Shown here: one piece after another, positions 1 to 55,281 of the stretch | Layout: every line of letters begins with the position of its first letter | Position numbering within the stretch: position 1 is the first letter of the stretch | Virus record (IMG/VR): IMGVR_UViG_3300029309_000053 | Coordinates: 1-55,281 of that record | Origin: a virus | Lineage: Duplodnaviria; Caudoviricetes | Direction: 5' to 3' (one strand) | DNA: 55,281 nucleotides | The notes under the pieces: generated by a model | What the model was told of the DNA's origin: nothing | Database searches by the model: none | Seen by the model: the letters and a program-made list of their open reading frames with translations, nothing else | Program-made: the position numbers and the translations under genes

Positions 1-59
1 GGGTTTCACACCCGCTACGGCAGGGCAATCACAGAACACTTCTCATTCATCTACCAAGC

Positions 60-251
60 ATGAGATTCCCACGATTCAAACAAAACCTATGGACAACCAA
101 CGGCTACGTTGTCAGCTACGGGACACCTGTCGCTCGCATTCAAGGCGACACCCTGCAACAACTTGGCTACTGGTCAGTAACAACACAGAGACACATTAAC
201 TACGCGGCTGAACACCTCGGCCTCAAACTTCGTAAACCAATTAACAAATGA
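60..251 (+). CDS. small early hypothetical protein
   Basis: 63 aa; ATG start; ATGA overlap with the next gene; VVSYGTPVA...WSVTTQRHINY resembles small phage early proteins. Confidence 0.75.
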   Translation: MRFPRFKQNLWTTNGYVVSYGTPVARIQGDTLQQLGYWSVTTQRHINYAAEHLGLKLRKPINK

Positions 252-772
252 ACTCAGTACAAGAATCTAAGAACGAGCTTGACGCGGCTATCCGCTATGC
301 AGAGAACGCTATCTCATCTGCCAAGCAAACCATCGAGTCGATGGAGTTCCGTCAAGAGATGGCTAAGAAACAATACTCCGAGCAGACAGGGCGTGAAGAG
401 GCACTGCAACGTGAGGTTGCAGAACTCAAGGCCAAGCTCGTGGAAGACGCCCCTACTATGCCCGTCATTCCCAAGGCCGTGGCTATCGCTATCTTCCGTG
501 AGGGTATGCAACACGGGGTAGAGTCCGCATGCACAGAGCTTGAAGGACAGTACATCCGCATCGAAGAGAGCGAATACGTCGGTGACTTTCACGTCACATT
601 TGAGCGTCGAATTGACCTCGACGACGAGCTTGACCTTGACTGGATGCGTGGCAAGGTGGGCGACTACTCCGAGGAGTTTATCACTGGCGCACTCGAAAAC
701 CTGTGTGCAGACGAGAAATTCGAGTGCCGTATCCACGGGGTAGACGACCAAGAAGAAAAGAAGAATGACTAA
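248..772 (+). CDS. hypothetical protein with N-terminal coiled coil
   Basis: 174 aa; heptad-rich N-terminus; start and stop overlap both neighbours. Confidence 0.8.
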   Translation: MNSVQESKNELDAAIRYAENAISSAKQTIESMEFRQEMAKKQYSEQTGREEALQREVAELKAKLVEDAPTMPVIPKAVAIAIFREGMQHGVESACTELEGQYIRIEESEYVGDFHVTFERRIDLDDELDLDWMRGKVGDYSEEFITGALENLCADEKFECRIHGVDDQEEKKND

Positions 773-1143
773 TGAAAAGATATAGAGTACGATTTCACCT
801 AGCCCGTGGTGACAACTACATGAAGTGGCAAGTGTTTGACAAGCAAAAAAATACAAAGGAGTACTATGATCCTGACACGCGAAGTATCATCATGCGTAAC
901 TGCCTCCTTGGTAATCATCCCGTTACTGCAAAGAAAATTTTCAACGGAGACAATAAAACAGTTTGCGCTTGGGTTGCATGTGAAGAGGTTGCTATTGTAG
1001 ATTTAGTACCCTCTTTAAATCGTATGGACCACTACAAGTATAATCCACGGAAGAACCCACACTGGTTCACAGATAAAACAAACAACGCTGATGGCAGAAA
1101 ATTCAAAATAATGGTAACCAACAAACGGAAAGTATATGGATAA
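772..1143 (+). CDS. hypothetical phage protein
   Basis: 123 aa, basic; TAATG coupling with the upstream gene. Confidence 0.8.
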   Translation: MKRYRVRFHLARGDNYMKWQVFDKQKNTKEYYDPDTRSIIMRNCLLGNHPVTAKKIFNGDNKTVCAWVACEEVAIVDLVPSLNRMDHYKYNPRKNPHWFTDKTNNADGRKFKIMVTNKRKVYG

Positions 1144-1285
1144 ATATATTAGGTTTCTTCGCAACCTAGAGAAAGGCGAAGGCGGTAGCGCCCGTAAGAG
1201 ACGCAGACTAATGGAACGTGAACTAAAAAAACTAAGAAAAAATGACGGAACAGGAGGTGATGAAGTGGATGAGGGAGTATCTTGA
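1136..1285 (+). CDS. possible small basic protein (49 aa, not in the ORF track)
   Basis: Translated by hand: MDKYIRFLRNLEKGEGGSARKRRRLMERELKKLRKND...; fills the gap between 1143 and 1242. Confidence 0.4.
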   Translation: MDKYIRFLRNLEKGEGGSARKRRRLMERELKKLRKNDGTGGDEVDEGVS

Positions 1286-1622
1286 CGGCACTAAAGCAGA
1301 GAAGTCTGCGTTCGGAATGATAAAAGCAGACATTACCGACTATGGGTTTCAAGGATTTCTTGACATGCCTCCAGAAGCTGTGATTGAGTCATACATGGAG
1401 GTCACCGAAGAAATATCTCAGGAGCTAGTTGAAAGTTTCAAGACTATATTCCAACAAGAGCAAGACATAGAGAGTTTGGGCATCGAACAATCCATGCGTC
1501 TCGATCCTGCAGAAAGCGTGATTGCCATGCGTAACGGGATGACAGACATAATGAGGTCTCTATACTCTTACATCGAAGTGCAACGAATGGCAAATACATT
1601 AATTCAAGAAAATGAACACTAA
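1242..1622 (+). CDS. hypothetical acidic protein
   Basis: 126 aa; A-rich leader; overlaps the next gene. Confidence 0.75.
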   Translation: MTEQEVMKWMREYLDGTKAEKSAFGMIKADITDYGFQGFLDMPPEAVIESYMEVTEEISQELVESFKTIFQQEQDIESLGIEQSMRLDPAESVIAMRNGMTDIMRSLYSYIEVQRMANTLIQENEH

Positions 1623-2082
1623 CATTCAACAGATACTTGACAACATACGTATATCATACGAATACGAAATGGGTGAGTATATTGAGCCGAAGGACAGGCG
1701 AAGACATAAGGTTGAGTTACGCAACGCCTTAGTGAATGCAGCTAGACCCTACGGAACGTGTGCAGAGCTAGCCAAGATGATTGGCAAAACCAACCATACA
1801 ACCACAATACACTGCATAAAAGAACATGACGTGTATTACGGCTTTTCACCCCAGTACAGACGCAACTACGCAAAGGCTTTAGAGGTGGTGGAAAAGTTTG
1901 CAAGACGACACCAACTTCTCCCTCGTACCAACGGACAGAGAGGTGGTGTGATATCATATCAATCAGAGATTGATAGCATCAACCTTGCTATATCATCTCT
2001 AAAAAAAAGGAGAGATGCTATGGTAGAAAAGTTGGAAAGCCGCAGAAAATCCAGTACATTTGACAACCAATCAACAATTTAA
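1612..2082 (+). CDS. DnaA C-terminal (domain IV)-like helix-turn-helix protein
   Basis: ELAKMIGKTNHTTTIHCIK resembles the DnaA domain IV signature (IG..FG.RDHTTV.HA). Confidence 0.6.
   Translation: MNTNIQQILDNIRISYEYEMGEYIEPKDRRRHKVELRNALVNAARPYGTCAELAKMIGKTNHTTTIHCIKEHDVYYGFSPQYRRNYAKALEVVEKFARRHQLLPRTNGQRGGVISYQSEIDSINLAISSLKKRRDAMVEKLESRRKSSTFDNQSTI
2055..2062 (+). promoter_or_regulatory. Bacteroidota -7 promoter element TACATTTG
   Basis: Matches TAnnTTTG; 23 nt upstream of the ATG at 2086. Confidence 0.55.
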
Positions 2083-2085
2083 TTC

Positions 2086-2640
2086 ATGTCTAATTACAAG
2101 TTTAAGACCACCAACATACGTGGCAAAAAATACGTTGAAGTCAACGAGAGAATCAAGTTCTTTCGTCAAGAAGATAGATATAAGGACTGGACGATTGCGA
2201 CCGAGTTCTCTATACTTGACGCAGAAGTTGCCGTATGCAAGGCAACTATCGCCGATACAGCTGGGAGAGTCATTGCCAATGGCCACGCTCACGAAGAGCG
2301 ATCAGGTAGCAACATCAACAAGACTAGCTTCGTTGAGAACTGCGAAACCTCCGCTATTGGGCGAGCCCTTGCCATGCTCGGAATCGGAATCGACACTTCT
2401 ATTGCGTCAGCTAATGAAGTCACGGAAGCCATCGCCAAGCAAGAGGAGATGGTCAACAATCCTCATGTACAGAAGCTTTCGAAAGTGCTCGACGCGCCAG
2501 TAGAAAACATTATGGACAAGGCTGTTTCATATATAAAGGGGCAGACCGATAAGCGAAAGGCGTTTGACTCAATCACCAAGAAGTATGGTGGTCAACTTAC
2601 TGAGAAGCAGGTAGCTGGCCTGAAGAAGTTTGTGCGATGA
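2086..2640 (+). CDS. single-strand annealing recombinase (Rad52/Sak-like)
   Basis: YVEVNERI...GHAHE...TSFVENCETSAIGRALAMLGIG motif; adjacent to an exonuclease and SSB. Confidence 0.7.
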   Translation: MSNYKFKTTNIRGKKYVEVNERIKFFRQEDRYKDWTIATEFSILDAEVAVCKATIADTAGRVIANGHAHEERSGSNINKTSFVENCETSAIGRALAMLGIGIDTSIASANEVTEAIAKQEEMVNNPHVQKLSKVLDAPVENIMDKAVSYIKGQTDKRKAFDSITKKYGGQLTEKQVAGLKKFVR

Positions 2641-3407
2641 CCATGCGAGACAGGCTGACAGAGATCGTGGGAAAGCCTCACCTGTCTTACTCCTCTATAA
2701 AGTACGCACTCGGAGACATGAAACTCTGGGAGATGTACATGAGGGGACAACTAAAGAAAGAGTCAGAGGCTCTGTATTTCGGCAGCCTGTACGACATGCT
2801 GCTCTTCGAGCCAGAGAAAGCGCAAGAGACTTACTACACACTCGATGACGCAGACATCATCAAAGAGATTGGTGGCAAGTCTCCACGCAACACCAAGAAG
2901 TATCGTGAGTGGAAGGAAGAGACTCTTGACTCCATGGATACTACAGACAAAATGTTAGTAAGCAACGAAGAGTGGCGACGAGCTAACGACATGATCAAGC
3001 GTCTAAAAGAATGCGGTCTTTACGACAAGCGATTTGCGGGCGGCAAGTATCAAGTAGAGTTTAATGTGGACGTCGACGGAATCCCATTAAAAGGATTCCT
3101 CGACTGCCTGAAGGATGACTGCATTATTGACTCCAAGTCCTCTCGTTCTATTAACAAGTTCAGGTACGACGTCAACAGCTTTAGCTATGACATCCAGGCC
3201 TACATCTACACCAAGGTGTTTGACATCAAGGATTTCTACTGGGTTGTGCAAGAGAAGGCATACCCGTTCTTTCCTGCAGATGTAAAGTGCTCAGACGAAA
3301 CCTTGTTCAAGGGTGAGATGAAGTTTCATGAAGCCATAGAGAACATCAAGAGTTGGCTCGATGGCAACAAGCAAACCATTACACACTATGCGGAGTTTAT
3401 TGTATAA
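2637..3407 (+). CDS. PD-(D/E)XK exonuclease, RecE/ExoVIII (DUF3799)-like
   Basis: HLSYSSIK, FGSLYD, KGFLDCL...IIDSKS and YDIQAYIY motifs. Confidence 0.8.
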   Translation: MTMRDRLTEIVGKPHLSYSSIKYALGDMKLWEMYMRGQLKKESEALYFGSLYDMLLFEPEKAQETYYTLDDADIIKEIGGKSPRNTKKYREWKEETLDSMDTTDKMLVSNEEWRRANDMIKRLKECGLYDKRFAGGKYQVEFNVDVDGIPLKGFLDCLKDDCIIDSKSSRSINKFRYDVNSFSYDIQAYIYTKVFDIKDFYWVVQEKAYPFFPADVKCSDETLFKGEMKFHEAIENIKSWLDGNKQTITHYAEFIV

Positions 3408-3483
3408 CACTTTTAAAATCGTATGGTACACAACGCTTGCGTTCTGTGTACACTACACTATTACACACATTTTTCCTGTTTAA
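3388..3483 (+). CDS. possible 31-aa hydrophobic peptide (not in the ORF track)
   Basis: Translated by hand: MRSLLYNTFKIVWYTTLAFCVHYTITHIFPV; fills the exonuclease-SSB gap. Confidence 0.35.
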   Translation: MRSLLYNTFKIVWYTTLAFCVHYTITHIFPV

Positions 3484-3501
3484 TCTTTTAATTTATATAT
3501 C

Positions 3502-3819
3502 ATGAGCGATAAGCAATATGATTCGGTACTCGTAGGGTACTGCGAAGAGCCTCGTTATTACGAGGAAAACCTGTCAAGCTGGTCAGTCAAACTCAAAGCC
3601 TCTGAGCTTCAAGAGATGATTGACAAGTACACAACTAGAGTTAACGAAGAAGGTCAGGGCGGAAACGTCTACCTAAAGTTATTCTTTAGCAAGAACGGTA
3701 AGCCGTGTTGCTCTGTCTTTGACCCAAACAGCGCCGCTGCTCAAGCTAGGCGTGAGGCTAAAGCAAAAGCAGAGAAAGCTCCTGCTCCAGTAGCAGAGAC
3801 AGATGACCTCCCGTTCTAA
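3502..3819 (+). CDS. single-stranded DNA-binding protein
   Basis: Acidic C-terminal DDLPF tail after an Ala/Pro linker; lies in the recombination module. Confidence 0.7.
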   Translation: MSDKQYDSVLVGYCEEPRYYEENLSSWSVKLKASELQEMIDKYTTRVNEEGQGGNVYLKLFFSKNGKPCCSVFDPNSAAAQARREAKAKAEKAPAPVAETDDLPF

Positions 3820-4090
3820 TAGAGCGCCTATCTATCACATGACCGCTCGTGTCGCCTTCAAGAAACGGAAGGCAGTACACGAGCGTGTTGTGTGGATAGT
3901 GTCCGTCTTTGATACTCCTAATGACATAAGCACATACGATCAGAAAACTATGACGCGCCTATATCACGAGATATACGGCAAGAATGCAAAGGCTGACAAG
4001 CAGATAATCATTAGGGAGATCGTAGACAAGAAGATGATATCCCATTCAACCCTTTCACTCGATGAACACAAGAAGCAAAATAAAAAGTAA
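3803..4090 (+). CDS. hypothetical protein
   Basis: 95 aa; overlaps both neighbours. Confidence 0.7.
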   Translation: MTSRSNRAPIYHMTARVAFKKRKAVHERVVWIVSVFDTPNDISTYDQKTMTRLYHEIYGKNAKADKQIIIREIVDKKMISHSTLSLDEHKKQNKK

Positions 4091-4427
4091 GTGCAAGAGT
4101 CTGGAGAACCTGCTTCTACAGAAGAATGCAAAATACGGAGACTCAGCCCTAAAGCCTTTGAATATTTTTTCTGAAGCCAATGCTGTGCACGGAATAAAGG
4201 TTCGTATTGACGACAAGCTTAAGCGAATAAAGAACTCAGGTCTCGTAGACGCAACGGAGGATACGTTGCAAGACCTAGCTGGTTACCTTATCCTCCTAAT
4301 GATTGCGAAGGAAAATGAAAGTAACAATATTCAAGAACGTATACGACAAGAAGAATCCACATCACATTCCGCTACCACAAGCGTTGGAGCGGATCCAGAT
4401 TGGGAGGTCGAGTACTTTAGTGACTGA
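4062..4427 (+). CDS. DUF1599 / nucleotide-modification-associated domain 1 (Nmad1)-like protein
   Basis: KNAKYGDS...RIDDKLKRI...EDTLQDLAGYLIL pattern; the last ~35 codons overlap the primase gene. Confidence 0.7.
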   Translation: MNTRSKIKSKCKSLENLLLQKNAKYGDSALKPLNIFSEANAVHGIKVRIDDKLKRIKNSGLVDATEDTLQDLAGYLILLMIAKENESNNIQERIRQEESTSHSATTSVGADPDWEVEYFSD

Positions 4428-6120
4428 GGTACGTGATGGCAACAAGGAGAAAAAGAAAGAATTGCCTGTCGTATGCTTTAGCGGAGAGTTTGCGTCGCGT
4501 TCCGATGACGCGCTCTTCGAGCACTCGGGATTTATTGTTTTGGACTTTGACCACGTTGACGTTAACCAGACCAAGCGGGCTCTTGCCACGGATGATTTCA
4601 TTCATTCATGCTGGACTTCGCCTAGTGGAAATGGAGTCAAAGCGCTGGTCCACATCACACATCCAGAAAGACACCGAGATCACTTCCGTGCTCTAATCAA
4701 GTACTTCGACAGAACACATGGGCTTGAATTAGATGAGTCGGGGATCAATGAATCTCGAGCTTGCTTCGAGTCTCATGACCCTGACATCATTATCAAGGAT
4801 GAGTACAGCAAGTTTGGTCACTTCACAACCGAGCACGCAGAGGCACAGGTGCCGACCAACGAGGCCTACGACTACACAGACTACATGAAGCTTAACCTCG
4901 CTGCGCGTATGATTCGTAACGCAGCGGATGGCGATAAGCACCGAGTGCTTGTAAATGCGTCTCGTCTATGTGGTGGCTACATTGCGGCAAGCAAGATGGA
5001 GCACGATGAGGTCGTGCGCATCTTGCATCGTGAGATTTGTAAGCGGGATATTGAATCACAGGATCACGCTCTCAACACCATACTTGATGGGATTGAGATT
5101 GGTAAGCGCATGCCTATACGAGACATCATTGAAGAGGAGAAAGCGGTTCAACGTGAGATGTTGTTGAATGATGGAGACATGTCGTTCATCTCTTCGGATG
5201 ACGAAGACTTCAGGTGGATTGACGACTACTCTCAGGGTAGGGTAGAAGTCGGACTAGACACTGGCGATGAAAGGCTTGATGAGCACTTTCGATACAAGAA
5301 GGAGTTCGTTATTGTCAACGGACACTCTAACGTGGGCAAGACAACCACCATGCTGTACCTGATTGCCAATTCAGTCGTGCGTCACGATTGGAAGTGGGTG
5401 CTATACTCCTCGGAGAATAGAACCGCATCCATCAAGATGACATTAATGCAGTTTGCTATGGACAAGAAGGTTGCAGACATGACATATCTAGAACGAAAGC
5501 AGGCGTACAAATGGGTAAGCGATCACTTCGTTGTCATCAGCAACAATCAAGTGTACGGTTATAACGATATCATCTTGTTCGTTGAAAAAGTTATGCGTCA
5601 GCAGCCCGTTGATGCAATCTTCGTAGACCCATACAACAGTTTAAAGCTGGACATGGGGCATAGAGGGGTGTCAAGTCACGAGTACCACTACGAGGCAGCT
5701 TCAGAGTTTCTTACGTTCAGCAAGGCCAACGACATTGCGGTATGGTTAAACATGCACGCAGTCACAGAGGCTCAGCGCCGCAAGGGTGACGATGGTCTGC
5801 CCGTAGCTCCGTATGCAGAGGACACAGAAGGTGGTGGCAAATTCGTAAACAGGGCCGATTGTTTCTTAACCATTCATCGAAAGGTTCAATCAATGGATTC
5901 TGACATACGCAGAATGAGCGAGTTGCATGTTCGCAAAGTTCGTGATGTTGAGACGGGAGGTCGTCCTACTGCGCTAGAGGACCCATATTACCTGATGATG
6001 AACCTTTCACACACTGGGTTCACAGACAGAATTGGCAAACGTGTTCTCTATCAACCGATTACATTTCCAAAAGAATCGACCATGACCATTCCTACAGACT
6101 GGTTGACGGTAGCGAGTTGA
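4315..6120 (+). CDS. primase-helicase (BT4734/VirE-N-like AEP domain fused to an SF4 DnaB/Twinkle-like helicase)
   Basis: KKELP...FSGEF...HSGFIVLDFD...SPSGNGVK; Walker A GHSNVGKT; Walker B IFVDPYN; HVRKVRD. ATG at 4315 preferred over the track start at 4303. Confidence 0.85.
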   Translation: MKVTIFKNVYDKKNPHHIPLPQALERIQIGRSSTLVTEVRDGNKEKKKELPVVCFSGEFASRSDDALFEHSGFIVLDFDHVDVNQTKRALATDDFIHSCWTSPSGNGVKALVHITHPERHRDHFRALIKYFDRTHGLELDESGINESRACFESHDPDIIIKDEYSKFGHFTTEHAEAQVPTNEAYDYTDYMKLNLAARMIRNAADGDKHRVLVNASRLCGGYIAASKMEHDEVVRILHREICKRDIESQDHALNTILDGIEIGKRMPIRDIIEEEKAVQREMLLNDGDMSFISSDDEDFRWIDDYSQGRVEVGLDTGDERLDEHFRYKKEFVIVNGHSNVGKTTTMLYLIANSVVRHDWKWVLYSSENRTASIKMTLMQFAMDKKVADMTYLERKQAYKWVSDHFVVISNNQVYGYNDIILFVEKVMRQQPVDAIFVDPYNSLKLDMGHRGVSSHEYHYEAASEFLTFSKANDIAVWLNMHAVTEAQRRKGDDGLPVAPYAEDTEGGGKFVNRADCFLTIHRKVQSMDSDIRRMSELHVRKVRDVETGGRPTALEDPYYLMMNLSHTGFTDRIGKRVLYQPITFPKESTMTIPTDWLTVAS

Positions 6121-6139
6121 CATTTGAAATTTCTCTTGG

Positions 6140-6147
6140 TACCTTCG
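6140..6147 (+). promoter_or_regulatory. -7 promoter variant TACCTTCG, 4 nt before the ATG
   Basis: One mismatch to TAnnTTTG; TTG at 6117-6119 could be the -33 element. Confidence 0.5.
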
Positions 6148-6151
6148 GTAT

Positions 6152-6613
6152 ATGAAGAGACAGAAGAAGACAACGCGGAAGCGATCCAGCGCTCGTAAAA
6201 AGCAGCTGGGTCGCTACGCCAGCTCTCTTGAAAAGTATTGTGCAGATCAGTTAAAAGAATACGGGTTAGCTTTTGACTATGAGGAGCACACCTTTGAACT
6301 GATGGAAAGGTTTAGGTTTCCAAACAAATACTTTAAGATGACAGCAAAGGGCAAGGAGATGACGGACCGATCTGGGTCCGTCGTACTCCCTGTTACATAT
6401 AAGCCTGACTTTGTCGGAAAAGATCACGATTGGATCATTGAAACCAAGGGATATCTACCGTCTCATCACGACTTTCCGATGAGGTGGAAACTTTTTCTTA
6501 GACATTTAGTTGGAAATGAATCAAATACGATTGTATTTTTAGCCAAGAATAGCGGTCAAGTAGATCATGCTATTCAGGAAATCCTAAAATCAATTAAGAG
6601 TGGAGACATCTGA
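6152..6613 (+). CDS. T7 endonuclease I-like Holliday junction resolvase
   Basis: YASSLEK...FDYE...TYKPDF...IIETKG motif. Confidence 0.8.
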   Translation: MKRQKKTTRKRSSARKKQLGRYASSLEKYCADQLKEYGLAFDYEEHTFELMERFRFPNKYFKMTAKGKEMTDRSGSVVLPVTYKPDFVGKDHDWIIETKGYLPSHHDFPMRWKLFLRHLVGNESNTIVFLAKNSGQVDHAIQEILKSIKSGDI

Positions 6614-6818
6614 GCTTAGCTACAGGCTGCATGAATGCTGCGACCGCATACATCAAGCCACAACAGATATGTACGAGGCCATGCACCCTGAAGGCGACCC
6701 TCACGGTGACTTCCTTATTGTTGAACAAAACGTTAGAGACTTTAGAGAGTGGGTCAACAATGAGATAGACCTGATTAGAGAACTAATAGGAGAGTACAGT
6801 GGCCAATATAAGCTCTAA
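6600..6818 (+). CDS. hypothetical helical protein
   Basis: 72 aa; GTG start; overlaps neighbours. Confidence 0.6.
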   Translation: METSELSYRLHECCDRIHQATTDMYEAMHPEGDPHGDFLIVEQNVRDFREWVNNEIDLIRELIGEYSGQYKL

Positions 6819-7362
6819 AAGAAGGGCTTATTCGAACAGCACTGGCAGGATCGCTGAGGTCAGGTTTGTCAGGGCTGCTAAAAACAAGGGCTTGATTGTT
6901 GCTAAGGCTACAGCTAAGCAGGATATTCACGAGCACATTGACTATTGGCTGGCCATGAACGAAGAGGGAAAGCAATGGGGCGTAGACGTCAAGGGTAACA
7001 ACTTACCCGATGAGATCTGGGTAGAATTTAATAATGTGAGAGGCGATAAAGGATGGCTGTATGGAGGGGCGACAATCATCGCTTTTGACATGCCAGAGGA
7101 GGGTGGTTTTTCTATAGTTGATCGAGAAGAACTTGCTTTCTTTTGCGAAAGACATGTAAAGAACGAAAAGGTAACTAACAAGAAGGATGCTTACCTAAAA
7201 AGATACACAAGAAAGGATAGGCAAGATGTGATTTCAATACTAAAGCTACACGATATCAAGTCTTTAATGTCATACAGGGTTTGGGAATACGATCAAAGTC
7301 ATTTATTATCTTTGACTCCCCATGAAAGTAAACAGACACAAAAAAATAAAGATGAATATTGA
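6799..7362 (+). CDS. PD-(D/E)XK-fold hypothetical nuclease
   Basis: GRIAE..F...HIDYW...VDVKG...WVEF...GWLYG pattern. Confidence 0.6.
   Translation: MANISSKRRAYSNSTGRIAEVRFVRAAKNKGLIVAKATAKQDIHEHIDYWLAMNEEGKQWGVDVKGNNLPDEIWVEFNNVRGDKGWLYGGATIIAFDMPEEGGFSIVDREELAFFCERHVKNEKVTNKKDAYLKRYTRKDRQDVISILKLHDIKSLMSYRVWEYDQSHLLSLTPHESKQTQKNKDEY
7307..7314 (+). promoter_or_regulatory. -7 promoter element TATCTTTG
   Basis: Consensus match, 7 nt before the ATG at 7322. Confidence 0.5.
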
Positions 7363-7528
7363 CAGGTTGCTAGAAGCGAATGCAAAGTATCAAGCGAATC
7401 ACGTATGCGTAAGTAACACGCCTGAACAGCAGAAAGAAATTAATGATTACTGCAATGAAAAATTTATAAAACCAATTAAGGATATAGATCCACATTGGTT
7501 TGGGATAATCAAGAAGCAAAGCGAATAA
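7322..7528 (+). CDS. hypothetical protein (start 7322 or 7352)
   Basis: 68-aa ORF; last gene of the replication block. Confidence 0.65.
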   Translation: MKVNRHKKIKMNIDRLLEANAKYQANHVCVSNTPEQQKEINDYCNEKFIKPIKDIDPHWFGIIKKQSE

Positions 7529-7532
7529 GTAT

Positions 7533-7540
7533 TATATTTG
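7533..7540 (+). promoter_or_regulatory. -7 promoter element TATATTTG
   Basis: Same 8-mer as the late-gene promoters; lies immediately after the stop at 7528. Confidence 0.6.
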
Positions 7541-7544
7541 CACT

Positions 7545-7614
7545 GTTACACGGGTTATTTAGCTGTGGAACTTCGCAATCTGTAGAGGGGGGCTGCACAA
7601 GCTCCCCTCTTTTT
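7545..7614 (+). ncRNA. candidate ~70-nt small RNA
   Basis: Bounded by a consensus promoter (7533-7540) and an intrinsic terminator (7584-7614); no ATG inside. Confidence 0.4.
7584..7614 (+). terminator. Rho-independent terminator
   Basis: AGAGGGGGGC-TGCACAA-GCTCCCCTCT followed by a T run. Confidence 0.8.
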
Positions 7615-7620
7615 GTTTCT

Positions 7621-7628
7621 TACCTTTG
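7621..7628 (+). promoter_or_regulatory. -7 promoter element TACCTTTG for the secreted-protein cassette
   Basis: Directly after the terminator and 7 nt before the ATG at 7636. Confidence 0.65.
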
Positions 7629-7635
7629 TTGTCGA

Positions 7636-9549
7636 ATGAGAATAGTTATTACCATCCTGTTTATGGGCGCTATATTTATGAGCCAAGCTCAAGAGTGCTC
7701 TTTGTTAATGCCTGATAATGTGAAAGTTATGGGGCTCACTAAGCGGTATTTAGTTGTTGATCTTGATGAGGTTGAGACCGTTACTCTACCTATTGTATTT
7801 CACATTGTGCATACTGGGTTGAGTTCAGAGAACAACATATCTGACGAACAAGTCCTCTCTCAATTGCAAGTTTTAAACGAAGAGTTTGAGGACAGCAAGA
7901 TACAATTCTGCTTAGCCGCTAGAGATCCAGATGGTAATCCATCGGTTGGTATAACTAGGTATGACGCTTCGTGGAACGAAGAGTATTTATATGACGGTGT
8001 ATCAAACGGAGCAATGGGCTCAAGTGGGTGGGGCCACGAAGACATGATGCAGTCTTCTGGTTGCTGGAATCCTGATGAATACATAAACTACTACATAGTT
8101 TCTGAGATCAACGGCAACGACGGAGGTAATGGTATTCAAGGCTTTGCATACTTAGGACCCACAAATGACTGCAGAGATGGGGTTGTTTGTCTGTATAATG
8201 TCACGGGCACAGAAGGTGTTGTTAAGTTGGGGAGAGAGCTTGGGTTTACTGGAGTCCACGAGATAGGTCATCATCTATCTCTGTACCATACGTTCTCAAA
8301 CACAATGGACTGCTTTGAGAGCAACTGTGAAACTCAGGGAGATCTAGTCTGTGACACTCCTGTGACATTCGCAAATCAGTCTGGCTGTGACTTACCCACA
8401 TGCGAGGGGGCTCTCACTGAAAACTTCATGGACTATACCATTGAGAGCTGTAAGGAAAGCTTCACTGTTGGGCAGTCAGAGCGTATGCACGAGCAGATAC
8501 AGACTGTCAGGTCTGAACTCGTAGACAACCTATCTTGTGTGCCTGTGGTTGACTATGACGTCACCCCGTATACAGCTATGTATCAAGAGGATTGGTGTAC
8601 CCCGTATCAAGATATATGGATTGATGTTTCAAATCAGGGCAGCACCACCTTAGACTTAGTAGAAGTTCAGCTTTATTGCAACGGTGACGAATATGTAGAG
8701 TACATATACGACATGGGTGTTGGTGTTGAGTCAGTTTTGTTTGAACAGGTTTTTGTTGACGGAGCTCAACAGTTTGAGGTTCAGACTATTAGCGCTCAGG
8801 ACCAGTACGAGGACAATGACTACGCATGGTGGCCACTCTCCACCGACGATGGCTACCTTATGCAGATCACAGTGGACACAGATGTCTGGGCCAACGAAAC
8901 TAGCTGGGACATATACGACTCATCTGGCGAGTTGCTTATAGGCGACGGGGGATACCCCATTCAATCAGGCCCATACGAATATGAAGTTTGTGTGTACGAC
9001 GATTGCTACGACATAGTTATTACTGACACTAATGGTGATGGGTTCTGCTCAATAGACTTTGACAATGATGGAGCTTGTGATATAGGCTCTCAAGGTATTA
9101 CTGCAGTTGTAAACGGACAGGTTGTTTTTGGCACTGAATTTGGACAGCAGTTCTCTGTGTTGGAAGAAAGCTTTTGTATAGACATAGAGCCATGTCCGTT
9201 AGACTTTGATGGCAATGGGACTATAGGCAACGGCGATATTATATACATGGTTGGTGAGTGGGGGTGTGAAGGCGACTGCGAAACAGACCCGAACAATGAT
9301 GGGACTGTGAATGTTTTTGACTTGCTTTATGTGCTTACTGAAATAGGCACCAACTGTCCGATAGAGCAAGACCTTTCTATTGGCATGCTAAAGCAACTAA
9401 CTGTTGCATCTTCTAGCATTATTGGTGGGGCTTCGCCACGCATATACGATGTATCTGGGAGAAGAGTTAGGGGTCAGATAGAAAGCCTTGCTACTGGGGT
9501 GTACATATTGAAGTGGGGCAACGTAACCAAAAAAGTATTTGTCCAATGA
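7636..9549 (+). CDS. secreted pappalysin/ulilysin-type M43 zinc metalloprotease with a dockerin-like Ca-binding repeat and a T9SS type A C-terminal sorting domain
   Basis: Signal peptide MRIVITILFMGAIFMSQA|Q; LPIVFHIVH...ISDEQV..Q..VLNE.F; metzincin HEIGHHLSLYHTF; Met-turn ENFMDY; DFDGNGTI/DPNNDGTVNVFDLL; C-terminal IYDVSGRRV...LATGVYIL...TKKVFVQ. The track start at 7495 would run through the terminator. Confidence 0.88.
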   Translation: MRIVITILFMGAIFMSQAQECSLLMPDNVKVMGLTKRYLVVDLDEVETVTLPIVFHIVHTGLSSENNISDEQVLSQLQVLNEEFEDSKIQFCLAARDPDGNPSVGITRYDASWNEEYLYDGVSNGAMGSSGWGHEDMMQSSGCWNPDEYINYYIVSEINGNDGGNGIQGFAYLGPTNDCRDGVVCLYNVTGTEGVVKLGRELGFTGVHEIGHHLSLYHTFSNTMDCFESNCETQGDLVCDTPVTFANQSGCDLPTCEGALTENFMDYTIESCKESFTVGQSERMHEQIQTVRSELVDNLSCVPVVDYDVTPYTAMYQEDWCTPYQDIWIDVSNQGSTTLDLVEVQLYCNGDEYVEYIYDMGVGVESVLFEQVFVDGAQQFEVQTISAQDQYEDNDYAWWPLSTDDGYLMQITVDTDVWANETSWDIYDSSGELLIGDGGYPIQSGPYEYEVCVYDDCYDIVITDTNGDGFCSIDFDNDGACDIGSQGITAVVNGQVVFGTEFGQQFSVLEESFCIDIEPCPLDFDGNGTIGNGDIIYMVGEWGCEGDCETDPNNDGTVNVFDLLYVLTEIGTNCPIEQDLSIGMLKQLTVASSSIIGGASPRIYDVSGRRVRGQIESLATGVYILKWGNVTKKVFVQ

Positions 9550-10562
9550 AAAAGCTGCTGTGGTTTTTCTTGCCTCTAGTTTCTTGGGGGCAATGTGACA
9601 TAGAGATAATAGGATTCAACCCTATATCCACTGACATGACTATCGCTGTCAACGGAGGGTACTGCGGGACCCCCTCAGACTCGATTGGAGAGTTCTTGCT
9701 TGCACTATCTTTTACCCCGCCTATAGAAGACATACAAGATGATTTTCCTTGCTTCTATGAGGACGGCTGGGCTAAATTAATATTTCCGTTAGACTTTCCT
9801 GGATTCGACATAGGCGAGGGTGAAGACGACATACTTCAGACGGGCGACACTATTACTTTTAATCTTGCAGAAACGCCGTGGGCTGGATCTGGATCTGCAG
9901 ACTGTTGGATTGATGTAATGCAAAGCGCAGCATACTTTATGGAGTGTGTGATAATAACTGTGTGGCAGATAAATGACAGCGAGAGCATAACAGGCGTAGG
10001 CGGACTTGCGGGATTCCCATATCCAGATGAAGATATATGGAACAGCTGGATCATGTGGTCTCTAAATGGCGCTTGTTCGCCACCGCCACCCCCAATCGTA
10101 TACGGATGCACCGATATGTTCGCATACAACTACAACGGAACTGCCACGATAAACGACGGAAGCTGTGTGTATCAGGGGTGCTTAGATCCTGACGCGCTAA
10201 ACTACTGTGAGGAATGCACTATAGAAGGTGACTGCATATATCCTCCAGACGACAACGACCTAGGCATTGATTGTAACGATCCATCTATCTACGTTCCAAA
10301 TACTTTCACGCCAAACAACGACGGAATAAACGATGTCTGGAGGCCCATAACCAAGCAGGATTGCTGGTGGAAGTGGGAGTGCCGCGTGTACAACAGGTGG
10401 GGCACGTTGGTTTGGATAAGCTACGACCCTAACGACAAGTGGATAGGGGAAAGGCTTGAGTACTTTGTTCCCGATGGGGTGTACACCTGGATGATACAGG
10501 GTTCCACATGGGAAAGCAATAAGGTTGTAAGTATGACAGGTAACGTAACTATCTTCAGATAA
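9546..10562 (+). CDS. secreted Cys-rich protein with a T9SS type B (gliding-motility-associated, CHU_C-like) C-terminal domain
   Basis: Signal peptide MKKLLWFFLPLVSWG|Q; two GC(T/L)D..A.NY repeats; IYVPNTFTPNNDGINDVW...VYNRWG...VPDGVY...GNVTIFR; ATGA overlap with the protease gene. Confidence 0.88.
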   Translation: MKKLLWFFLPLVSWGQCDIEIIGFNPISTDMTIAVNGGYCGTPSDSIGEFLLALSFTPPIEDIQDDFPCFYEDGWAKLIFPLDFPGFDIGEGEDDILQTGDTITFNLAETPWAGSGSADCWIDVMQSAAYFMECVIITVWQINDSESITGVGGLAGFPYPDEDIWNSWIMWSLNGACSPPPPPIVYGCTDMFAYNYNGTATINDGSCVYQGCLDPDALNYCEECTIEGDCIYPPDDNDLGIDCNDPSIYVPNTFTPNNDGINDVWRPITKQDCWWKWECRVYNRWGTLVWISYDPNDKWIGERLEYFVPDGVYTWMIQGSTWESNKVVSMTGNVTIFR

Positions 10563-10778
10563 TTACTCTACTTTATTTTTTGCTAGCAACAGCTTGATCT
10601 CTTGAATATCTTTTAATAGCTGCTTGACGTCGGCCTTAAACTCTGCGTTGTCTGTTTCAAGAGCATGAACGCGAGAGCTCAGTTTACCGTAGTCGTTTTG
10701 GAACTTTATCCAGCCACAAACTAACGCCCCTGCTACCGTTAGAAATTCAAAATGAGTTAAGTTTTCTAGCATAGCCAA
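10563..10778 (-). CDS. small membrane protein, probable holin or lysis accessory
   Basis: N-terminal hydrophobic segment plus coiled coil; end of the late block. Confidence 0.6.
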   Translation of the reverse strand: MAMLENLTHFEFLTVAGALVCGWIKFQNDYGKLSSRVHALETDNAEFKADVKQLLKDIQEIKLLLAKNKVE

Positions 10779-10781
10779 TAA

Positions 10782-10916
10782 TTATGACCCGCAGGCCTCA
10801 CATTCCTCTGGGTTCTCGATATTGCAAACCAGCTCGCCGCTTTTAATCTTATCTTCTTGCTTCTTTAGCTTATCGGCATCAAGAAATTCGCAGCAAAAAT
10901 CCTCTTCGTTGATCAT
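10782..10916 (-). CDS. 44-aa Cys-rich peptide ending CNIENPEECEACGS (not in the ORF track)
   Basis: Translated by hand: MINEEDFCCEFLDADKLKKQEDKIKSGELVCNIENPEECEACGS; ATGA overlap with the holin stop; fills the gap exactly. Confidence 0.75.
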   Translation of the reverse strand: MINEEDFCCEFLDADKLKKQEDKIKSGELVCNIENPEECEACGS

Positions 10917-11344
10917 TTTCTAGATTTTTCTATAGTCCTTCCCGCAAAGTATGCCCCAAAAGAAGTAAGCATCAGGATCTCCAGCAAAGATACATAAGAA
11001 TTTTTGACGTTAAAAGGCAGCTGATCAAGGGAGTCCAAAACCATTGTAGCCATAAACATTATCATTAGGCAGATTAAAGTAACTGGTCTTATGTACTTTG
11101 CAAGCTTGACATCGCTACCCATATCCGCCTTCCATCTTTCGGTTACGTTATTTTGAAATGCAATTTCTGCATCAACTATAGCCTTAGCTTCTGCGGGATC
11201 TACGTCATCCTCTTTATCTAAAAGGTTTTTTACAATGCCGAGCGCTCCCTTGTCGGGGAGCAGCTCGCCTACCGTGTCTAATACGCTGGGCGCCTTGTCT
11301 TTGAGCCAGGCCCCCAGCCGTGTGTTTTTAATTTTGTCTTTCAT
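10913..11344 (-). CDS. holin (3TM/GTA-holin-like)
   Basis: RWKADM.SD..LAK.IRP followed by two hydrophobic helices and AYFAGRTIEK. Confidence 0.75.
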   Translation of the reverse strand: MKDKIKNTRLGAWLKDKAPSVLDTVGELLPDKGALGIVKNLLDKEDDVDPAEAKAIVDAEIAFQNNVTERWKADMGSDVKLAKYIRPVTLICLMIMFMATMVLDSLDQLPFNVKNSYVSLLEILMLTSFGAYFAGRTIEKSRK

Positions 11345-14300
11345 GTATTGCGTTTGTTATAGCGTTCCTTGATCTCGGGTCTATGTACTTGCCCCTGAGT
11401 TCGTAATAGGCTTTGTTGAACTGGCTGATCTCAACTAACTCAGCCTCAGTAAGTTGATGAATAGCATTGATCCTGTCGATGTAGTCCTCAATCTTCTGGG
11501 CATTTTGCCTTGCCTCCCTGATAATCTCAAGTCTTTTCTTGGTGCCCTTTAGCACTTCATTGAGCTGTTGCACGCCTACGAAGTTCAGCCCCTGAGCATC
11601 CGTCTCACCTTTGTCAATCTCTCTTGTGTACTGCCCTAGCTCGTTGACGTTCTCTGTGAAAACGTCGTAGTTATAGTACTTGTTCTCCTTTCCGTACAAG
11701 ATGTTAAGGAACGGGATGTCCTTTCTTTCGATGGGCACGGTGTCCTCTTCGCGCATGGTAAACAGTTCATCAAGGAACTGATCAGAGCTTTCGAGATTTT
11801 GCAGTCTAGTCACCTTTCTCTTAGCCACCTCGTATCCGATACGGCCAAGGTTTGCCACCTGGCCTATGGTCTTTCCGAGGCCTGCGGTGTATGAGGAGAT
11901 GAGATATGCGTATGGGTCTGGATTAAAGTCAAGCGGTCCGCTTACATTTTCTGTGCCCTTTCCACCAAGCGCGTTTAGATACTTGGCTAGTTGCTTGACA
12001 ACCTCAGGGGATCTGAATGACAGAGTCCACTCTGGCACTGGTGCTCCAAACGGATACTGCTCTCTGATAATCTGGTTGCCAGTAAAGGATGTATTAGAAT
12101 ACAGGTCAACTGGGAATCTAAGAGCAGTCGGCAAGAAGCCCAACCCGATCCGCTCAATCACGTTGTCCCCCTGACCAAATCCGAGAGGAGAGAAAGAGTT
12201 CAACGCCCCCATACCGAGGAACACACCCCCATCGATGATGTCTCTCTGTCCAGTAGACAGCTCACCTATGGCCATGCCTATGTTATTAAACATGTTGTAT
12301 CCGTATGGGATAGGCAGGGTAAGGTAATCGCTAGGTCCGTCTCCGTAAAAGATGATGGAGTTTCTCTCCTTCACGTAGTCAGGGATGGTGTTGTAGTACA
12401 ACTCACCATCCTCCCCCTCTCCAGACATGGCAATGTTGAACAAGGTCTTCATCACCTCAAAGGCTACGACACCTCCAGCCAGCTTTGCTGTGGCAGGGGC
12501 CCTATTAAACCAGCCGTCTGACTGGCCGTTCTGACCTGGAGGCTTAGCCTTGGGTGTGGCCATGGTTCTTGTAAACCTGGCCGCAGACTGAGACGCTGCG
12601 TTGAAGAACAGATACATAGAGTTGTAGCTTGAAGACGCCTCACCTGATCTGTTAAAGTTCACGGTTATGTTCTTAGATAGCTGTGCTGCTCTTTGCTTTG
12701 ATACTCCGACCTTGCGAGCCTCTAGGTAGGCCGCAAATCTAATCGCGTTCTCAAAGGCCTCGTTGATGCCCTCGATATACTCAAAGATTTTCTTACCCTG
12801 ATAGAATCCCTTAAGAATTTCCTTAGCCTTAGCTGGATCCCCTGCTGCTTTCTCAAGTTTGCCCTGGATCTCGGCGATGGTTTCAGAATACGCCCACCCA
12901 GTTCTTCCTCCTGACTGCTTCCACTCCTGCAACTGTTTGGCCATCTCGGGATCGAGGTCGAACCCAAAGACGCCTTCCTTTAGCAGGGGCTTGAGCACCT
13001 TAAGCGATGTTGACACAACATCCCTAGAGAACTCACCTGGCTTTAAGCCGAAGCCAGTCATAATACCACCGTCTCTCTCCACCTCAGACATGGCGTTGAA
13101 TACGGCAGAGCCTATGTCTCGAACGTAGTTCTTAATGAAGAACGCGGGATTGTACACGGTTGCAAAGTTTCTTAGCAAAGAGATGTACTTACCCATGCTC
13201 TTTACGGCTGATCCTGTTTCTTCCTCCGTAAGTCCGTTCAAAGCATCAGCATAGCTCATGTCCTTGAAGAAGATAAAGTGCTGCTTACCGTTGATGCGAA
13301 GCGGCACCATGTGACGGTGAGCCTTCATCTCCGCTACGTTCATCTTCTGCTGAGAACCATCATCAGCAAGCTTGGTCATAGGGTTGGCTTCGGAGTAAAG
13401 CTTCCACACACCCTCATTCGGGTTCTCCTGAACCAATCTATGGAGCGAACGCATAGACTCATCCTTTCTTGCACGCTGCTTAATTGACATGTTCTGAGCA
13501 ATCACAGATGCCACGATATTCGTGCCAGTTCTAGACTTTCTACCCTTGGCCTTTTTACTTGACATACCATAGACAGAGAAACCGCCTCCCCCTGTTGGGT
13601 AGGAGTTGCTTTCTTCTGACTGCTCATCAAGAGCCAGGCCATTAAGCGGTACGTAGTTCTTGAATAAAGACTCCCAATGAGCAATGACCTCTCTTGATTC
13701 AAGGCCGCCTTCTACCATGGTCCTTCGTGTGTTAGCAACGATGTCGTACACAAGGTTTACTGAGTCCATGATCTCAGGGGACATAAGCTCGTCGATGATT
13801 GCGTCGGCCTCTTCGTTGGTCATACCAGAGCCTGCGTCCAAGTCCTTTCTCTTCTTGGAGATATGTGCGTTGCGCTCCTTAGCGTGCAGCGCATATAGCA
13901 AGTCAGACAGATCTTCAACCGTGTGGCCAGAAACCTCAAGGCTCTTACCTATCTTCTCTATCTCTCTGCCCAGCGACTCCATGTCCTCTCTTACCTTTCC
14001 GTAGAAGAGATCGATGGCCATCTCAAAGTCCTGAGACTCAGGCACTCTCTGACCCCTGAAGACCTCGATGTCCTGCTGCAAAAGCATGATATCGCTGTAC
14101 TTGTCCTGCAGCCTTCTTGTGATGGTCTGCAGCTTCTCTCCGTACGGGGTAGCGGTAGACTTCTCCCAAGCACTGTTACCCTGGGTGTACACTCTACCCA
14201 TCAGCCTTCTAGACCTCAAGGCCTGAGAGCCTCTAGCAAACTTAGACTCCTGCTGAGCGTGCTGACCAAACCTCCTCATGATGCGAGGCTTGTCAGGATT

Positions 14301-17300
14301 GTATATTACGTCAGCGTCAGAGGCCTTATCGTAGAGGGCGTAAGCCACGTCATTCATGCTCTCTGCCATAACAGCAATCGGGAAACCGTTGTTGAAGTTA
14401 TCTCCAGTCGTATCGTCTAGCTTCTCCGTAGTGAGCCCAGACGTTCTCGCAACATACGTAGCAACTATTCTTCCCGTACCGTCGGCTCCTAGATCGTTGA
14501 ATCTAGGGTCGTTCATGGTCTGTAATATCTCCTCTTTGCTCAGGAAGCCATCGTGATTCTTTGCCTTCATGCCTTTGACAACCTTGTCGATAAAAAGACC
14601 CCTTCCCTCAAATCCAAGCTGCTCATTTACATGCTCAGGAAGGTTGGACATAAATTCAAGAAACGCCTCAAGTCCCTGCTCGTCTTGAATGGTGACGCGA
14701 TTCTTTTTGACCTTAATGCCAGCCTTGTTCTTAAGCTTTCTGTCGTTCAGAACCCTTTCGAATTTGCTGTATTTCTTTACACTTGAGTTCGTGCCTCTCG
14801 TAGTCTGATATTCTTTCGAGGTTATGCCAATCTGACTCTTGAGCACCTCATTTATAACCGCAATGAGATCCTTATTGTAGTTGTTTCCTGACGCCTTGTT
14901 CTGACTGTAATACTCATTGACATATCTGAAGAACATCTCAATAGTCTTAGGGCTTCTGAGCGTGTTTTCTGGAGCTCTAAGGGCTATATCTATTGCTACG
15001 TACTTAGCGAACTCAGGCATGTCCGTAATCGCACTAGCGCTCTCTCCGTTAACGTGAGAAGAAAGCATTGCATCATTGAATGCAACTGCACCAAGCGGAC
15101 CTCCTATTTGATTCTGAATGAGCGCAATCCCGTTGCCCTCGCTGTCCCTAAGCTGATTTCCCTTCTTGTCCTTGATCACCCAAGCAACCTCTCCATGTCT
15201 AGTTCTGTCATAGAGAATAGCCTTGCTTACCATATTGTTCATAAGGCTTTTAACGGTGATGCCAAGCTTCTTGGCTGCCGCCTCGAGAGCTTCTCTTCTG
15301 TTCTTTCCAAACACAGCCCTGTCGCTGAGAGACAACGCTTCCTGTTCCGTCATGCCGATCGACATGTTGATGTAGTCGGAAGACCCCATGTCTCCATAGG
15401 TTTTAGGGCGGCCCTTCTTCTTACTGCCAATACCGATATCTCCTGTTGTCACCCTTGTGGACCTGAGGGGTCCACCAGCCTGAGCGTCGAGCACAAAGTC
15501 AGCACCCTCCTTGATCTCCTCAAGTCTAATGGTGGCATAGGACAACTCGTCCTCTGGTATCATAGACAGGTCTTCGACTCTTCTCTTCCTGGAGATAGAG
15601 CCTGGGGGTAACAACTCCCACACGTTGACCCCAAGCTCAGTGGCTTCGTATTCGAGCTGAGCGTTAGCCTCGTCTGCTGTAAGAAAGTCATAATCCTTTG
15701 CCAGATCAAAAAGCTCTGGAGCATTCTTCCTGTCCAAGACATAAACGGTTCTGTCAGACCTGGCTTGAACTTTAGCATGAACCTCGGCGATGTCAATGCC
15801 TGAGTTCATGAGAGCGAGCATGTTGTTTCTCTGCTGCAGCTGGAATCTAGCGGCCTCAACAGGTGTAAGAAACTGGGTGTCTGCGTCCACGACAGGCTTG
15901 AAGGAATGAAATTCAAGGCTAAATGTTTTGCCTTCCTTAGACTCTATGTTCTTAAACATATTGTGAATACGAGAGGTCTCTTGAACTAGGCTGCCTCGCT
16001 TCATTGCTACTTCCCTACCTATGTCCACCCTAGTCATAAGGTCGTTCATATTTCTCTCCCTTGGGAGCTGAAGAATAGGCTTCATGACCTTTGGCTTGCC
16101 ATCCTTATCAAGTCTTGGCTTAGGGTAGTTGAGGTTAAATCTCTTTCCGTCTCTGAAGAAGTGGATGTCTCTGATAACCCCCTCTCTTCTACCGTTGCCA
16201 GTCATGCTGGCATACCAGTTTGCAAAGTGTCTGTAGTCGTTGAACGTCTTGCTTCTCTGGCTGTCCATCTGAGACCCTCTGCCTACACGGGGATTAGCCT
16301 CCAAGTCTCCGAAGTTGAATACGTTCTGTGTCCAGAAAATCTCCACGTTCTGGAGATACTGCTTCTTGCTAGCAAGTGGTTGACCGCTTTCGATCTCTGC
16401 GATATCCTCTGCTGTCTCAACCTGCTCTGGGGTTGTGTACATCTCCCCAAGCGACTCACCCTCTGCAAAGTTCTTAAACCTCAAAACAAGGTTGATGAGG
16501 TCAGAGTCGGTTGATGCGTCTGGGAACCCCGTGATCTTAGAGAACACATTACGAACCACAGCCTTGACGCCTAGGTCAGAGATCTCAAAACCCTCGATGG
16601 GGTTTTGAGATCTTATGAACTCACCCTCAGCGATTGCCTCAAACAGAGCTGTGATAAGCTCTCTATCTCTTTCGCCTCTCGCTGCCTCCGAGTACTGCAT
16701 GTCCAACGCCTCAACAAGCTCCTGAACTCTCTCAGACTTGAGGCCCCTGATCTGTTCGGCAAGATCGTACACCATCTCGGGATTATCCTGGAAGAGAGGC
16801 TCGAGGAAGAAGTGCGTGTACTCGTGGAATGCAACTCTGCTTAGGTCTGCATCCTTGTGTATGTGGATCTCGTGAGAGCCGTCAGGTCTCTCCATGTACA
16901 GCCCCTCGGTGACAAGCTCGTTCCTGAATGGCACAGGCGCCTCGCTTCTCACACTCTCTCCATTGACGTATGCAAGAGACTCGTCATCGTGAAGGACAAT
17001 GCTTACGCGCCTACCACTTCCCTTTGCTTGATCAATGACATTCTGAAGAGCCTTAATTTCGGAGGCGGTGAACTGTGAGAGGTCCACCTCTTGATCTCCG
17101 TCGATGACAACTTCTCTCGCATCCGCAAACCCTCTTGATCTCCAGTCTTGACCCTGCGTTGTAACGAGTCCACCAAACGAGTCCACACCGATCCTTCCCT
17201 CGCCAGAGAACATAAGCAACCCGAGGTTGATATTCTGTATCTGCTTGCCGCCCTTATTGTACGCATCTTGCAGCTCAGCAAATCTCTCCTGAGACATACC

Positions 17301-19983
17301 TTGAGCGAAGTCATACATAGGGTTGTTGGACGCAGCCACAAACCTTCCGTTCCAATCTCTAAGCCTTCCGTTCTGATCCAGCTTGCCCCCGCCGATACGT
17401 ACGTTCTCGAGGAACTGATGATAGTTGTTCGCGATAAGCATATCTGCCACCAGCGCTGGGTTAGATCTACCAAGCTGCTCAAGCGCGTTACGAGTTGCCT
17501 CGTTGTTGGCGTCTATCTTGTTTAGCTCTGTTTCTATCTTGGCAAGAACCGCTCTATCCGACTTGGTCGGAGTCATCAGGTAGTTCTCAGAAAGCTGAAC
17601 CCTCAAGGTGTCAAGCTTTCTTCTAGTCTTAGCTGGCAAAACATCGTTCATGAATTGCTGAAAAGCCGTGAGAGCTACAGTATCGTTGAACTGATCGTTC
17701 ATAAAGGTCCGCATGAAGCTGGCCTTAGCATTCTCCACAACGACAGAGCCGCCTGGCAAGAAGCCCATGTACTTGCCCACGTTAGCGCCGTGAGTTCCAA
17801 GCTCCTTCCCCACAAGGAACGCCTCAGACAAAGACTTACCCTCCATGAGGGCTGTGTCAAACCCCTGAGAGAATCCAGTCACAAACTCTGCGGCGCTCTC
17901 TTCTACGACACCTACACCTGTAGCAAGGGTAATACCAGCGGCGCCTCTTCCGATTCTGTAGAATACGTCAGCACCTGTTCCAGCCTTGTACCCTGTAGTG
18001 GCAAACGGAGAGAACCGAGTCCCCCTAAGGAACTTACCCGCGATACCTATGGTACCAGCAGACACCGCCTCACCGAAGCCTTCGGACATTCCGTATCTAA
18101 GAGAATGCCAGAACCTATCCTCAGGCGAAAGATCCTTAAGCAGCTCTTCATTCATAGACCCATAGTACCTGTCAGACCCCACCATAGCGGTAGTGAATGC
18201 GAAGGTTGGGGCTGCTGTAACAGCGAAAGCTGCAGCCATGCTCATGCCACCCGTGACAGGAGACAAGGCCAGGCCTGGTGCCATCATCGCGAGAGACACA
18301 GGCATAGACTGTATGGCCTCAAGCGCATACGTTCTCTCTATGTCTGATGCTATCTGCCTACCGATATCCTCTTTGATCTTCAGTCCGTTTGCAAGAAGGT
18401 CTGTCTCGAGGGATATGGCGTCCTTGCCAAAAAGCTTCCAGGTCTTAGCGTCGACGGCATACTGGCTCATCTGAAGCTGGAGCCTATACTGCTCAGCCTC
18501 TATTTCTTTTCTCTTCTCTAGATGCTTTTGTTTATTTCTCTCCTGTTCTTGCTCGGTTGCGAATCTAAACGGAAGGGCTCCTGGCATATCAAGCATTCGC
18601 TCGTCTATGACCAGTCCAGAAGCTGTACCCATTGCGTCTATTTGCTTCTCAAGCTCTAGGGTTCCTATATCCCAGCTAATATTAGCTTCATCCCAGAACT
18701 CAGCCTCATCACCGATGACATTGTTCTCGTCCAGCATGAACTTGAACATGTTTGGAGATACAGCAGTTCCCTTGAAGGACTGCTGTATGTCGTAGAAGTC
18801 GCTGCCAATCACAGACGTGCCAAAGACTTCGGCCTCGATATCCTTGGCGAGCTTCTCGAACTCTTCTGTACCCTTCTCTATTCCCTTAAGCTGCGCAATT
18901 CGGTTTACCTGCGCCGATAGGTTGGCGTTCATAAACTTCTTCAGAGCGTTTGCTTTGAGCTCTCTGACGTATTGATCGGTCAGGTCTCCTGACTGATCGA
19001 GCTGACTCTCAAGGGTTGCAATCTCTTTCTCTATGTCAGAAAGAAGGGCGTCACCCTGAGGAACTGACCTCATGCTCTTCAGGTAGTTTTCTTTTCTTAG
19101 CTTGACTGCATCCAGCTGTGCCCGAACAGAAGCCTTTCTCTCCTCCAAGAACTCAGGGCTAATCTCCGTGTTGAGGTACTCGTCAATAGACCCGTCCTCT
19201 AGGCTCAGTCCTCCAAGCAAGTCTGACGCATTGTACAGGGCTCTGGTTGAGATCTGATCTCCTATAAGAAGTGGGGCTCGCCCTTCGGGACGCATGATAT
19301 TAAATGCTGACCCTGGCAAGAACTGTCCAGTAACTGACTGCTGTGTAATAGAAAATTCTCCTGAATCTACACCAGCCTTGAATGCAACAGGGTCAATCTC
19401 CCTCAGCAGCCTCGTGGCATTGTCCTGAAAACCTGACTTGTAATTTTCGTAAGCAGATTGATATGCGTCAAATGACTCAGCATAAGGCTGATACACCTCT
19501 TGGTCGTACGCATTGGTTATGCTTTGCTCGTACGCTTGCACTGCAGGATCAAAGACCTCGGTTTTGTACGCCTCGTTTATCCTGTTGTTAGCGGCTTCTA
19601 GTTTAATGCGGTCCTGCGCAGCATCGCCTGTTGATATGACAGGGTCAAACCTATCTTGATTGACTTCGTACCAATCGTCAATGGACTGAGGCTGCTGAAA
19701 AGAAAATGTTTCTCCGTTCTGTTCGAACCAAGAGTCAAACGCCATGGGGTCTTCAGGCGCCGTAGGTGCGGTTAGTCCGTACTCATCGAGCAAAAGCTGG
19801 CCCGACTCAGACTCCGCTAGTATATCAAGAGCGCTTGGCTCCGAATCCGATTCTGTATTCTCTCCCTCCAATGGAGAAGAAGATGCCGAAGGAGATGGAA
19901 CTTCTGGTTCTAAAAAAAAAAGATTCCTCAGGTGGACCCATCAGTTCATCCAAGAACTCTTGATTGTTCTGGCTATCAGACAT
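11328..19983 (-). CDS. giant internal-virion/ejection polyvalent protein (zincin-like HExxH domain, LPD38-like C-terminus); probable start at ATG 19983 with a frameshift at T10 (19912-19921)
   Basis: 2847-aa ORF 11328-19871 begins at TTG; AFHEYTH motif; C-terminal AKNITVNFNRSG...YLFFNAA.Q...IPDYVKERN...LPIPYGY; promoter-linked ATG at 19983 is one base out of frame. Confidence 0.8.
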
Positions 19984-19998
19984 AGACTTTCTTTTTTA

Positions 19999-20006
19999 CA
20001 AATATA
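19999..20006 (-). promoter_or_regulatory. -7 promoter element TATATTTG
   Basis: Consensus; 15-nt A-rich leader to the ATG at 19983. Confidence 0.65.
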
Positions 20007-20010
20007 GCAA

Positions 20011-21603
20011 TTACACTCCAGCTGGCAATGACGCATTGATTTGTGCCGTCTCGTCATTCCAGTTGTTTAGTATCTCCATCCCCTTCAAGATCTGCTCTCT
20101 TCTTTCTCCCTTCACCCCAGCTACGCGACCTATTTGAGCCACGATGCTTATCCACTCTTGGTTAGGGGTAGAGTTGCCATCGATATTAACAGTAGTTGGC
20201 TCAACGAGAATAGGTATCTCCTTCTTGCGCTTAATCTTGTTCTCCTCGATAACAACTCCAGGGAGTGCTGACAGTCTTGAAATCTGCTCTTCAGTGTAGT
20301 TGTTCCTATCTTCTTCTATGTACGTTTCGGCCATAACAAAGAGCCTTCGAGATGTGTCCATACCCACAGAAGCTACCTTGTAGTTGTCCCCAACCATAGT
20401 TCTGCGAGCGCCGTTAAAAAACTCTGGGTTCCAACTAGATTCAACAGTAATTGTAGATCTTCCTGCGGTTGTTCTAGGGACCATAAGTGCTGTAATTCCT
20501 TCCCCATACGTATTGTCAGGAAGCACGGAGCCTAGCATCCGTGGTTGCATTTCTGCAAACGATTGAATATCAAATTGTTGTGACCCAGGAAAGGCTTCGT
20601 TAATCCCAGTAGTCTTGCCGTCACTGCCCTGAACCTCAACTAGATTTCCTCGCAAGAACTTCATAGTTTCTTCAACGTATTCTCTGAGCTGTATAGGTAC
20701 GTAGCTGCCGTCTCCTGGGTCGTTTTCTGCGTCTTTGGCAATGGCCGCCTGTGCAGCGGGACCGTAGTTCTGCTCAAAGGTTGCATTGGCTGTGGCAGCA
20801 ACCGATTGATTGCCCATAGCCGTGGCAGTAACCCAAGCTCTGAGCTCTGCCTCTCTTTGCTCAGGAGTCAGGCTTTCGTTTTTTCTCAACCTAGTGGCTG
20901 CAGCAGAAAAGTCCTTAGAGAACTTTCCTGGAAGCAGGTTGGCATACGGGGATGTTGTGGGGGCAAAGTACTCCTTGGCCCCGCGTGTTGGAGACTGATG
21001 TACTAAGCCGAACTGTGGCTGACCTTGCTCATTCATAAGTGGATTCCCATTGATATCCGTGTACATTCCGTACGCATCACCAGTAGCTGGGTCAATCTGT
21101 ATTGTAGACGGATCTACGCCCCCATTCTTCCAATTCTGTAGCTTTAGGTTGTAAGAATTTATGTCGTCCTTAAGCTCGAGAGTGTTATCCGTCCACTTCT
21201 CCGAACCAGACACCCATCCCTCAAGCTTAGCACGCTCGGCTTTTGTGTTATCCGTGTGCGCCTTTAGCTCCTCGAACCTTGTCTTAAGTGTAGCAACGTC
21301 TTGCTGGAACTCATCCCTGTTGTTGCCGCTGTAGTGGTAATTATCGATACGATCTTTCATCCACTGCTTTTTTACATTGAAGACTTCTCTGTCTATTTCA
21401 GACAGGCCCTCTACATCAAAACCATAAAGCTCCTTGGACTGATTGTCTTGAATCTTTTGCTGCTCGGCAGCAATAATCATTTGTTGCGCAGCTTGCTGCT
21501 GATTGCGTTGATCAATCAGCATAAGCTGTTGATCTACAATGTCAGAAAAAGTAGGCTGAGTAGCTTGAGGCTTAAGGTAGTCGTAGTACTTCTGTTCAGG
21601 CAT
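20011..21603 (-). CDS. putative internal virion (ejection) protein
   Basis: 530 aa; helical, Q-rich N-terminus; lies between the tail genes and the giant protein. Confidence 0.65.
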   Translation of the reverse strand: MPEQKYYDYLKPQATQPTFSDIVDQQLMLIDQRNQQQAAQQMIIAAEQQKIQDNQSKELYGFDVEGLSEIDREVFNVKKQWMKDRIDNYHYSGNNRDEFQQDVATLKTRFEELKAHTDNTKAERAKLEGWVSGSEKWTDNTLELKDDINSYNLKLQNWKNGGVDPSTIQIDPATGDAYGMYTDINGNPLMNEQGQPQFGLVHQSPTRGAKEYFAPTTSPYANLLPGKFSKDFSAAATRLRKNESLTPEQREAELRAWVTATAMGNQSVAATANATFEQNYGPAAQAAIAKDAENDPGDGSYVPIQLREYVEETMKFLRGNLVEVQGSDGKTTGINEAFPGSQQFDIQSFAEMQPRMLGSVLPDNTYGEGITALMVPRTTAGRSTITVESSWNPEFFNGARRTMVGDNYKVASVGMDTSRRLFVMAETYIEEDRNNYTEEQISRLSALPGVVIEENKIKRKKEIPILVEPTTVNIDGNSTPNQEWISIVAQIGRVAGVKGERREQILKGMEILNNWNDETAQINASLPAGV

Positions 21604-22798
21604 AGCCGTTCATTTTCTTTTCGTAGTAGTCGTCTTGGAACTGTGGTTCGTTGATGAATCTCACCGCATCATACAGCTGCATGAGGTCGTCTACGAGCTC
21701 TGGACTTAACTCGGTGCGGCCAGTTCTTACAGCCTCAAGCTCAAGCGGATCGATCTTGTCAAACCCTTGACGCATGTTGCCCGCATCAAACGGGTCGATA
21801 ACGTACTCACCCCCTGTCTGACGGATACCTGTGTCGACAAGCTGGCCGTGTTTACCTTGCGCCATGAGGATCATGTCGTTAGTGTCGTGGTCGTACTCGC
21901 CTGGGGTCTGCTGTACAGACCCGCCCGCAGAAAAGCCGTATGGGTTCTGCTCGGTCTCAATACCCAAAACCTGCTGGCCTTGATCTGAACCAACTTCAGG
22001 TGTCACAACCCCTGCCCCCTGCTGCGATGAGTCGATTTGAATCTGCTGATTTTCTGGAACAAAAGGAGTCTGTGGAACAGGGTCTGTAGACGGCTCGCCA
22101 CCCATGTTTCCGCTCATGTTTTTGAGCTGATTCTTTATCTGATCAATGCCGCCCGATTGAGCAAACTGACCAGCACCCATAAGGCCGATTTGAGCACCAC
22201 GACCTTTGCGCTGCTGAGCTAATAAACTTTCTTGCTGTGCGGCTGCAAGCTGCTGATTAACAGCATCTAGCTCACTAGCCTTTTGCTGATAGTCTTGCTT
22301 GAATCGGTTGAGGGCATCGGTCTGTGCCATCTGTAATCCCTGCCCGAACTGACCCTGTGCCTCTGCTCTTCTCTGTGCGTCCTCTGCAGACTCCTGTTTC
22401 ATGGCTTGAGCGTACAACTTTGACGGGTCTACACCAGCCTCAAGCGCCATAGCTTGAGCTGCCAGGTCATCGGCAGGATCTTCTGCAGGTGTTTGGAATC
22501 CCAGAATAGCCGCGTTACGTGTAGCCTCAGCCACGGTGTTAGGGTCCATAGACCCAGGAGCACGTATACTATCAAGCTCGCCGCGTATCGCTTCTGCTTG
22601 GCCGCCCAGATCCTCTATCTGAGCCTCTGCTTCTTTCTGTGCTCTGCGGCCACCAAAGAAATCAAGTGCGCCTGCACCCAAACGTAAGGCGCCTTGACGT
22701 CGCTGCGCTGTTTGTAACTGATTTTGATATGCCGCCCTTTGTTCGGGAGACATCTGTGCTAGACTCAATGCTGCAAGCCTATCTGTATAAGCGCTCAT
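21596..22798 (-). CDS. putative internal virion (ejection/pilot) protein
   Basis: 400 aa; Ala/Gln/Gly-rich with amphipathic segments; TPGEYDHDTN...TGGEYVI near the C-terminus. Confidence 0.65.
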   Translation of the reverse strand: MSAYTDRLAALSLAQMSPEQRAAYQNQLQTAQRRQGALRLGAGALDFFGGRRAQKEAEAQIEDLGGQAEAIRGELDSIRAPGSMDPNTVAEATRNAAILGFQTPAEDPADDLAAQAMALEAGVDPSKLYAQAMKQESAEDAQRRAEAQGQFGQGLQMAQTDALNRFKQDYQQKASELDAVNQQLAAAQQESLLAQQRKGRGAQIGLMGAGQFAQSGGIDQIKNQLKNMSGNMGGEPSTDPVPQTPFVPENQQIQIDSSQQGAGVVTPEVGSDQGQQVLGIETEQNPYGFSAGGSVQQTPGEYDHDTNDMILMAQGKHGQLVDTGIRQTGGEYVIDPFDAGNMRQGFDKIDPLELEAVRTGRTELSPELVDDLMQLYDAVRFINEPQFQDDYYEKKMNGYA

Positions 22799-22802
22799 GA
22801 TG

Positions 22803-22810
22803 CAAATTTA
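22803..22810 (-). promoter_or_regulatory. -7 promoter element TAAATTTG, 4 nt before the ATG
   Basis: Consensus; its first three bases are the TAA stop of the upstream gene. Confidence 0.6.
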
Positions 22811-23839
22811 GTTATTCTGACCTAAACTGTGGTCAAGTTTGGTTTGATGCTGGTCTATATTGATGGCGAACAGCTCGTAATAGTCCGATCCAGACCTCTC
22901 TAGGTCCAGTCTCATAAACTCCCCCCTCATGTCCTCTCCGTTTACTCCGACGGGAGTAATCGAGTACAAGTACACAGGCGCCTTTTCCAACAAAAGCCTA
23001 CCATTATTGTCTACAAGCTCAAGTTCTTCTCCGAAGTATGAGACTAACCCTGAGTAATAAAAGTCTGCAACGTTATTAACCTCAGGGAAATTATCGTTTA
23101 TATACATTATGGAATTTGTGTACGAATCGTATTCATACCTAGACTCGAAGCCATCCGTAAATTCCAGCTGTGTTTCCGAGTCGGTATAACTCACTACGGT
23201 TGAGGACGTCAATCCAGGCACATATCTAGACACCTCATCAGATATAGATATTGATTGATACGCACTAGCCGATTCATTATCTAGTCCAAAATCATATAAA
23301 TCTGCAACACTAAAACTCTTAAATAAAATACCAAGCTGCGAGGGTACGGTGTGAACCTTTCCTGATACTTTGATTTTATTTTTCATATATCCTGGCTGCG
23401 AAGCATTAAACAAGTCTCCAACAGTAGTTTTACCTACATAGGTGTATGTCATTTGCTTGTTAAGCGTATCCTTAGGGATATCTATGTAGTGCTTACCCTC
23501 TTTTGTTACAAGAGAATTAGAGTTAATAGAGCTTTTCTGAGTATCTCCCGTTCTAGTCTCGAAGTCAACCTTCCAACTACCCGAGGTAGACTCAACAGAG
23601 AAGGCCTCGTAAATTTTTGTAGCTGACGGATTGTTGTTGGTAATTACAGACAACTTCGATGGATATTGAGTACCGTAAAAATTGTTGTAGCTAGAGCTGG
23701 AGTCGTGCACCCACACTCCAGCGTTAGATTCAGACCTATTAAACGATATTAGATCGGTCTTTGTATTCGAATAATGAACTGGCTCAAATGAGTATTGAGT
23801 CTTCCAGTCAAGAGATTTTGTAGAAAATGCTATTGTCAT
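22808..23839 (-). CDS. tail nozzle/stabilisation protein, C-terminal part
   Basis: TIAFS...WKTQYSFEP...LISF...VWVH...NNFYG...KEGK.Y...MRGEFM pattern; in frame with the upstream ORF. Confidence 0.6.
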   Translation of the reverse strand: MTIAFSTKSLDWKTQYSFEPVHYSNTKTDLISFNRSESNAGVWVHDSSSSYNNFYGTQYPSKLSVITNNNPSATKIYEAFSVESTSGSWKVDFETRTGDTQKSSINSNSLVTKEGKHYIDIPKDTLNKQMTYTYVGKTTVGDLFNASQPGYMKNKIKVSGKVHTVPSQLGILFKSFSVADLYDFGLDNESASAYQSISISDEVSRYVPGLTSSTVVSYTDSETQLEFTDGFESRYEYDSYTNSIMYINDNFPEVNNVADFYYSGLVSYFGEELELVDNNGRLLLEKAPVYLYSITPVGVNGEDMRGEFMRLDLERSGSDYYELFAINIDQHQTKLDHSLGQNN

Positions 23840-23842
23840 AAC

Positions 23843-26800
23843 TTAACCTATAGTTGCTTGATCACCTCCGAAACTAGTAAAGTCAATTACTGATCTTCCG
23901 TTTGCTCTAAAGCATATTGGAAGTAAAATTTCTTCATTTAAACCGCCCTTATAAGTAGTCAATGCTTCTCTAACACTAGGCTCTAGCTGAAATAGAGCAT
24001 ATCCATTTAACGGGAATGGCTCCTCCCCTCTAAGAAGTTTTGTCACTAGGTTTTCAGAAGTGTTGTCTCCAAACACAAATCCGTCGCCTTCTTCTGAGAC
24101 ACTTCCTTCAGGGAAGTCGTCTTGAAGAAGCTGATCGAAAGGTATATTATAGAAGGGAAGGCCAGAGTTTTCTACAGTTGCGTCTATCGTAGTGCTATCA
24201 GCCATCTCAAAGGTTGTTAACCAATTCAAGGTGTCATCGACGATGGCCTCCTCTATGATGCCCGCAGCAATCATGAGGTCAAAGAACATGGAGCTATTTG
24301 CGTCTCCGTCCGCATCTTTGAACGATTTGATTGGAGCTATCAAGCAGAGATATGCTTTAAGCTGATTTATGTTTTTAACAACAGCAGGAAATAATCCACT
24401 GTCATCTACAGAGGTGTCCCACAGAAAAGCTGGAAGCCCTTCTGAGGTCCAAGGATCATTTCCTTTTGTAATATACTCCCTCCACTTAGACAGCAATGAA
24501 TTAGGTCCTGTATACGGTATGAAACAATTTTCGTTGCTGCTAAGAGAATTTCTCACGTCAATAGCGAATGCCTCAGAAGCAAAGCCTGTACCCTGGGCCG
24601 CTACAGAAAATACGTCAGGTCCCTCGAACGTACTGGTAAACCATGTCTCGAATTGATCTGCAGACACAACCCTGGTTCCGTCGTCATAGTCTACGCAATC
24701 AACGTTAAAGGAATAATATGGATTGAGTCCATTGACTGGGCTGAACAGAACAGCAACAACTGGTTCGTCGTTATCATCTACAACACCTTCCGCTCTCAGT
24801 GAGTTGGTTATCAAGGTATTAAGTTCTCCAACCGTAACCTCTGTGTTGTTCTGAACTATTTGATCAAGGTTGATTCTAATGCTGTTGTTTATAGAAAATG
24901 CTGCAGATGCAGAGCCTTGTTCAACCATCTCTGTTGAAAGCTCTTCAATTCCTATCCTGACTGGAGATAGTATATCATCGAGGTCACAGCACTTTGAGTA
25001 ATACTGACTGCGATCAACAACAACATTGCTTATAAATGCTGGGTTGCCGACGAGGTCCTCTGGCACCTCAAAGGCACCTGTGGTAAGAACAATTTCCTGA
25101 GCGGCAGATTCGGAAAAAACCTGAGCTACGCCGTCCCCTTGAGTAATTACAGAACCATTTCTAGAATAAGACGCTAGCTCTCTTTCCGTCAATAGATACT
25201 CTTTCTTTTTTGGGTCGTAACCGCCAAAGAACTTCATTACGTTTGTGCCCGTAGGGGTTTTCGTCAAGAGGTTTCTAAAAAAGCTTGACATTCCCTTTGC
25301 AGATATGTCCATTATGCCGTTACTTCCGCTAGACCTAAACACCTTACCGAGCTTGCTGCTTACGAAGTATGCAGCTGAGTCTATTATAGACACACTTTCT
25401 GGATGGTTTGTTCCAGCCTCTCCAGCATAGTATCTAGGCGTTCCTAAAACCTTAGATGACGCAATAAGACTTCGCTCATTGTCTGCTGTAGATATAATGT
25501 TTCTATCTACAGGCACATGACCGACTTTGGTCTCTTGCAAAATCATAATAGAATCGTTGGTGAAAGCCATGTAGTTAATAGGGCCTCCATCTTGTTCAAG
25601 ATCTTTATCGTCTGCTTGAGACGGATTGAATGAAGAGTATGCTAGCCTTTTCTTTTTTGGTAGATCTTTATCGCTATGAATGAGACTAGATGGTCTTATC
25701 CTCTCTCTGTCATTTGAATCTATCTTGGCTGGCCTTCCTATGGAAAGCGAGTCAGACTTAAATAAGTCTGACGCGCTAGACGCTTCAACAAAAATGCTTT
25801 CAAAGTTGGGCTCTCCCTCTCTCAAGAATCCGTCTTCGGTGTTGGCGTCACCATCGTCTGCAACACTTACGTATTGAGTCATTAGGCTCTGATACTGACC
25901 ATTAATAATAGGCTTTTGATTTAGAGCAGATAATCTAAAGAATACATCGCCCTGAGAAATCTCAATGGGGCCTGCCTCGTTGTTTTCATTTAGGTGAATT
26001 AGCGTCCCATCTTCTGCGGCGTCCACCTTAAATGTTGGGCCGACTTCGAAGTATAGCCTCTTGTCTTCATCAATTTCTTTTATCGGTCTAAATATCTCAA
26101 ACACTACGTTGTTGTCCCAGAAGCTTGAATCGTTTACTATGTTTCTAATTGCAAATCCTTCGTTAGCTGGATTGTCTCTTAAAATCAAGAACATGCCCTG
26201 CTTCCTGAAAAAATCTTCTTCATCTTCAAATGAAGTGGCATCAAGCAGGGGGTTATCTTCTGAGCTTCCTAAGCTCTCAACGCCAATAACATCAAATATA
26301 AAATTGTTAGGTAACCGCTTTTCCTGTTCGTCACCATTTACAATGCTGTTGTAAGATATAATTCTAACCTTGTCACCGCTCTCTGGCTGAAAAACAACAG
26401 GGCTACCTTCCTGAGATTTAGCCCCCCATGCGTCAGAGTAAGATATGGGATGGCCCTGAAGGTAATTCAGAGACATATATATCTTAGTCGCATTAAGGTC
26501 GGTAATATCTGCTGAATTAACTGCAAAGGCTCCGTCAGTGGAGTATTGGAAAAATTCAGAAACGGTTGTGTTTTTAGAGTATACAACCTTGTAGTGATGC
26601 GCCCATGGAGGGGGCGTCTCACCAGTCATATCTATACGAATATGTACAGGGCCAGCCTCTTCGTTCTGACGTTCTTGTGAAGAGTATCCTGGAACGTAAG
26701 CAGATCCTATGTAGTTTACTGGTCCTCGCCTACCTCGTTCGTCGAAGTATACAATCCCAAACTCGTGAGTAGCGCTTGACTTAAAAGACATAAGTGGCTT

Positions 26801-29800
26801 GCTAGAGTTGGTAGAAGAGTTAGTGGCAGACGCAACAACCTCTATATGGGGAGAAAGATTACCGTAAGATATTCCCGCAAACCCTGGGTGAGAGGGATGA
26901 TATCCACTATCCTCTGGATAAATAATTGCACCAAATGGATCAGGATTCAAAGCTATCTCAATCTCAGTAGCAAACTCCTCATAAGTAATGATTCCGTCAT
27001 TCAAATCTGACAATACTTGTTGTCTGTCGCTTTCGTCAAGTATAGGATATGGAAAGGCGGTAGGGAACAAGGGGAACTGCTCCTTAGGCGTATCGTTGAT
27101 GTCGGTGTAAAAAACATAAGGCAGCACTGTGGTCTGATCTGTCTGCGGAGGCAGCCACCCGCCTTCGATTGCGTTTAATGTGTTGTCACCTTGAGATCTA
27201 CCATTTAGGAACTGATAAGTACTAGGGCCTCCCTCGCCTGAGTCATAAAACCATCCGCCTGATTCAACAACACTAAGGTCGTCGTCGGCACCTTCGGCTT
27301 GAGTTGCCTGAGCTATATCCCTTAAATCGCCCCCTTGAGATATGCTAAACAGGGGGTTCATATTTATTCTGCCAGTAAAGTAAGGCCCGCTAAATATAGC
27401 TACAGCGGGAAACTCATCATCGCTTCCAAGGTTAGATGCTTGACCACCAATAACGTTTTTGCAGGCCTTGTCAGAAGGGATGCCAGTAGCCTCGGCCTTG
27501 CTTTTGTTTACAACATTTTCAAGAGAGCCAAAATCGATAATTCGAAAGTTATTGTTTCCAGAGCCAAGTCCATTAGTGTCAAACTGAAGCAGCCTACCAC
27601 CGACTCGGATAGAGTTTCTTCTATTTCTCTTGAAAGGAAGTAGCCTCCCAAGATCCCTAAGAACGTCTTTCTTTAAATTTTCAAGCTCACCTGAGTTTAC
27701 GTTGCTTTTATCTACAATCCCGTAGTGAGTAAACAGCACTTGACCCGTCATAGATCCTTGACTATTATTGCCGTATACGCTAAATGCACTATCAGGCCCT
27801 GGGTTTTCTCCCCCTGGGCCTGCTGCTCCGTCAAGCAAAGAAAACCTAAACTCGTTGTTCGTTTCGTCTATCTTGCAGGGATAGAAATGTCTATCCCCGT
27901 TTGGATTCAGAGGCAACCCATCGTCGTCTGTATCCCTCTCATTGAATATCCATCTACCAAAAGATCTATCTCCGTATCTATCTGTCTGAAGATCTGTCTG
28001 GGCTCTATCTAATCTAAACGTAAAAGAACTATTCTTAAAAACCTGACCCGAATATGTAAGCTGATCTTGAAGCTCATCGTAGTCTGAGTCGAGGTTGTCT
28101 ATCTGATCCATGCTTAGTGCCCACCAGGGAGAGCCTGGATCAGGCCTTCTTACGCAGGTGTAAAATCCGTCTGTAGCGTCAGGTACGATATCGTCTATCC
28201 TGAGGTGAAGCTGCCTACGTGTAGTGTCTCCGTCATCTCTCCTTGACTTCTGCAGGGAGAAAACAACACTTCCCTTGTTGAATATGAAGTGAGCTTGAGG
28301 CACACCTCTTTTGTTCCACAGCCCCTCATCATTAGGTAGTAAATCGTCTGAGTTGTCTATAACGTTTCCGCTGTCCTGCTCCTTGCCAGAGAACTGACAT
28401 GCTACAATAAGGTTTCTTTCTGGAGAACCTACGGGTAGCTGCTGCTTGTTAAACAGGTTAACATTGACTTCGTGTGTGTGCTTTATAGATGTGCCCTCTT
28501 CGTCAACCTCTATAATTTCTGATTGATTGTTTCCCTCTCCACCGAGATATTGCTCAAGAAACGAAGCAACAACAAGCTTTCCTTCGGCCACATCTTCAAG
28601 AATCTTAAACTTCACCTTGAACTTTACCAAGCCGCCCTGAATAATCAGAGGAGCTCCAGCGCTACTTCCAAAAGACATGACCCTCCTCTTAAATGAAGAG
28701 GTGTCTTTGTCCCAGTATTGCCACCTCAGGGGCTGCTGAGATTGAGATCCACCCTCATTGTATGTAGTAAATCCCTGCGTAGAGGCTAAGCCAGACCCGC
28801 CGTCTGACCTCGAAGACACACCAAAGTTTCTACCAAACAAAGCCCTGGTTCTAGGTGATATGTCAGAGAGGCCAGGCGCGGCGCCATGAATGCTAACTCC
28901 GTCCTCAGTTCTAAACTGACCGTTAGCTCTTCCGTATGGAGATCTGTTATATCCAGATCCAGTTTCCTGCCCTTTAGCAGGACTGTCGTTTGGCAAAAAC
29001 TCTACTGGATTTACATTTGTTCTAACGTCACTCTCTTGCCCGCCCATAGAGGTGGGATATCCAGCTATATTCAGGAACGACCACCCCCTAGCAAGAGACT
29101 GATGATAAGACCTATCCGCCTGATATACGTGAAAGTTTTTGTCTGGAGCAAACGATACAGAAAACTCAATAACTGCACCAGCACCAATTTCGTCTGGAAT
29201 TTCAGACGTATCTATTTCAAACCCAGAAGCCTTATTTCTTAAGGTTCCGAGAGATACAGAGTTGCGTACTTTTGCTATAGAAGGGACTACGCCGACAGTA
29301 AAGTCTACACCTTCGGAAGGGCGAGCCTTGTAAACAGGTACAATACTTGGTCCCAGGTTCGTAGAGTTATACCCCTCAACAAAATTACCATAAATCATTC
29401 TGTTGGACGCCTCAGATTGATGTTTTGCTTTTCTAGGAACATTGTCAAAAACCTTGCTGACCTCCGAGGGGGACACACCTAACGCAACCGAATTGTTGTA
29501 AAAGTTGTAGTGACGTACGGCTCCATCGTTTTTCCAGTTAGGGTCAGACGTGGCTTCGCCTATATTAGGCACCTCGGCAAGCTCCAAAAAGTTTGGTTTA
29601 TTGCCCTGCCTAAATAATATCTTTACAAATTCTATTTCGTCAGGAAGCGGAGGTACTATAATTTTGCATCTGTTGTACTTAAGTGAATCAACAGAGGCAC
29701 GAGCCCCTCTGTTGACAACAGAAGGGGGAAACGCTATATCTGAGTACGGGCCTATGGCAGTGGTACTGCCGTCGTAATAAACGCCCTGCACTGCAAACTG

Positions 29801-30502
29801 AAGCCCAGGGCTAGATTCAAAGTTGTTGACCAGGATCTCATCGTCTGACTCAAACTCAAAATCAACGTTGCCCATTGGAACCTTTGGACAAGCGCATATA
29901 TAATCATTTATGTTTGAAGCGGTCCTGTTTCTTATCGACGCCTTATTAGCATACGCATGATACACATCAACCTTTCTTGGCTCGTTAACACCATCTGTAA
30001 AATAAAGAATAGCGTCTAAATCTTGTTGAACTACAACAGGGCTATTTGACCTTGGCGTCTTGTGTATAACGTTAGCCTTTATAAAAGACTGAGGATCAAA
30101 GTTAAAGAGCTCACTGTAGATTATCGCTACAACAGAGCCCGCACCCTCCCCAAAAACATTGTCGGGGTCGTACGCATACACCCCCTGCTCGCCTGAAAAA
30201 TTACTCCATACAAAAAAGTATATTACATTGGTAATCTGATCAGTGCAAGATCCTAGCACTCTGTAAGAAGAGTCAAGTGCCGTTCCAGTCTGAGCAGACG
30301 AAGACGTCATATCAGACACAGTTTCCGCACCGTAGTTTCTCTCTGTGTTTCCGAGAACTGGCTTGATTGTTCCAGCGTCCCCAGAATCACCATCAATATT
30401 CTCATCAATGTAGACGTTAAGTGCGTCCACCATCGAGTTTTTCTGAACAAGTTTCTGATCGGTATCCTTGTCCAGCTTACGTGGTTGAAGCTTATCAATC
30501 AT
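23843..30502 (-). CDS. large tail nozzle/stabilisation (tail tubular B-like) protein
   Basis: LDKDTDQKLV...DALNV, LYFTDGVNEPRK, FDNVPRKAK...NRMIYGNF.EGY, SFKS...HEFGIVYFDERGR, PPWAHHYK, GGYDP...EYLLT. Confidence 0.75.
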   Translation of the reverse strand: MIDKLQPRKLDKDTDQKLVQKNSMVDALNVYIDENIDGDSGDAGTIKPVLGNTERNYGAETVSDMTSSSAQTGTALDSSYRVLGSCTDQITNVIYFFVWSNFSGEQGVYAYDPDNVFGEGAGSVVAIIYSELFNFDPQSFIKANVIHKTPRSNSPVVVQQDLDAILYFTDGVNEPRKVDVYHAYANKASIRNRTASNINDYICACPKVPMGNVDFEFESDDEILVNNFESSPGLQFAVQGVYYDGSTTAIGPYSDIAFPPSVVNRGARASVDSLKYNRCKIIVPPLPDEIEFVKILFRQGNKPNFLELAEVPNIGEATSDPNWKNDGAVRHYNFYNNSVALGVSPSEVSKVFDNVPRKAKHQSEASNRMIYGNFVEGYNSTNLGPSIVPVYKARPSEGVDFTVGVVPSIAKVRNSVSLGTLRNKASGFEIDTSEIPDEIGAGAVIEFSVSFAPDKNFHVYQADRSYHQSLARGWSFLNIAGYPTSMGGQESDVRTNVNPVEFLPNDSPAKGQETGSGYNRSPYGRANGQFRTEDGVSIHGAAPGLSDISPRTRALFGRNFGVSSRSDGGSGLASTQGFTTYNEGGSQSQQPLRWQYWDKDTSSFKRRVMSFGSSAGAPLIIQGGLVKFKVKFKILEDVAEGKLVVASFLEQYLGGEGNNQSEIIEVDEEGTSIKHTHEVNVNLFNKQQLPVGSPERNLIVACQFSGKEQDSGNVIDNSDDLLPNDEGLWNKRGVPQAHFIFNKGSVVFSLQKSRRDDGDTTRRQLHLRIDDIVPDATDGFYTCVRRPDPGSPWWALSMDQIDNLDSDYDELQDQLTYSGQVFKNSSFTFRLDRAQTDLQTDRYGDRSFGRWIFNERDTDDDGLPLNPNGDRHFYPCKIDETNNEFRFSLLDGAAGPGGENPGPDSAFSVYGNNSQGSMTGQVLFTHYGIVDKSNVNSGELENLKKDVLRDLGRLLPFKRNRRNSIRVGGRLLQFDTNGLGSGNNNFRIIDFGSLENVVNKSKAEATGIPSDKACKNVIGGQASNLGSDDEFPAVAIFSGPYFTGRINMNPLFSISQGGDLRDIAQATQAEGADDDLSVVESGGWFYDSGEGGPSTYQFLNGRSQGDNTLNAIEGGWLPPQTDQTTVLPYVFYTDINDTPKEQFPLFPTAFPYPILDESDRQQVLSDLNDGIITYEEFATEIEIALNPDPFGAIIYPEDSGYHPSHPGFAGISYGNLSPHIEVVASATNSSTNSSKPLMSFKSSATHEFGIVYFDERGRRGPVNYIGSAYVPGYSSQERQNEEAGPVHIRIDMTGETPPPWAHHYKVVYSKNTTVSEFFQYSTDGAFAVNSADITDLNATKIYMSLNYLQGHPISYSDAWGAKSQEGSPVVFQPESGDKVRIISYNSIVNGDEQEKRLPNNFIFDVIGVESLGSSEDNPLLDATSFEDEEDFFRKQGMFLILRDNPANEGFAIRNIVNDSSFWDNNVVFEIFRPIKEIDEDKRLYFEVGPTFKVDAAEDGTLIHLNENNEAGPIEISQGDVFFRLSALNQKPIINGQYQSLMTQYVSVADDGDANTEDGFLREGEPNFESIFVEASSASDLFKSDSLSIGRPAKIDSNDRERIRPSSLIHSDKDLPKKKRLAYSSFNPSQADDKDLEQDGGPINYMAFTNDSIMILQETKVGHVPVDRNIISTADNERSLIASSKVLGTPRYYAGEAGTNHPESVSIIDSAAYFVSSKLGKVFRSSGSNGIMDISAKGMSSFFRNLLTKTPTGTNVMKFFGGYDPKKKEYLLTERELASYSRNGSVITQGDGVAQVFSESAAQEIVLTTGAFEVPEDLVGNPAFISNVVVDRSQYYSKCCDLDDILSPVRIGIEELSTEMVEQGSASAAFSINNSIRINLDQIVQNNTEVTVGELNTLITNSLRAEGVVDDNDEPVVAVLFSPVNGLNPYYSFNVDCVDYDDGTRVVSADQFETWFTSTFEGPDVFSVAAQGTGFASEAFAIDVRNSLSSNENCFIPYTGPNSLLSKWREYITKGNDPWTSEGLPAFLWDTSVDDSGLFPAVVKNINQLKAYLCLIAPIKSFKDADGDANSSMFFDLMIAAGIIEEAIVDDTLNWLTTFEMADSTTIDATVENSGLPFYNIPFDQLLQDDFPEGSVSEEGDGFVFGDNTSENLVTKLLRGEEPFPLNGYALFQLEPSVREALTTYKGGLNEEILLPICFRANGRSVIDFTSFGGDQATIG

Positions 30503-31236
30503 TAGTACTTGGGTGCTTGCATAAAGTTTCTTCGGATCGTAGATAGAGCGTTCTCTTTATTGAACGAGCTCAATCTAGCCCTAGCCTTACGCGCTTCGTT
30601 GTAGTATTCAGACCTTGCTCTGGCTTTCTCGTTAGCAGGTATTCCTGACTTTCTTTCTATTAGCTTGTAGTACATATAACATCTAAGCGCCTCTTCAGCG
30701 TAAACGTGAACAGAAGGGTCTTCGCCCCTGGCCTCATCTGCTATGTACTCGAGTGCGACCTCCGTTATATCCGAGTTATTAGATATCTCAATTCTATTGT
30801 CAGAAAGATTCATTTTGTACTGCCCAGGCGCGTGTCCGCCTCCTATACCGTACAATCTTCCTAGTGTTCCATTATGCAGATAGTTCTCAAATACTAAAGT
30901 GTCGAACTCACTATCCTCTCCTACGGTGTTTGCTGTGGCGGATAATGTAGTTCTGTTTTCGTTAGACACTAAAGAAACAATAGTTCCATCAGTGGTTATG
31001 ACTCCAACCTTGCACAGATCTACAAAATCTGTAGGCAAGGTGACTGTGTCGTTAGAGGAAACAGAAAGCTTAACAGTCTTGATCTTCTTGCCAAAGTCAA
31101 ATCCGATCTCTCTAATACCTCTGCGAGCTATGTTGTTGATGGCTACATCGGACACATTGGATACGTGATCCGTGTCATCCATGGTAATCTTAAAATCTTT
31201 GATTACCTGACTAAGCTTGATCGTATTTTGACTCAT
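30502..31236 (-). CDS. head-tail adaptor / tail ring protein
   Basis: TVTLPTDFVDLCKVG, VALEYIAD, VHVYAEEAL motifs; position upstream of the nozzle. Confidence 0.65.
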   Translation of the reverse strand: MSQNTIKLSQVIKDFKITMDDTDHVSNVSDVAINNIARRGIREIGFDFGKKIKTVKLSVSSNDTVTLPTDFVDLCKVGVITTDGTIVSLVSNENRTTLSATANTVGEDSEFDTLVFENYLHNGTLGRLYGIGGGHAPGQYKMNLSDNRIEISNNSDITEVALEYIADEARGEDPSVHVYAEEALRCYMYYKLIERKSGIPANEKARARSEYYNEARKARARLSSFNKENALSTIRRNFMQAPKY

Positions 31237-31922
31237 TGCTGCTGCGCTTCTTGATCGCCAAAGACCTTGATGTTCTGGTCTCTAAGTCTGACGCCCAAAA
31301 GCTTAGCAATTTCAGCAACAACTTCTGCGAGATAATCCTCTGGAAGATCAAAGTCTACCGAGGAATCCGCATTAAAAGTGTTGCTAGGACCCAGTACCAG
31401 CTGAGGATTGACGATCGGATTTCTGTAGTAGGTTATAGTAATATTGTTTACACTAGCTGGTGAGAGCTCAATAACGTCTGTAATCAAAGCTGCGGGAAAC
31501 GTTACCGTGGGTGATGACAGGTCGCTAGATACGATTTGCTCCATAATGTCAACGTCATAAACAAGATCAACCACAACCTTAGCCTGTGTACGTATGTTGA
31601 CGATTTTTCTGCAGTCTTCAGGTATCATAAATATCCCAGAGTCCTGAACATAAGAATTAACGGCCTCTGCATATAAGTTCTTGATAGATATATATCTACC
31701 TAAGTCTTCCTTAAGTCCCTGATAAAGAGACTTTCTACGAGGCAAATCCTGACCAGCCTGATTCTTACGCTTAGCCCCCTCGAGCTCTCGAAACATTTCA
31801 TTAATAATGTTTCGCTGAGCTACATTGGCGAAGGAATTAAATACATCTGGGGTAATAAAACCCTTCTGCTCCTTGTTGGCCAAGTTCTTCAGTATGGTGT
31901 AGACTTCTATTACGCTTACCAT
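31233..31922 (-). CDS. head-tail adaptor / tail ring protein
   Basis: MVSV..VY..L..LANKEQKGFITP..FN.FA..AQ; start set at ATG 31922, 5 nt after a promoter. Confidence 0.7.
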   Translation of the reverse strand: MVSVIEVYTILKNLANKEQKGFITPDVFNSFANVAQRNIINEMFRELEGAKRKNQAGQDLPRRKSLYQGLKEDLGRYISIKNLYAEAVNSYVQDSGIFMIPEDCRKIVNIRTQAKVVVDLVYDVDIMEQIVSSDLSSPTVTFPAALITDVIELSPASVNNITITYYRNPIVNPQLVLGPSNTFNADSSVDFDLPEDYLAEVVAEIAKLLGVRLRDQNIKVFGDQEAQQQ

Positions 31923-31927
31923 GGAAA

Positions 31928-31935
31928 CAAATATA
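31928..31935 (-). promoter_or_regulatory. -7 promoter element TATATTTG
   Basis: Consensus; directly after a terminator T-tail. Confidence 0.65.
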
Positions 31936-31936
31936 C

Positions 31937-31964
31937 AAAAAACAAAAGCCACCCTAAGGTGGCT
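31937..31964 (-). terminator. Rho-independent terminator
   Basis: AGCCACC-4 nt loop-GGTGGCT followed by T-rich sequence on the - strand. Confidence 0.75.
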
Positions 31965-31984
31965 CTTGCATTGTCAGCTCTGCA

Positions 31985-32800
31985 TTAGGATAGCTTGTCT
32001 AGCCGTTCTTCTATGTCTGATAGAACTGGTGCCCCCTTCTCAGTCAAGCAGTATCTAACCATTACATCTGTGGGATCCATTCCCGCTGGTACAGATACAA
32101 TCAATGAGTTGGAGTCAAACCAAAAGGCCCCGTCTTGTTTTAGCCTTATGATTTGATAGTCTTTAGCCTGCTGAATAGAGGCTCTTGCCTGTACCTGTGG
32201 AGAATCAAATGACTCAATAAACTCCTGCGGTCTTTTCTTGGCAATTTGCAAAAGGTTGTATCTAATTTCTGTGACAGGAGTTTCAATAGAAACCTTAAAA
32301 TAGATTGCAATAGGAAGAAGATCTGTAATGTCAGTATCTCTTACCAGAGTGATGGCTTCTGTAAGCTTAAACTCCTTGTTAAGCTGTTGCTCAGCATCTC
32401 TTTTTTTGTTTACCTGCTTAAATGTGGTTCCTCCATTTGCGTGATTGCCTGGATGTTTATCTAGGAATATCCTAAGGTTTGGCTTGCTCTTGGGTACAAA
32501 AATTCTTCCTCCCTCAAATACAACGGACTCTCTTACCGCGTTGTCACTTTGCTCATCTCTCCAAATGGATGGTTCATTAGGGCAGTACCTCATCTCTCGA
32601 ACCGTGTCTTTTTCTTTGTCGTATACTGTCACCCCCTTCTGAGGAAGCATAAAAACTATACCGCCCCCCTTTATGATCTCGTACTCGGCGTGAGTAATTA
32701 CCTTTTCTTCGCGCTTAATATTGCGTTTGTTTGAGGTTGCTGGCTTAGGTGCCGCAACCTTGGGTCTACCAGCAGACCGCTTTGTTGTCGTTTCTGACAT
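31985..32800 (-). CDS. conserved-type phage protein of the head module
   Basis: 271 aa; REMRYCPNEPSIW.DEQ...FLDKHPGN motif; lies downstream of the capsid genes. Confidence 0.75.
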   Translation of the reverse strand: MSETTTKRSAGRPKVAAPKPATSNKRNIKREEKVITHAEYEIIKGGGIVFMLPQKGVTVYDKEKDTVREMRYCPNEPSIWRDEQSDNAVRESVVFEGGRIFVPKSKPNLRIFLDKHPGNHANGGTTFKQVNKKRDAEQQLNKEFKLTEAITLVRDTDITDLLPIAIYFKVSIETPVTEIRYNLLQIAKKRPQEFIESFDSPQVQARASIQQAKDYQIIRLKQDGAFWFDSNSLIVSVPAGMDPTDVMVRYCLTEKGAPVLSDIEERLDKLS

Positions 32801-32806
32801 GATTAA

Positions 32807-34051
32807 TTATTTTGAATAAAATTTAAAAAGATCGTCGGCTAACCTAACCGACTCGTTATATCCTATGTCTTCTTTTATCACCCCAAACCTAGCGAGAACG
32901 CTTTTTGAGAAGTGATTAGCAAGTATGTCTGCCGTGGTGCCTAGCCGCTCTATCAATAGCGGCCCGTCTGTTGCGCCTGACGCAGACCCTATGACGGGAG
33001 GGATCTCTGCAATAATATCTCCTGACCTGTTGTGAACGAATATTCTGTTATTATCATCCCTTCTAATTACGAACACATGACAAGCTTTGAAGTTAATATC
33101 GCTGCTATCTTGAACTATCTGAGATGCAGAGACAAATAAAGCAGGTGCCTTAGTCTTGCCTGAGTGTCTAAATGAGAATCGGTTCTTGCTCAGATTAATA
33201 TTAGATGCAGGGCCATCTTGCCTAAACTCCCCTCCTGGCCCCAATGTCTCTCCTGCGGCATCGCCATATAGTGTGTGAAAGTATTTACTATATAGGTCTG
33301 TACCGTAATGTGTGCTAATAACCATGTATATGGTATAGTCGTCATTTACCGAAAGAGAGGGTACTATAAAGTGTTCTCCAGCGGTAAAACTTACGGCCTT
33401 TTGAGATAAGCTCCTGTCTTCACTATCTGGATCTGTACAGACTGGATCCCCAACATTTGACGAAATGTTATACGTAGCGCCTCCTGAGCCGTCATTTGCC
33501 CACGATGTAACCTCTGCCCCATTTGCAAAACCAGAAAGACCTTCGTGATTGTAGTCAACGAAAGGCTGTGTATAATTGAAATTTATGCCTGCAATCGTAT
33601 TTGCAGCGATTGCTGTTGCATCCCCAAAGCTACGCTTGCCCGTCTGGGTGTTGATAGGGTTGGCCTTGACCCTAGGAAAAACGTTGAGCGTCTTGGTTGT
33701 ATCTACAAACTTAGATGTAAACCCTCCAGAGGCGCCGTCGAATCTCATAAATCTACTCACCGACCTCTCGGAAGAAATAAATTTCATGATGTCCTCTATG
33801 AGCTTGAGCTCGTCTCCCTCTTTGCACGACACACCTACAGCAGTCTTCTCTATGGCCTCACCTGTGTGCAGCGCCGATTCTTGATATAGGGTGGCGTCGT
33901 CAAATACCATCTGAACCTCACCCTTCGTCGCTGTCATAAACGACATTTTGTCTATAGGTATGACGAATACACTGAGCCCTAAGCCCGTGTCTGATGTTCG
34001 AACACTTGCAGATCCTACAGCCTCCTGTCTAAAAAGAAAAAACTTCTTCAT
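32807..34051 (-). CDS. structural protein with a C-terminal lectin/LamG-like beta-sandwich
   Basis: NGAEVTSWANDGSGG and beta-rich C-terminal half; start set at MKKFFLF (34051). Confidence 0.6.
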   Translation of the reverse strand: MKKFFLFRQEAVGSASVRTSDTGLGLSVFVIPIDKMSFMTATKGEVQMVFDDATLYQESALHTGEAIEKTAVGVSCKEGDELKLIEDIMKFISSERSVSRFMRFDGASGGFTSKFVDTTKTLNVFPRVKANPINTQTGKRSFGDATAIAANTIAGINFNYTQPFVDYNHEGLSGFANGAEVTSWANDGSGGATYNISSNVGDPVCTDPDSEDRSLSQKAVSFTAGEHFIVPSLSVNDDYTIYMVISTHYGTDLYSKYFHTLYGDAAGETLGPGGEFRQDGPASNINLSKNRFSFRHSGKTKAPALFVSASQIVQDSSDINFKACHVFVIRRDDNNRIFVHNRSGDIIAEIPPVIGSASGATDGPLLIERLGTTADILANHFSKSVLARFGVIKEDIGYNESVRLADDLFKFYSK

Positions 34052-34066
34052 TGCATTTAACTGATA

Positions 34067-34074
34067 CAAATATA
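34067..34074 (-). promoter_or_regulatory. -7 promoter element TATATTTG
   Basis: Consensus; directly after a terminator. Confidence 0.65.
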
Positions 34075-34076
34075 GT

Positions 34077-34102
34077 AAAAAGAAAAAGGCCCCGCAGGGC
34101 CT
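34077..34102 (-). terminator. Rho-independent terminator
   Basis: AGGCCC-4 nt loop-GGGCCT followed by TTTTCTTTTT on the - strand. Confidence 0.75.
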
Positions 34103-34124
34103 ATTTCAATTCAGAAAATCAGTG

Positions 34125-34634
34125 TCACTCGAACACTCTGAAGTTAACAGTCACTTCAAACTTGCCCTGCGTTGTAACCGCATGGTCGCTAAGTCTAAAG
34201 CGAAACTTTACTTCTGTGTCACCAGAGCTGATGTTGGATGCAGATTCTGTCGGTGCATCTCCTGTGGCAAAGCCAGGTGTGTAGGCCCAACCAAGGTGAG
34301 CAGCAACACCGCTCTTGAACTCAAAAATAGTTCCAACAGGGAGTGTCCCAGGATCGTCAGAAGCAGCGTCAAGCAGGTTGTCAGTAGCGTCATCATCAGC
34401 AGACTGATTGATAATGTTGTCAATGTCTGCGTCAGTACCCATTTCAAATCCAAGGCTAGCTCCAGTTTCAACCACGGGGGCCTCAACAACTCTTACATAA
34501 ACAGACTCAATGATGCTGTTTTCTGGTTGAAAAAGTCCAAATGTTGGTCCAAAGCCGTTTTTCTCCAGAGCTTCTGCAGTAAGGATTCGTCTTGATACGA
34601 CGACATTTCCAGGTAGGTTCATTGTTCTAGGCAT
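34125..34634 (-). CDS. putative capsid decoration/auxiliary protein
   Basis: 169 aa, beta-rich and acidic; immediately downstream of the capsid gene. Confidence 0.55.
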   Translation of the reverse strand: MPRTMNLPGNVVVSRRILTAEALEKNGFGPTFGLFQPENSIIESVYVRVVEAPVVETGASLGFEMGTDADIDNIINQSADDDATDNLLDAASDDPGTLPVGTIFEFKSGVAAHLGWAYTPGFATGDAPTESASNISSGDTEVKFRFRLSDHAVTTQGKFEVTVNFRVFE

Positions 34635-34654
34635 AATAATAATGATTGTGATTT

Positions 34655-34678
34655 AGGGAGAGGCCGAAGCCCCTCCCT
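34655..34678 (-). other. C(UUCG)G-capped hairpin after the capsid gene (stabiliser or attenuator)
   Basis: AGGGAGGGGC-TTCG-GCCTCTCCCT on the - strand; no U-tail. Confidence 0.6.
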
Positions 34679-34691
34679 TCATCGGTTTATA

Positions 34692-36119
34692 TTATCCCTT
34701 GAGAACAACGTGCTGGTTAGCAGCGCGAGTACAAATAGCGATTTCAGAACGGTAGTGGAATGTTGCCACGTCTGCTCCATCGTCGCCGTTGTTGTTGTGT
34801 CCGAGGACACCTCCGCCAGATACCCAGTGCTCCATCTCACGAGAGTAGCCGTTTGCCTCCTTGTAGTACATAGCGAGCGCAGGAGACTTAGCACCTGAGC
34901 GAGCGTCAGTAACGTTTGACAAAGGAATCATAGCACCCTGCAAGAAGTTAGCAGCACCCATCAAGGTAGGATCGTTCAGGAGCTTCCAGTCGTGCTTGTG
35001 GAAAGTGTATCCTCCACGAGTAAATGACTTAAAGCCGAGCTTAACGGCCATATCAGCGTCGTTATTGAACGCACCGAACTGACCAGACAATCCTGCAGTA
35101 ACGCTAGTAGCGATACCTGATGCAAGCATGTCGTCAATAGCGAGGTCTTGCTTTCTGTTCAAGTACATAGCGTACTCGGCAGGAGCGCCTTGCTTGTCGA
35201 GCTGCAAGATCAAGTCATCGAACTCAGCAAAGCTATCCATTGGGTTTGCGTTTGCATTAGAAACGACGATACCTCTGTCTTCAACAGCGGTAATGTAACC
35301 CTCAGAGCCAGGAATAGTTTTTCCGAGATCGTTATCTCCGTTGTGAGACGCAGTAGCTGCGTTCTTCTCACCGAAGAGCAACATCATTTCTCTGCGATCT
35401 TCGAAGCGCTTGCGGGCTTCTTGCTCGCCATACATGAACCATCTGTAGTCACCGCCGCCGAGGTTAACCCAACCGATGTTGGTTGCCTGTGAGCCGTTGA
35501 CCTGGTAGCGATCCTTTACGATCATGAATGGGTTGCTGTACTTGACAACGTCAGCGTCCTGGAAGGCGCCTGGCTGATTGGTGCCCTGAGCGTACATGTT
35601 ACCGAGATGAATCATCTTGGTAGTTGTGCCGTTTTCGGCGGGTGAAGCGTTAGCACCGTCGAGGCGCTCCAACTTCAAAGCAGCATCAGCTTGTTCTGGT
35701 GCTTCGTTTACAATATAACGAGTGCCTGTCTCGGCGTTCATGAGAACGTCATTGGCCTGAACCAATCCCTTAGAGCTGTCTGTGGCGTCACCAGAAAGGG
35801 TGTCGTCTACAGTAAAGACAGCAGTACCTGGAGAGTTTGAAGCTCCGCCTTGTGCAGATGATGCGAGAGCACCGCCGATGATTCTGTGGCGACGGCCAGC
35901 TTCCCACCAGTCGATCTGGTCAGATTGTCCACCTGCCTTAACAGCGCCAACGAGATTCAAAAATCCAGTAATGCCTTGATCGCCATAAGACTGAACCAAG
36001 TCAGGAAGTACAAAGTCCTTAGTTGTTTTGACCAAATTGTCAATGGTCGTGTACGTTTCGGGGGTTAGCCTAAGATCAGGAGATGCCTGATCAATGCTTG
36101 CCCCAGTAATAGTAGCCAT
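34692..36119 (-). CDS. major capsid protein
   Basis: 475 aa; follows the scaffold; IDWWEAGR, KDRYQVNGS...IGW, RFEDRREMMLLFGE, LGFKSFTRGGYTFHKHDWKLLND. Confidence 0.85.
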   Translation of the reverse strand: MATITGASIDQASPDLRLTPETYTTIDNLVKTTKDFVLPDLVQSYGDQGITGFLNLVGAVKAGGQSDQIDWWEAGRRHRIIGGALASSAQGGASNSPGTAVFTVDDTLSGDATDSSKGLVQANDVLMNAETGTRYIVNEAPEQADAALKLERLDGANASPAENGTTTKMIHLGNMYAQGTNQPGAFQDADVVKYSNPFMIVKDRYQVNGSQATNIGWVNLGGGDYRWFMYGEQEARKRFEDRREMMLLFGEKNAATASHNGDNDLGKTIPGSEGYITAVEDRGIVVSNANANPMDSFAEFDDLILQLDKQGAPAEYAMYLNRKQDLAIDDMLASGIATSVTAGLSGQFGAFNNDADMAVKLGFKSFTRGGYTFHKHDWKLLNDPTLMGAANFLQGAMIPLSNVTDARSGAKSPALAMYYKEANGYSREMEHWVSGGGVLGHNNNGDDGADVATFHYRSEIAICTRAANQHVVLKG

Positions 36120-36130
36120 AGCTAATTATT

Positions 36131-37264
36131 TTAGATGTTGAATGTTAGAGTATTCGATTGTTTACTCATAATATTTTTTACCTGCTCGCCAAGCGGGTTT
36201 GATTCATTCATGCTTCCAGATTCTGGCTGGACTGTACCTACGTTAGCCGCTGTGTTCACGACACCTCGCTGCCCGTCACCACGCCCCTTATTGTACGCAG
36301 CGCGTACAATGGTGTCGATGTTGTCGAGCACGGCCATCTGTGTAGCTAAGCCATCGTAGTCAAAAGTTCCATCTTCCCCGAAAAAGGGATCGAAGAACTG
36401 ATCAAGCCTAGCGCCTCTTTCCATCATGGATTGGCGATATTGATCATTTAATCCGAACGTGAACTGCTCTCCGTCTCCAAGGTCAAACTCCAACCCTTCG
36501 ACGTTGCTGAACTCATTCGCCATGTCATTGATCCAACGCTGATCAAACAAAGGTTCGTCTGAAGTATCATTGCTTACTGATGATGCGTAATGATTCCGAA
36601 TCTCCTGGATTTCATTACGTGCGTTTTCAGCGTCGATCTTCAAACGAAGAGCAGACAATCTTGCCGTCTCTTCTCCGTGCTTCTCAGCGTCAAGTTTATA
36701 ATTGTCTTTTACGAGAATCTCGATCTCATTGGGCTGAAGGTTAGGGTAGGCTGCTGCCGCGCTAACTCTTATAGCTGTGAGATCATCCATGCCTTCAGGA
36801 TTCAGTGTCTGATATCTAAACCAATCTTGAGGGGAACGCCCTGTCTCTTGGACGAACCGATTGATAGCATCGACACTTTCGTTTACCTGAGGCTGAGAGA
36901 AGTCCTCAAAAGAATTTATTTCTCTACCTAGTTTTTGACTCATGTATTGCAAGACCTGAGAGTCCAGGTCTTGCTCTGTATGCTCAGCCCCCTCCTGAGT
37001 CGTCTCTCTAGTCTCAACCATAGCATCAAACTCTGGCTGATCTTTTGTTGTTTCCTGAGGTGTCTCCTGTTGCGGCTCTGAAGGGGCCGCATCTGGATCC
37101 ACGAAAGGAGTAGACTCTACAGGCTCTGGTGTCGGTTCAGGAGATGTCTCTGGAACCGAAGCAGGCTCTGGGTTAGACTCTGCGGTAGACTCTGCAGTCA
37201 TTGCTTCTGCCAAGTCTTTTGGATTGTCAAAAACCTGAGGGGTAAAATCCTTATTCTCTTCCAT
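36131..37264 (-). CDS. capsid scaffolding protein
   Basis: Acidic, disordered N-terminus and helical body; directly upstream of the capsid gene. Confidence 0.7.
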   Translation of the reverse strand: MEENKDFTPQVFDNPKDLAEAMTAESTAESNPEPASVPETSPEPTPEPVESTPFVDPDAAPSEPQQETPQETTKDQPEFDAMVETRETTQEGAEHTEQDLDSQVLQYMSQKLGREINSFEDFSQPQVNESVDAINRFVQETGRSPQDWFRYQTLNPEGMDDLTAIRVSAAAAYPNLQPNEIEILVKDNYKLDAEKHGEETARLSALRLKIDAENARNEIQEIRNHYASSVSNDTSDEPLFDQRWINDMANEFSNVEGLEFDLGDGEQFTFGLNDQYRQSMMERGARLDQFFDPFFGEDGTFDYDGLATQMAVLDNIDTIVRAAYNKGRGDGQRGVVNTAANVGTVQPESGSMNESNPLGEQVKNIMSKQSNTLTFNI

Positions 37265-37287
37265 TGTATTTAAGTTTTGTTTTTGTT

Positions 37288-37656
37288 TTATTTGATGTAG
37301 CAGATAAACCTATCAGATGAAGTTCCTGTTACAGACTTAAAATCTCCATAAATAATGTTACCAGCAACGCAAGGCAATGTGGTGTTAACATCGCTTCTTC
37401 TCTCATAGAGTCCAGAAGCATGAGTTCCATTTAGGTTAACTCCTGTTTTCTGTGAGTCTAGAGTGTCTCCGTTTGCAAGGTGAGTGTTTCCGTCAGAAGC
37501 GTTTGCCGTAAGCTGATCAAAAATTCCAGCCGCCTTAACAATCATTTCTGCGTCTTCGGCCACAATAACTTGTATTGCGAATATGTCCGCAGTAACAGTT
37601 TCTGCTCCGTTTATCAGGGCAAATTTACTTGGTATTGAATGTGATGGGTGTGCCAT
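37288..37656 (-). CDS. small structural protein
   Basis: 122 aa; AGNIIYGDFKSV...ICY ending; coupled to the upstream gene. Confidence 0.65.
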   Translation of the reverse strand: MAHPSHSIPSKFALINGAETVTADIFAIQVIVAEDAEMIVKAAGIFDQLTANASDGNTHLANGDTLDSQKTGVNLNGTHASGLYERRSDVNTTLPCVAGNIIYGDFKSVTGTSSDRFICYIK

Positions 37657-38072
37657 TATCCTAAAGTATTATCTGAGTTGTCGTATCCAAACACCGCGTA
37701 CTCTACCATGGGCTGTCTGCCCGTCAAGCCCCCAGAGTAATAAGCCTTGAATGTTTTGTTTACAGCAACAGGAATGAATGCAAATTCACCACCGCCGATC
37801 TTGGCTACTAGATCATCGTTGTCACTGTCGTTGTATACATACACAAACTTCTCGTCTTCCTCGCTCATATTTTTTACATACAAGTAAGCGGAAGTAAGTT
37901 TATCGTCGGCCTTATATACCGTAAGGGCCGAGGCTTCAGCAGTTGTGCTCTTAAGCTTTGCTTTGATGATAGCCCCTGAGTCCGCCTCAAGAGAGTGCTC
38001 TACCGCTATCGCAAATGGTGCCGTAAGAACGTCATTGCTGCTGATTCGCAGAGAGACGTTTACGTTAGGCAT
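37656..38072 (-). CDS. small beta-sandwich structural protein (paralog family)
   Basis: YLYVKNMS...AKIGGGEFAFIP; similar to 38072-38482. Confidence 0.7.
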   Translation of the reverse strand: MPNVNVSLRISSNDVLTAPFAIAVEHSLEADSGAIIKAKLKSTTAEASALTVYKADDKLTSAYLYVKNMSEEDEKFVYVYNDSDNDDLVAKIGGGEFAFIPVAVNKTFKAYYSGGLTGRQPMVEYAVFGYDNSDNTLG

Positions 38073-38482
38073 TATTCAAAAATTACAAAATACTCAACAG
38101 TCATCGCTGTGGCGGACGTGTCGATCTCTATATCGTTCGCGCCATCCCACGGAAAGAAAGCCCAGTCACCTCCGTACAGCTTCCCGAGCTCGATTGTCAC
38201 GGACGAATTGTTAAGCTGAAGGGTCACTGTCTCTGACTTGGTGGTAGAGAGGTTCTTGACATAGACCTTAGTTGCCTGAGTGCCAGTTGTGTAGTCGCTA
38301 GCATCGAGAAGAACCTCGGCGGTCTTTGCGGTTGCGTAGTACTTACGAGCCACACCAGTAGTTTGCTCGAGTCCAGTGTTGGCGCTCTGGGCCTTGGTTA
38401 GTGTAGTTGTAGTGCTCAACGCTAATGCGTCGCCAGTCAAGTCTGCGCTGCTAATAGTTACGGTTGCGGTAGTAGTAGCCAT
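38072..38482 (-). CDS. small beta-sandwich structural protein (paralog family)
   Basis: KVYVKNLS...GKLYGGDWAFFPW; Thr-rich. Confidence 0.7.
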   Translation of the reverse strand: MATTTATVTISSADLTGDALALSTTTTLTKAQSANTGLEQTTGVARKYYATAKTAEVLLDASDYTTGTQATKVYVKNLSTTKSETVTLQLNNSSVTIELGKLYGGDWAFFPWDGANDIEIDTSATAMTVEYFVIFE

Positions 38483-38499
38483 GTGTGTTTTAGTTTCTG

Positions 38500-38507
38500 C
38501 AAATATA
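38500..38507 (-). promoter_or_regulatory. -7 promoter element TATATTTG
   Basis: Consensus; 17-nt leader to the ATG at 38482. Confidence 0.65.
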
Positions 38508-38511
38508 ACAA

Positions 38512-38775
38512 TTATCTGTAACGCGAAGTTTTCTTAGCAATAGACTTAGGTTGCTTCACGAATTGCTTTCTTCCTTTGGCTTTGGCTGCGTTCGTAGCTG
38601 CTTTCTCTGAGGAAGACAGCGCGTCCCATGCGGCCTTAGGTAGGTACCGCTTTTTGCCCTTGGACTTTACCTGCTTAGAGCTACCCCTTTTCTTATTCGC
38701 ATGGGTGCCAGAAGTCATCCACTTCTGATCACCCCAGTTCTTGAGGGACTTCTGTGACTTCCGTAATCTAGGCAT
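38512..38775 (-). CDS. small basic protein (DUF5872-like, second half)
   Basis: SQKSLKNWGDQKW...RYLPKAAWDALS..EKAATN...KQFVKQP; start set at MPRLRK (TAATG overlap). Confidence 0.65.
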   Translation of the reverse strand: MPRLRKSQKSLKNWGDQKWMTSGTHANKKRGSSKQVKSKGKKRYLPKAAWDALSSSEKAATNAAKAKGRKQFVKQPKSIAKKTSRYR

Positions 38776-39083
38776 TAATCTCTGTATCCGCCGCCAGCTT
38801 TCTTGTACGCAGATGCCAGCATCTGAGCCTTTCGCGCAGACCACTGACCAGGTCTGCCGCCCTTGCTGCCCGCTTTGATTCGGTTGAATATGCGCTTGCG
38901 CATGCCAGGCTTGGTGTAGTTACCAGCCTCATTAACGCGGCTCTTAGTCTTGCCGCCCTTCTTCATCTCAACCTTTCCGCCAGCCATCTGGTTGCGCTTA
39001 ACACCGCGACCCTTGAGCACGTCGGCGAATGTAACCTTGCCGTCACCTGTCAGATCTGGAAACTTCTTCTTAACCTTTGCCAT
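38775..39083 (-). CDS. small basic protein (EF-hand-like loop plus DUF5872-like first half)
   Basis: PDLTGDGKVTFADVL; NYTKPGMRK...AGSKGGRPGQWSARKAQMLA..YKKAGGGY. Confidence 0.7.
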   Translation of the reverse strand: MAKVKKKFPDLTGDGKVTFADVLKGRGVKRNQMAGGKVEMKKGGKTKSRVNEAGNYTKPGMRKRIFNRIKAGSKGGRPGQWSARKAQMLASAYKKAGGGYRD

Positions 39084-39324
39084 GATTAACGAGCTTAAAT
39101 TCTGCCTTGGCTACAGCTCCAGGGTGAGGCTTATAATCTCCCTTCATTAAGTAATATCTTCCGCCATCAAGCATCCAGTGAAATCCATCTGGAGCGTCCA
39201 CTGACTTCTTACCCTTTAGAAACTGAAGAGACACTTTACCTCCCTTCTTCATTACCTTAACTCCCTTTTTTTTCTTTGGTGGCCTACCTTGCTGGCTACC
39301 GTATGTACCTGGTCCGTCTGGCAT
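39070..39324 (-). CDS. small basic protein
   Basis: GPGTYGSQQGRPPKKK; APDGFHWM motif. Confidence 0.7.
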   Translation of the reverse strand: MPDGPGTYGSQQGRPPKKKKGVKVMKKGGKVSLQFLKGKKSVDAPDGFHWMLDGGRYYLMKGDYKPHPGAVAKAEFKLVNHGKG

Positions 39325-39334
39325 ATTTTTGTTT

Positions 39335-39637
39335 TTAGCAGTTCCACTTTCTAAGAGCCAAAGCTTTGCGCGTTGGCTTCCCGTTTGGTTTTCTCATTGG
39401 CCCCTTAACACCCTTCATGCGTGCGCAGAAAGACTTGCGGCGCTTGGCGGCCTTACTTCCCTTCTTCAGCCTTGACGGAGGTGTAGTCACCGCCGTCTGC
39501 AGCTTGCTCCCTGGGTTGGCAGCTCGATACCTTCTTACACCCTTAGCGGTAAGACCTCCTGAAGCAGACTTGTCTCCGCTTTTTACAGAGAACTTCTTGG
39601 GCATCGTACCCTTAGACTTCTTTCTTACCCTAGGCAT
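39335..39637 (-). CDS. small basic protein (DUF6321-like)
   Basis: GGLTAKG..RYR..NPGSKL...RRKSFCARM.G...ALRKWNC. Confidence 0.7.
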   Translation of the reverse strand: MPRVRKKSKGTMPKKFSVKSGDKSASGGLTAKGVRRYRAANPGSKLQTAVTTPPSRLKKGSKAAKRRKSFCARMKGVKGPMRKPNGKPTRKALALRKWNC

Positions 39638-39641
39638 AGGG

Positions 39642-39649
39642 CAAATATA
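39642..39649 (-). promoter_or_regulatory. -7 promoter element TATATTTG, 4 nt before the ATG
   Basis: Consensus match. Confidence 0.65.
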
Positions 39650-39664
39650 ATCAATAGAGAATTA

Positions 39665-40885
39665 TCAGAGTTCGTGATAAATCGAGATGCACCCTCCAAA
39701 AGAGTTGGCACTAAACGAAGTTCCCGTTCTTGATTTCAAATGAGCTTTCACCCTCAAGAAATCCCCCTTAAACACCTGATGGCCTGATGTTCCTGAACTG
39801 TGATTGTTGAGATCTTCCTCGTGGTACAACATGCCTTCCCCGAATGTAACCCCAGTCATAATTTGCTCTGACCCCCACACTGTCTGGGTTCCATCAGTTA
39901 CGCCGTTTCTGTAAATGTAAACCCCAAGATCGGCGGTGGAAGAGCTTCCTCCTGACTTCTTGCAAGAAAGAGAGACTCCTGTTATCCATCCATCATGGTG
40001 GATGGGTATGCCAACATTGCCATCATGAGGCACCGCGTTGATGCCCCTCATGTCCTGAAACACTGGGTTGGTAAGGTTGTTCGACGTAATCGCTGGGATG
40101 TAACCGAACTGATATGTGGTAAGAAACCTTTGCGTTAGCTGCTTCATGGTTGCACCCCTTGCCTTAACCTGAGCCAACTTGATTTCATTAGAAGTCATCC
40201 CGTCTGTCTCGTCTGGCTCTGAGCAAATGCTAAGGGCCGAATCTGTGTCAAGGGGGTTTGTTGACAAATTTTCCTGGGCCTGCATTACTTCAAAATGCAG
40301 CTCTCCGCCCGTGCCGCCAGTTTTAGGGATTCTAGATATTATCCTAGCATACGTCCTCTCATCACCGCCCAATGCTGAGCTCAAATTGCCATTGAATTTA
40401 ATGGCACCTAAGTTATCATTAGTTGCTGGAGAACTAGAGTCTCTATAAATCACAAGAACTGGATCTTCAGTAGACCCATTATCACCGCTGTCTACAATTC
40501 TTACAGAGTCGCTATTGTTTGTACAGTCAAAAACAAACCTGCTACCTTCAAAGTATCCATGGTTGCCATAAGCCGCGCTGTTCTTAACCCCCAGAACCTG
40601 GTCTCCACCAGATCCTTCTCCACCAAGAAGAAATGAGTTGGTGTAAAGGTCTGTTCTCTGACCGAGTCTAAATTGACTTTCACTGCCTGGGGTAGTACCT
40701 GAATTTAGGTCTATACTTAGACATGCAGCGTCGGCAGCATTTGAAGCATAAGCTGATTCGTTTGAGAATCTAAGGGTGCCAGGAGACGGTATCAGATGAT
40801 ATCTATCCGCGTCACTTTGAGTGAGATCAGCTCCAGCAAGGTTGTCAGTCTCCCCCTCAAGAAGAACCCTTTTCCAAGTAGGCAT
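39665..40885 (-). CDS. tail fibre / receptor-binding protein
   Basis: Begins MPTWK; YRDSSSPATNDNLGAIKFNG fibre-type motif; beta-rich tip. Confidence 0.65.
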   Translation of the reverse strand: MPTWKRVLLEGETDNLAGADLTQSDADRYHLIPSPGTLRFSNESAYASNAADAACLSIDLNSGTTPGSESQFRLGQRTDLYTNSFLLGGEGSGGDQVLGVKNSAAYGNHGYFEGSRFVFDCTNNSDSVRIVDSGDNGSTEDPVLVIYRDSSSPATNDNLGAIKFNGNLSSALGGDERTYARIISRIPKTGGTGGELHFEVMQAQENLSTNPLDTDSALSICSEPDETDGMTSNEIKLAQVKARGATMKQLTQRFLTTYQFGYIPAITSNNLTNPVFQDMRGINAVPHDGNVGIPIHHDGWITGVSLSCKKSGGSSSTADLGVYIYRNGVTDGTQTVWGSEQIMTGVTFGEGMLYHEEDLNNHSSGTSGHQVFKGDFLRVKAHLKSRTGTSFSANSFGGCISIYHEL

Positions 40886-41049
40886 TACTCAGCTACCTTT
40901 TGCTTGCGCTCTTCAAGCTTGCGCAAGCGATCAAACTCCTTGTCAACCTTGGTCTGAAGGGCGTGAACCATACCAGCATCCGTAGCCTTAATCGTTGTAG
41001 CGTCAACGGCCTGCTTAATAAAGTACACTTCTGTGATGTCCAGTTTCAT
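40885..41049 (-). CDS. 54-aa helical protein, possible fibre chaperone (not in the ORF track)
   Basis: MKLDITEVYFIKQAVDATTIKATDAGMVHALQTKVDKEFDRLRKLEERKQKVAE; ATGA and TAATG overlaps. Confidence 0.75.
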   Translation of the reverse strand: MKLDITEVYFIKQAVDATTIKATDAGMVHALQTKVDKEFDRLRKLEERKQKVAE

Positions 41050-41210
41050 GAATTAGATTTTTGAGTTTCTTTTTCGGTAAGCTTCTCTACAATGCTGTGG
41101 ACAATGTAGACTTCCTTACCCTCAAATTTAGTGTCGGAGATCAAACGAAGCAAGTATTGTTTCTCTTGTTTTGTCAGCTCCTTTTTTAATTTACTTGAAA
41201 ATTGAGACAT
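41046..41210 (-). CDS. 54-aa helical protein, possible fibre chaperone (not in the ORF track)
   Basis: MSQFSSKLKKELTKQEKQYLLRLISDTKFEGKEVYIVHSIVEKLTEKETQKSNS; overlaps both neighbours. Confidence 0.75.
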   Translation of the reverse strand: MSQFSSKLKKELTKQEKQYLLRLISDTKFEGKEVYIVHSIVEKLTEKETQKSNS

Positions 41211-42613
41211 TAGTCTATTCTAACATATAGTTCGTCGTTGTCAACCCCATCAACAATTCTGTAAAAAAAGCTACCCTTACCTGCACCGTACGTGCTGCCA
41301 GCTGGGATGGCGCTCCCAAAGTCCATTATTGAAATCGGGTGATCTACATTTGTCTGGGTGTGAGCGTTACTTACCGTCCACCCAGTAAGCCCAGATCCAG
41401 CGGATTGGCCGTTTGTGTTTCCTCCCCCTTCCCCGCTTCTCCATCTAAACTCTGGCCAGTAACTCTCATTGACGTCAAGATTAGTAGCAAGCTGAATACC
41501 ACCACCGTTGGCTGTAGCGATATCTTGGTCATCATCGTCAGTAGTATGAGCAAGCTTAAGCATTTTGTCCGCGATGTCAACATTGGTGACATTCATGGTG
41601 GTGGTTACTCCATTAACCGTGAGATCACCAGGGATGACAACTCCGTAGCCAGCGTTGTCTGAACCTATCGTGACGTTGTGGTTTCCGAGAGATGTGAACA
41701 AGCTAACGTTTGAGCCGTTGGACTGAATCGCATTGCAGTTTGTGATAGCCATGTTTCCAGTCACTCCAGCTATAGAGTCCATTCCAGTGATGGCGGTCGC
41801 CGCAGCGCCCAGGTTTATTTCCGTAGAGCCCACGGTAATACTGTCGTTTGCAAGCGAAACGTTCGCTATACCACCATTAGCAATACCCAAGGTGAAGTTC
41901 CCCGACGTTTCTATGGGGCTGTTGCTTACTTCCAAACCGTCTATCGCAGTGATTCCTACACTGGTTACAGTTCCGTTGGTTGAAGTAGTGTTATTATCTA
42001 TGTAGTCGTAGACCTGACCACCTGTAACAAGATTTGTATTTCCTGAGTCAATACCTCCTGTGGTGTTGGCAGTAATCTGACCATTGCCATTTGTGGCAGT
42101 GAGAGTGATGGTGGTGCCATCGACATCCGCCTTGACTCCGTCCCCGCTGACAGAAATACCATCGTCGCCTACAACAACGAGAGTGTCACTAAATTGACCT
42201 GAGTTAACTGCAGCTCCATCGGCGGTACCAGTGTTGTCGAGACCATTGCCCCCTATTACTTGAACCCCAGTAATTGTTCCAGAGCCCGCCAAGGAGACCT
42301 GAGATGCAACATAGTCAATGATGGCGCCTGTGGTAGCGAACGAGGTGTCGTTGTCATTGGAAGGAAATGACTCCCCCACTATCACCACAGCGTCATCGAC
42401 GAAGTTGCTAACCTCAAGTACGTTTCCTACAGTAGTAGCTATGTTGACAGTGTCGCCTGCGGTAAGGTCGTTACTCACCGAACCAGTAACCTCGCCTGTA
42501 AGGTTGATAGTTACGTTGCCCGAAAGCTCGGTTGCTGTTGCTGCGTTACCAGTTGTATCCTGAGCTATAGTGTCTGCTAAACTCTCAGTTACTATTTTTT
42601 TCCAAGTTGGCAT
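41210..42613 (-). CDS. tail fibre protein
   Basis: Begins MPTWK; Gly/Thr/Asn-rich; GNAATAT, GTVTSVG and GDLTVNGVTTT motifs. Confidence 0.75.
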   Translation of the reverse strand: MPTWKKIVTESLADTIAQDTTGNAATATELSGNVTINLTGEVTGSVSNDLTAGDTVNIATTVGNVLEVSNFVDDAVVIVGESFPSNDNDTSFATTGAIIDYVASQVSLAGSGTITGVQVIGGNGLDNTGTADGAAVNSGQFSDTLVVVGDDGISVSGDGVKADVDGTTITLTATNGNGQITANTTGGIDSGNTNLVTGGQVYDYIDNNTTSTNGTVTSVGITAIDGLEVSNSPIETSGNFTLGIANGGIANVSLANDSITVGSTEINLGAAATAITGMDSIAGVTGNMAITNCNAIQSNGSNVSLFTSLGNHNVTIGSDNAGYGVVIPGDLTVNGVTTTMNVTNVDIADKMLKLAHTTDDDDQDIATANGGGIQLATNLDVNESYWPEFRWRSGEGGGNTNGQSAGSGLTGWTVSNAHTQTNVDHPISIMDFGSAIPAGSTYGAGKGSFFYRIVDGVDNDELYVRID

Positions 42614-42628
42614 TGTGTTTGTTTTCGG

Positions 42629-43192
42629 TTACGAAGATACGCCGTAAAAAAGTTCATCGGAATCATTAGCGTATATGGCTCCCAATGCTGGCGCAGGTGG
42701 AGCGGAAAATCTTTTAAGTTTGATGCGACCATCTAAGGTTACAAACCCTGTAGCCTTGGGGGTCAGCTGTATGTCTTGTGTTGTAAAAGCGATTGATCCG
42801 TCGTTCTCAGCATAGAACGAGGTAAACAGCTTGTTCTGTTGGAGGTCGAGGTCGCCACCGAGTTGCGGTGTTTCATCCTCGACTACGTTCTTCAGGAAGT
42901 CAAGCTCTTGACTAACCCACTGACTCCCGTTGTAAACAAGAATGTCGTCTTCGCTCAAAGTCGCAAAGTTGATGTCGACATCTTGAAGATCATCGAGATC
43001 AAGCGTTCCGCCAGACCCGTCGCCCGCAACACCCTGGTCACCACGAGGTCCCTTAGAAGAGACCTCTACCTTGTATATAGGAGCAGCAGGAATCGTAACA
43101 GTCGTAGCCTTAGTGCTTAAGGCTAGAGTATTCTTTCCGTTGACTGTAACGTCAATCTTATTGTCAGTTGTTGCTGCTACTTCTACTGGCAT
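42629..43192 (-). CDS. tail fibre-associated protein
   Basis: LDDLQDVD...ILVYNGSQWV and VVEDETPQLGGDLDL motifs; short collagen-like GPRGDQG. Confidence 0.65.
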   Translation of the reverse strand: MPVEVAATTDNKIDVTVNGKNTLALSTKATTVTIPAAPIYKVEVSSKGPRGDQGVAGDGSGGTLDLDDLQDVDINFATLSEDDILVYNGSQWVSQELDFLKNVVEDETPQLGGDLDLQQNKLFTSFYAENDGSIAFTTQDIQLTPKATGFVTLDGRIKLKRFSAPPAPALGAIYANDSDELFYGVSS

Positions 43193-43638
43193 TAGATGGC
43201 TGGTCCTGTCGAGAACGCGACGTCTGGGTTAACAATAAACAATCCTTCAAGCACAGTCCTCACCTCGACGCCGTTGGCGTACTGGATGTCGTACACGTAG
43301 GTACCAGCATCTACTGTAGACATAGATGCTGCGTCTACGGTAAATGTAACCTCATTGTACGGAGAGGCTGCCAGTATCTCAGATTGAATCTGAGAGCCTG
43401 TATCCAAGTCTGCAGTGGAGGTTGAAAGAATGGTCTCCTCGTAGATCACGGGGTTGTTGGCTCCCGATGATCTGCCCCCTTGCACGCGCTTGTCCTTTAC
43501 AGACATAGCAAAGGTGTATTGCTGAAGGTCTGTAGGGGACGAGTCACTCTCTGTAAACTTGAGAGTAATGTTCATGCTGTCACCACGCTTGACAATGATG
43601 TCTAGCTTTTCTGATATATCGAGATTAGCTGTAGCCAT
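43192..43638 (-). CDS. tail/fibre adaptor (BppU-like Ig fold)
   Basis: LDIIVKRGDS...DL..YTF.M.V...AGTYVYDIQ...TVLEG.F.V pattern. Confidence 0.6.
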   Translation of the reverse strand: MATANLDISEKLDIIVKRGDSMNITLKFTESDSSPTDLQQYTFAMSVKDKRVQGGRSSGANNPVIYEETILSTSTADLDTGSQIQSEILAASPYNEVTFTVDAASMSTVDAGTYVYDIQYANGVEVRTVLEGLFIVNPDVAFSTGPAI

Positions 43639-46016
43639 TACTCCTGTTCTTGCTGTTGTACTTGAGCGTCAAGCTGCTGGGCTTGTCGCTGATCTTTATT
43701 CTGCTCCTTCATGACCTCGATCTTCTCCTTGAAGTTCTGGTCATCCTCGCGGAAGCCGAGGGTGGCCTGAGCCTTGATCATCTCAATCTCTTTGCGCATC
43801 TCGTGCTTAGCCTGCTCAAGCTGCATGTCGAGCTGAGCCTTGAGCTGCATCTCCTGCTGCTTGATTTGAGCTTCCATCTGGACCTTCTGTTGCTCCGCCT
43901 GTGCCGCCGCCTGTGCGGCCTGCTGAGCCTGCTGTCCTTGAATCTGAGAGTTCTGTGCGGCCTGCTCTTGCTGCTGCTTCATTCTCTTCTTGCGACGCAA
44001 CATCAGCAGCCTCTCGGCCTGATTAACGTCTTTCATATTACGAACAGCAATAGCATCTTCAAGATCAATTTGACCCTGCTGGATAGCCATCTGTATATTC
44101 TGCTCTAGATACTCCTTATCCTTGTCCTCCATGTCTCTAACGACCATTACGCCAAAGTTGTACATAGGGAGTTCTTTAAAGGAATTAAGCACACCCATGT
44201 TAGACTCTCCAATGGCGTTAACATAAATGTTGTATAGTACAGAATCCTCTGGGATAATCTGAACGCACTTGACCACATCTTGACACACTTTCTTGTATAG
44301 GGAGAGTGCTGCGTTTGTGATGTCGTGGATCGCGTTGTTTCCTTGATGGATAGCTATTTGCTGAACCCCAACCAGAGCATCTGCCTTGGGTGTTGTACCA
44401 TCCATCTGCTCGTTGATCCCCGTTGTGTCGCGGATCAACTGCATGTAATGGTTGTACAGACCAATCATCTCGTTGATGTTCCTAATTGCGTTTGGTATCT
44501 GCTGAATAGGTGGTGCTGACGGCGCTCCCTCAGGGGTCTTGCTTCTGTAGTAGAACACACCAGTCTGCTCGTATATATCGTGAAGCTCAAGAGGCTGAAG
44601 CTCTCCGCCCTTACCAAGCTGTACGTTCTCTAAGCCTTCAATGTCTATAATCAAACCATCGGGCTTGGCCTTAGCTACGGCTTGTTGAATCTTGAGGTGC
44701 GTAAGCTGCAGCATGTCTGCAAAACCCGTGCAGCTCTCCACCATAGACTTGGGCACCATTCGCCGCAAGTTGGTTGCAACTACAGAGTAGGACATACGAG
44801 CCTTAGTGATGTCGTGAACATTCTTAGGAACGTTCTTCATTGGACCGTAATCAAACACGCAGTCGGTTCCCACTATGAATTTACCACCATATACAGAGGC
44901 CACCTCCATCTTATGAGGCTTTCTTTCGAAGACGGAATTTTTTCGCTCCTTGTAGTCGTAACCCTTCATGTAAAAATTAGAGTTGCCAAACCTGTTCTCC
45001 TTCTCCTCGAAGTAGATGCAGTCTACAGACACAAACTCGAAAGACATTACGTCAACCATGTATTCGTCGTATCCGTATTCGGTTCTCTGCAGTCTCTCGT
45101 CGTAACGAGTCTTACTGTAGTCCGCAGGATTATTTCCCGCATTAGTCTTTACCTTGTTGGCAATCTCCCTGAAATACTCTTCAGGCTTTTCTCCCGCCAT
45201 CTGACGCTTAAGCTCTCCTATGTTGATTCTCTCCAGGTGGCCAGCATAAACAAGGTCCTCGAAGTTGTGGTCCTCTGTGTAGCTATGAACGAAGTTGACT
45301 GGATCGATATACTTGACAGATATACCGTGAGAAGGATCGTTGTCTCTCTTAGAGACTGCTAGGCCTAATGTAACGATGTCATTGACACACCTCCTGTATG
45401 TTGTATCGTTGAAGTTAGACCATTGCAGGGTCATGTTGGTAGCAATCTGTGCTGCAATCTCTGCGTCAGTCTTGACATTTGTGTCCAAGAAGATCTCAGC
45501 TTCTTCGAGTGAGTCTGGGATTTCTTCGGGGTCTACGTCCAACACAACACCAGTCGTCTCTTTGAGCTGAAGCAGAGCTTGCTTACTCTGCACCTGAACT
45601 CTCATCTTGTCTTTTTTCTTGTTCTTTTCAGAAGAAGACAATGGGTCTACCGACTCCAAGTTGGGGTAAGGGTTGCGAGACAATATCTTGTTCGCCACAA
45701 CACGAACGAACTTAGGAAGTATGGGTACTGGAGTAAAGTCCAGGTTCAACAGGCTGCCATCACCCTTGTTTGGGGATAGAGAGTTGAGAAGCTGCTTGTA
45801 TATGGATGTATCTTGCGTGCCATTTGCGTAGTCTCTACTTCTCTCAAAGGTCTTGTTTCTCTTACCCATGAGGGAGGTTGAGTCTGACTGCTTCCCCCAC
45901 TGAGAGTAAATGGCTCTTGCGTACTGCAGGCCGTACTCTTCAGAAGACTTCTTCGCTCGGTCGGCCAAGGGATCTGGAAAGCTTCCCTTTTTATTAATGT
46001 TGCCAGTACTGTACAT
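43638..46016 (-). CDS. portal protein
   Basis: 792 aa directly downstream of TerL; LDFTPVPILPKFV, IRDTTGINEQMDG; Q-rich coiled-coil C-terminus. Confidence 0.85.
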   Translation of the reverse strand: MYSTGNINKKGSFPDPLADRAKKSSEEYGLQYARAIYSQWGKQSDSTSLMGKRNKTFERSRDYANGTQDTSIYKQLLNSLSPNKGDGSLLNLDFTPVPILPKFVRVVANKILSRNPYPNLESVDPLSSSEKNKKKDKMRVQVQSKQALLQLKETTGVVLDVDPEEIPDSLEEAEIFLDTNVKTDAEIAAQIATNMTLQWSNFNDTTYRRCVNDIVTLGLAVSKRDNDPSHGISVKYIDPVNFVHSYTEDHNFEDLVYAGHLERINIGELKRQMAGEKPEEYFREIANKVKTNAGNNPADYSKTRYDERLQRTEYGYDEYMVDVMSFEFVSVDCIYFEEKENRFGNSNFYMKGYDYKERKNSVFERKPHKMEVASVYGGKFIVGTDCVFDYGPMKNVPKNVHDITKARMSYSVVATNLRRMVPKSMVESCTGFADMLQLTHLKIQQAVAKAKPDGLIIDIEGLENVQLGKGGELQPLELHDIYEQTGVFYYRSKTPEGAPSAPPIQQIPNAIRNINEMIGLYNHYMQLIRDTTGINEQMDGTTPKADALVGVQQIAIHQGNNAIHDITNAALSLYKKVCQDVVKCVQIIPEDSVLYNIYVNAIGESNMGVLNSFKELPMYNFGVMVVRDMEDKDKEYLEQNIQMAIQQGQIDLEDAIAVRNMKDVNQAERLLMLRRKKRMKQQQEQAAQNSQIQGQQAQQAAQAAAQAEQQKVQMEAQIKQQEMQLKAQLDMQLEQAKHEMRKEIEMIKAQATLGFREDDQNFKEKIEVMKEQNKDQRQAQQLDAQVQQQEQE

Positions 46017-46021
46017 TTTTG

Positions 46022-46029
46022 CAAATATA
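46022..46029 (-). promoter_or_regulatory. -7 promoter element TATATTTG, 5 nt before the portal ATG
   Basis: Consensus match. Confidence 0.65.
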
Positions 46030-46034
46030 ATAAA

Positions 46035-48149
46035 TCATCCGATCGTCTTATATCGACGGAAGAATGTCTTCTCCGCAAAGTCTGACTTCGGCTTCTGTTT
46101 TACCTTCTGTGCTGCAAGCAAAGCTAAGCCAGAACTGATTGTCAAGTCGTACTTAGTTCTGTCGTTAATCTTGAAGCCTATCCAGTCCTCTAATGTACGA
46201 TTGAAATACATCTTGCCGTAATCTCCAGTATCGTAGTTTTCACCCACGTTGTCGTGAATATAAGCCTCTATAGATTGAGCGTGCGACTGTATGACGTCTT
46301 GTGAATTAGAGGGGATACCCTTGGTCTTTACATTAACCCTAGAGTTTGCAGCTCTAAGGTGAGCTGGCCTATCCATTAGGTATCCGTCATAACCTCTTGA
46401 TTCAAAGTATCTTACTATTCCATACTTATTGTTTTCCACTAATAGTGGATACCCATAAAAGAAAGCAGCCATAAGCACGTCTTCGTAGAATATCTTGGCT
46501 AGATCAGGCCTAGAGGCGTACTCCACAACAAACATGTTAGACGGGTTCTCCATGTGAAACTTATTATACAGGTGCAGGGCGCCCTTAGACCCCCTTCCGT
46601 CTACAGTGGAATCTAGGTCATAGGAGTCAACCCCTCCGCAACCTCTATCCGAGAAGGGCGGCACTAACCTACCCCTGTCTCGGCGTATAACGTTTCTCTG
46701 TTCCGTTGGCGGCATCCAAGCCACACGGAACCTTCCATTAGGATCTGGAGAGAATACAACCTCCTTATCCTTGTGCTTCCATATAAAGTTACCCTTTACT
46801 ACTGGGTTGGGGTATAGCTCGTCGTTATACTGTATCTGTTGATAAATCTTACTTATGTTGAAGATGCTACCATCAATACTATCCCTAAAGGCCTCATCTT
46901 CACTGAAAGGAAACTGTCTGGTTATCTCGTTCAGCTCTGACGGGTTATCCTTCATGCTGTCGCGTTCGTTCTTCAGGTACGTCTTTGCCCCTTGTATAAC
47001 GCTATCGCCGTCAAGACCATCCACAGGCCTATCAGGATCTTCAATGATTGGTCGTCCATGTACATCAAAAAAACCTTCTAATGATTCGTATGCTGGCACA
47101 AACAGTCTATACAGACCGCTCTTTGTTCTTCCATTTGCGTTTCTGTCCATGGCATCAGAGTCGGACCATAGGTCTTTATACTCTTTGCCGCCCTTATCCA
47201 TCGGGTTTACTGTGCTTCCTACTAGCGCCTTACCTACGACCTTTCGTCCTACAATTAAGCAAGTTCTTTGAATGCGCCATGCGTCCCTTATGTCTGTAGG
47301 CTTCTCCCACTTGCCTGCTTCATCTAGATATAACAGGTGTAGCTTCTCGCCATCGTACGCATTATTCGTAGTGTTTTTCCAGTTAACTACCGTATTAAGA
47401 GCCTCGCCCGTCTGCGAAGTCTTATTGTTCTTCGTGATTCTCTTACTCGGCTCGCGAAAAGCCAACTCCATGCGTGGGTTTGTGGTACCATCTTGAATGG
47501 GTTTAAAGAAGAAGGGGTAATGTCTAAACATCTGCACAACCTTCTTCATGAATATGTTTTCCTGGGCGTCTTTACCAGTCTTAGACTGTATACCCATCAG
47601 CTTATCCTTTACCTGTGTGGCCTCGTCTAGCAAGACGGCAGAGCAGATATTTGTGTATCCGCTCCGCCGACACTTAGTGTATAGCTGGCCCAAGCATCTG
47701 GGGTCTGCCTCACACGCTGCCATGTGCAGAAAGATGTCGCGTTGGAACTCAAGATACGAAGGATATCCTATATCGATTTTTGTCCACTGCAACATCATGT
47801 AGTGTCTACCCGTTATATACGTAGGCCTACCTGCATTAAAAAACCAAAAACCCTCACGCCTACGGCGAAACTCCTCCTCGATATACGGAGAAAACTTTTT
47901 CCGAAACTCCTTGGGCATCTCCCCCCACTCATCCATACTCTTAATACGAGACAATTCTGTAGGCATAGGAAGCCTCTTCCACAGCTGCAAGTGCGCTGGA
48001 TTGCCATATCCTTCAATTTCTTTTTCGGGAGGCTGAGCGGGAAGCAGAATGAGTAAGTCACCACGTTGAATACACTCACCTTTCGTACCGTTGGGACAAA
48101 TTGAGATAGCAGGGAAATCATATTCTTCTATGTCTACAAGAGTGTTCAT
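46035..48149 (-). CDS. terL: terminase large subunit
   Basis: Walker A-like KCRRSGYT, Walker B LLYLDEAGK, coupling motif GST, nuclease GGVDSYD...LVENNK...YDLTISSGLAL. Confidence 0.9.
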   Translation of the reverse strand: MNTLVDIEEYDFPAISICPNGTKGECIQRGDLLILLPAQPPEKEIEGYGNPAHLQLWKRLPMPTELSRIKSMDEWGEMPKEFRKKFSPYIEEEFRRRREGFWFFNAGRPTYITGRHYMMLQWTKIDIGYPSYLEFQRDIFLHMAACEADPRCLGQLYTKCRRSGYTNICSAVLLDEATQVKDKLMGIQSKTGKDAQENIFMKKVVQMFRHYPFFFKPIQDGTTNPRMELAFREPSKRITKNNKTSQTGEALNTVVNWKNTTNNAYDGEKLHLLYLDEAGKWEKPTDIRDAWRIQRTCLIVGRKVVGKALVGSTVNPMDKGGKEYKDLWSDSDAMDRNANGRTKSGLYRLFVPAYESLEGFFDVHGRPIIEDPDRPVDGLDGDSVIQGAKTYLKNERDSMKDNPSELNEITRQFPFSEDEAFRDSIDGSIFNISKIYQQIQYNDELYPNPVVKGNFIWKHKDKEVVFSPDPNGRFRVAWMPPTEQRNVIRRDRGRLVPPFSDRGCGGVDSYDLDSTVDGRGSKGALHLYNKFHMENPSNMFVVEYASRPDLAKIFYEDVLMAAFFYGYPLLVENNKYGIVRYFESRGYDGYLMDRPAHLRAANSRVNVKTKGIPSNSQDVIQSHAQSIEAYIHDNVGENYDTGDYGKMYFNRTLEDWIGFKINDRTKYDLTISSGLALLAAQKVKQKPKSDFAEKTFFRRYKTIG

Positions 48150-48161
48150 GTATAATTGTTG

Positions 48162-48235
48162 TACGCCCGACAGGACTCGAACCTGTGACCGTCTGCTTAG
48201 AAGGCAGATGCTCTATCCATCTGAGCTACGAGCGC
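48162..48235 (-). tRNA. tRNA-Arg (anticodon TCT); CCA not encoded
   Basis: Full cloverleaf: GCGCTCG TA GCTC AGATGGATA GAGC A TCTGC CTTCTAA GCAGA CGGTC ACAGG TTCGAGT CCTGT CGGGCGT A. Confidence 0.95.
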
Positions 48236-48238
48236 ATG

Positions 48239-48315
48239 TCCGCGAAGTGGGACTTGAACCCACATGTAACCAGTTACTCTTTCTACAAGGTATAAGCTTG
48301 AGGAGATACTCGCGG
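48239..48315 (-). ncRNA. atypical tRNA-like RNA with a TAT anticodon loop and no canonical D-arm
   Basis: Acceptor stem CCGCGAG/TTCGCGG plus A; T-arm GTGGG-TTCAAGT-CCCAC; CAAG-CTTATAC-CTTG arm; 3 nt upstream of tRNA-Arg. Confidence 0.7.
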
Positions 48316-48397
48316 CTAATCTTCAGACTCACCGTTCCAAGAATCTTCCCAAAACTTAAAATCGGTTTTATTGTACTGACATACTATTTGCTTCCAG

Positions 48398-48688
48398 TCA
48401 TTTAGAGAATCTTTCAGCGAAACCCCCGCTGTAATCTTTTGCTTCTTCGATTCCTCCATTTGTTTGTAAGTCTTTAATCATTTGCTCTAATCGCTGGCGC
48501 TCTACTAGCAATTCCTTGCAATCCGTAGCAGTCTGTTTAATAGACTGTAGCTCTGCCTTTCGTGCACTTCCGTTGATCTCTGGGTCAACAGGTTTCTTTA
48601 TTTCGTCAATCATGTTGTTGATGGCAATCTCCATCGACCTCATTAGACGCTCGGCTGCTTCAATCGTTGTGAACTTCTTCTTCGACAT
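48398..48688 (-). CDS. terminase small subunit (putative)
   Basis: 96-aa helical protein ending GGFAERFSK, upstream of TerL. Confidence 0.6.
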   Translation of the reverse strand: MSKKKFTTIEAAERLMRSMEIAINNMIDEIKKPVDPEINGSARKAELQSIKQTATDCKELLVERQRLEQMIKDLQTNGGIEEAKDYSGGFAERFSK

Positions 48689-49262
48689 ATAGCAGGTCTT
48701 CTGATCGCGTTCTATAATAAGGCTTACCGTCTATGAACAGCTTGTAGTCCATGTTCTTTTTTATGCCGACTACGTCGCCGACTTTCAGCCCCAACTCTTC
48801 AACCCATGGGGCGGTAAAGGCCACGGAAGCCTTGCTAACATCGGCCTTGTCAAGCTTCACTATTTCAATAAGATCACTCTGTTCTTCTGGAGATGATTCT
48901 TCTACGTGCTCCAGAAGCACCCATCCCCCTAGGGGTTTAATCTCTCCAGTGTCTTTACACTTGTGAGCAATGGCTTGATTGTTTACCGTATGATCTGGAT
49001 CGTACCTTACAAGAAAGTGATTATCCAAGCCCGTTAGAGCTTGACCCTCGTTAAGAACAACTAGGTGATGAAAGTAAAGAGTGTCACCTTCTTTCACTCC
49101 AGTTTTGTGACGCAATGGAGAGCAAACTACGGGCCCGTCAGTAACCCTATGCTCAAAGTCGTTGAACTTGGGATCTAGATAAAGTTCGAAACCACTTTCC
49201 GTCTTAATAGTATCCTTAAGTTGTTTTTGCAACTCAACGACAAACAAATCTAATGTTTTCAT
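48660..49262 (-). CDS. co-chaperonin with two GroES-like domains
   Basis: KTESGFEL...GVKEGDTLYF and IKPLGGWVLL...GLKVGDVV...IDGKPYY...EDLL. Confidence 0.7.
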   Translation of the reverse strand: MKTLDLFVVELQKQLKDTIKTESGFELYLDPKFNDFEHRVTDGPVVCSPLRHKTGVKEGDTLYFHHLVVLNEGQALTGLDNHFLVRYDPDHTVNNQAIAHKCKDTGEIKPLGGWVLLEHVEESSPEEQSDLIEIVKLDKADVSKASVAFTAPWVEELGLKVGDVVGIKKNMDYKLFIDGKPYYRTRSEDLLYVEEEVHND

Positions 49263-49269
49263 TACTTAA

Positions 49270-49659
49270 TTAATAGCCGCCACCGCCGCCGCCAGAATAA
49301 CCACCACCGCCGCCAGAAGATCCTGAGGATGGAGCAGAAGGCGCGGGAGGGGATGAGGGGGGAGGCGATGAGGGGGGAGGGGTCTGAGAAGATGACGCAG
49401 GAGAAGAAGGCCCAGAAGGTCTAGATGCCCTACGCTTTTTTATGGTTGAATCCATCTGACCCTTAAGCTGAGCCTGAAGACTCTTAATTCTTTCAGCCAC
49501 ACGGCTGTTTACTGGCGTAAGGCGATCATGAGGTGTTGTGGTGTGTGTGCCCCCAACCATGGCGCCTTTGGATACGTGGACGTGATAAGCTCCTACGTAA
49601 TTTTCTCCGTTGGGAAGAACAAACTCTTCTCCACTCGTGTACAGATTATTAAAGGTCAT
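49270..49659 (-). CDS. His-rich small domain with a Pro/Ser/Gly low-complexity tail
   Basis: YVGAYHVH...MVGGTH....HD.L, then PPPSS repeats and GGGGGYSGGGGGY. Confidence 0.7.
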   Translation of the reverse strand: MTFNNLYTSGEEFVLPNGENYVGAYHVHVSKGAMVGGTHTTTPHDRLTPVNSRVAERIKSLQAQLKGQMDSTIKKRRASRPSGPSSPASSSQTPPPSSPPPSSPPAPSAPSSGSSGGGGGYSGGGGGGY

Positions 49660-49892
49660 TAAAAATTACAATCATATTCAATTATACATGGCATCTCGTC
49701 TACTGATTTCCACAGCACCTGACTTCCGTCCTGTTGCAAATATACGAGATATCTATTGCGGTTGTATCTAATTAAGTGTTCTTCATCCATAACTATGGCG
49801 CTAACCTCTCCGCCTCCTGCTCTCATGCCAACAAAGTAAGCCATGGCGTCTTTGGGATCCCTCCCAATAATTATCTTTCTAATAAGGCCCAT
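49659..49892 (-). CDS. hypothetical phage protein
   Basis: IRKIIIGRDPKDAMAYFVG...LWK...MPCIIEYD; TAATG coupling. Confidence 0.75.
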   Translation of the reverse strand: MGLIRKIIIGRDPKDAMAYFVGMRAGGGEVSAIVMDEEHLIRYNRNRYLVYLQQDGSQVLWKSVDEMPCIIEYDCNF

Positions 49893-49900
49893 ATTAAATT

Positions 49901-50203
49901 TTAGTTCAAAGATATGTCCAATCCGTCAAACAGATCGTCAAAGTCAAGACCCTGCTCTATATCTTTGTTTCGTTTCCAAGTGTCTGTAGCGAAGTCAATC
50001 ATGGTGTGCAACTCTAATTCATCTTGCATATTGTGAGAGTATATTGCCTTCATGTTTGATTTCTCATCATCGTCTTCGATGGGCTCAAGAACGCCCACCA
50101 CAACCATAGACATAACCCTGTCTCTCATTTCATACTTGTCGATTAATAGTTCGAGCTCGATTACCAGCCTATGAACTTCCATCAAAAAATCATCATCCAT
50201 CAT
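49901..50203 (-). CDS. acidic hypothetical protein
   Basis: Start set at MMDDDF (50203), which avoids overlap with the + strand gene. Confidence 0.65.
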   Translation of the reverse strand: MMDDDFLMEVHRLVIELELLIDKYEMRDRVMSMVVVGVLEPIEDDDEKSNMKAIYSHNMQDELELHTMIDFATDTWKRNKDIEQGLDFDDLFDGLDISLN

Positions 50204-50215
50204 AGCTAATAGTTT

Positions 50216-50638
50216 ATGCCAAAAAGCAAAGTTCCCAAGAAGCGGATGTTCCGCGACTTTAGTCGACAAGATAAGAAGTATATTAAAAGGAACGATCTAA
50301 AGAGACTTAAGCAAATGAGGCAGAAAGTTACATCTCAATGGGATGTTTCTTTCTCCGACCTTGAGTTTCTTTTATGGGCTTATGATCTTCAATTCTTTAC
50401 CATAGATTACGCGGCTAAAGACCTAGGGATTAACAAAACAAACCTTTCGAACAGAGTGATATATCCCTTAGTAAAAAAGGGATATATGTATAAACACTTT
50501 GACAAATTAACTCCTTCAGATACTTACGAGGACCACTTATTCAGAGACGAAACTAAGTATAACTACAGGGTTAGATATGCTATAACTCAAAAAGCCAGGC
50601 TTCTTGTTCAGAGATTTTACTCTCTACTCAGCAGCTAA
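50216..50638 (+). CDS. winged-helix (MarR-like) DNA-binding protein
   Basis: SFSDLEFLLW...AAKDLGINKTNLSNRVIYPLVKKGY...YAITQKAR; antisense to the late block. Confidence 0.65.
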   Translation: MPKSKVPKKRMFRDFSRQDKKYIKRNDLKRLKQMRQKVTSQWDVSFSDLEFLLWAYDLQFFTIDYAAKDLGINKTNLSNRVIYPLVKKGYMYKHFDKLTPSDTYEDHLFRDETKYNYRVRYAITQKARLLVQRFYSLLSS

Positions 50639-50645
50639 TCAGGTG

Positions 50646-51080
50646 TCAGTAAGTCACAGATCCAGAAAGTTGTGGCGAAGCGTATCCAGACCTGTTCAAC
50701 GTTCCCGTGACTGAAATGTTATCATTACGACCCCCACTAACTAAACTGTTGAAGCTTAGCCTATCTGTGCTTATTGTTCTAACACCGCCACTTTCTCCGT
50801 CGTCTACAGTGAAGGTGAAGGTATTGCCCGTAGAAGAAATACCGTCTGTGACATTATTTACTTCAGTCGAAACTAAGCTGTAATCGCTCAAAGATCCACT
50901 CCAATCATTTGTATTGTCAATGAATAAAGTAATAACAGTCTGTGTAGGGGTTCCACTAACTCTTATGTTTGGGGTTGTTCCACCGCCGTGAGATGTCTCG
51001 GTCCATGCGGTACCAGATGATACTGGCTTACGGGCTGATGGATTTTGATTAGATTGTATATGTGTCCCTAGTCCTAACAT
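50646..51080 (-). CDS. beta-rich putative structural protein
   Basis: Start set at MLGLG; Ser/Thr/Gly-rich, Ig-like composition. Confidence 0.6.
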   Translation of the reverse strand: MLGLGTHIQSNQNPSARKPVSSGTAWTETSHGGGTTPNIRVSGTPTQTVITLFIDNTNDWSGSLSDYSLVSTEVNNVTDGISSTGNTFTFTVDDGESGGVRTISTDRLSFNSLVSGGRNDNISVTGTLNRSGYASPQLSGSVTY

Positions 51081-51081
51081 G

Positions 51082-51564
51082 TCACAGTGATTTACCAAAA
51101 ATTACTTTATAATACATCTTTCCCTTATCATCTCTACAAGCTTTAAGGCAGCGGCCACGATTAATCCCGTCGTGAACGTAACTAACGTGAACCCAATCAG
51201 GATTGTCCTCATCACCAAACTCCCAAATAAGCTGATCAAACGTGAGATTCTCTCTAATATAATTGAAGATTTTAGAGTTTGATATCCTGCCAAATACATC
51301 GCCATCAAGATCGAGTGCTCTTCCCTCCACATGTTGGCTACGTAAAGAGCCGCCAATCGCGCGGTTGAGATCAGCCGAACGATAGCCTGACGAAACGTAT
51401 ATAGGCCTTCCGAAATGGTTGCGCAAAGGTTGGAAAACATGTTCTGCGATGCTTTTAAGATTTTCAATAACCCATTCATCTTCTGGTTCGTTGTTTATTC
51501 CGAGGCGCTTAGCAGTGTTGCTCCGCAAACATTCGGAAAGGGTTAGATTTTTGGATAGCTTCAT
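51082..51564 (-). CDS. endolysin, peptidase M15 family
   Basis: LSKNLTLSE; SSGYRS..LN..IGG..SQH..G.ALD; WVHVSY zinc-ligand motifs. Confidence 0.85.
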   Translation of the reverse strand: MKLSKNLTLSECLRSNTAKRLGINNEPEDEWVIENLKSIAEHVFQPLRNHFGRPIYVSSGYRSADLNRAIGGSLRSQHVEGRALDLDGDVFGRISNSKIFNYIRENLTFDQLIWEFGDEDNPDWVHVSYVHDGINRGRCLKACRDDKGKMYYKVIFGKSL

Positions 51565-51642
51565 AATCCAGTTAACTAATTTTTACGATTCAAAATTTGG
51601 AGGCAATAGATTTTTCTCCATATAATGAGATCAGCAACAGTT

Positions 51643-51650
51643 CAAATTTA
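51643..51650 (-). promoter_or_regulatory. -7 promoter element TAAATTTG, probably driving the endolysin
   Basis: Consensus in the divergent intergenic region. Confidence 0.45.
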
Positions 51651-51676
51651 CAAAACAAACAATTAAATACTGCACA

Positions 51677-52030
51677 ATGAAAAATGCAATGATGGTGGCA
51701 ACCTTATGCACAATGGCCTCTTTCTCTTCTTTCGGACAATGCACTTCCAATATTATCGTTGAGCCAGTAAACATGTGGGATGACGTTTTCACCTACGAGG
51801 TAAATGAGATCTTCAACGACCAATGCCACTACTTAATCAATCCAGTCAGAGTAGATTTATTCTCATGGGTTGACGTTAAAGAACGAAACTCAACATTCGT
51901 AATCACTGTGACTGATCGCGGAGAAACAATCGACAGGTTCGTTCTTACCCCAGGGACAAATAATAGCGGATGCGCATCTTGGATCCCAGATCGCATCAAC
52001 GGTAATCTAACTACGCTAACTATCGAATAA
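51677..52030 (+). CDS. small secreted protein (signal peptide, no T9SS CTD)
   Basis: MKNAMMVATLCTMASFSSFG|QC...; A-rich leader; own terminator; antisense to flanking genes. Confidence 0.75.
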   Translation: MKNAMMVATLCTMASFSSFGQCTSNIIVEPVNMWDDVFTYEVNEIFNDQCHYLINPVRVDLFSWVDVKERNSTFVITVTDRGETIDRFVLTPGTNNSGCASWIPDRINGNLTTLTIE

Positions 52031-52031
52031 T

Positions 52032-52060
52032 AAAAAAGCCCCGAGAGGGGCTTTTTTTTT
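52032..52060. terminator. bidirectional Rho-independent terminator
   Basis: AAAAAA-GCCCC-GAGA-GGGGC-TTTTTTTTT between convergent genes. Confidence 0.9.
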
Positions 52061-52072
52061 GATCTATATTTT

Positions 52073-53017
52073 TTATCGAAGGTATCCGCCCCCGCCGAAG
52101 TCTCTAGTTCCTCGACTAGTGTTGTACTCTTCGAGAGCCCTGAGAAGTCCTGAGGCGCCCTGCCTTCTTTGAGCCTCACGAAAATCTTGCTCGGCGGTTT
52201 TAGATCTGTAGATGCTGCCACCCATGTACTCTCGACCACCCCTGTTCGCCTTGTCTCTTGCTCTTCTGGATGCTGCTGCATTGAGGGCATCAGCAAGACC
52301 AGGCATACCCTGACCAGCAGAACCCTCTCTCATTTCTTCTACAAAAGCCTTAGCCTGAGCTCCACTCACTGGAAGTCCATCAATATATATCTGAGTAGTT
52401 TCTGCCATTTCTGGTCTCATAACTGGACCGCCGACTTGAGTTTTTCTAGACTTAACGTCGAGTCCTGGGATCTCTCCATGGCTTCCTCCGTGCGCATAAT
52501 CGATAGTACCTCCATCACCGTACTCATTTATGCCGCCAGACTTCATGAGTCTAACGCCACGCATTCTGTAAGGGGCTCCTGCAAGCTCAGGATTGTGAGG
52601 AATACCACCTCCATGCTCCATGCCCATGAAGTTTTTAGCAAGACCCATGAGACCCTGGCCTCCACCCTGACCAAACATTCCTCCAAAGCCACCAGGCCCA
52701 ACAGCGCCTGGAACTTGAGGCATGCCTGGAGTTTGTCCCTGTGCCCCGCCGCCTGTGATCTTATTCTTAAGCATACCACCTACTAACGGGATTGAACCAG
52801 CTGCCCCGCCGAGAGCGTCCTTACCTACCTGGCCGAAGTCAACACCCTTCTTTCCGTCAAATAGCTGGCCAGCTAAACTTTTAAGCCCTCCGCCTACAGC
52901 ACCCAAAATCGCTTTACCTCCAAGGATTTGTTCTCCTGCGTGACTAGGAACTTGCTTTTTTCTTACCATAGGCATGCCGCCCATGGCGTATCTCATCTTA
53001 TTTTTATTCTGATACAT
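52073..53017 (-). CDS. Gly-rich protein with repeated [YM]xxGG motifs, putative virion/ejection protein
   Basis: YAMGG, MEHGG, MKSGG, YGDGG, YAHGG; amphipathic Gly-rich N-terminal half. Confidence 0.7.
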   Translation of the reverse strand: MYQNKNKMRYAMGGMPMVRKKQVPSHAGEQILGGKAILGAVGGGLKSLAGQLFDGKKGVDFGQVGKDALGGAAGSIPLVGGMLKNKITGGGAQGQTPGMPQVPGAVGPGGFGGMFGQGGGQGLMGLAKNFMGMEHGGGIPHNPELAGAPYRMRGVRLMKSGGINEYGDGGTIDYAHGGSHGEIPGLDVKSRKTQVGGPVMRPEMAETTQIYIDGLPVSGAQAKAFVEEMREGSAGQGMPGLADALNAAASRRARDKANRGGREYMGGSIYRSKTAEQDFREAQRRQGASGLLRALEEYNTSRGTRDFGGGGYLR

Positions 53018-53021
53018 GTCG

Positions 53022-53029
53022 CAAATATA
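53022..53029 (-). promoter_or_regulatory. -7 promoter element TATATTTG, 4 nt before the ATG
   Basis: Consensus match. Confidence 0.65.
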
Positions 53030-53033
53030 ACGA

Positions 53034-53492
53034 TTATGACATAGCCGCGAATACCTCCAGCTGAGGTGTACCAGCGGCGGCCCTGGCCATAATCAAATCA
53101 ATAGATCCTCCGAATGAATATGAGCCACCGATGGCCACGGAGGTGCTGGCATCGTTTGCGTCGAAATCAGTGTTATAGAGGACGTACGATTGCCCCGCCG
53201 CTAGATTTATTATGTATTGCTCGGAGTCAGTGTCCTCAATAGAAAGCGTAATTGTGTTTGCGGACGTGGTAGTTAGGTTTGTAAATCTCATGTATTTCAG
53301 CTTGGTGCGGCTAATGGTGCCCGCACCGTCTGCAGATCCAAACTTCAACACCTCAGTATCTGCCCCTGTTCCGATATCCAACACACGGGAGTAAGTCTCT
53401 GTAATACTAGATATTTCGTTAACATTCTCAGATCCACGATGAACACCGTTGATCAAGACGTCTTCTTTTACTGTGATTGTCAATGTAGCCAT
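53034..53492 (-). CDS. beta-sandwich structural protein (distant paralog of 37656-38482)
   Basis: MATLTITVKE...KYMRFTNL...LAAGQSYVL...LEVFAA. Confidence 0.7.
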   Translation of the reverse strand: MATLTITVKEDVLINGVHRGSENVNEISSITETYSRVLDIGTGADTEVLKFGSADGAGTISRTKLKYMRFTNLTTTSANTITLSIEDTDSEQYIINLAAGQSYVLYNTDFDANDASTSVAIGGSYSFGGSIDLIMARAAAGTPQLEVFAAMS

Positions 53493-54487
53493 TATCTAAA
53501 CTTCTTTCTGATTCGGTCCCTCATCTGCATGAGGAATGGGGTGTTGCCACCGTGCTCGTTCGAGACGCGAGGACCATCCATTCTAAATGGGATACCGCTT
53601 CCTGCTGGCATAGCTCCAAGACCTATCGGGTCATCGAACCCTTGCTCACGGCCTGGGCCTACAATCATCTCCATGTTGCCCTTGTCTCGCATGCGCTCAA
53701 GGATGCGCTCATCCAACAATCGCTGCCTTCTGGCCGCCCTCTCTTCTGCTTCAGTAGGCTCAGAGTCTCTGAAATCCTGCATGGCTTCTCTCGCGGCCTG
53801 AACTCTTTCGGCTTCAACAAAGCCAGCGTTGTCCCCTGTTGGGCCAGCCTCACCCCGAACCATCAGCTCTCTAGTCTTGGGGAGGTCATCAAAGGTGGTT
53901 CCTTCGCCCGCATCAAACATCCCTGGCTGCACATCGCTAGGCGGTGCCACACTTCTGCCGAACATGGATGCAAGAGCCGCATTGCTTTGAATCGCCTGCT
54001 CAAGATCATTCATGCGCCCCTCCCTGTACTTCTCTAGGTCAGCATCCAGAACCTCATCCACGAAGTCCTCTTCCCCCTGCTCTATATTAAGACCAAGCGC
54101 AGCAGCTTCCTCTGCATCCTTCATTCTTTTCTTCTTGTCTCTTTTGCTAGGATCAGGAGAATCCTTAGGCAAACCATCCATCAAGTCCTCACGACTCATC
54201 ATCTCCATGTCGAGCTTTGCCTCGGCAATGTCCTGTCCTTCTTTTCTTGCTTTTCTGGTGTCAAGGAACTCACCGAGTGCGTCCTTACCCTTCTCCAAAG
54301 CTCCAGTCTTGGAGGCGATGGCGAGCGCGGCAGCTAAGCCCGCGCCGCCTATACCAGCGGATCTACGATTAGCTTTGTTAACCTCTCGATCTAGTTGCAT
54401 AAGATCACGTCTCTCGCTTGGCGTGAGACTGCCCTTCTTCATCTTTTTCATGAGGGCGCGTCGCATTTTTCTTCTAGCCTTTGACAT
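53492..54487 (-). CDS. hypothetical charged protein with a Gly/Ala hydrophobic segment
   Basis: 331 aa; AGIGGAGLAAALAIA; first gene of the late block. Confidence 0.7.
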   Translation of the reverse strand: MSKARRKMRRALMKKMKKGSLTPSERRDLMQLDREVNKANRRSAGIGGAGLAAALAIASKTGALEKGKDALGEFLDTRKARKEGQDIAEAKLDMEMMSREDLMDGLPKDSPDPSKRDKKKRMKDAEEAAALGLNIEQGEEDFVDEVLDADLEKYREGRMNDLEQAIQSNAALASMFGRSVAPPSDVQPGMFDAGEGTTFDDLPKTRELMVRGEAGPTGDNAGFVEAERVQAAREAMQDFRDSEPTEAEERAARRQRLLDERILERMRDKGNMEMIVGPGREQGFDDPIGLGAMPAGSGIPFRMDGPRVSNEHGGNTPFLMQMRDRIRKKFR

Positions 54488-54491
54488 GCGA

Positions 54492-54499
54492 CAAATATA
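54492..54499 (-). promoter_or_regulatory. -7 promoter element TATATTTG, 4 nt before the ATG
   Basis: Consensus match. Confidence 0.65.
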
Positions 54500-54596
54500 G
54501 CTCTATTTTTTTTAGAAGAGAACGTTATTAACGCCTACATCTGAAATAAATACAGCTATCCCGTATTTAACATTGATATGAGAACCGTATCTGTGT

Positions 54597-55234
54597 GGAT
54601 GCCCCTAAGCATCCCACCAAATCACTGCTTAATTCTCATGATCGCAAAGTTATAACAGAAAATTTGAAAAGTCAACCCTAAAGAATGGCTTTAAGGTAGA
54701 CCGCATAATAGATTGAAATAGCATTAGTTAGCGGATTTGATGCGAAATCCGCATGGATCGTAAAAAATTCTGGGAGTAATGTTTATAGTGGGGATTATAT
54801 GTCTACGCGTGAAGGACTTCCACCGACAGAAAACGAGTTTTCTGACCCCCCTCCCCTCGACAGACCCTTCGGGTCTGAGGTAGCTTTTGGTCTACCTCCC
54901 TACAGCTCAGCTCTTTAGAGCTGAAGCCTTAAAGCATAGCTTTAAGTAGCATCGATTCCGACGAAGTAGCGCGTTGTCCTGAGCATAATGCGCTGACAAT
55001 CACACCCTTCGAATCCTTGGCTTGGAGTATTACTCCAATACGACTGGACATTGAAGCTATGGTTCAACTCGGAAACTCTAATACCCTTGGTATTAGGCAG
55101 TTGGTTTGAAGACGGCAAAATCGGTGGGGTCGGCTTTGGCGGAGCGGTGCACAGCGCCGTAGTGCGCGGAGTCAACTTGTTGACTTCCTGTGACTACCGA
55201 GGTTTGGCTTCAACCATTACTCTACTTCGTAGAG
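54597..55234. repeat. non-coding cluster of at least nine short inverted repeats
   Basis: Stems at 54597-54614, 54731-54752, 54861-54877, 54877-54898, 54908-54923, 54928-54946, 55022-55038, 55170-55185 and 55220-55234. Confidence 0.75.
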
Positions 55235-55281
55235 GAATGAGTCGGTGGGGAAGTAGAGTTGTAGAGAAGTAAGAGAGAGGA

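Follow-up and report, generated by a model that had tools for sequence, protein, structure and literature searches.

This locus raises the question of why a bacteriophage should carry two genes whose products look like cargo for the secretion machinery of its host. The T9SS (type IX secretion system) builds the surface of Bacteroidota, including adhesins, gliding motility and degradative enzymes, and many flavobacterial phages adsorb by way of the surface that it builds. The window, that is, the whole 55,281-nt stretch of DNA that was analysed, is the IMG/VR virus record IMGVR_UViG_3300029309_000053 (Duplodnaviria; Caudoviricetes; CheckV 89%), and its sample type is marine metagenome. It is a phage, as seen from its PHROG matches to terminase, portal, holin and primase/helicase and from its status as a virus record. 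Its terminase (TerL) is 40-47% identical to those of Flavobacterium, Cellulophaga and Tenacibaculum phages, and it encodes a crAss muzzle domain. The source would be a marine phage of the crAss-like kind that infects a member of the Bacteroidota, and this host presumably possesses a T9SS, as deduced solely from its likely phylum.

The two genes form a module within the replication cluster, on the strand opposite to the structural genes. The original prediction had placed it between replication and lysis genes, and its surroundings agree with this, with a primase/helicase and an endonuclease on the 5' side and a holin on the 3' side:

4303-6120: primase/helicase, 5' of the two-gene module
6152-6613: endonuclease, 5' of the module
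7584-7620, + strand: terminator-like hairpin and T-run (stem 7584-7610, 11 pairs, 7 of them G-C, followed by TTTTTGTTTCT)
7621-7628, + strand: TACCTTTG, a match to TAnnTTTG, 7 nt 5' of the ATG at 7636
7636-9549, + strand: gene 1, 637 aa, predicted secreted pappalysin-family (M43) zinc metalloprotease
9546-10562, + strand: gene 2, 338 aa, predicted to be secreted, ending in a T9SS sorting domain (C-terminal domain, CTD) of type B
10913-11344, strand opposite to the module: holin, 3' of the module
22808-23839: crAss muzzle domain
51082-51564: endolysin candidate (phrog_894, E 1e-32)

The hairpin and T-run resemble an intrinsic terminator that would close the upstream replication-gene cluster, and the T-run is also found 5' of gene 1 in related loci with the window-type backbone. 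TACCTTTG fits TAnnTTTG, which we take to be the Bacteroidota -7 promoter consensus, and may act as a promoter. The window contains 48 copies of this motif, compared with 32.6 +/- 5.6 in shuffled sequences (0 of 100 shuffles reached 48); given this number of copies, the motif by itself is weak evidence of a promoter. Of the 28 rows compared (the window counted), 14 have it no more than 60 nt upstream of gene 1; in ten of these it stands at -15 behind the same T-run and in one (L004) at -12. The two genes overlap by ATGA at 9546-9549, through which gene 2 would be translationally coupled to gene 1. Terminator, motif, overlap and the coordinates of both genes all proved to be as first described, the role of the motif as a promoter being putative.

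Gene 1 comprises the following parts:

7636-7689, + strand: signal peptide, residues 1-18, predicted cleavage A18/Q19, followed by an invariant C21
7759-8520, + strand: catalytic domain of the M43 type, residues 42-295, containing HEIGHHLSLYH and NFMDY (Met-turn)
8539-8850, + strand: CARDB-like beta-sandwich, residues 302-405
8854-9180, + strand: second beta-sandwich, residues ~407-515, strands with pLDDT 81-92 (AF2)
9193-9360, + strand: dockerin/EF-hand-like segment, residues 520-575, two loops of the DxDxDG type, each with a helix behind it
9376-9546, + strand: C-terminal tail, 57 aa, ending ...GVYILKW..TKKVFVQ

It is predicted to encode an intact pappalysin-type (ulilysin/mirolysin-like) M43 zinc endopeptidase with complete catalytic residues. 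PF05572 matches the protein with 56.3 bits (cut-off 23) and is present in 94 of 96 homologues. Ulilysin and mirolysin were retrieved both by single-sequence search (E 5e-22 and 1.7e-21, respectively) and by profile search (E 3.5e-37 and 6.5e-34). HEIGHHLSLYH and NFMDY align with the corresponding ulilysin motifs, and residues H208, E209, H212, H218 and M265 are invariant in 18/18 and 46/46 aligned relatives, so that the metzincin site is intact in the translation, as had been proposed. Downstream, the CARDB-like domain in the AF2 model that spans residues 296-637 superposes on 3idu_A (VIA Z 11.3; 99 residues with rmsd 2.3), and two of the 96 homologues have a precomputed PF07705. EF-hand Pfam models score below cut-off on the dockerin-like segment (E 0.4-0.9), the two helices of which have a pLDDT of ~64.

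The tail of gene 1 had been read as a type A CTD, an assignment that is not supported here: both curated HMMs fail, and in a sister subclade the gene pair is retained but the tail is absent. TIGR04183 gives 10.1 bits (E 0.63; cut-off 23) over profile positions 24-71 only, and it reaches E <= 1 in 3 of 18 members of the gene 1 family (best 0.096). PF18962 is precomputed in none of 96 homologues, and six-frame searches of the window with PF18962 and TIGR04183 gave no match at E <= 10. When a profile of the tail was compared with the PDB, four of five matches were to the RgpB CTD at E values below significance (0.083-0.46), the alignment covering the last ~48 RgpB residues up to the C-terminus. 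The type A CTD is a compact 3+4 beta-sandwich of seven strands, according to the available text of PMC11285876. The tail measures 57 aa against ~72-75 CTD model positions; the AF2 model (residues 296-637) places three short strands in its last 36 residues (pLDDT 56-64), and fold searches with this model returned no match covering the tail. The tail thus resembles, only weakly, the last strands of the RgpB type A CTD. It is missing in 4 of the 8 distant homologues aligned, and its absence from the sister subclade makes export of the protease beyond the periplasm only putative.

Gene 2 has a different architecture:

9546-9590, + strand: signal peptide, residues 1-15, predicted cleavage G15/Q16, followed by an invariant C17
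9591-10070, + strand: N-terminal domain, residues 16-175, matching no named family
10071-10283, + strand: PPPPP linker with two repeats of ~22 aa that are rich in Cys (CTDMFAYNYN...DGSCVY; CLDPDALNYC...GDCIY)
10284-10559, + strand: T9SS type B C-terminal sorting domain, residues 247-338

Of both genes, only gene 2 has a solid secretion signal. PF13585 scores 51.3 bits on residues 249-321 and 54.5 bits in the six-frame search (cut-off 27), and is found in 119 of the 120 homologues listed. The HMM support is divided in that TIGR04131, at 33.4 bits, lies 1.6 below its cut-off of 35. The CTD model (residues 247-338; pLDDT 81-97) superposes on 8glk_D, the NucA CTD in the T9SS (SprA) translocon complex, with Z 8.7 and rmsd 2.1 over 73 of 75 residues, and also on PorZ (Z 8.5), PorU (Z 8.1) and the RgpB and mirolase CTDs. 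These solved CTDs are not known to be of type B, so the fold supports a T9SS CTD and not the subtype. Sorting domains had been claimed for both proteins, and export of both by the host T9SS had been proposed. The first claim holds for gene 2 and fails at the available thresholds for gene 1; likewise, gene 2 is credible T9SS cargo, and the type A CTD that was to route gene 1 is unconfirmed.

The N-terminal domain of gene 2 is modelled with a pLDDT of mostly 66-93, and a PDB sequence search with it gave no match. It has 28 representatives in 1.84 billion proteins, each directly behind a signal peptide, and all nine longer proteins tested carry a C-terminal CHU_C. It was found on phage-sized contigs only, always together with a type B CTD, and no bacterial relatives were detected among genome contigs or the 1.84 billion proteins. 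The PPPPP linker and Cys-rich repeats are lineage-specific and are missing from most of the wider family, as judged from its consensus. Gene 2 therefore seems to belong to a small, apparently phage-restricted family that combines a predicted signal peptide, a unique N-terminal domain and a type B CTD.

Signal peptides followed by Gln had been predicted for both proteins, and this pattern is kept across aligned relatives. Read by eye from the translations, gene 1 starts with MRIVITILFMGAIFMSQA and continues with QEC after the predicted cleavage, and gene 2 starts with MKKLLWFFLPLVSWG and continues with QC, with a clear n-h-c pattern. Q-E/T/D-C is kept at the predicted mature N-terminus of aligned gene 1 sequences, and GQ(GI/GT)C in 23/23 gene 2 sequences, with Q16 and C17 invariant in 19/19. 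The pattern is that of the Q-rule of Bacteroidota (available text of PMC5837995 and PMC10653852), and Q-rule proteins also occur in Porphyromonas gingivalis phages, as stated in the part of PMC10367356 at hand.

As previously noted, the window has no recognisable PorP/SprF gene (no PF11751 match at E <= 1), either beside gene 2 or elsewhere, so gene 2 would be type B cargo of a phage without its partner. Known type B cargo is anchored at the surface by binding a PorP-like protein (PMC12618676 and PMC9143113, as far as their available text goes) and is usually strongly shuttle-specific (PMC12618676, same proviso). The closest parallel is offered by the orphan type B cargo proteins Fjoh_1123, 1720 and 4934 of Flavobacterium johnsoniae, which are served by the orphan SprF-like shuttle Fjoh_1677 (available text of PMC12618676); the cargo-shuttle pairs SprB-SprF and PG1035-PorP belong to the same comparison. 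Like these orphans, gene 2 has a (here predicted) signal peptide and a type B CTD and no adjacent porP/sprF-like gene. Unlike them, it is encoded by a phage, and any shuttle must be the host's.

For gene 1, the comparison is with ulilysin and with mirolysin of Tannerella forsythia (MEROPS M43B), which share with it a homologous catalytic domain, the HExxHxxxxxH site and the Met-turn; the T9SS exports mirolysin, which is a protease of Bacteroidota. Gene 1 differs from both enzymes in being phage-encoded, in carrying CARDB-like, second beta-sandwich and dockerin-like modules, and in ending with a tail of only 57 aa and not a complete CTD. Only ~22 residues separate its signal peptide from the catalytic domain, and Cys21 among them is invariant; it is speculation, by analogy with work on mirolysin, that this residue might serve as a cysteine switch. 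As a unit, the pair recalls phage morons and superinfection-exclusion proteins such as T5 Llp and Cor, small lipoproteins that block a receptor. The likeness lies in the self-contained promoter-gene unit, the varied insertion sites and envelope proteins dispensable for particle formation. The module differs from T5 Llp and Cor in consisting of an enzyme and a T9SS-routed protein, and any role in exclusion would be by analogy. With its own promoter-like motif and terminator and its variable presence and place, the pair has the apparent marks of a phage moron.

The initial statement that no characterised phage system resembles this one went too far. "Cryophage" carries three genes with type A sorting domains (Bellas et al. 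2020, PMC7468147), and crAss-BACON contigs encode T9SS sorting-domain proteins (PMC6949934), so that phage T9SS cargo as an idea is already known, at least from the available text of PMC7468147. From what these two sources describe in the parts available, both cases concern uncultured Bacteroidota phages with T9SS sorting domains, for which a hijack of the host was proposed on computational grounds only, and the domains are of type A, on glycoside hydrolases and PA14/BACON proteins that vary between variants (PMC7468147, PMC6949934). In the present module, by contrast, the solid signal is of type B, and it sits on a phage-specific family whose gene is coupled to that of a protease, an arrangement that many contigs conserve. 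Viral UniProt entries are already named "gliding motility-associated C-terminal domain". A literature search (supplements and most subscription journals lay outside its scope) found no description of an M43 plus type B module. What is new is that the signal is of type B, that its carrier domain is phage-specific, that the pairing with an M43 protease is fixed and that conservation is broad.

The module is a conserved part of phage genomes and not host contamination. The two genes are adjacent with the same 4-nt overlap in 23/23 related IMG/VR contigs, and they abut or overlap (tblastn coordinates) in 9/9 contigs of the tail-less subclade. Both are under strong purifying selection, with omega about 0.05-0.07 (gene 1, ~0.07 from the 5 of 120 pairs with unsaturated dS; gene 2, ~0.05 from 8 of 120). 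Whether relatives carry the cassette at the same locus had been posed as a check. The pairing was recovered, and its position varies: the module occurs on at least three phage backbones, lying beside the TerL gene in L004 and on a different backbone in L012. In L051, gene 2 occurs without any M43 gene and ribonucleotide reductase genes are found instead; thus, the two genes need not act together. An assembly chimera that joined host DNA to a viral contig could be suspected from a GC content that falls to 0.387 in 7001-8000 and from gene 2 homologues on two contigs of a MAG titled Parvibaculum sp. This explanation is effectively refuted. Both junctions, at 7620 and 10562, are spanned by contigs that come from the runs of three studies, as a check suggested at the outset required of authentic phage DNA; the layout recurs from junction to junction in the 23 and 9 independent viral contigs, with phage genes on both sides; and a scan of genome contigs found 2 loci only, on 33-kb and 12-kb contigs.

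With this module, the phage can probably display proteins of its own on the surface of a cell that it infects. The reading favoured here, held with modest confidence, is that of a conserved, moron-like accessory of marine crAss-like and other Bacteroidota phages, the two exported products of which remodel the infected surface. The module would probably be transcribed by host RNA polymerase from a TAnnTTTG promoter that belongs to it, along with the replication genes; expression may be early, going by strand and neighbours only. Sec would export both proteins, which would be trimmed to an N-terminal Gln according to the Q-rule. The gene 2 product would then pass the host SprA translocon and be held on the surface by a host PorP/SprF-like shuttle, in the manner of orphan type B cargo in F. 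johnsoniae. The gene 1 product would reach the periplasm and, with its 57-aa tail, perhaps the surface too. Together they would remodel the cell surface before lysis, most likely by cutting surface proteins, with the effect that superinfection is blocked or progeny are kept off debris. In line with this reading, the phage has a separate endolysin candidate at 51082-51564, so that gene 1 is not required as a lysin. A narrower version, which we consider unlikely, makes the phage-only family with its unique N-terminal domain and type B CTD a T9SS-hijack effector that brings the protease for receptor-destroying superinfection exclusion. The effector would be loaded onto the secretion and gliding machinery of the host surface, and the pappalysin-type protease would be brought in many lineages by co-secretion or docking, as suggested by its keeping its place even where the tail signal is lost; it would then clear the infected cell of receptor or adhesin proteins.

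Three further explanations were weighed. In Bacteroidota, M43 enzymes (mirolysin, for example) are secreted and act as broad endopeptidases, and a released protease might digest external protein or particles for nutrients, with gene 2 as a surface tether or substrate-binding partner. The marine sample and the CARDB-like and dockerin-like modules of gene 1, typical of extracellular enzymes, would suit such a role, and "additional enzymatic capabilities" were suggested for Cryophage cargo by Bellas et al. (available text of PMC7468147). However, lytic infections do not last long and a protease that diffuses away brings little private benefit, the protease of the tail-less subclade lacks a recognisable outer-membrane export signal, gene 2 is kept where ribonucleotide reductase genes replace M43, and no peptide-uptake genes were seen near the module; nutrient scavenging is therefore quite improbable. 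A periplasmic protease might instead help holin and endolysin by cutting tethers between the outer membrane and the wall, which would account for the place of the module next to lysis genes: in the window-type backbone it adjoins a convergent 71-aa ORF and the holin, tail-less gene 1 variants are expected to remain periplasmic, and the PHROG and domain searches run on the window identified no spanin-type gene. Against this, the module lies on the replication-gene strand, preceded by a terminator and equipped with a promoter-like motif, is away from the lysis genes in L004 and L012, and includes a type B T9SS protein that all 32 loci retain and that a lysis helper leaves unexplained. A part in lysis has a low probability. 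It is very improbable that the products are virion proteins, such as a tail enzyme and a fibre, mistaken for secreted ones. Phage particles often bear Ig-like and CARDB-like domains and the BFVD matches include tail proteins with weak scores, but predicted signal peptides with the Q+1 feature are kept across the family in both proteins, gene 2 ends in a T9SS sorting domain, and both genes belong to the replication cluster, whose strand is opposite to that of the structural genes.

If surface remodelling through the host T9SS is correct, a phage module that feeds this system would provide a natural handle on how type B signals choose their shuttle, on whether short C-terminal tails act as secretion signals, and on how phages re-dress the infected cell. 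Many marine viral contigs carry the module, and its conservation is strong, so it probably affects the infection of abundant ocean flavobacteria.

At the level of sequence, genes 1 and 2 form a coupled, conserved, phage-borne pair in which an intact pappalysin-type protease with a predicted signal peptide is joined to a type B cargo of type IX secretion (T9SS). The pair lies in one linear virus record from IMG/VR, 55,281 bases long and estimated to be 89% complete, whose first 10.5 kb carry replication-type genes on the + strand and whose remainder carries mostly - strand genes.

Features of the window (coordinates, strand, description)
2637-3407, +, PDDEXK-like protein
4303-6120, +, primase/helicase
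6152-6613, +, endonuclease
7584-7620, +, hairpin and T-run
7621-7628, +, TACCTTTG, a TAnnTTTG-type motif
7636-9549, +, gene 1
9546-10562, +, gene 2, with an ATGA overlap with gene 1
10913-11344, -, holin
11328-19871, -, giant ORF of 2847 aa
22808-23839, -, protein with a Crassvirus muzzle C-terminal domain (PF25729, 52.8 bits against a cut-off of 27)
23843-30502, -, giant ORF of 2219 aa
43638-46016, -, portal
46035-48149, -, large terminase
48161-48235, -, tRNA-Arg (TCT), directly upstream of the terminase gene
51082-51564, -, endolysin-family gene (phrog_894, E 1e-32)

The muzzle domain together with the giant ORFs identifies the phage as crAss-like. Its terminase shares 40-47% identity with the terminases of phages of Flavobacterium, Cellulophaga and Tenacibaculum, the motif TAnnTTTG, of Bacteroidota type, occurs more often than expected (48 times against 32.6 +/- 5.6 in shuffled sequence, with none of 100 shuffles reaching 48), and the organism recorded for the sequencing runs is 'marine metagenome'. 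Together with the gene content, these observations indicate a marine crAss-like phage. The host is very probably a member of the Bacteroidota, the phylum that carries the T9SS. The C-terminal third of the 2847-aa ORF has a 39%-identical match in the related contig L024.

The original prediction of a two-gene unit with a terminator upstream, its own promoter and an ATGA overlap agrees with the sequence in every structural detail. A sigma-70 promoter scan returned 9 matches against 8.5 expected, with a model ill-suited to Bacteroidota. The gene 2 stop codon directly meets, with zero spacer, that of a convergent 71-aa ORF (10563-10778, -), which, read in its own direction, comes before the holin. 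This ORF begins with a hydrophobic stretch, is coiled-coil-like in the remainder and is kept beside the holin in three related contigs (L010, L027 and L051; 73-91% identity), and a 44-aa Cys-rich ORF (10779-10912, -) sits between it and the holin; both may be lysis accessories. The endolysin-family gene lies about 40 kb from the holin, so the lysis genes are split. Both junctions of the module, proposed as a check against chimeric assembly, are spanned by Logan contigs: X1 (6565-7854), X2 (6565-8102) and X4 (7582-7843) cross position 7620, and X1 and X2 (both 10528-11014), X3 (10489-10639) and X4 (10530-10775) cross position 10562. X1 and X2 come from one sample, possibly the source of the window, and X3 and X4 from other studies. 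The sequencing runs listed for positions 7400-10800 include no RNA run.

The type B CTD assigned to gene 2 (338 aa) is upheld by PF13585 (CHU_C, the T9SS type B sorting domain), which scores 51.3 bits on the protein and 54.5 in a six-frame search against a cut-off of 27; the second type B model, TIGR04131, scores 33.4, under its cut-off of 35. An AF2 model built from a 62-row alignment (mean pLDDT 85.3) has a beta-sandwich at residues 247-338. In VIA-align this sandwich matches 8glk_D (Z 8.7, rmsd 2.1, 73 of 75 residues), as well as 8glj, 8gl8 and 8gl6, with Z scores near the tool's background of 7-8; all four are cargo CTDs seen in translocon structures of the F. johnsoniae T9SS. The CTDs of PorZ, PorU, RgpB and mirolase are matched as well. 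Since the Z scores are near background, the case for a CTD rests on the HMM and on the recurrence of CTDs among the matches. A word-indexed search with gene 2 returned 346 relatives, and PF13585 was found in 119 of 120 among the matches listed.

Upstream of the CTD, gene 2 encodes a 160-residue domain, a PPPPP linker and two Cys-rich repeats. The 160-residue N-terminal domain is rare: of 1.84 billion cluster representatives, 28 contain it, and in these it always starts about 18-27 residues from the N-terminus; all nine longer or divergent proteins scanned end in CHU_C above cut-off. A profile of the domain had no match to PDB sequences at E <= 1, and the ESM Atlas gave no usable match to residues 16-180. 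The VIA-align matches are dominated by the CTD and barely probe this domain; Foldseek searches of the PDB with the gene 1 and gene 2 models returned generic Ig-like or multi-domain matches only, at low TM. The sole recognisable function of gene 2 is that of a T9SS type B cargo.

Gene 1 (637 aa) encodes a predicted M43 metalloprotease, with PF05572 scoring 56.3 bits against a cut-off of 23. Its nearest solved relatives are ulilysin (E 5e-22 with the single sequence, 3.5e-37 with the family profile) and mirolysin (1.7e-21 and 6.5e-34), with pappalysin-1 and -2 ranking below them. The metzincin site, described earlier as intact, is also preserved in the relatives aligned: in two alignments, of 18 and 46 relatives, every sequence has the zinc ligands, the Glu of catalysis and the Met of the Met-turn. 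Residues 296-637, modelled with AF2 (mean pLDDT 74.8), comprise a CARDB-like sandwich (Z 11.3 to 3idu_A), a further sandwich, two helices behind DxDxDG loops that resemble a dockerin or EF-hand (Pfam EF-hand E 0.4-0.9, not significant) and a weakly predicted C-terminal piece. A role as endolysin was considered and rejected: the phage has a separate endolysin-family gene at 51082-51564, so that gene 1 is not needed as a lysin, and M43 enzymes are not known to hydrolyse cell walls. A complex prediction of gene 1 (residues 19-637) with gene 2 (16-338) scored 0.30 (mark 0.32) and is uninformative on binding either way.

Both proteins begin with a predicted signal peptide, judged by eye from its basic start, hydrophobic core and small residue. 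The predicted cleavage falls between A18 and Q19 in gene 1, followed by E and C21, and between G15 and Q16 in gene 2, followed by C17. The Cys is invariant in each family, and Gln followed by Cys after the cleavage site is kept in all relatives of both genes examined, in line with the Sec signal peptides and following Gln proposed originally. A lipoprotein signal was rejected, again by eye, because AQE-C, WGQ-C and GQGI-C, the residues leading up to the conserved Cys, depart from the lipobox rule. Cleavage that leaves Gln at the N-terminus corresponds to the 'Q-rule' reported for Bacteroidetes (PMC5837995, PMC10653852), which has been pointed out for P. gingivalis phage proteins (PMC10367356).

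The C-terminal tail of gene 1 was originally taken to be a type A CTD, and this assignment is not borne out. TIGR04183 scores 10.1 bits against a cut-off of 23, aligns over the second half of the model only and reaches E <= 1 in just 3 of 18 relatives; six-frame searches of the window with PF18962 and TIGR04183 gave nothing at E <= 10, and precomputed PF18962 annotations are present in 0 of 96 homologues. The tail consists of 57 residues ending in ...PRIYD.xGRRV...L.TGVYILKW..TKKVFVQ, with 14 invariant positions, and is modelled as three short strands (pLDDT 56-64); the type A CTD is reported to be a seven-stranded 3+4 sandwich (PMC11285876). VIA-align matches for the C-terminal part of gene 1 are dominated by the CARDB-like domain and barely probe the tail. 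With a profile of the last 80 residues, matches at E <= 10 among PDB sequences number five; the RgpB CTD accounts for four (best E 0.083), aligned over its last ~48 residues up to the C-terminus. This resemblance is specific in kind but not significant.

Among more distant gene 1 homologues, four of eight aligned (583-596 aa) end at ...GPCPEE, the exact point where the tail starts, and in this tail-less subclade gene 2 directly follows gene 1 in nine of nine viral loci, mostly on the same phage backbone. Thus, the tail is a separable module. A tail profile searched against 5.8 billion proteins (longer lengths) found 70 matches, all to the gene 1 family or its fragments except one: P0236, an unrelated 820-aa database protein with Big_2, ends in a 38-aa tail (residues 783-820) that is 48% identical to that of gene 1. 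TIGR04183 does not match P0236, and the search neither ties the tail to named CTDs nor excludes such a tie. The tail, which fails the curated type A models, may be a minimal type-A-like signal, and current CTD models may miss a class of short C-terminal tails.

Gene 2 identified 23 distinct IMG/VR contigs (67-94% identity). All 23 carry gene 1 directly upstream by local tblastn (53-76% identity; cut by the contig end in L011) with the 4-nt overlap. Median omega, computed by pairwise Nei-Gojobori for pairs with 0.05 < dS < 1.5, is 0.07 for gene 1 (5 of 120 pairs) and 0.05 for gene 2 (8 of 120); for the tail alone, which is short and noisy, it is 0.30 (19 pairs). As to the proposed check of whether related contigs carry the module at the same locus, the flanks vary among contigs. 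Many share the backbone of the window (primase/helicase, endonuclease ... holin), but in L004 the module is flanked by the genes for the terminase and a GroES-like protein, corresponding to the tRNA-Arg site of the window, and in L012-L014 and L025 it is preceded by unrelated large ORFs and followed by metallophosphoesterase and primase genes. The gene 2 copies of the window (9546-10562) and L004 (9887-10903) share 94% identity, whereas the two gene 1 copies share only 76%, a difference that suggests recombination inside the module. Gene 2 also occurs without an M43 gene: L051 (2315-6008) has the backbone of the window and a gene 2 homologue, with ribonucleotide reductase small and large subunit genes in place of the M43 gene, and L045 (3501-6247) lacks an M43 gene and has two tandem gene 2-type genes (619 and 296 aa, 4-nt overlap), each with a signal peptide-GQCD start and a CHU_C type B CTD. 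In L009 (8001-8522) a premature stop shortens gene 2 to 173 aa, while the near-identical copy in L008 is full length; the short form reflects a broken gene or else a fault in assembly.

Within the reach of these searches, the gene 2 family is phage-borne. The longest recorded contigs of nine gene 2-family clusters are at most 71 kb, except for one cluster at 173-175 kb, which corresponds to the 169-kb viral contig L045. With two peptide patterns, a scan over 185,579 species (one genome per species), which shows the rarity of close relatives and not absence from bacteria, found two loci (L043 and L044; gene 2 homologues 69-72% identical), both in a MAG titled Parvibaculum sp.; these 33-kb and 12-kb contigs are probably phage contigs mis-binned into an alphaproteobacterial MAG. 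In tblastn searches of 50,697 phage records neither gene had a full-length relative: gene 1 matched one record over 14% of the query, and gene 2 matched two over 27-36%, in the CTD only. The latter two, LR745206.1 and LR756502.1, are ~640-kb uncultured phages (31-37% identity in the CTD part), indicating that type B CTD-like domains occur in megaphages too.

In the proposed working of the module, transcription would start from a host-type promoter, with or just after the replication genes, and Sec would carry both proteins over the inner membrane. Gene 2 would cross the outer membrane through SprA and be kept bound at the surface by a PorP/SprF-like shuttle of the host, as reported for PG1035-PorP and SprB-SprF (PMC9143113); the protease would reach the periplasm at least. 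The orphan shuttle Fjoh_1677 is reported to secrete three orphan F. johnsoniae cargoes, and cargo-shuttle pairs to be strongly specific (PMC12618676). Given such specificity, the phage CTD would have to mimic that of its host, which may be why it is conserved. The favoured purpose, by analogy, would be the cutting or masking of surface proteins of the infected cell against superinfection or loss of progeny on debris.

The original prediction knew of no characterised phage system of this kind. This stands for the module itself, of which the literature searched gave no description, but not for phage T9SS cargo in general: type A sorting domains, in contrast to the type B signal of gene 2, were reported on three variable 'Cryophage' genes by Bellas et al. 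2020 (PMC7468147), and T9SS sorting-domain proteins on crAss-BACON contigs by de Jonge et al. 2019 (PMC6949934). In BFVD, some viral UniProt entries, one of them from Virus NIOZ-UU157, bear the name 'gliding motility-associated C-terminal domain-containing protein', and one BFVD entry is 67% identical to gene 2. Thus, phage T9SS cargo is not a new idea in general, and genes of this sort are already flagged by automatic annotation. What is new here is that a phage-specific carrier domain bears the type B signal, that it is coupled in a fixed way to an M43 protease, that gene 1 occurs in a natural series with and without the tail, and that the module is spread across several phage backbones. The module is a good experimental handle.
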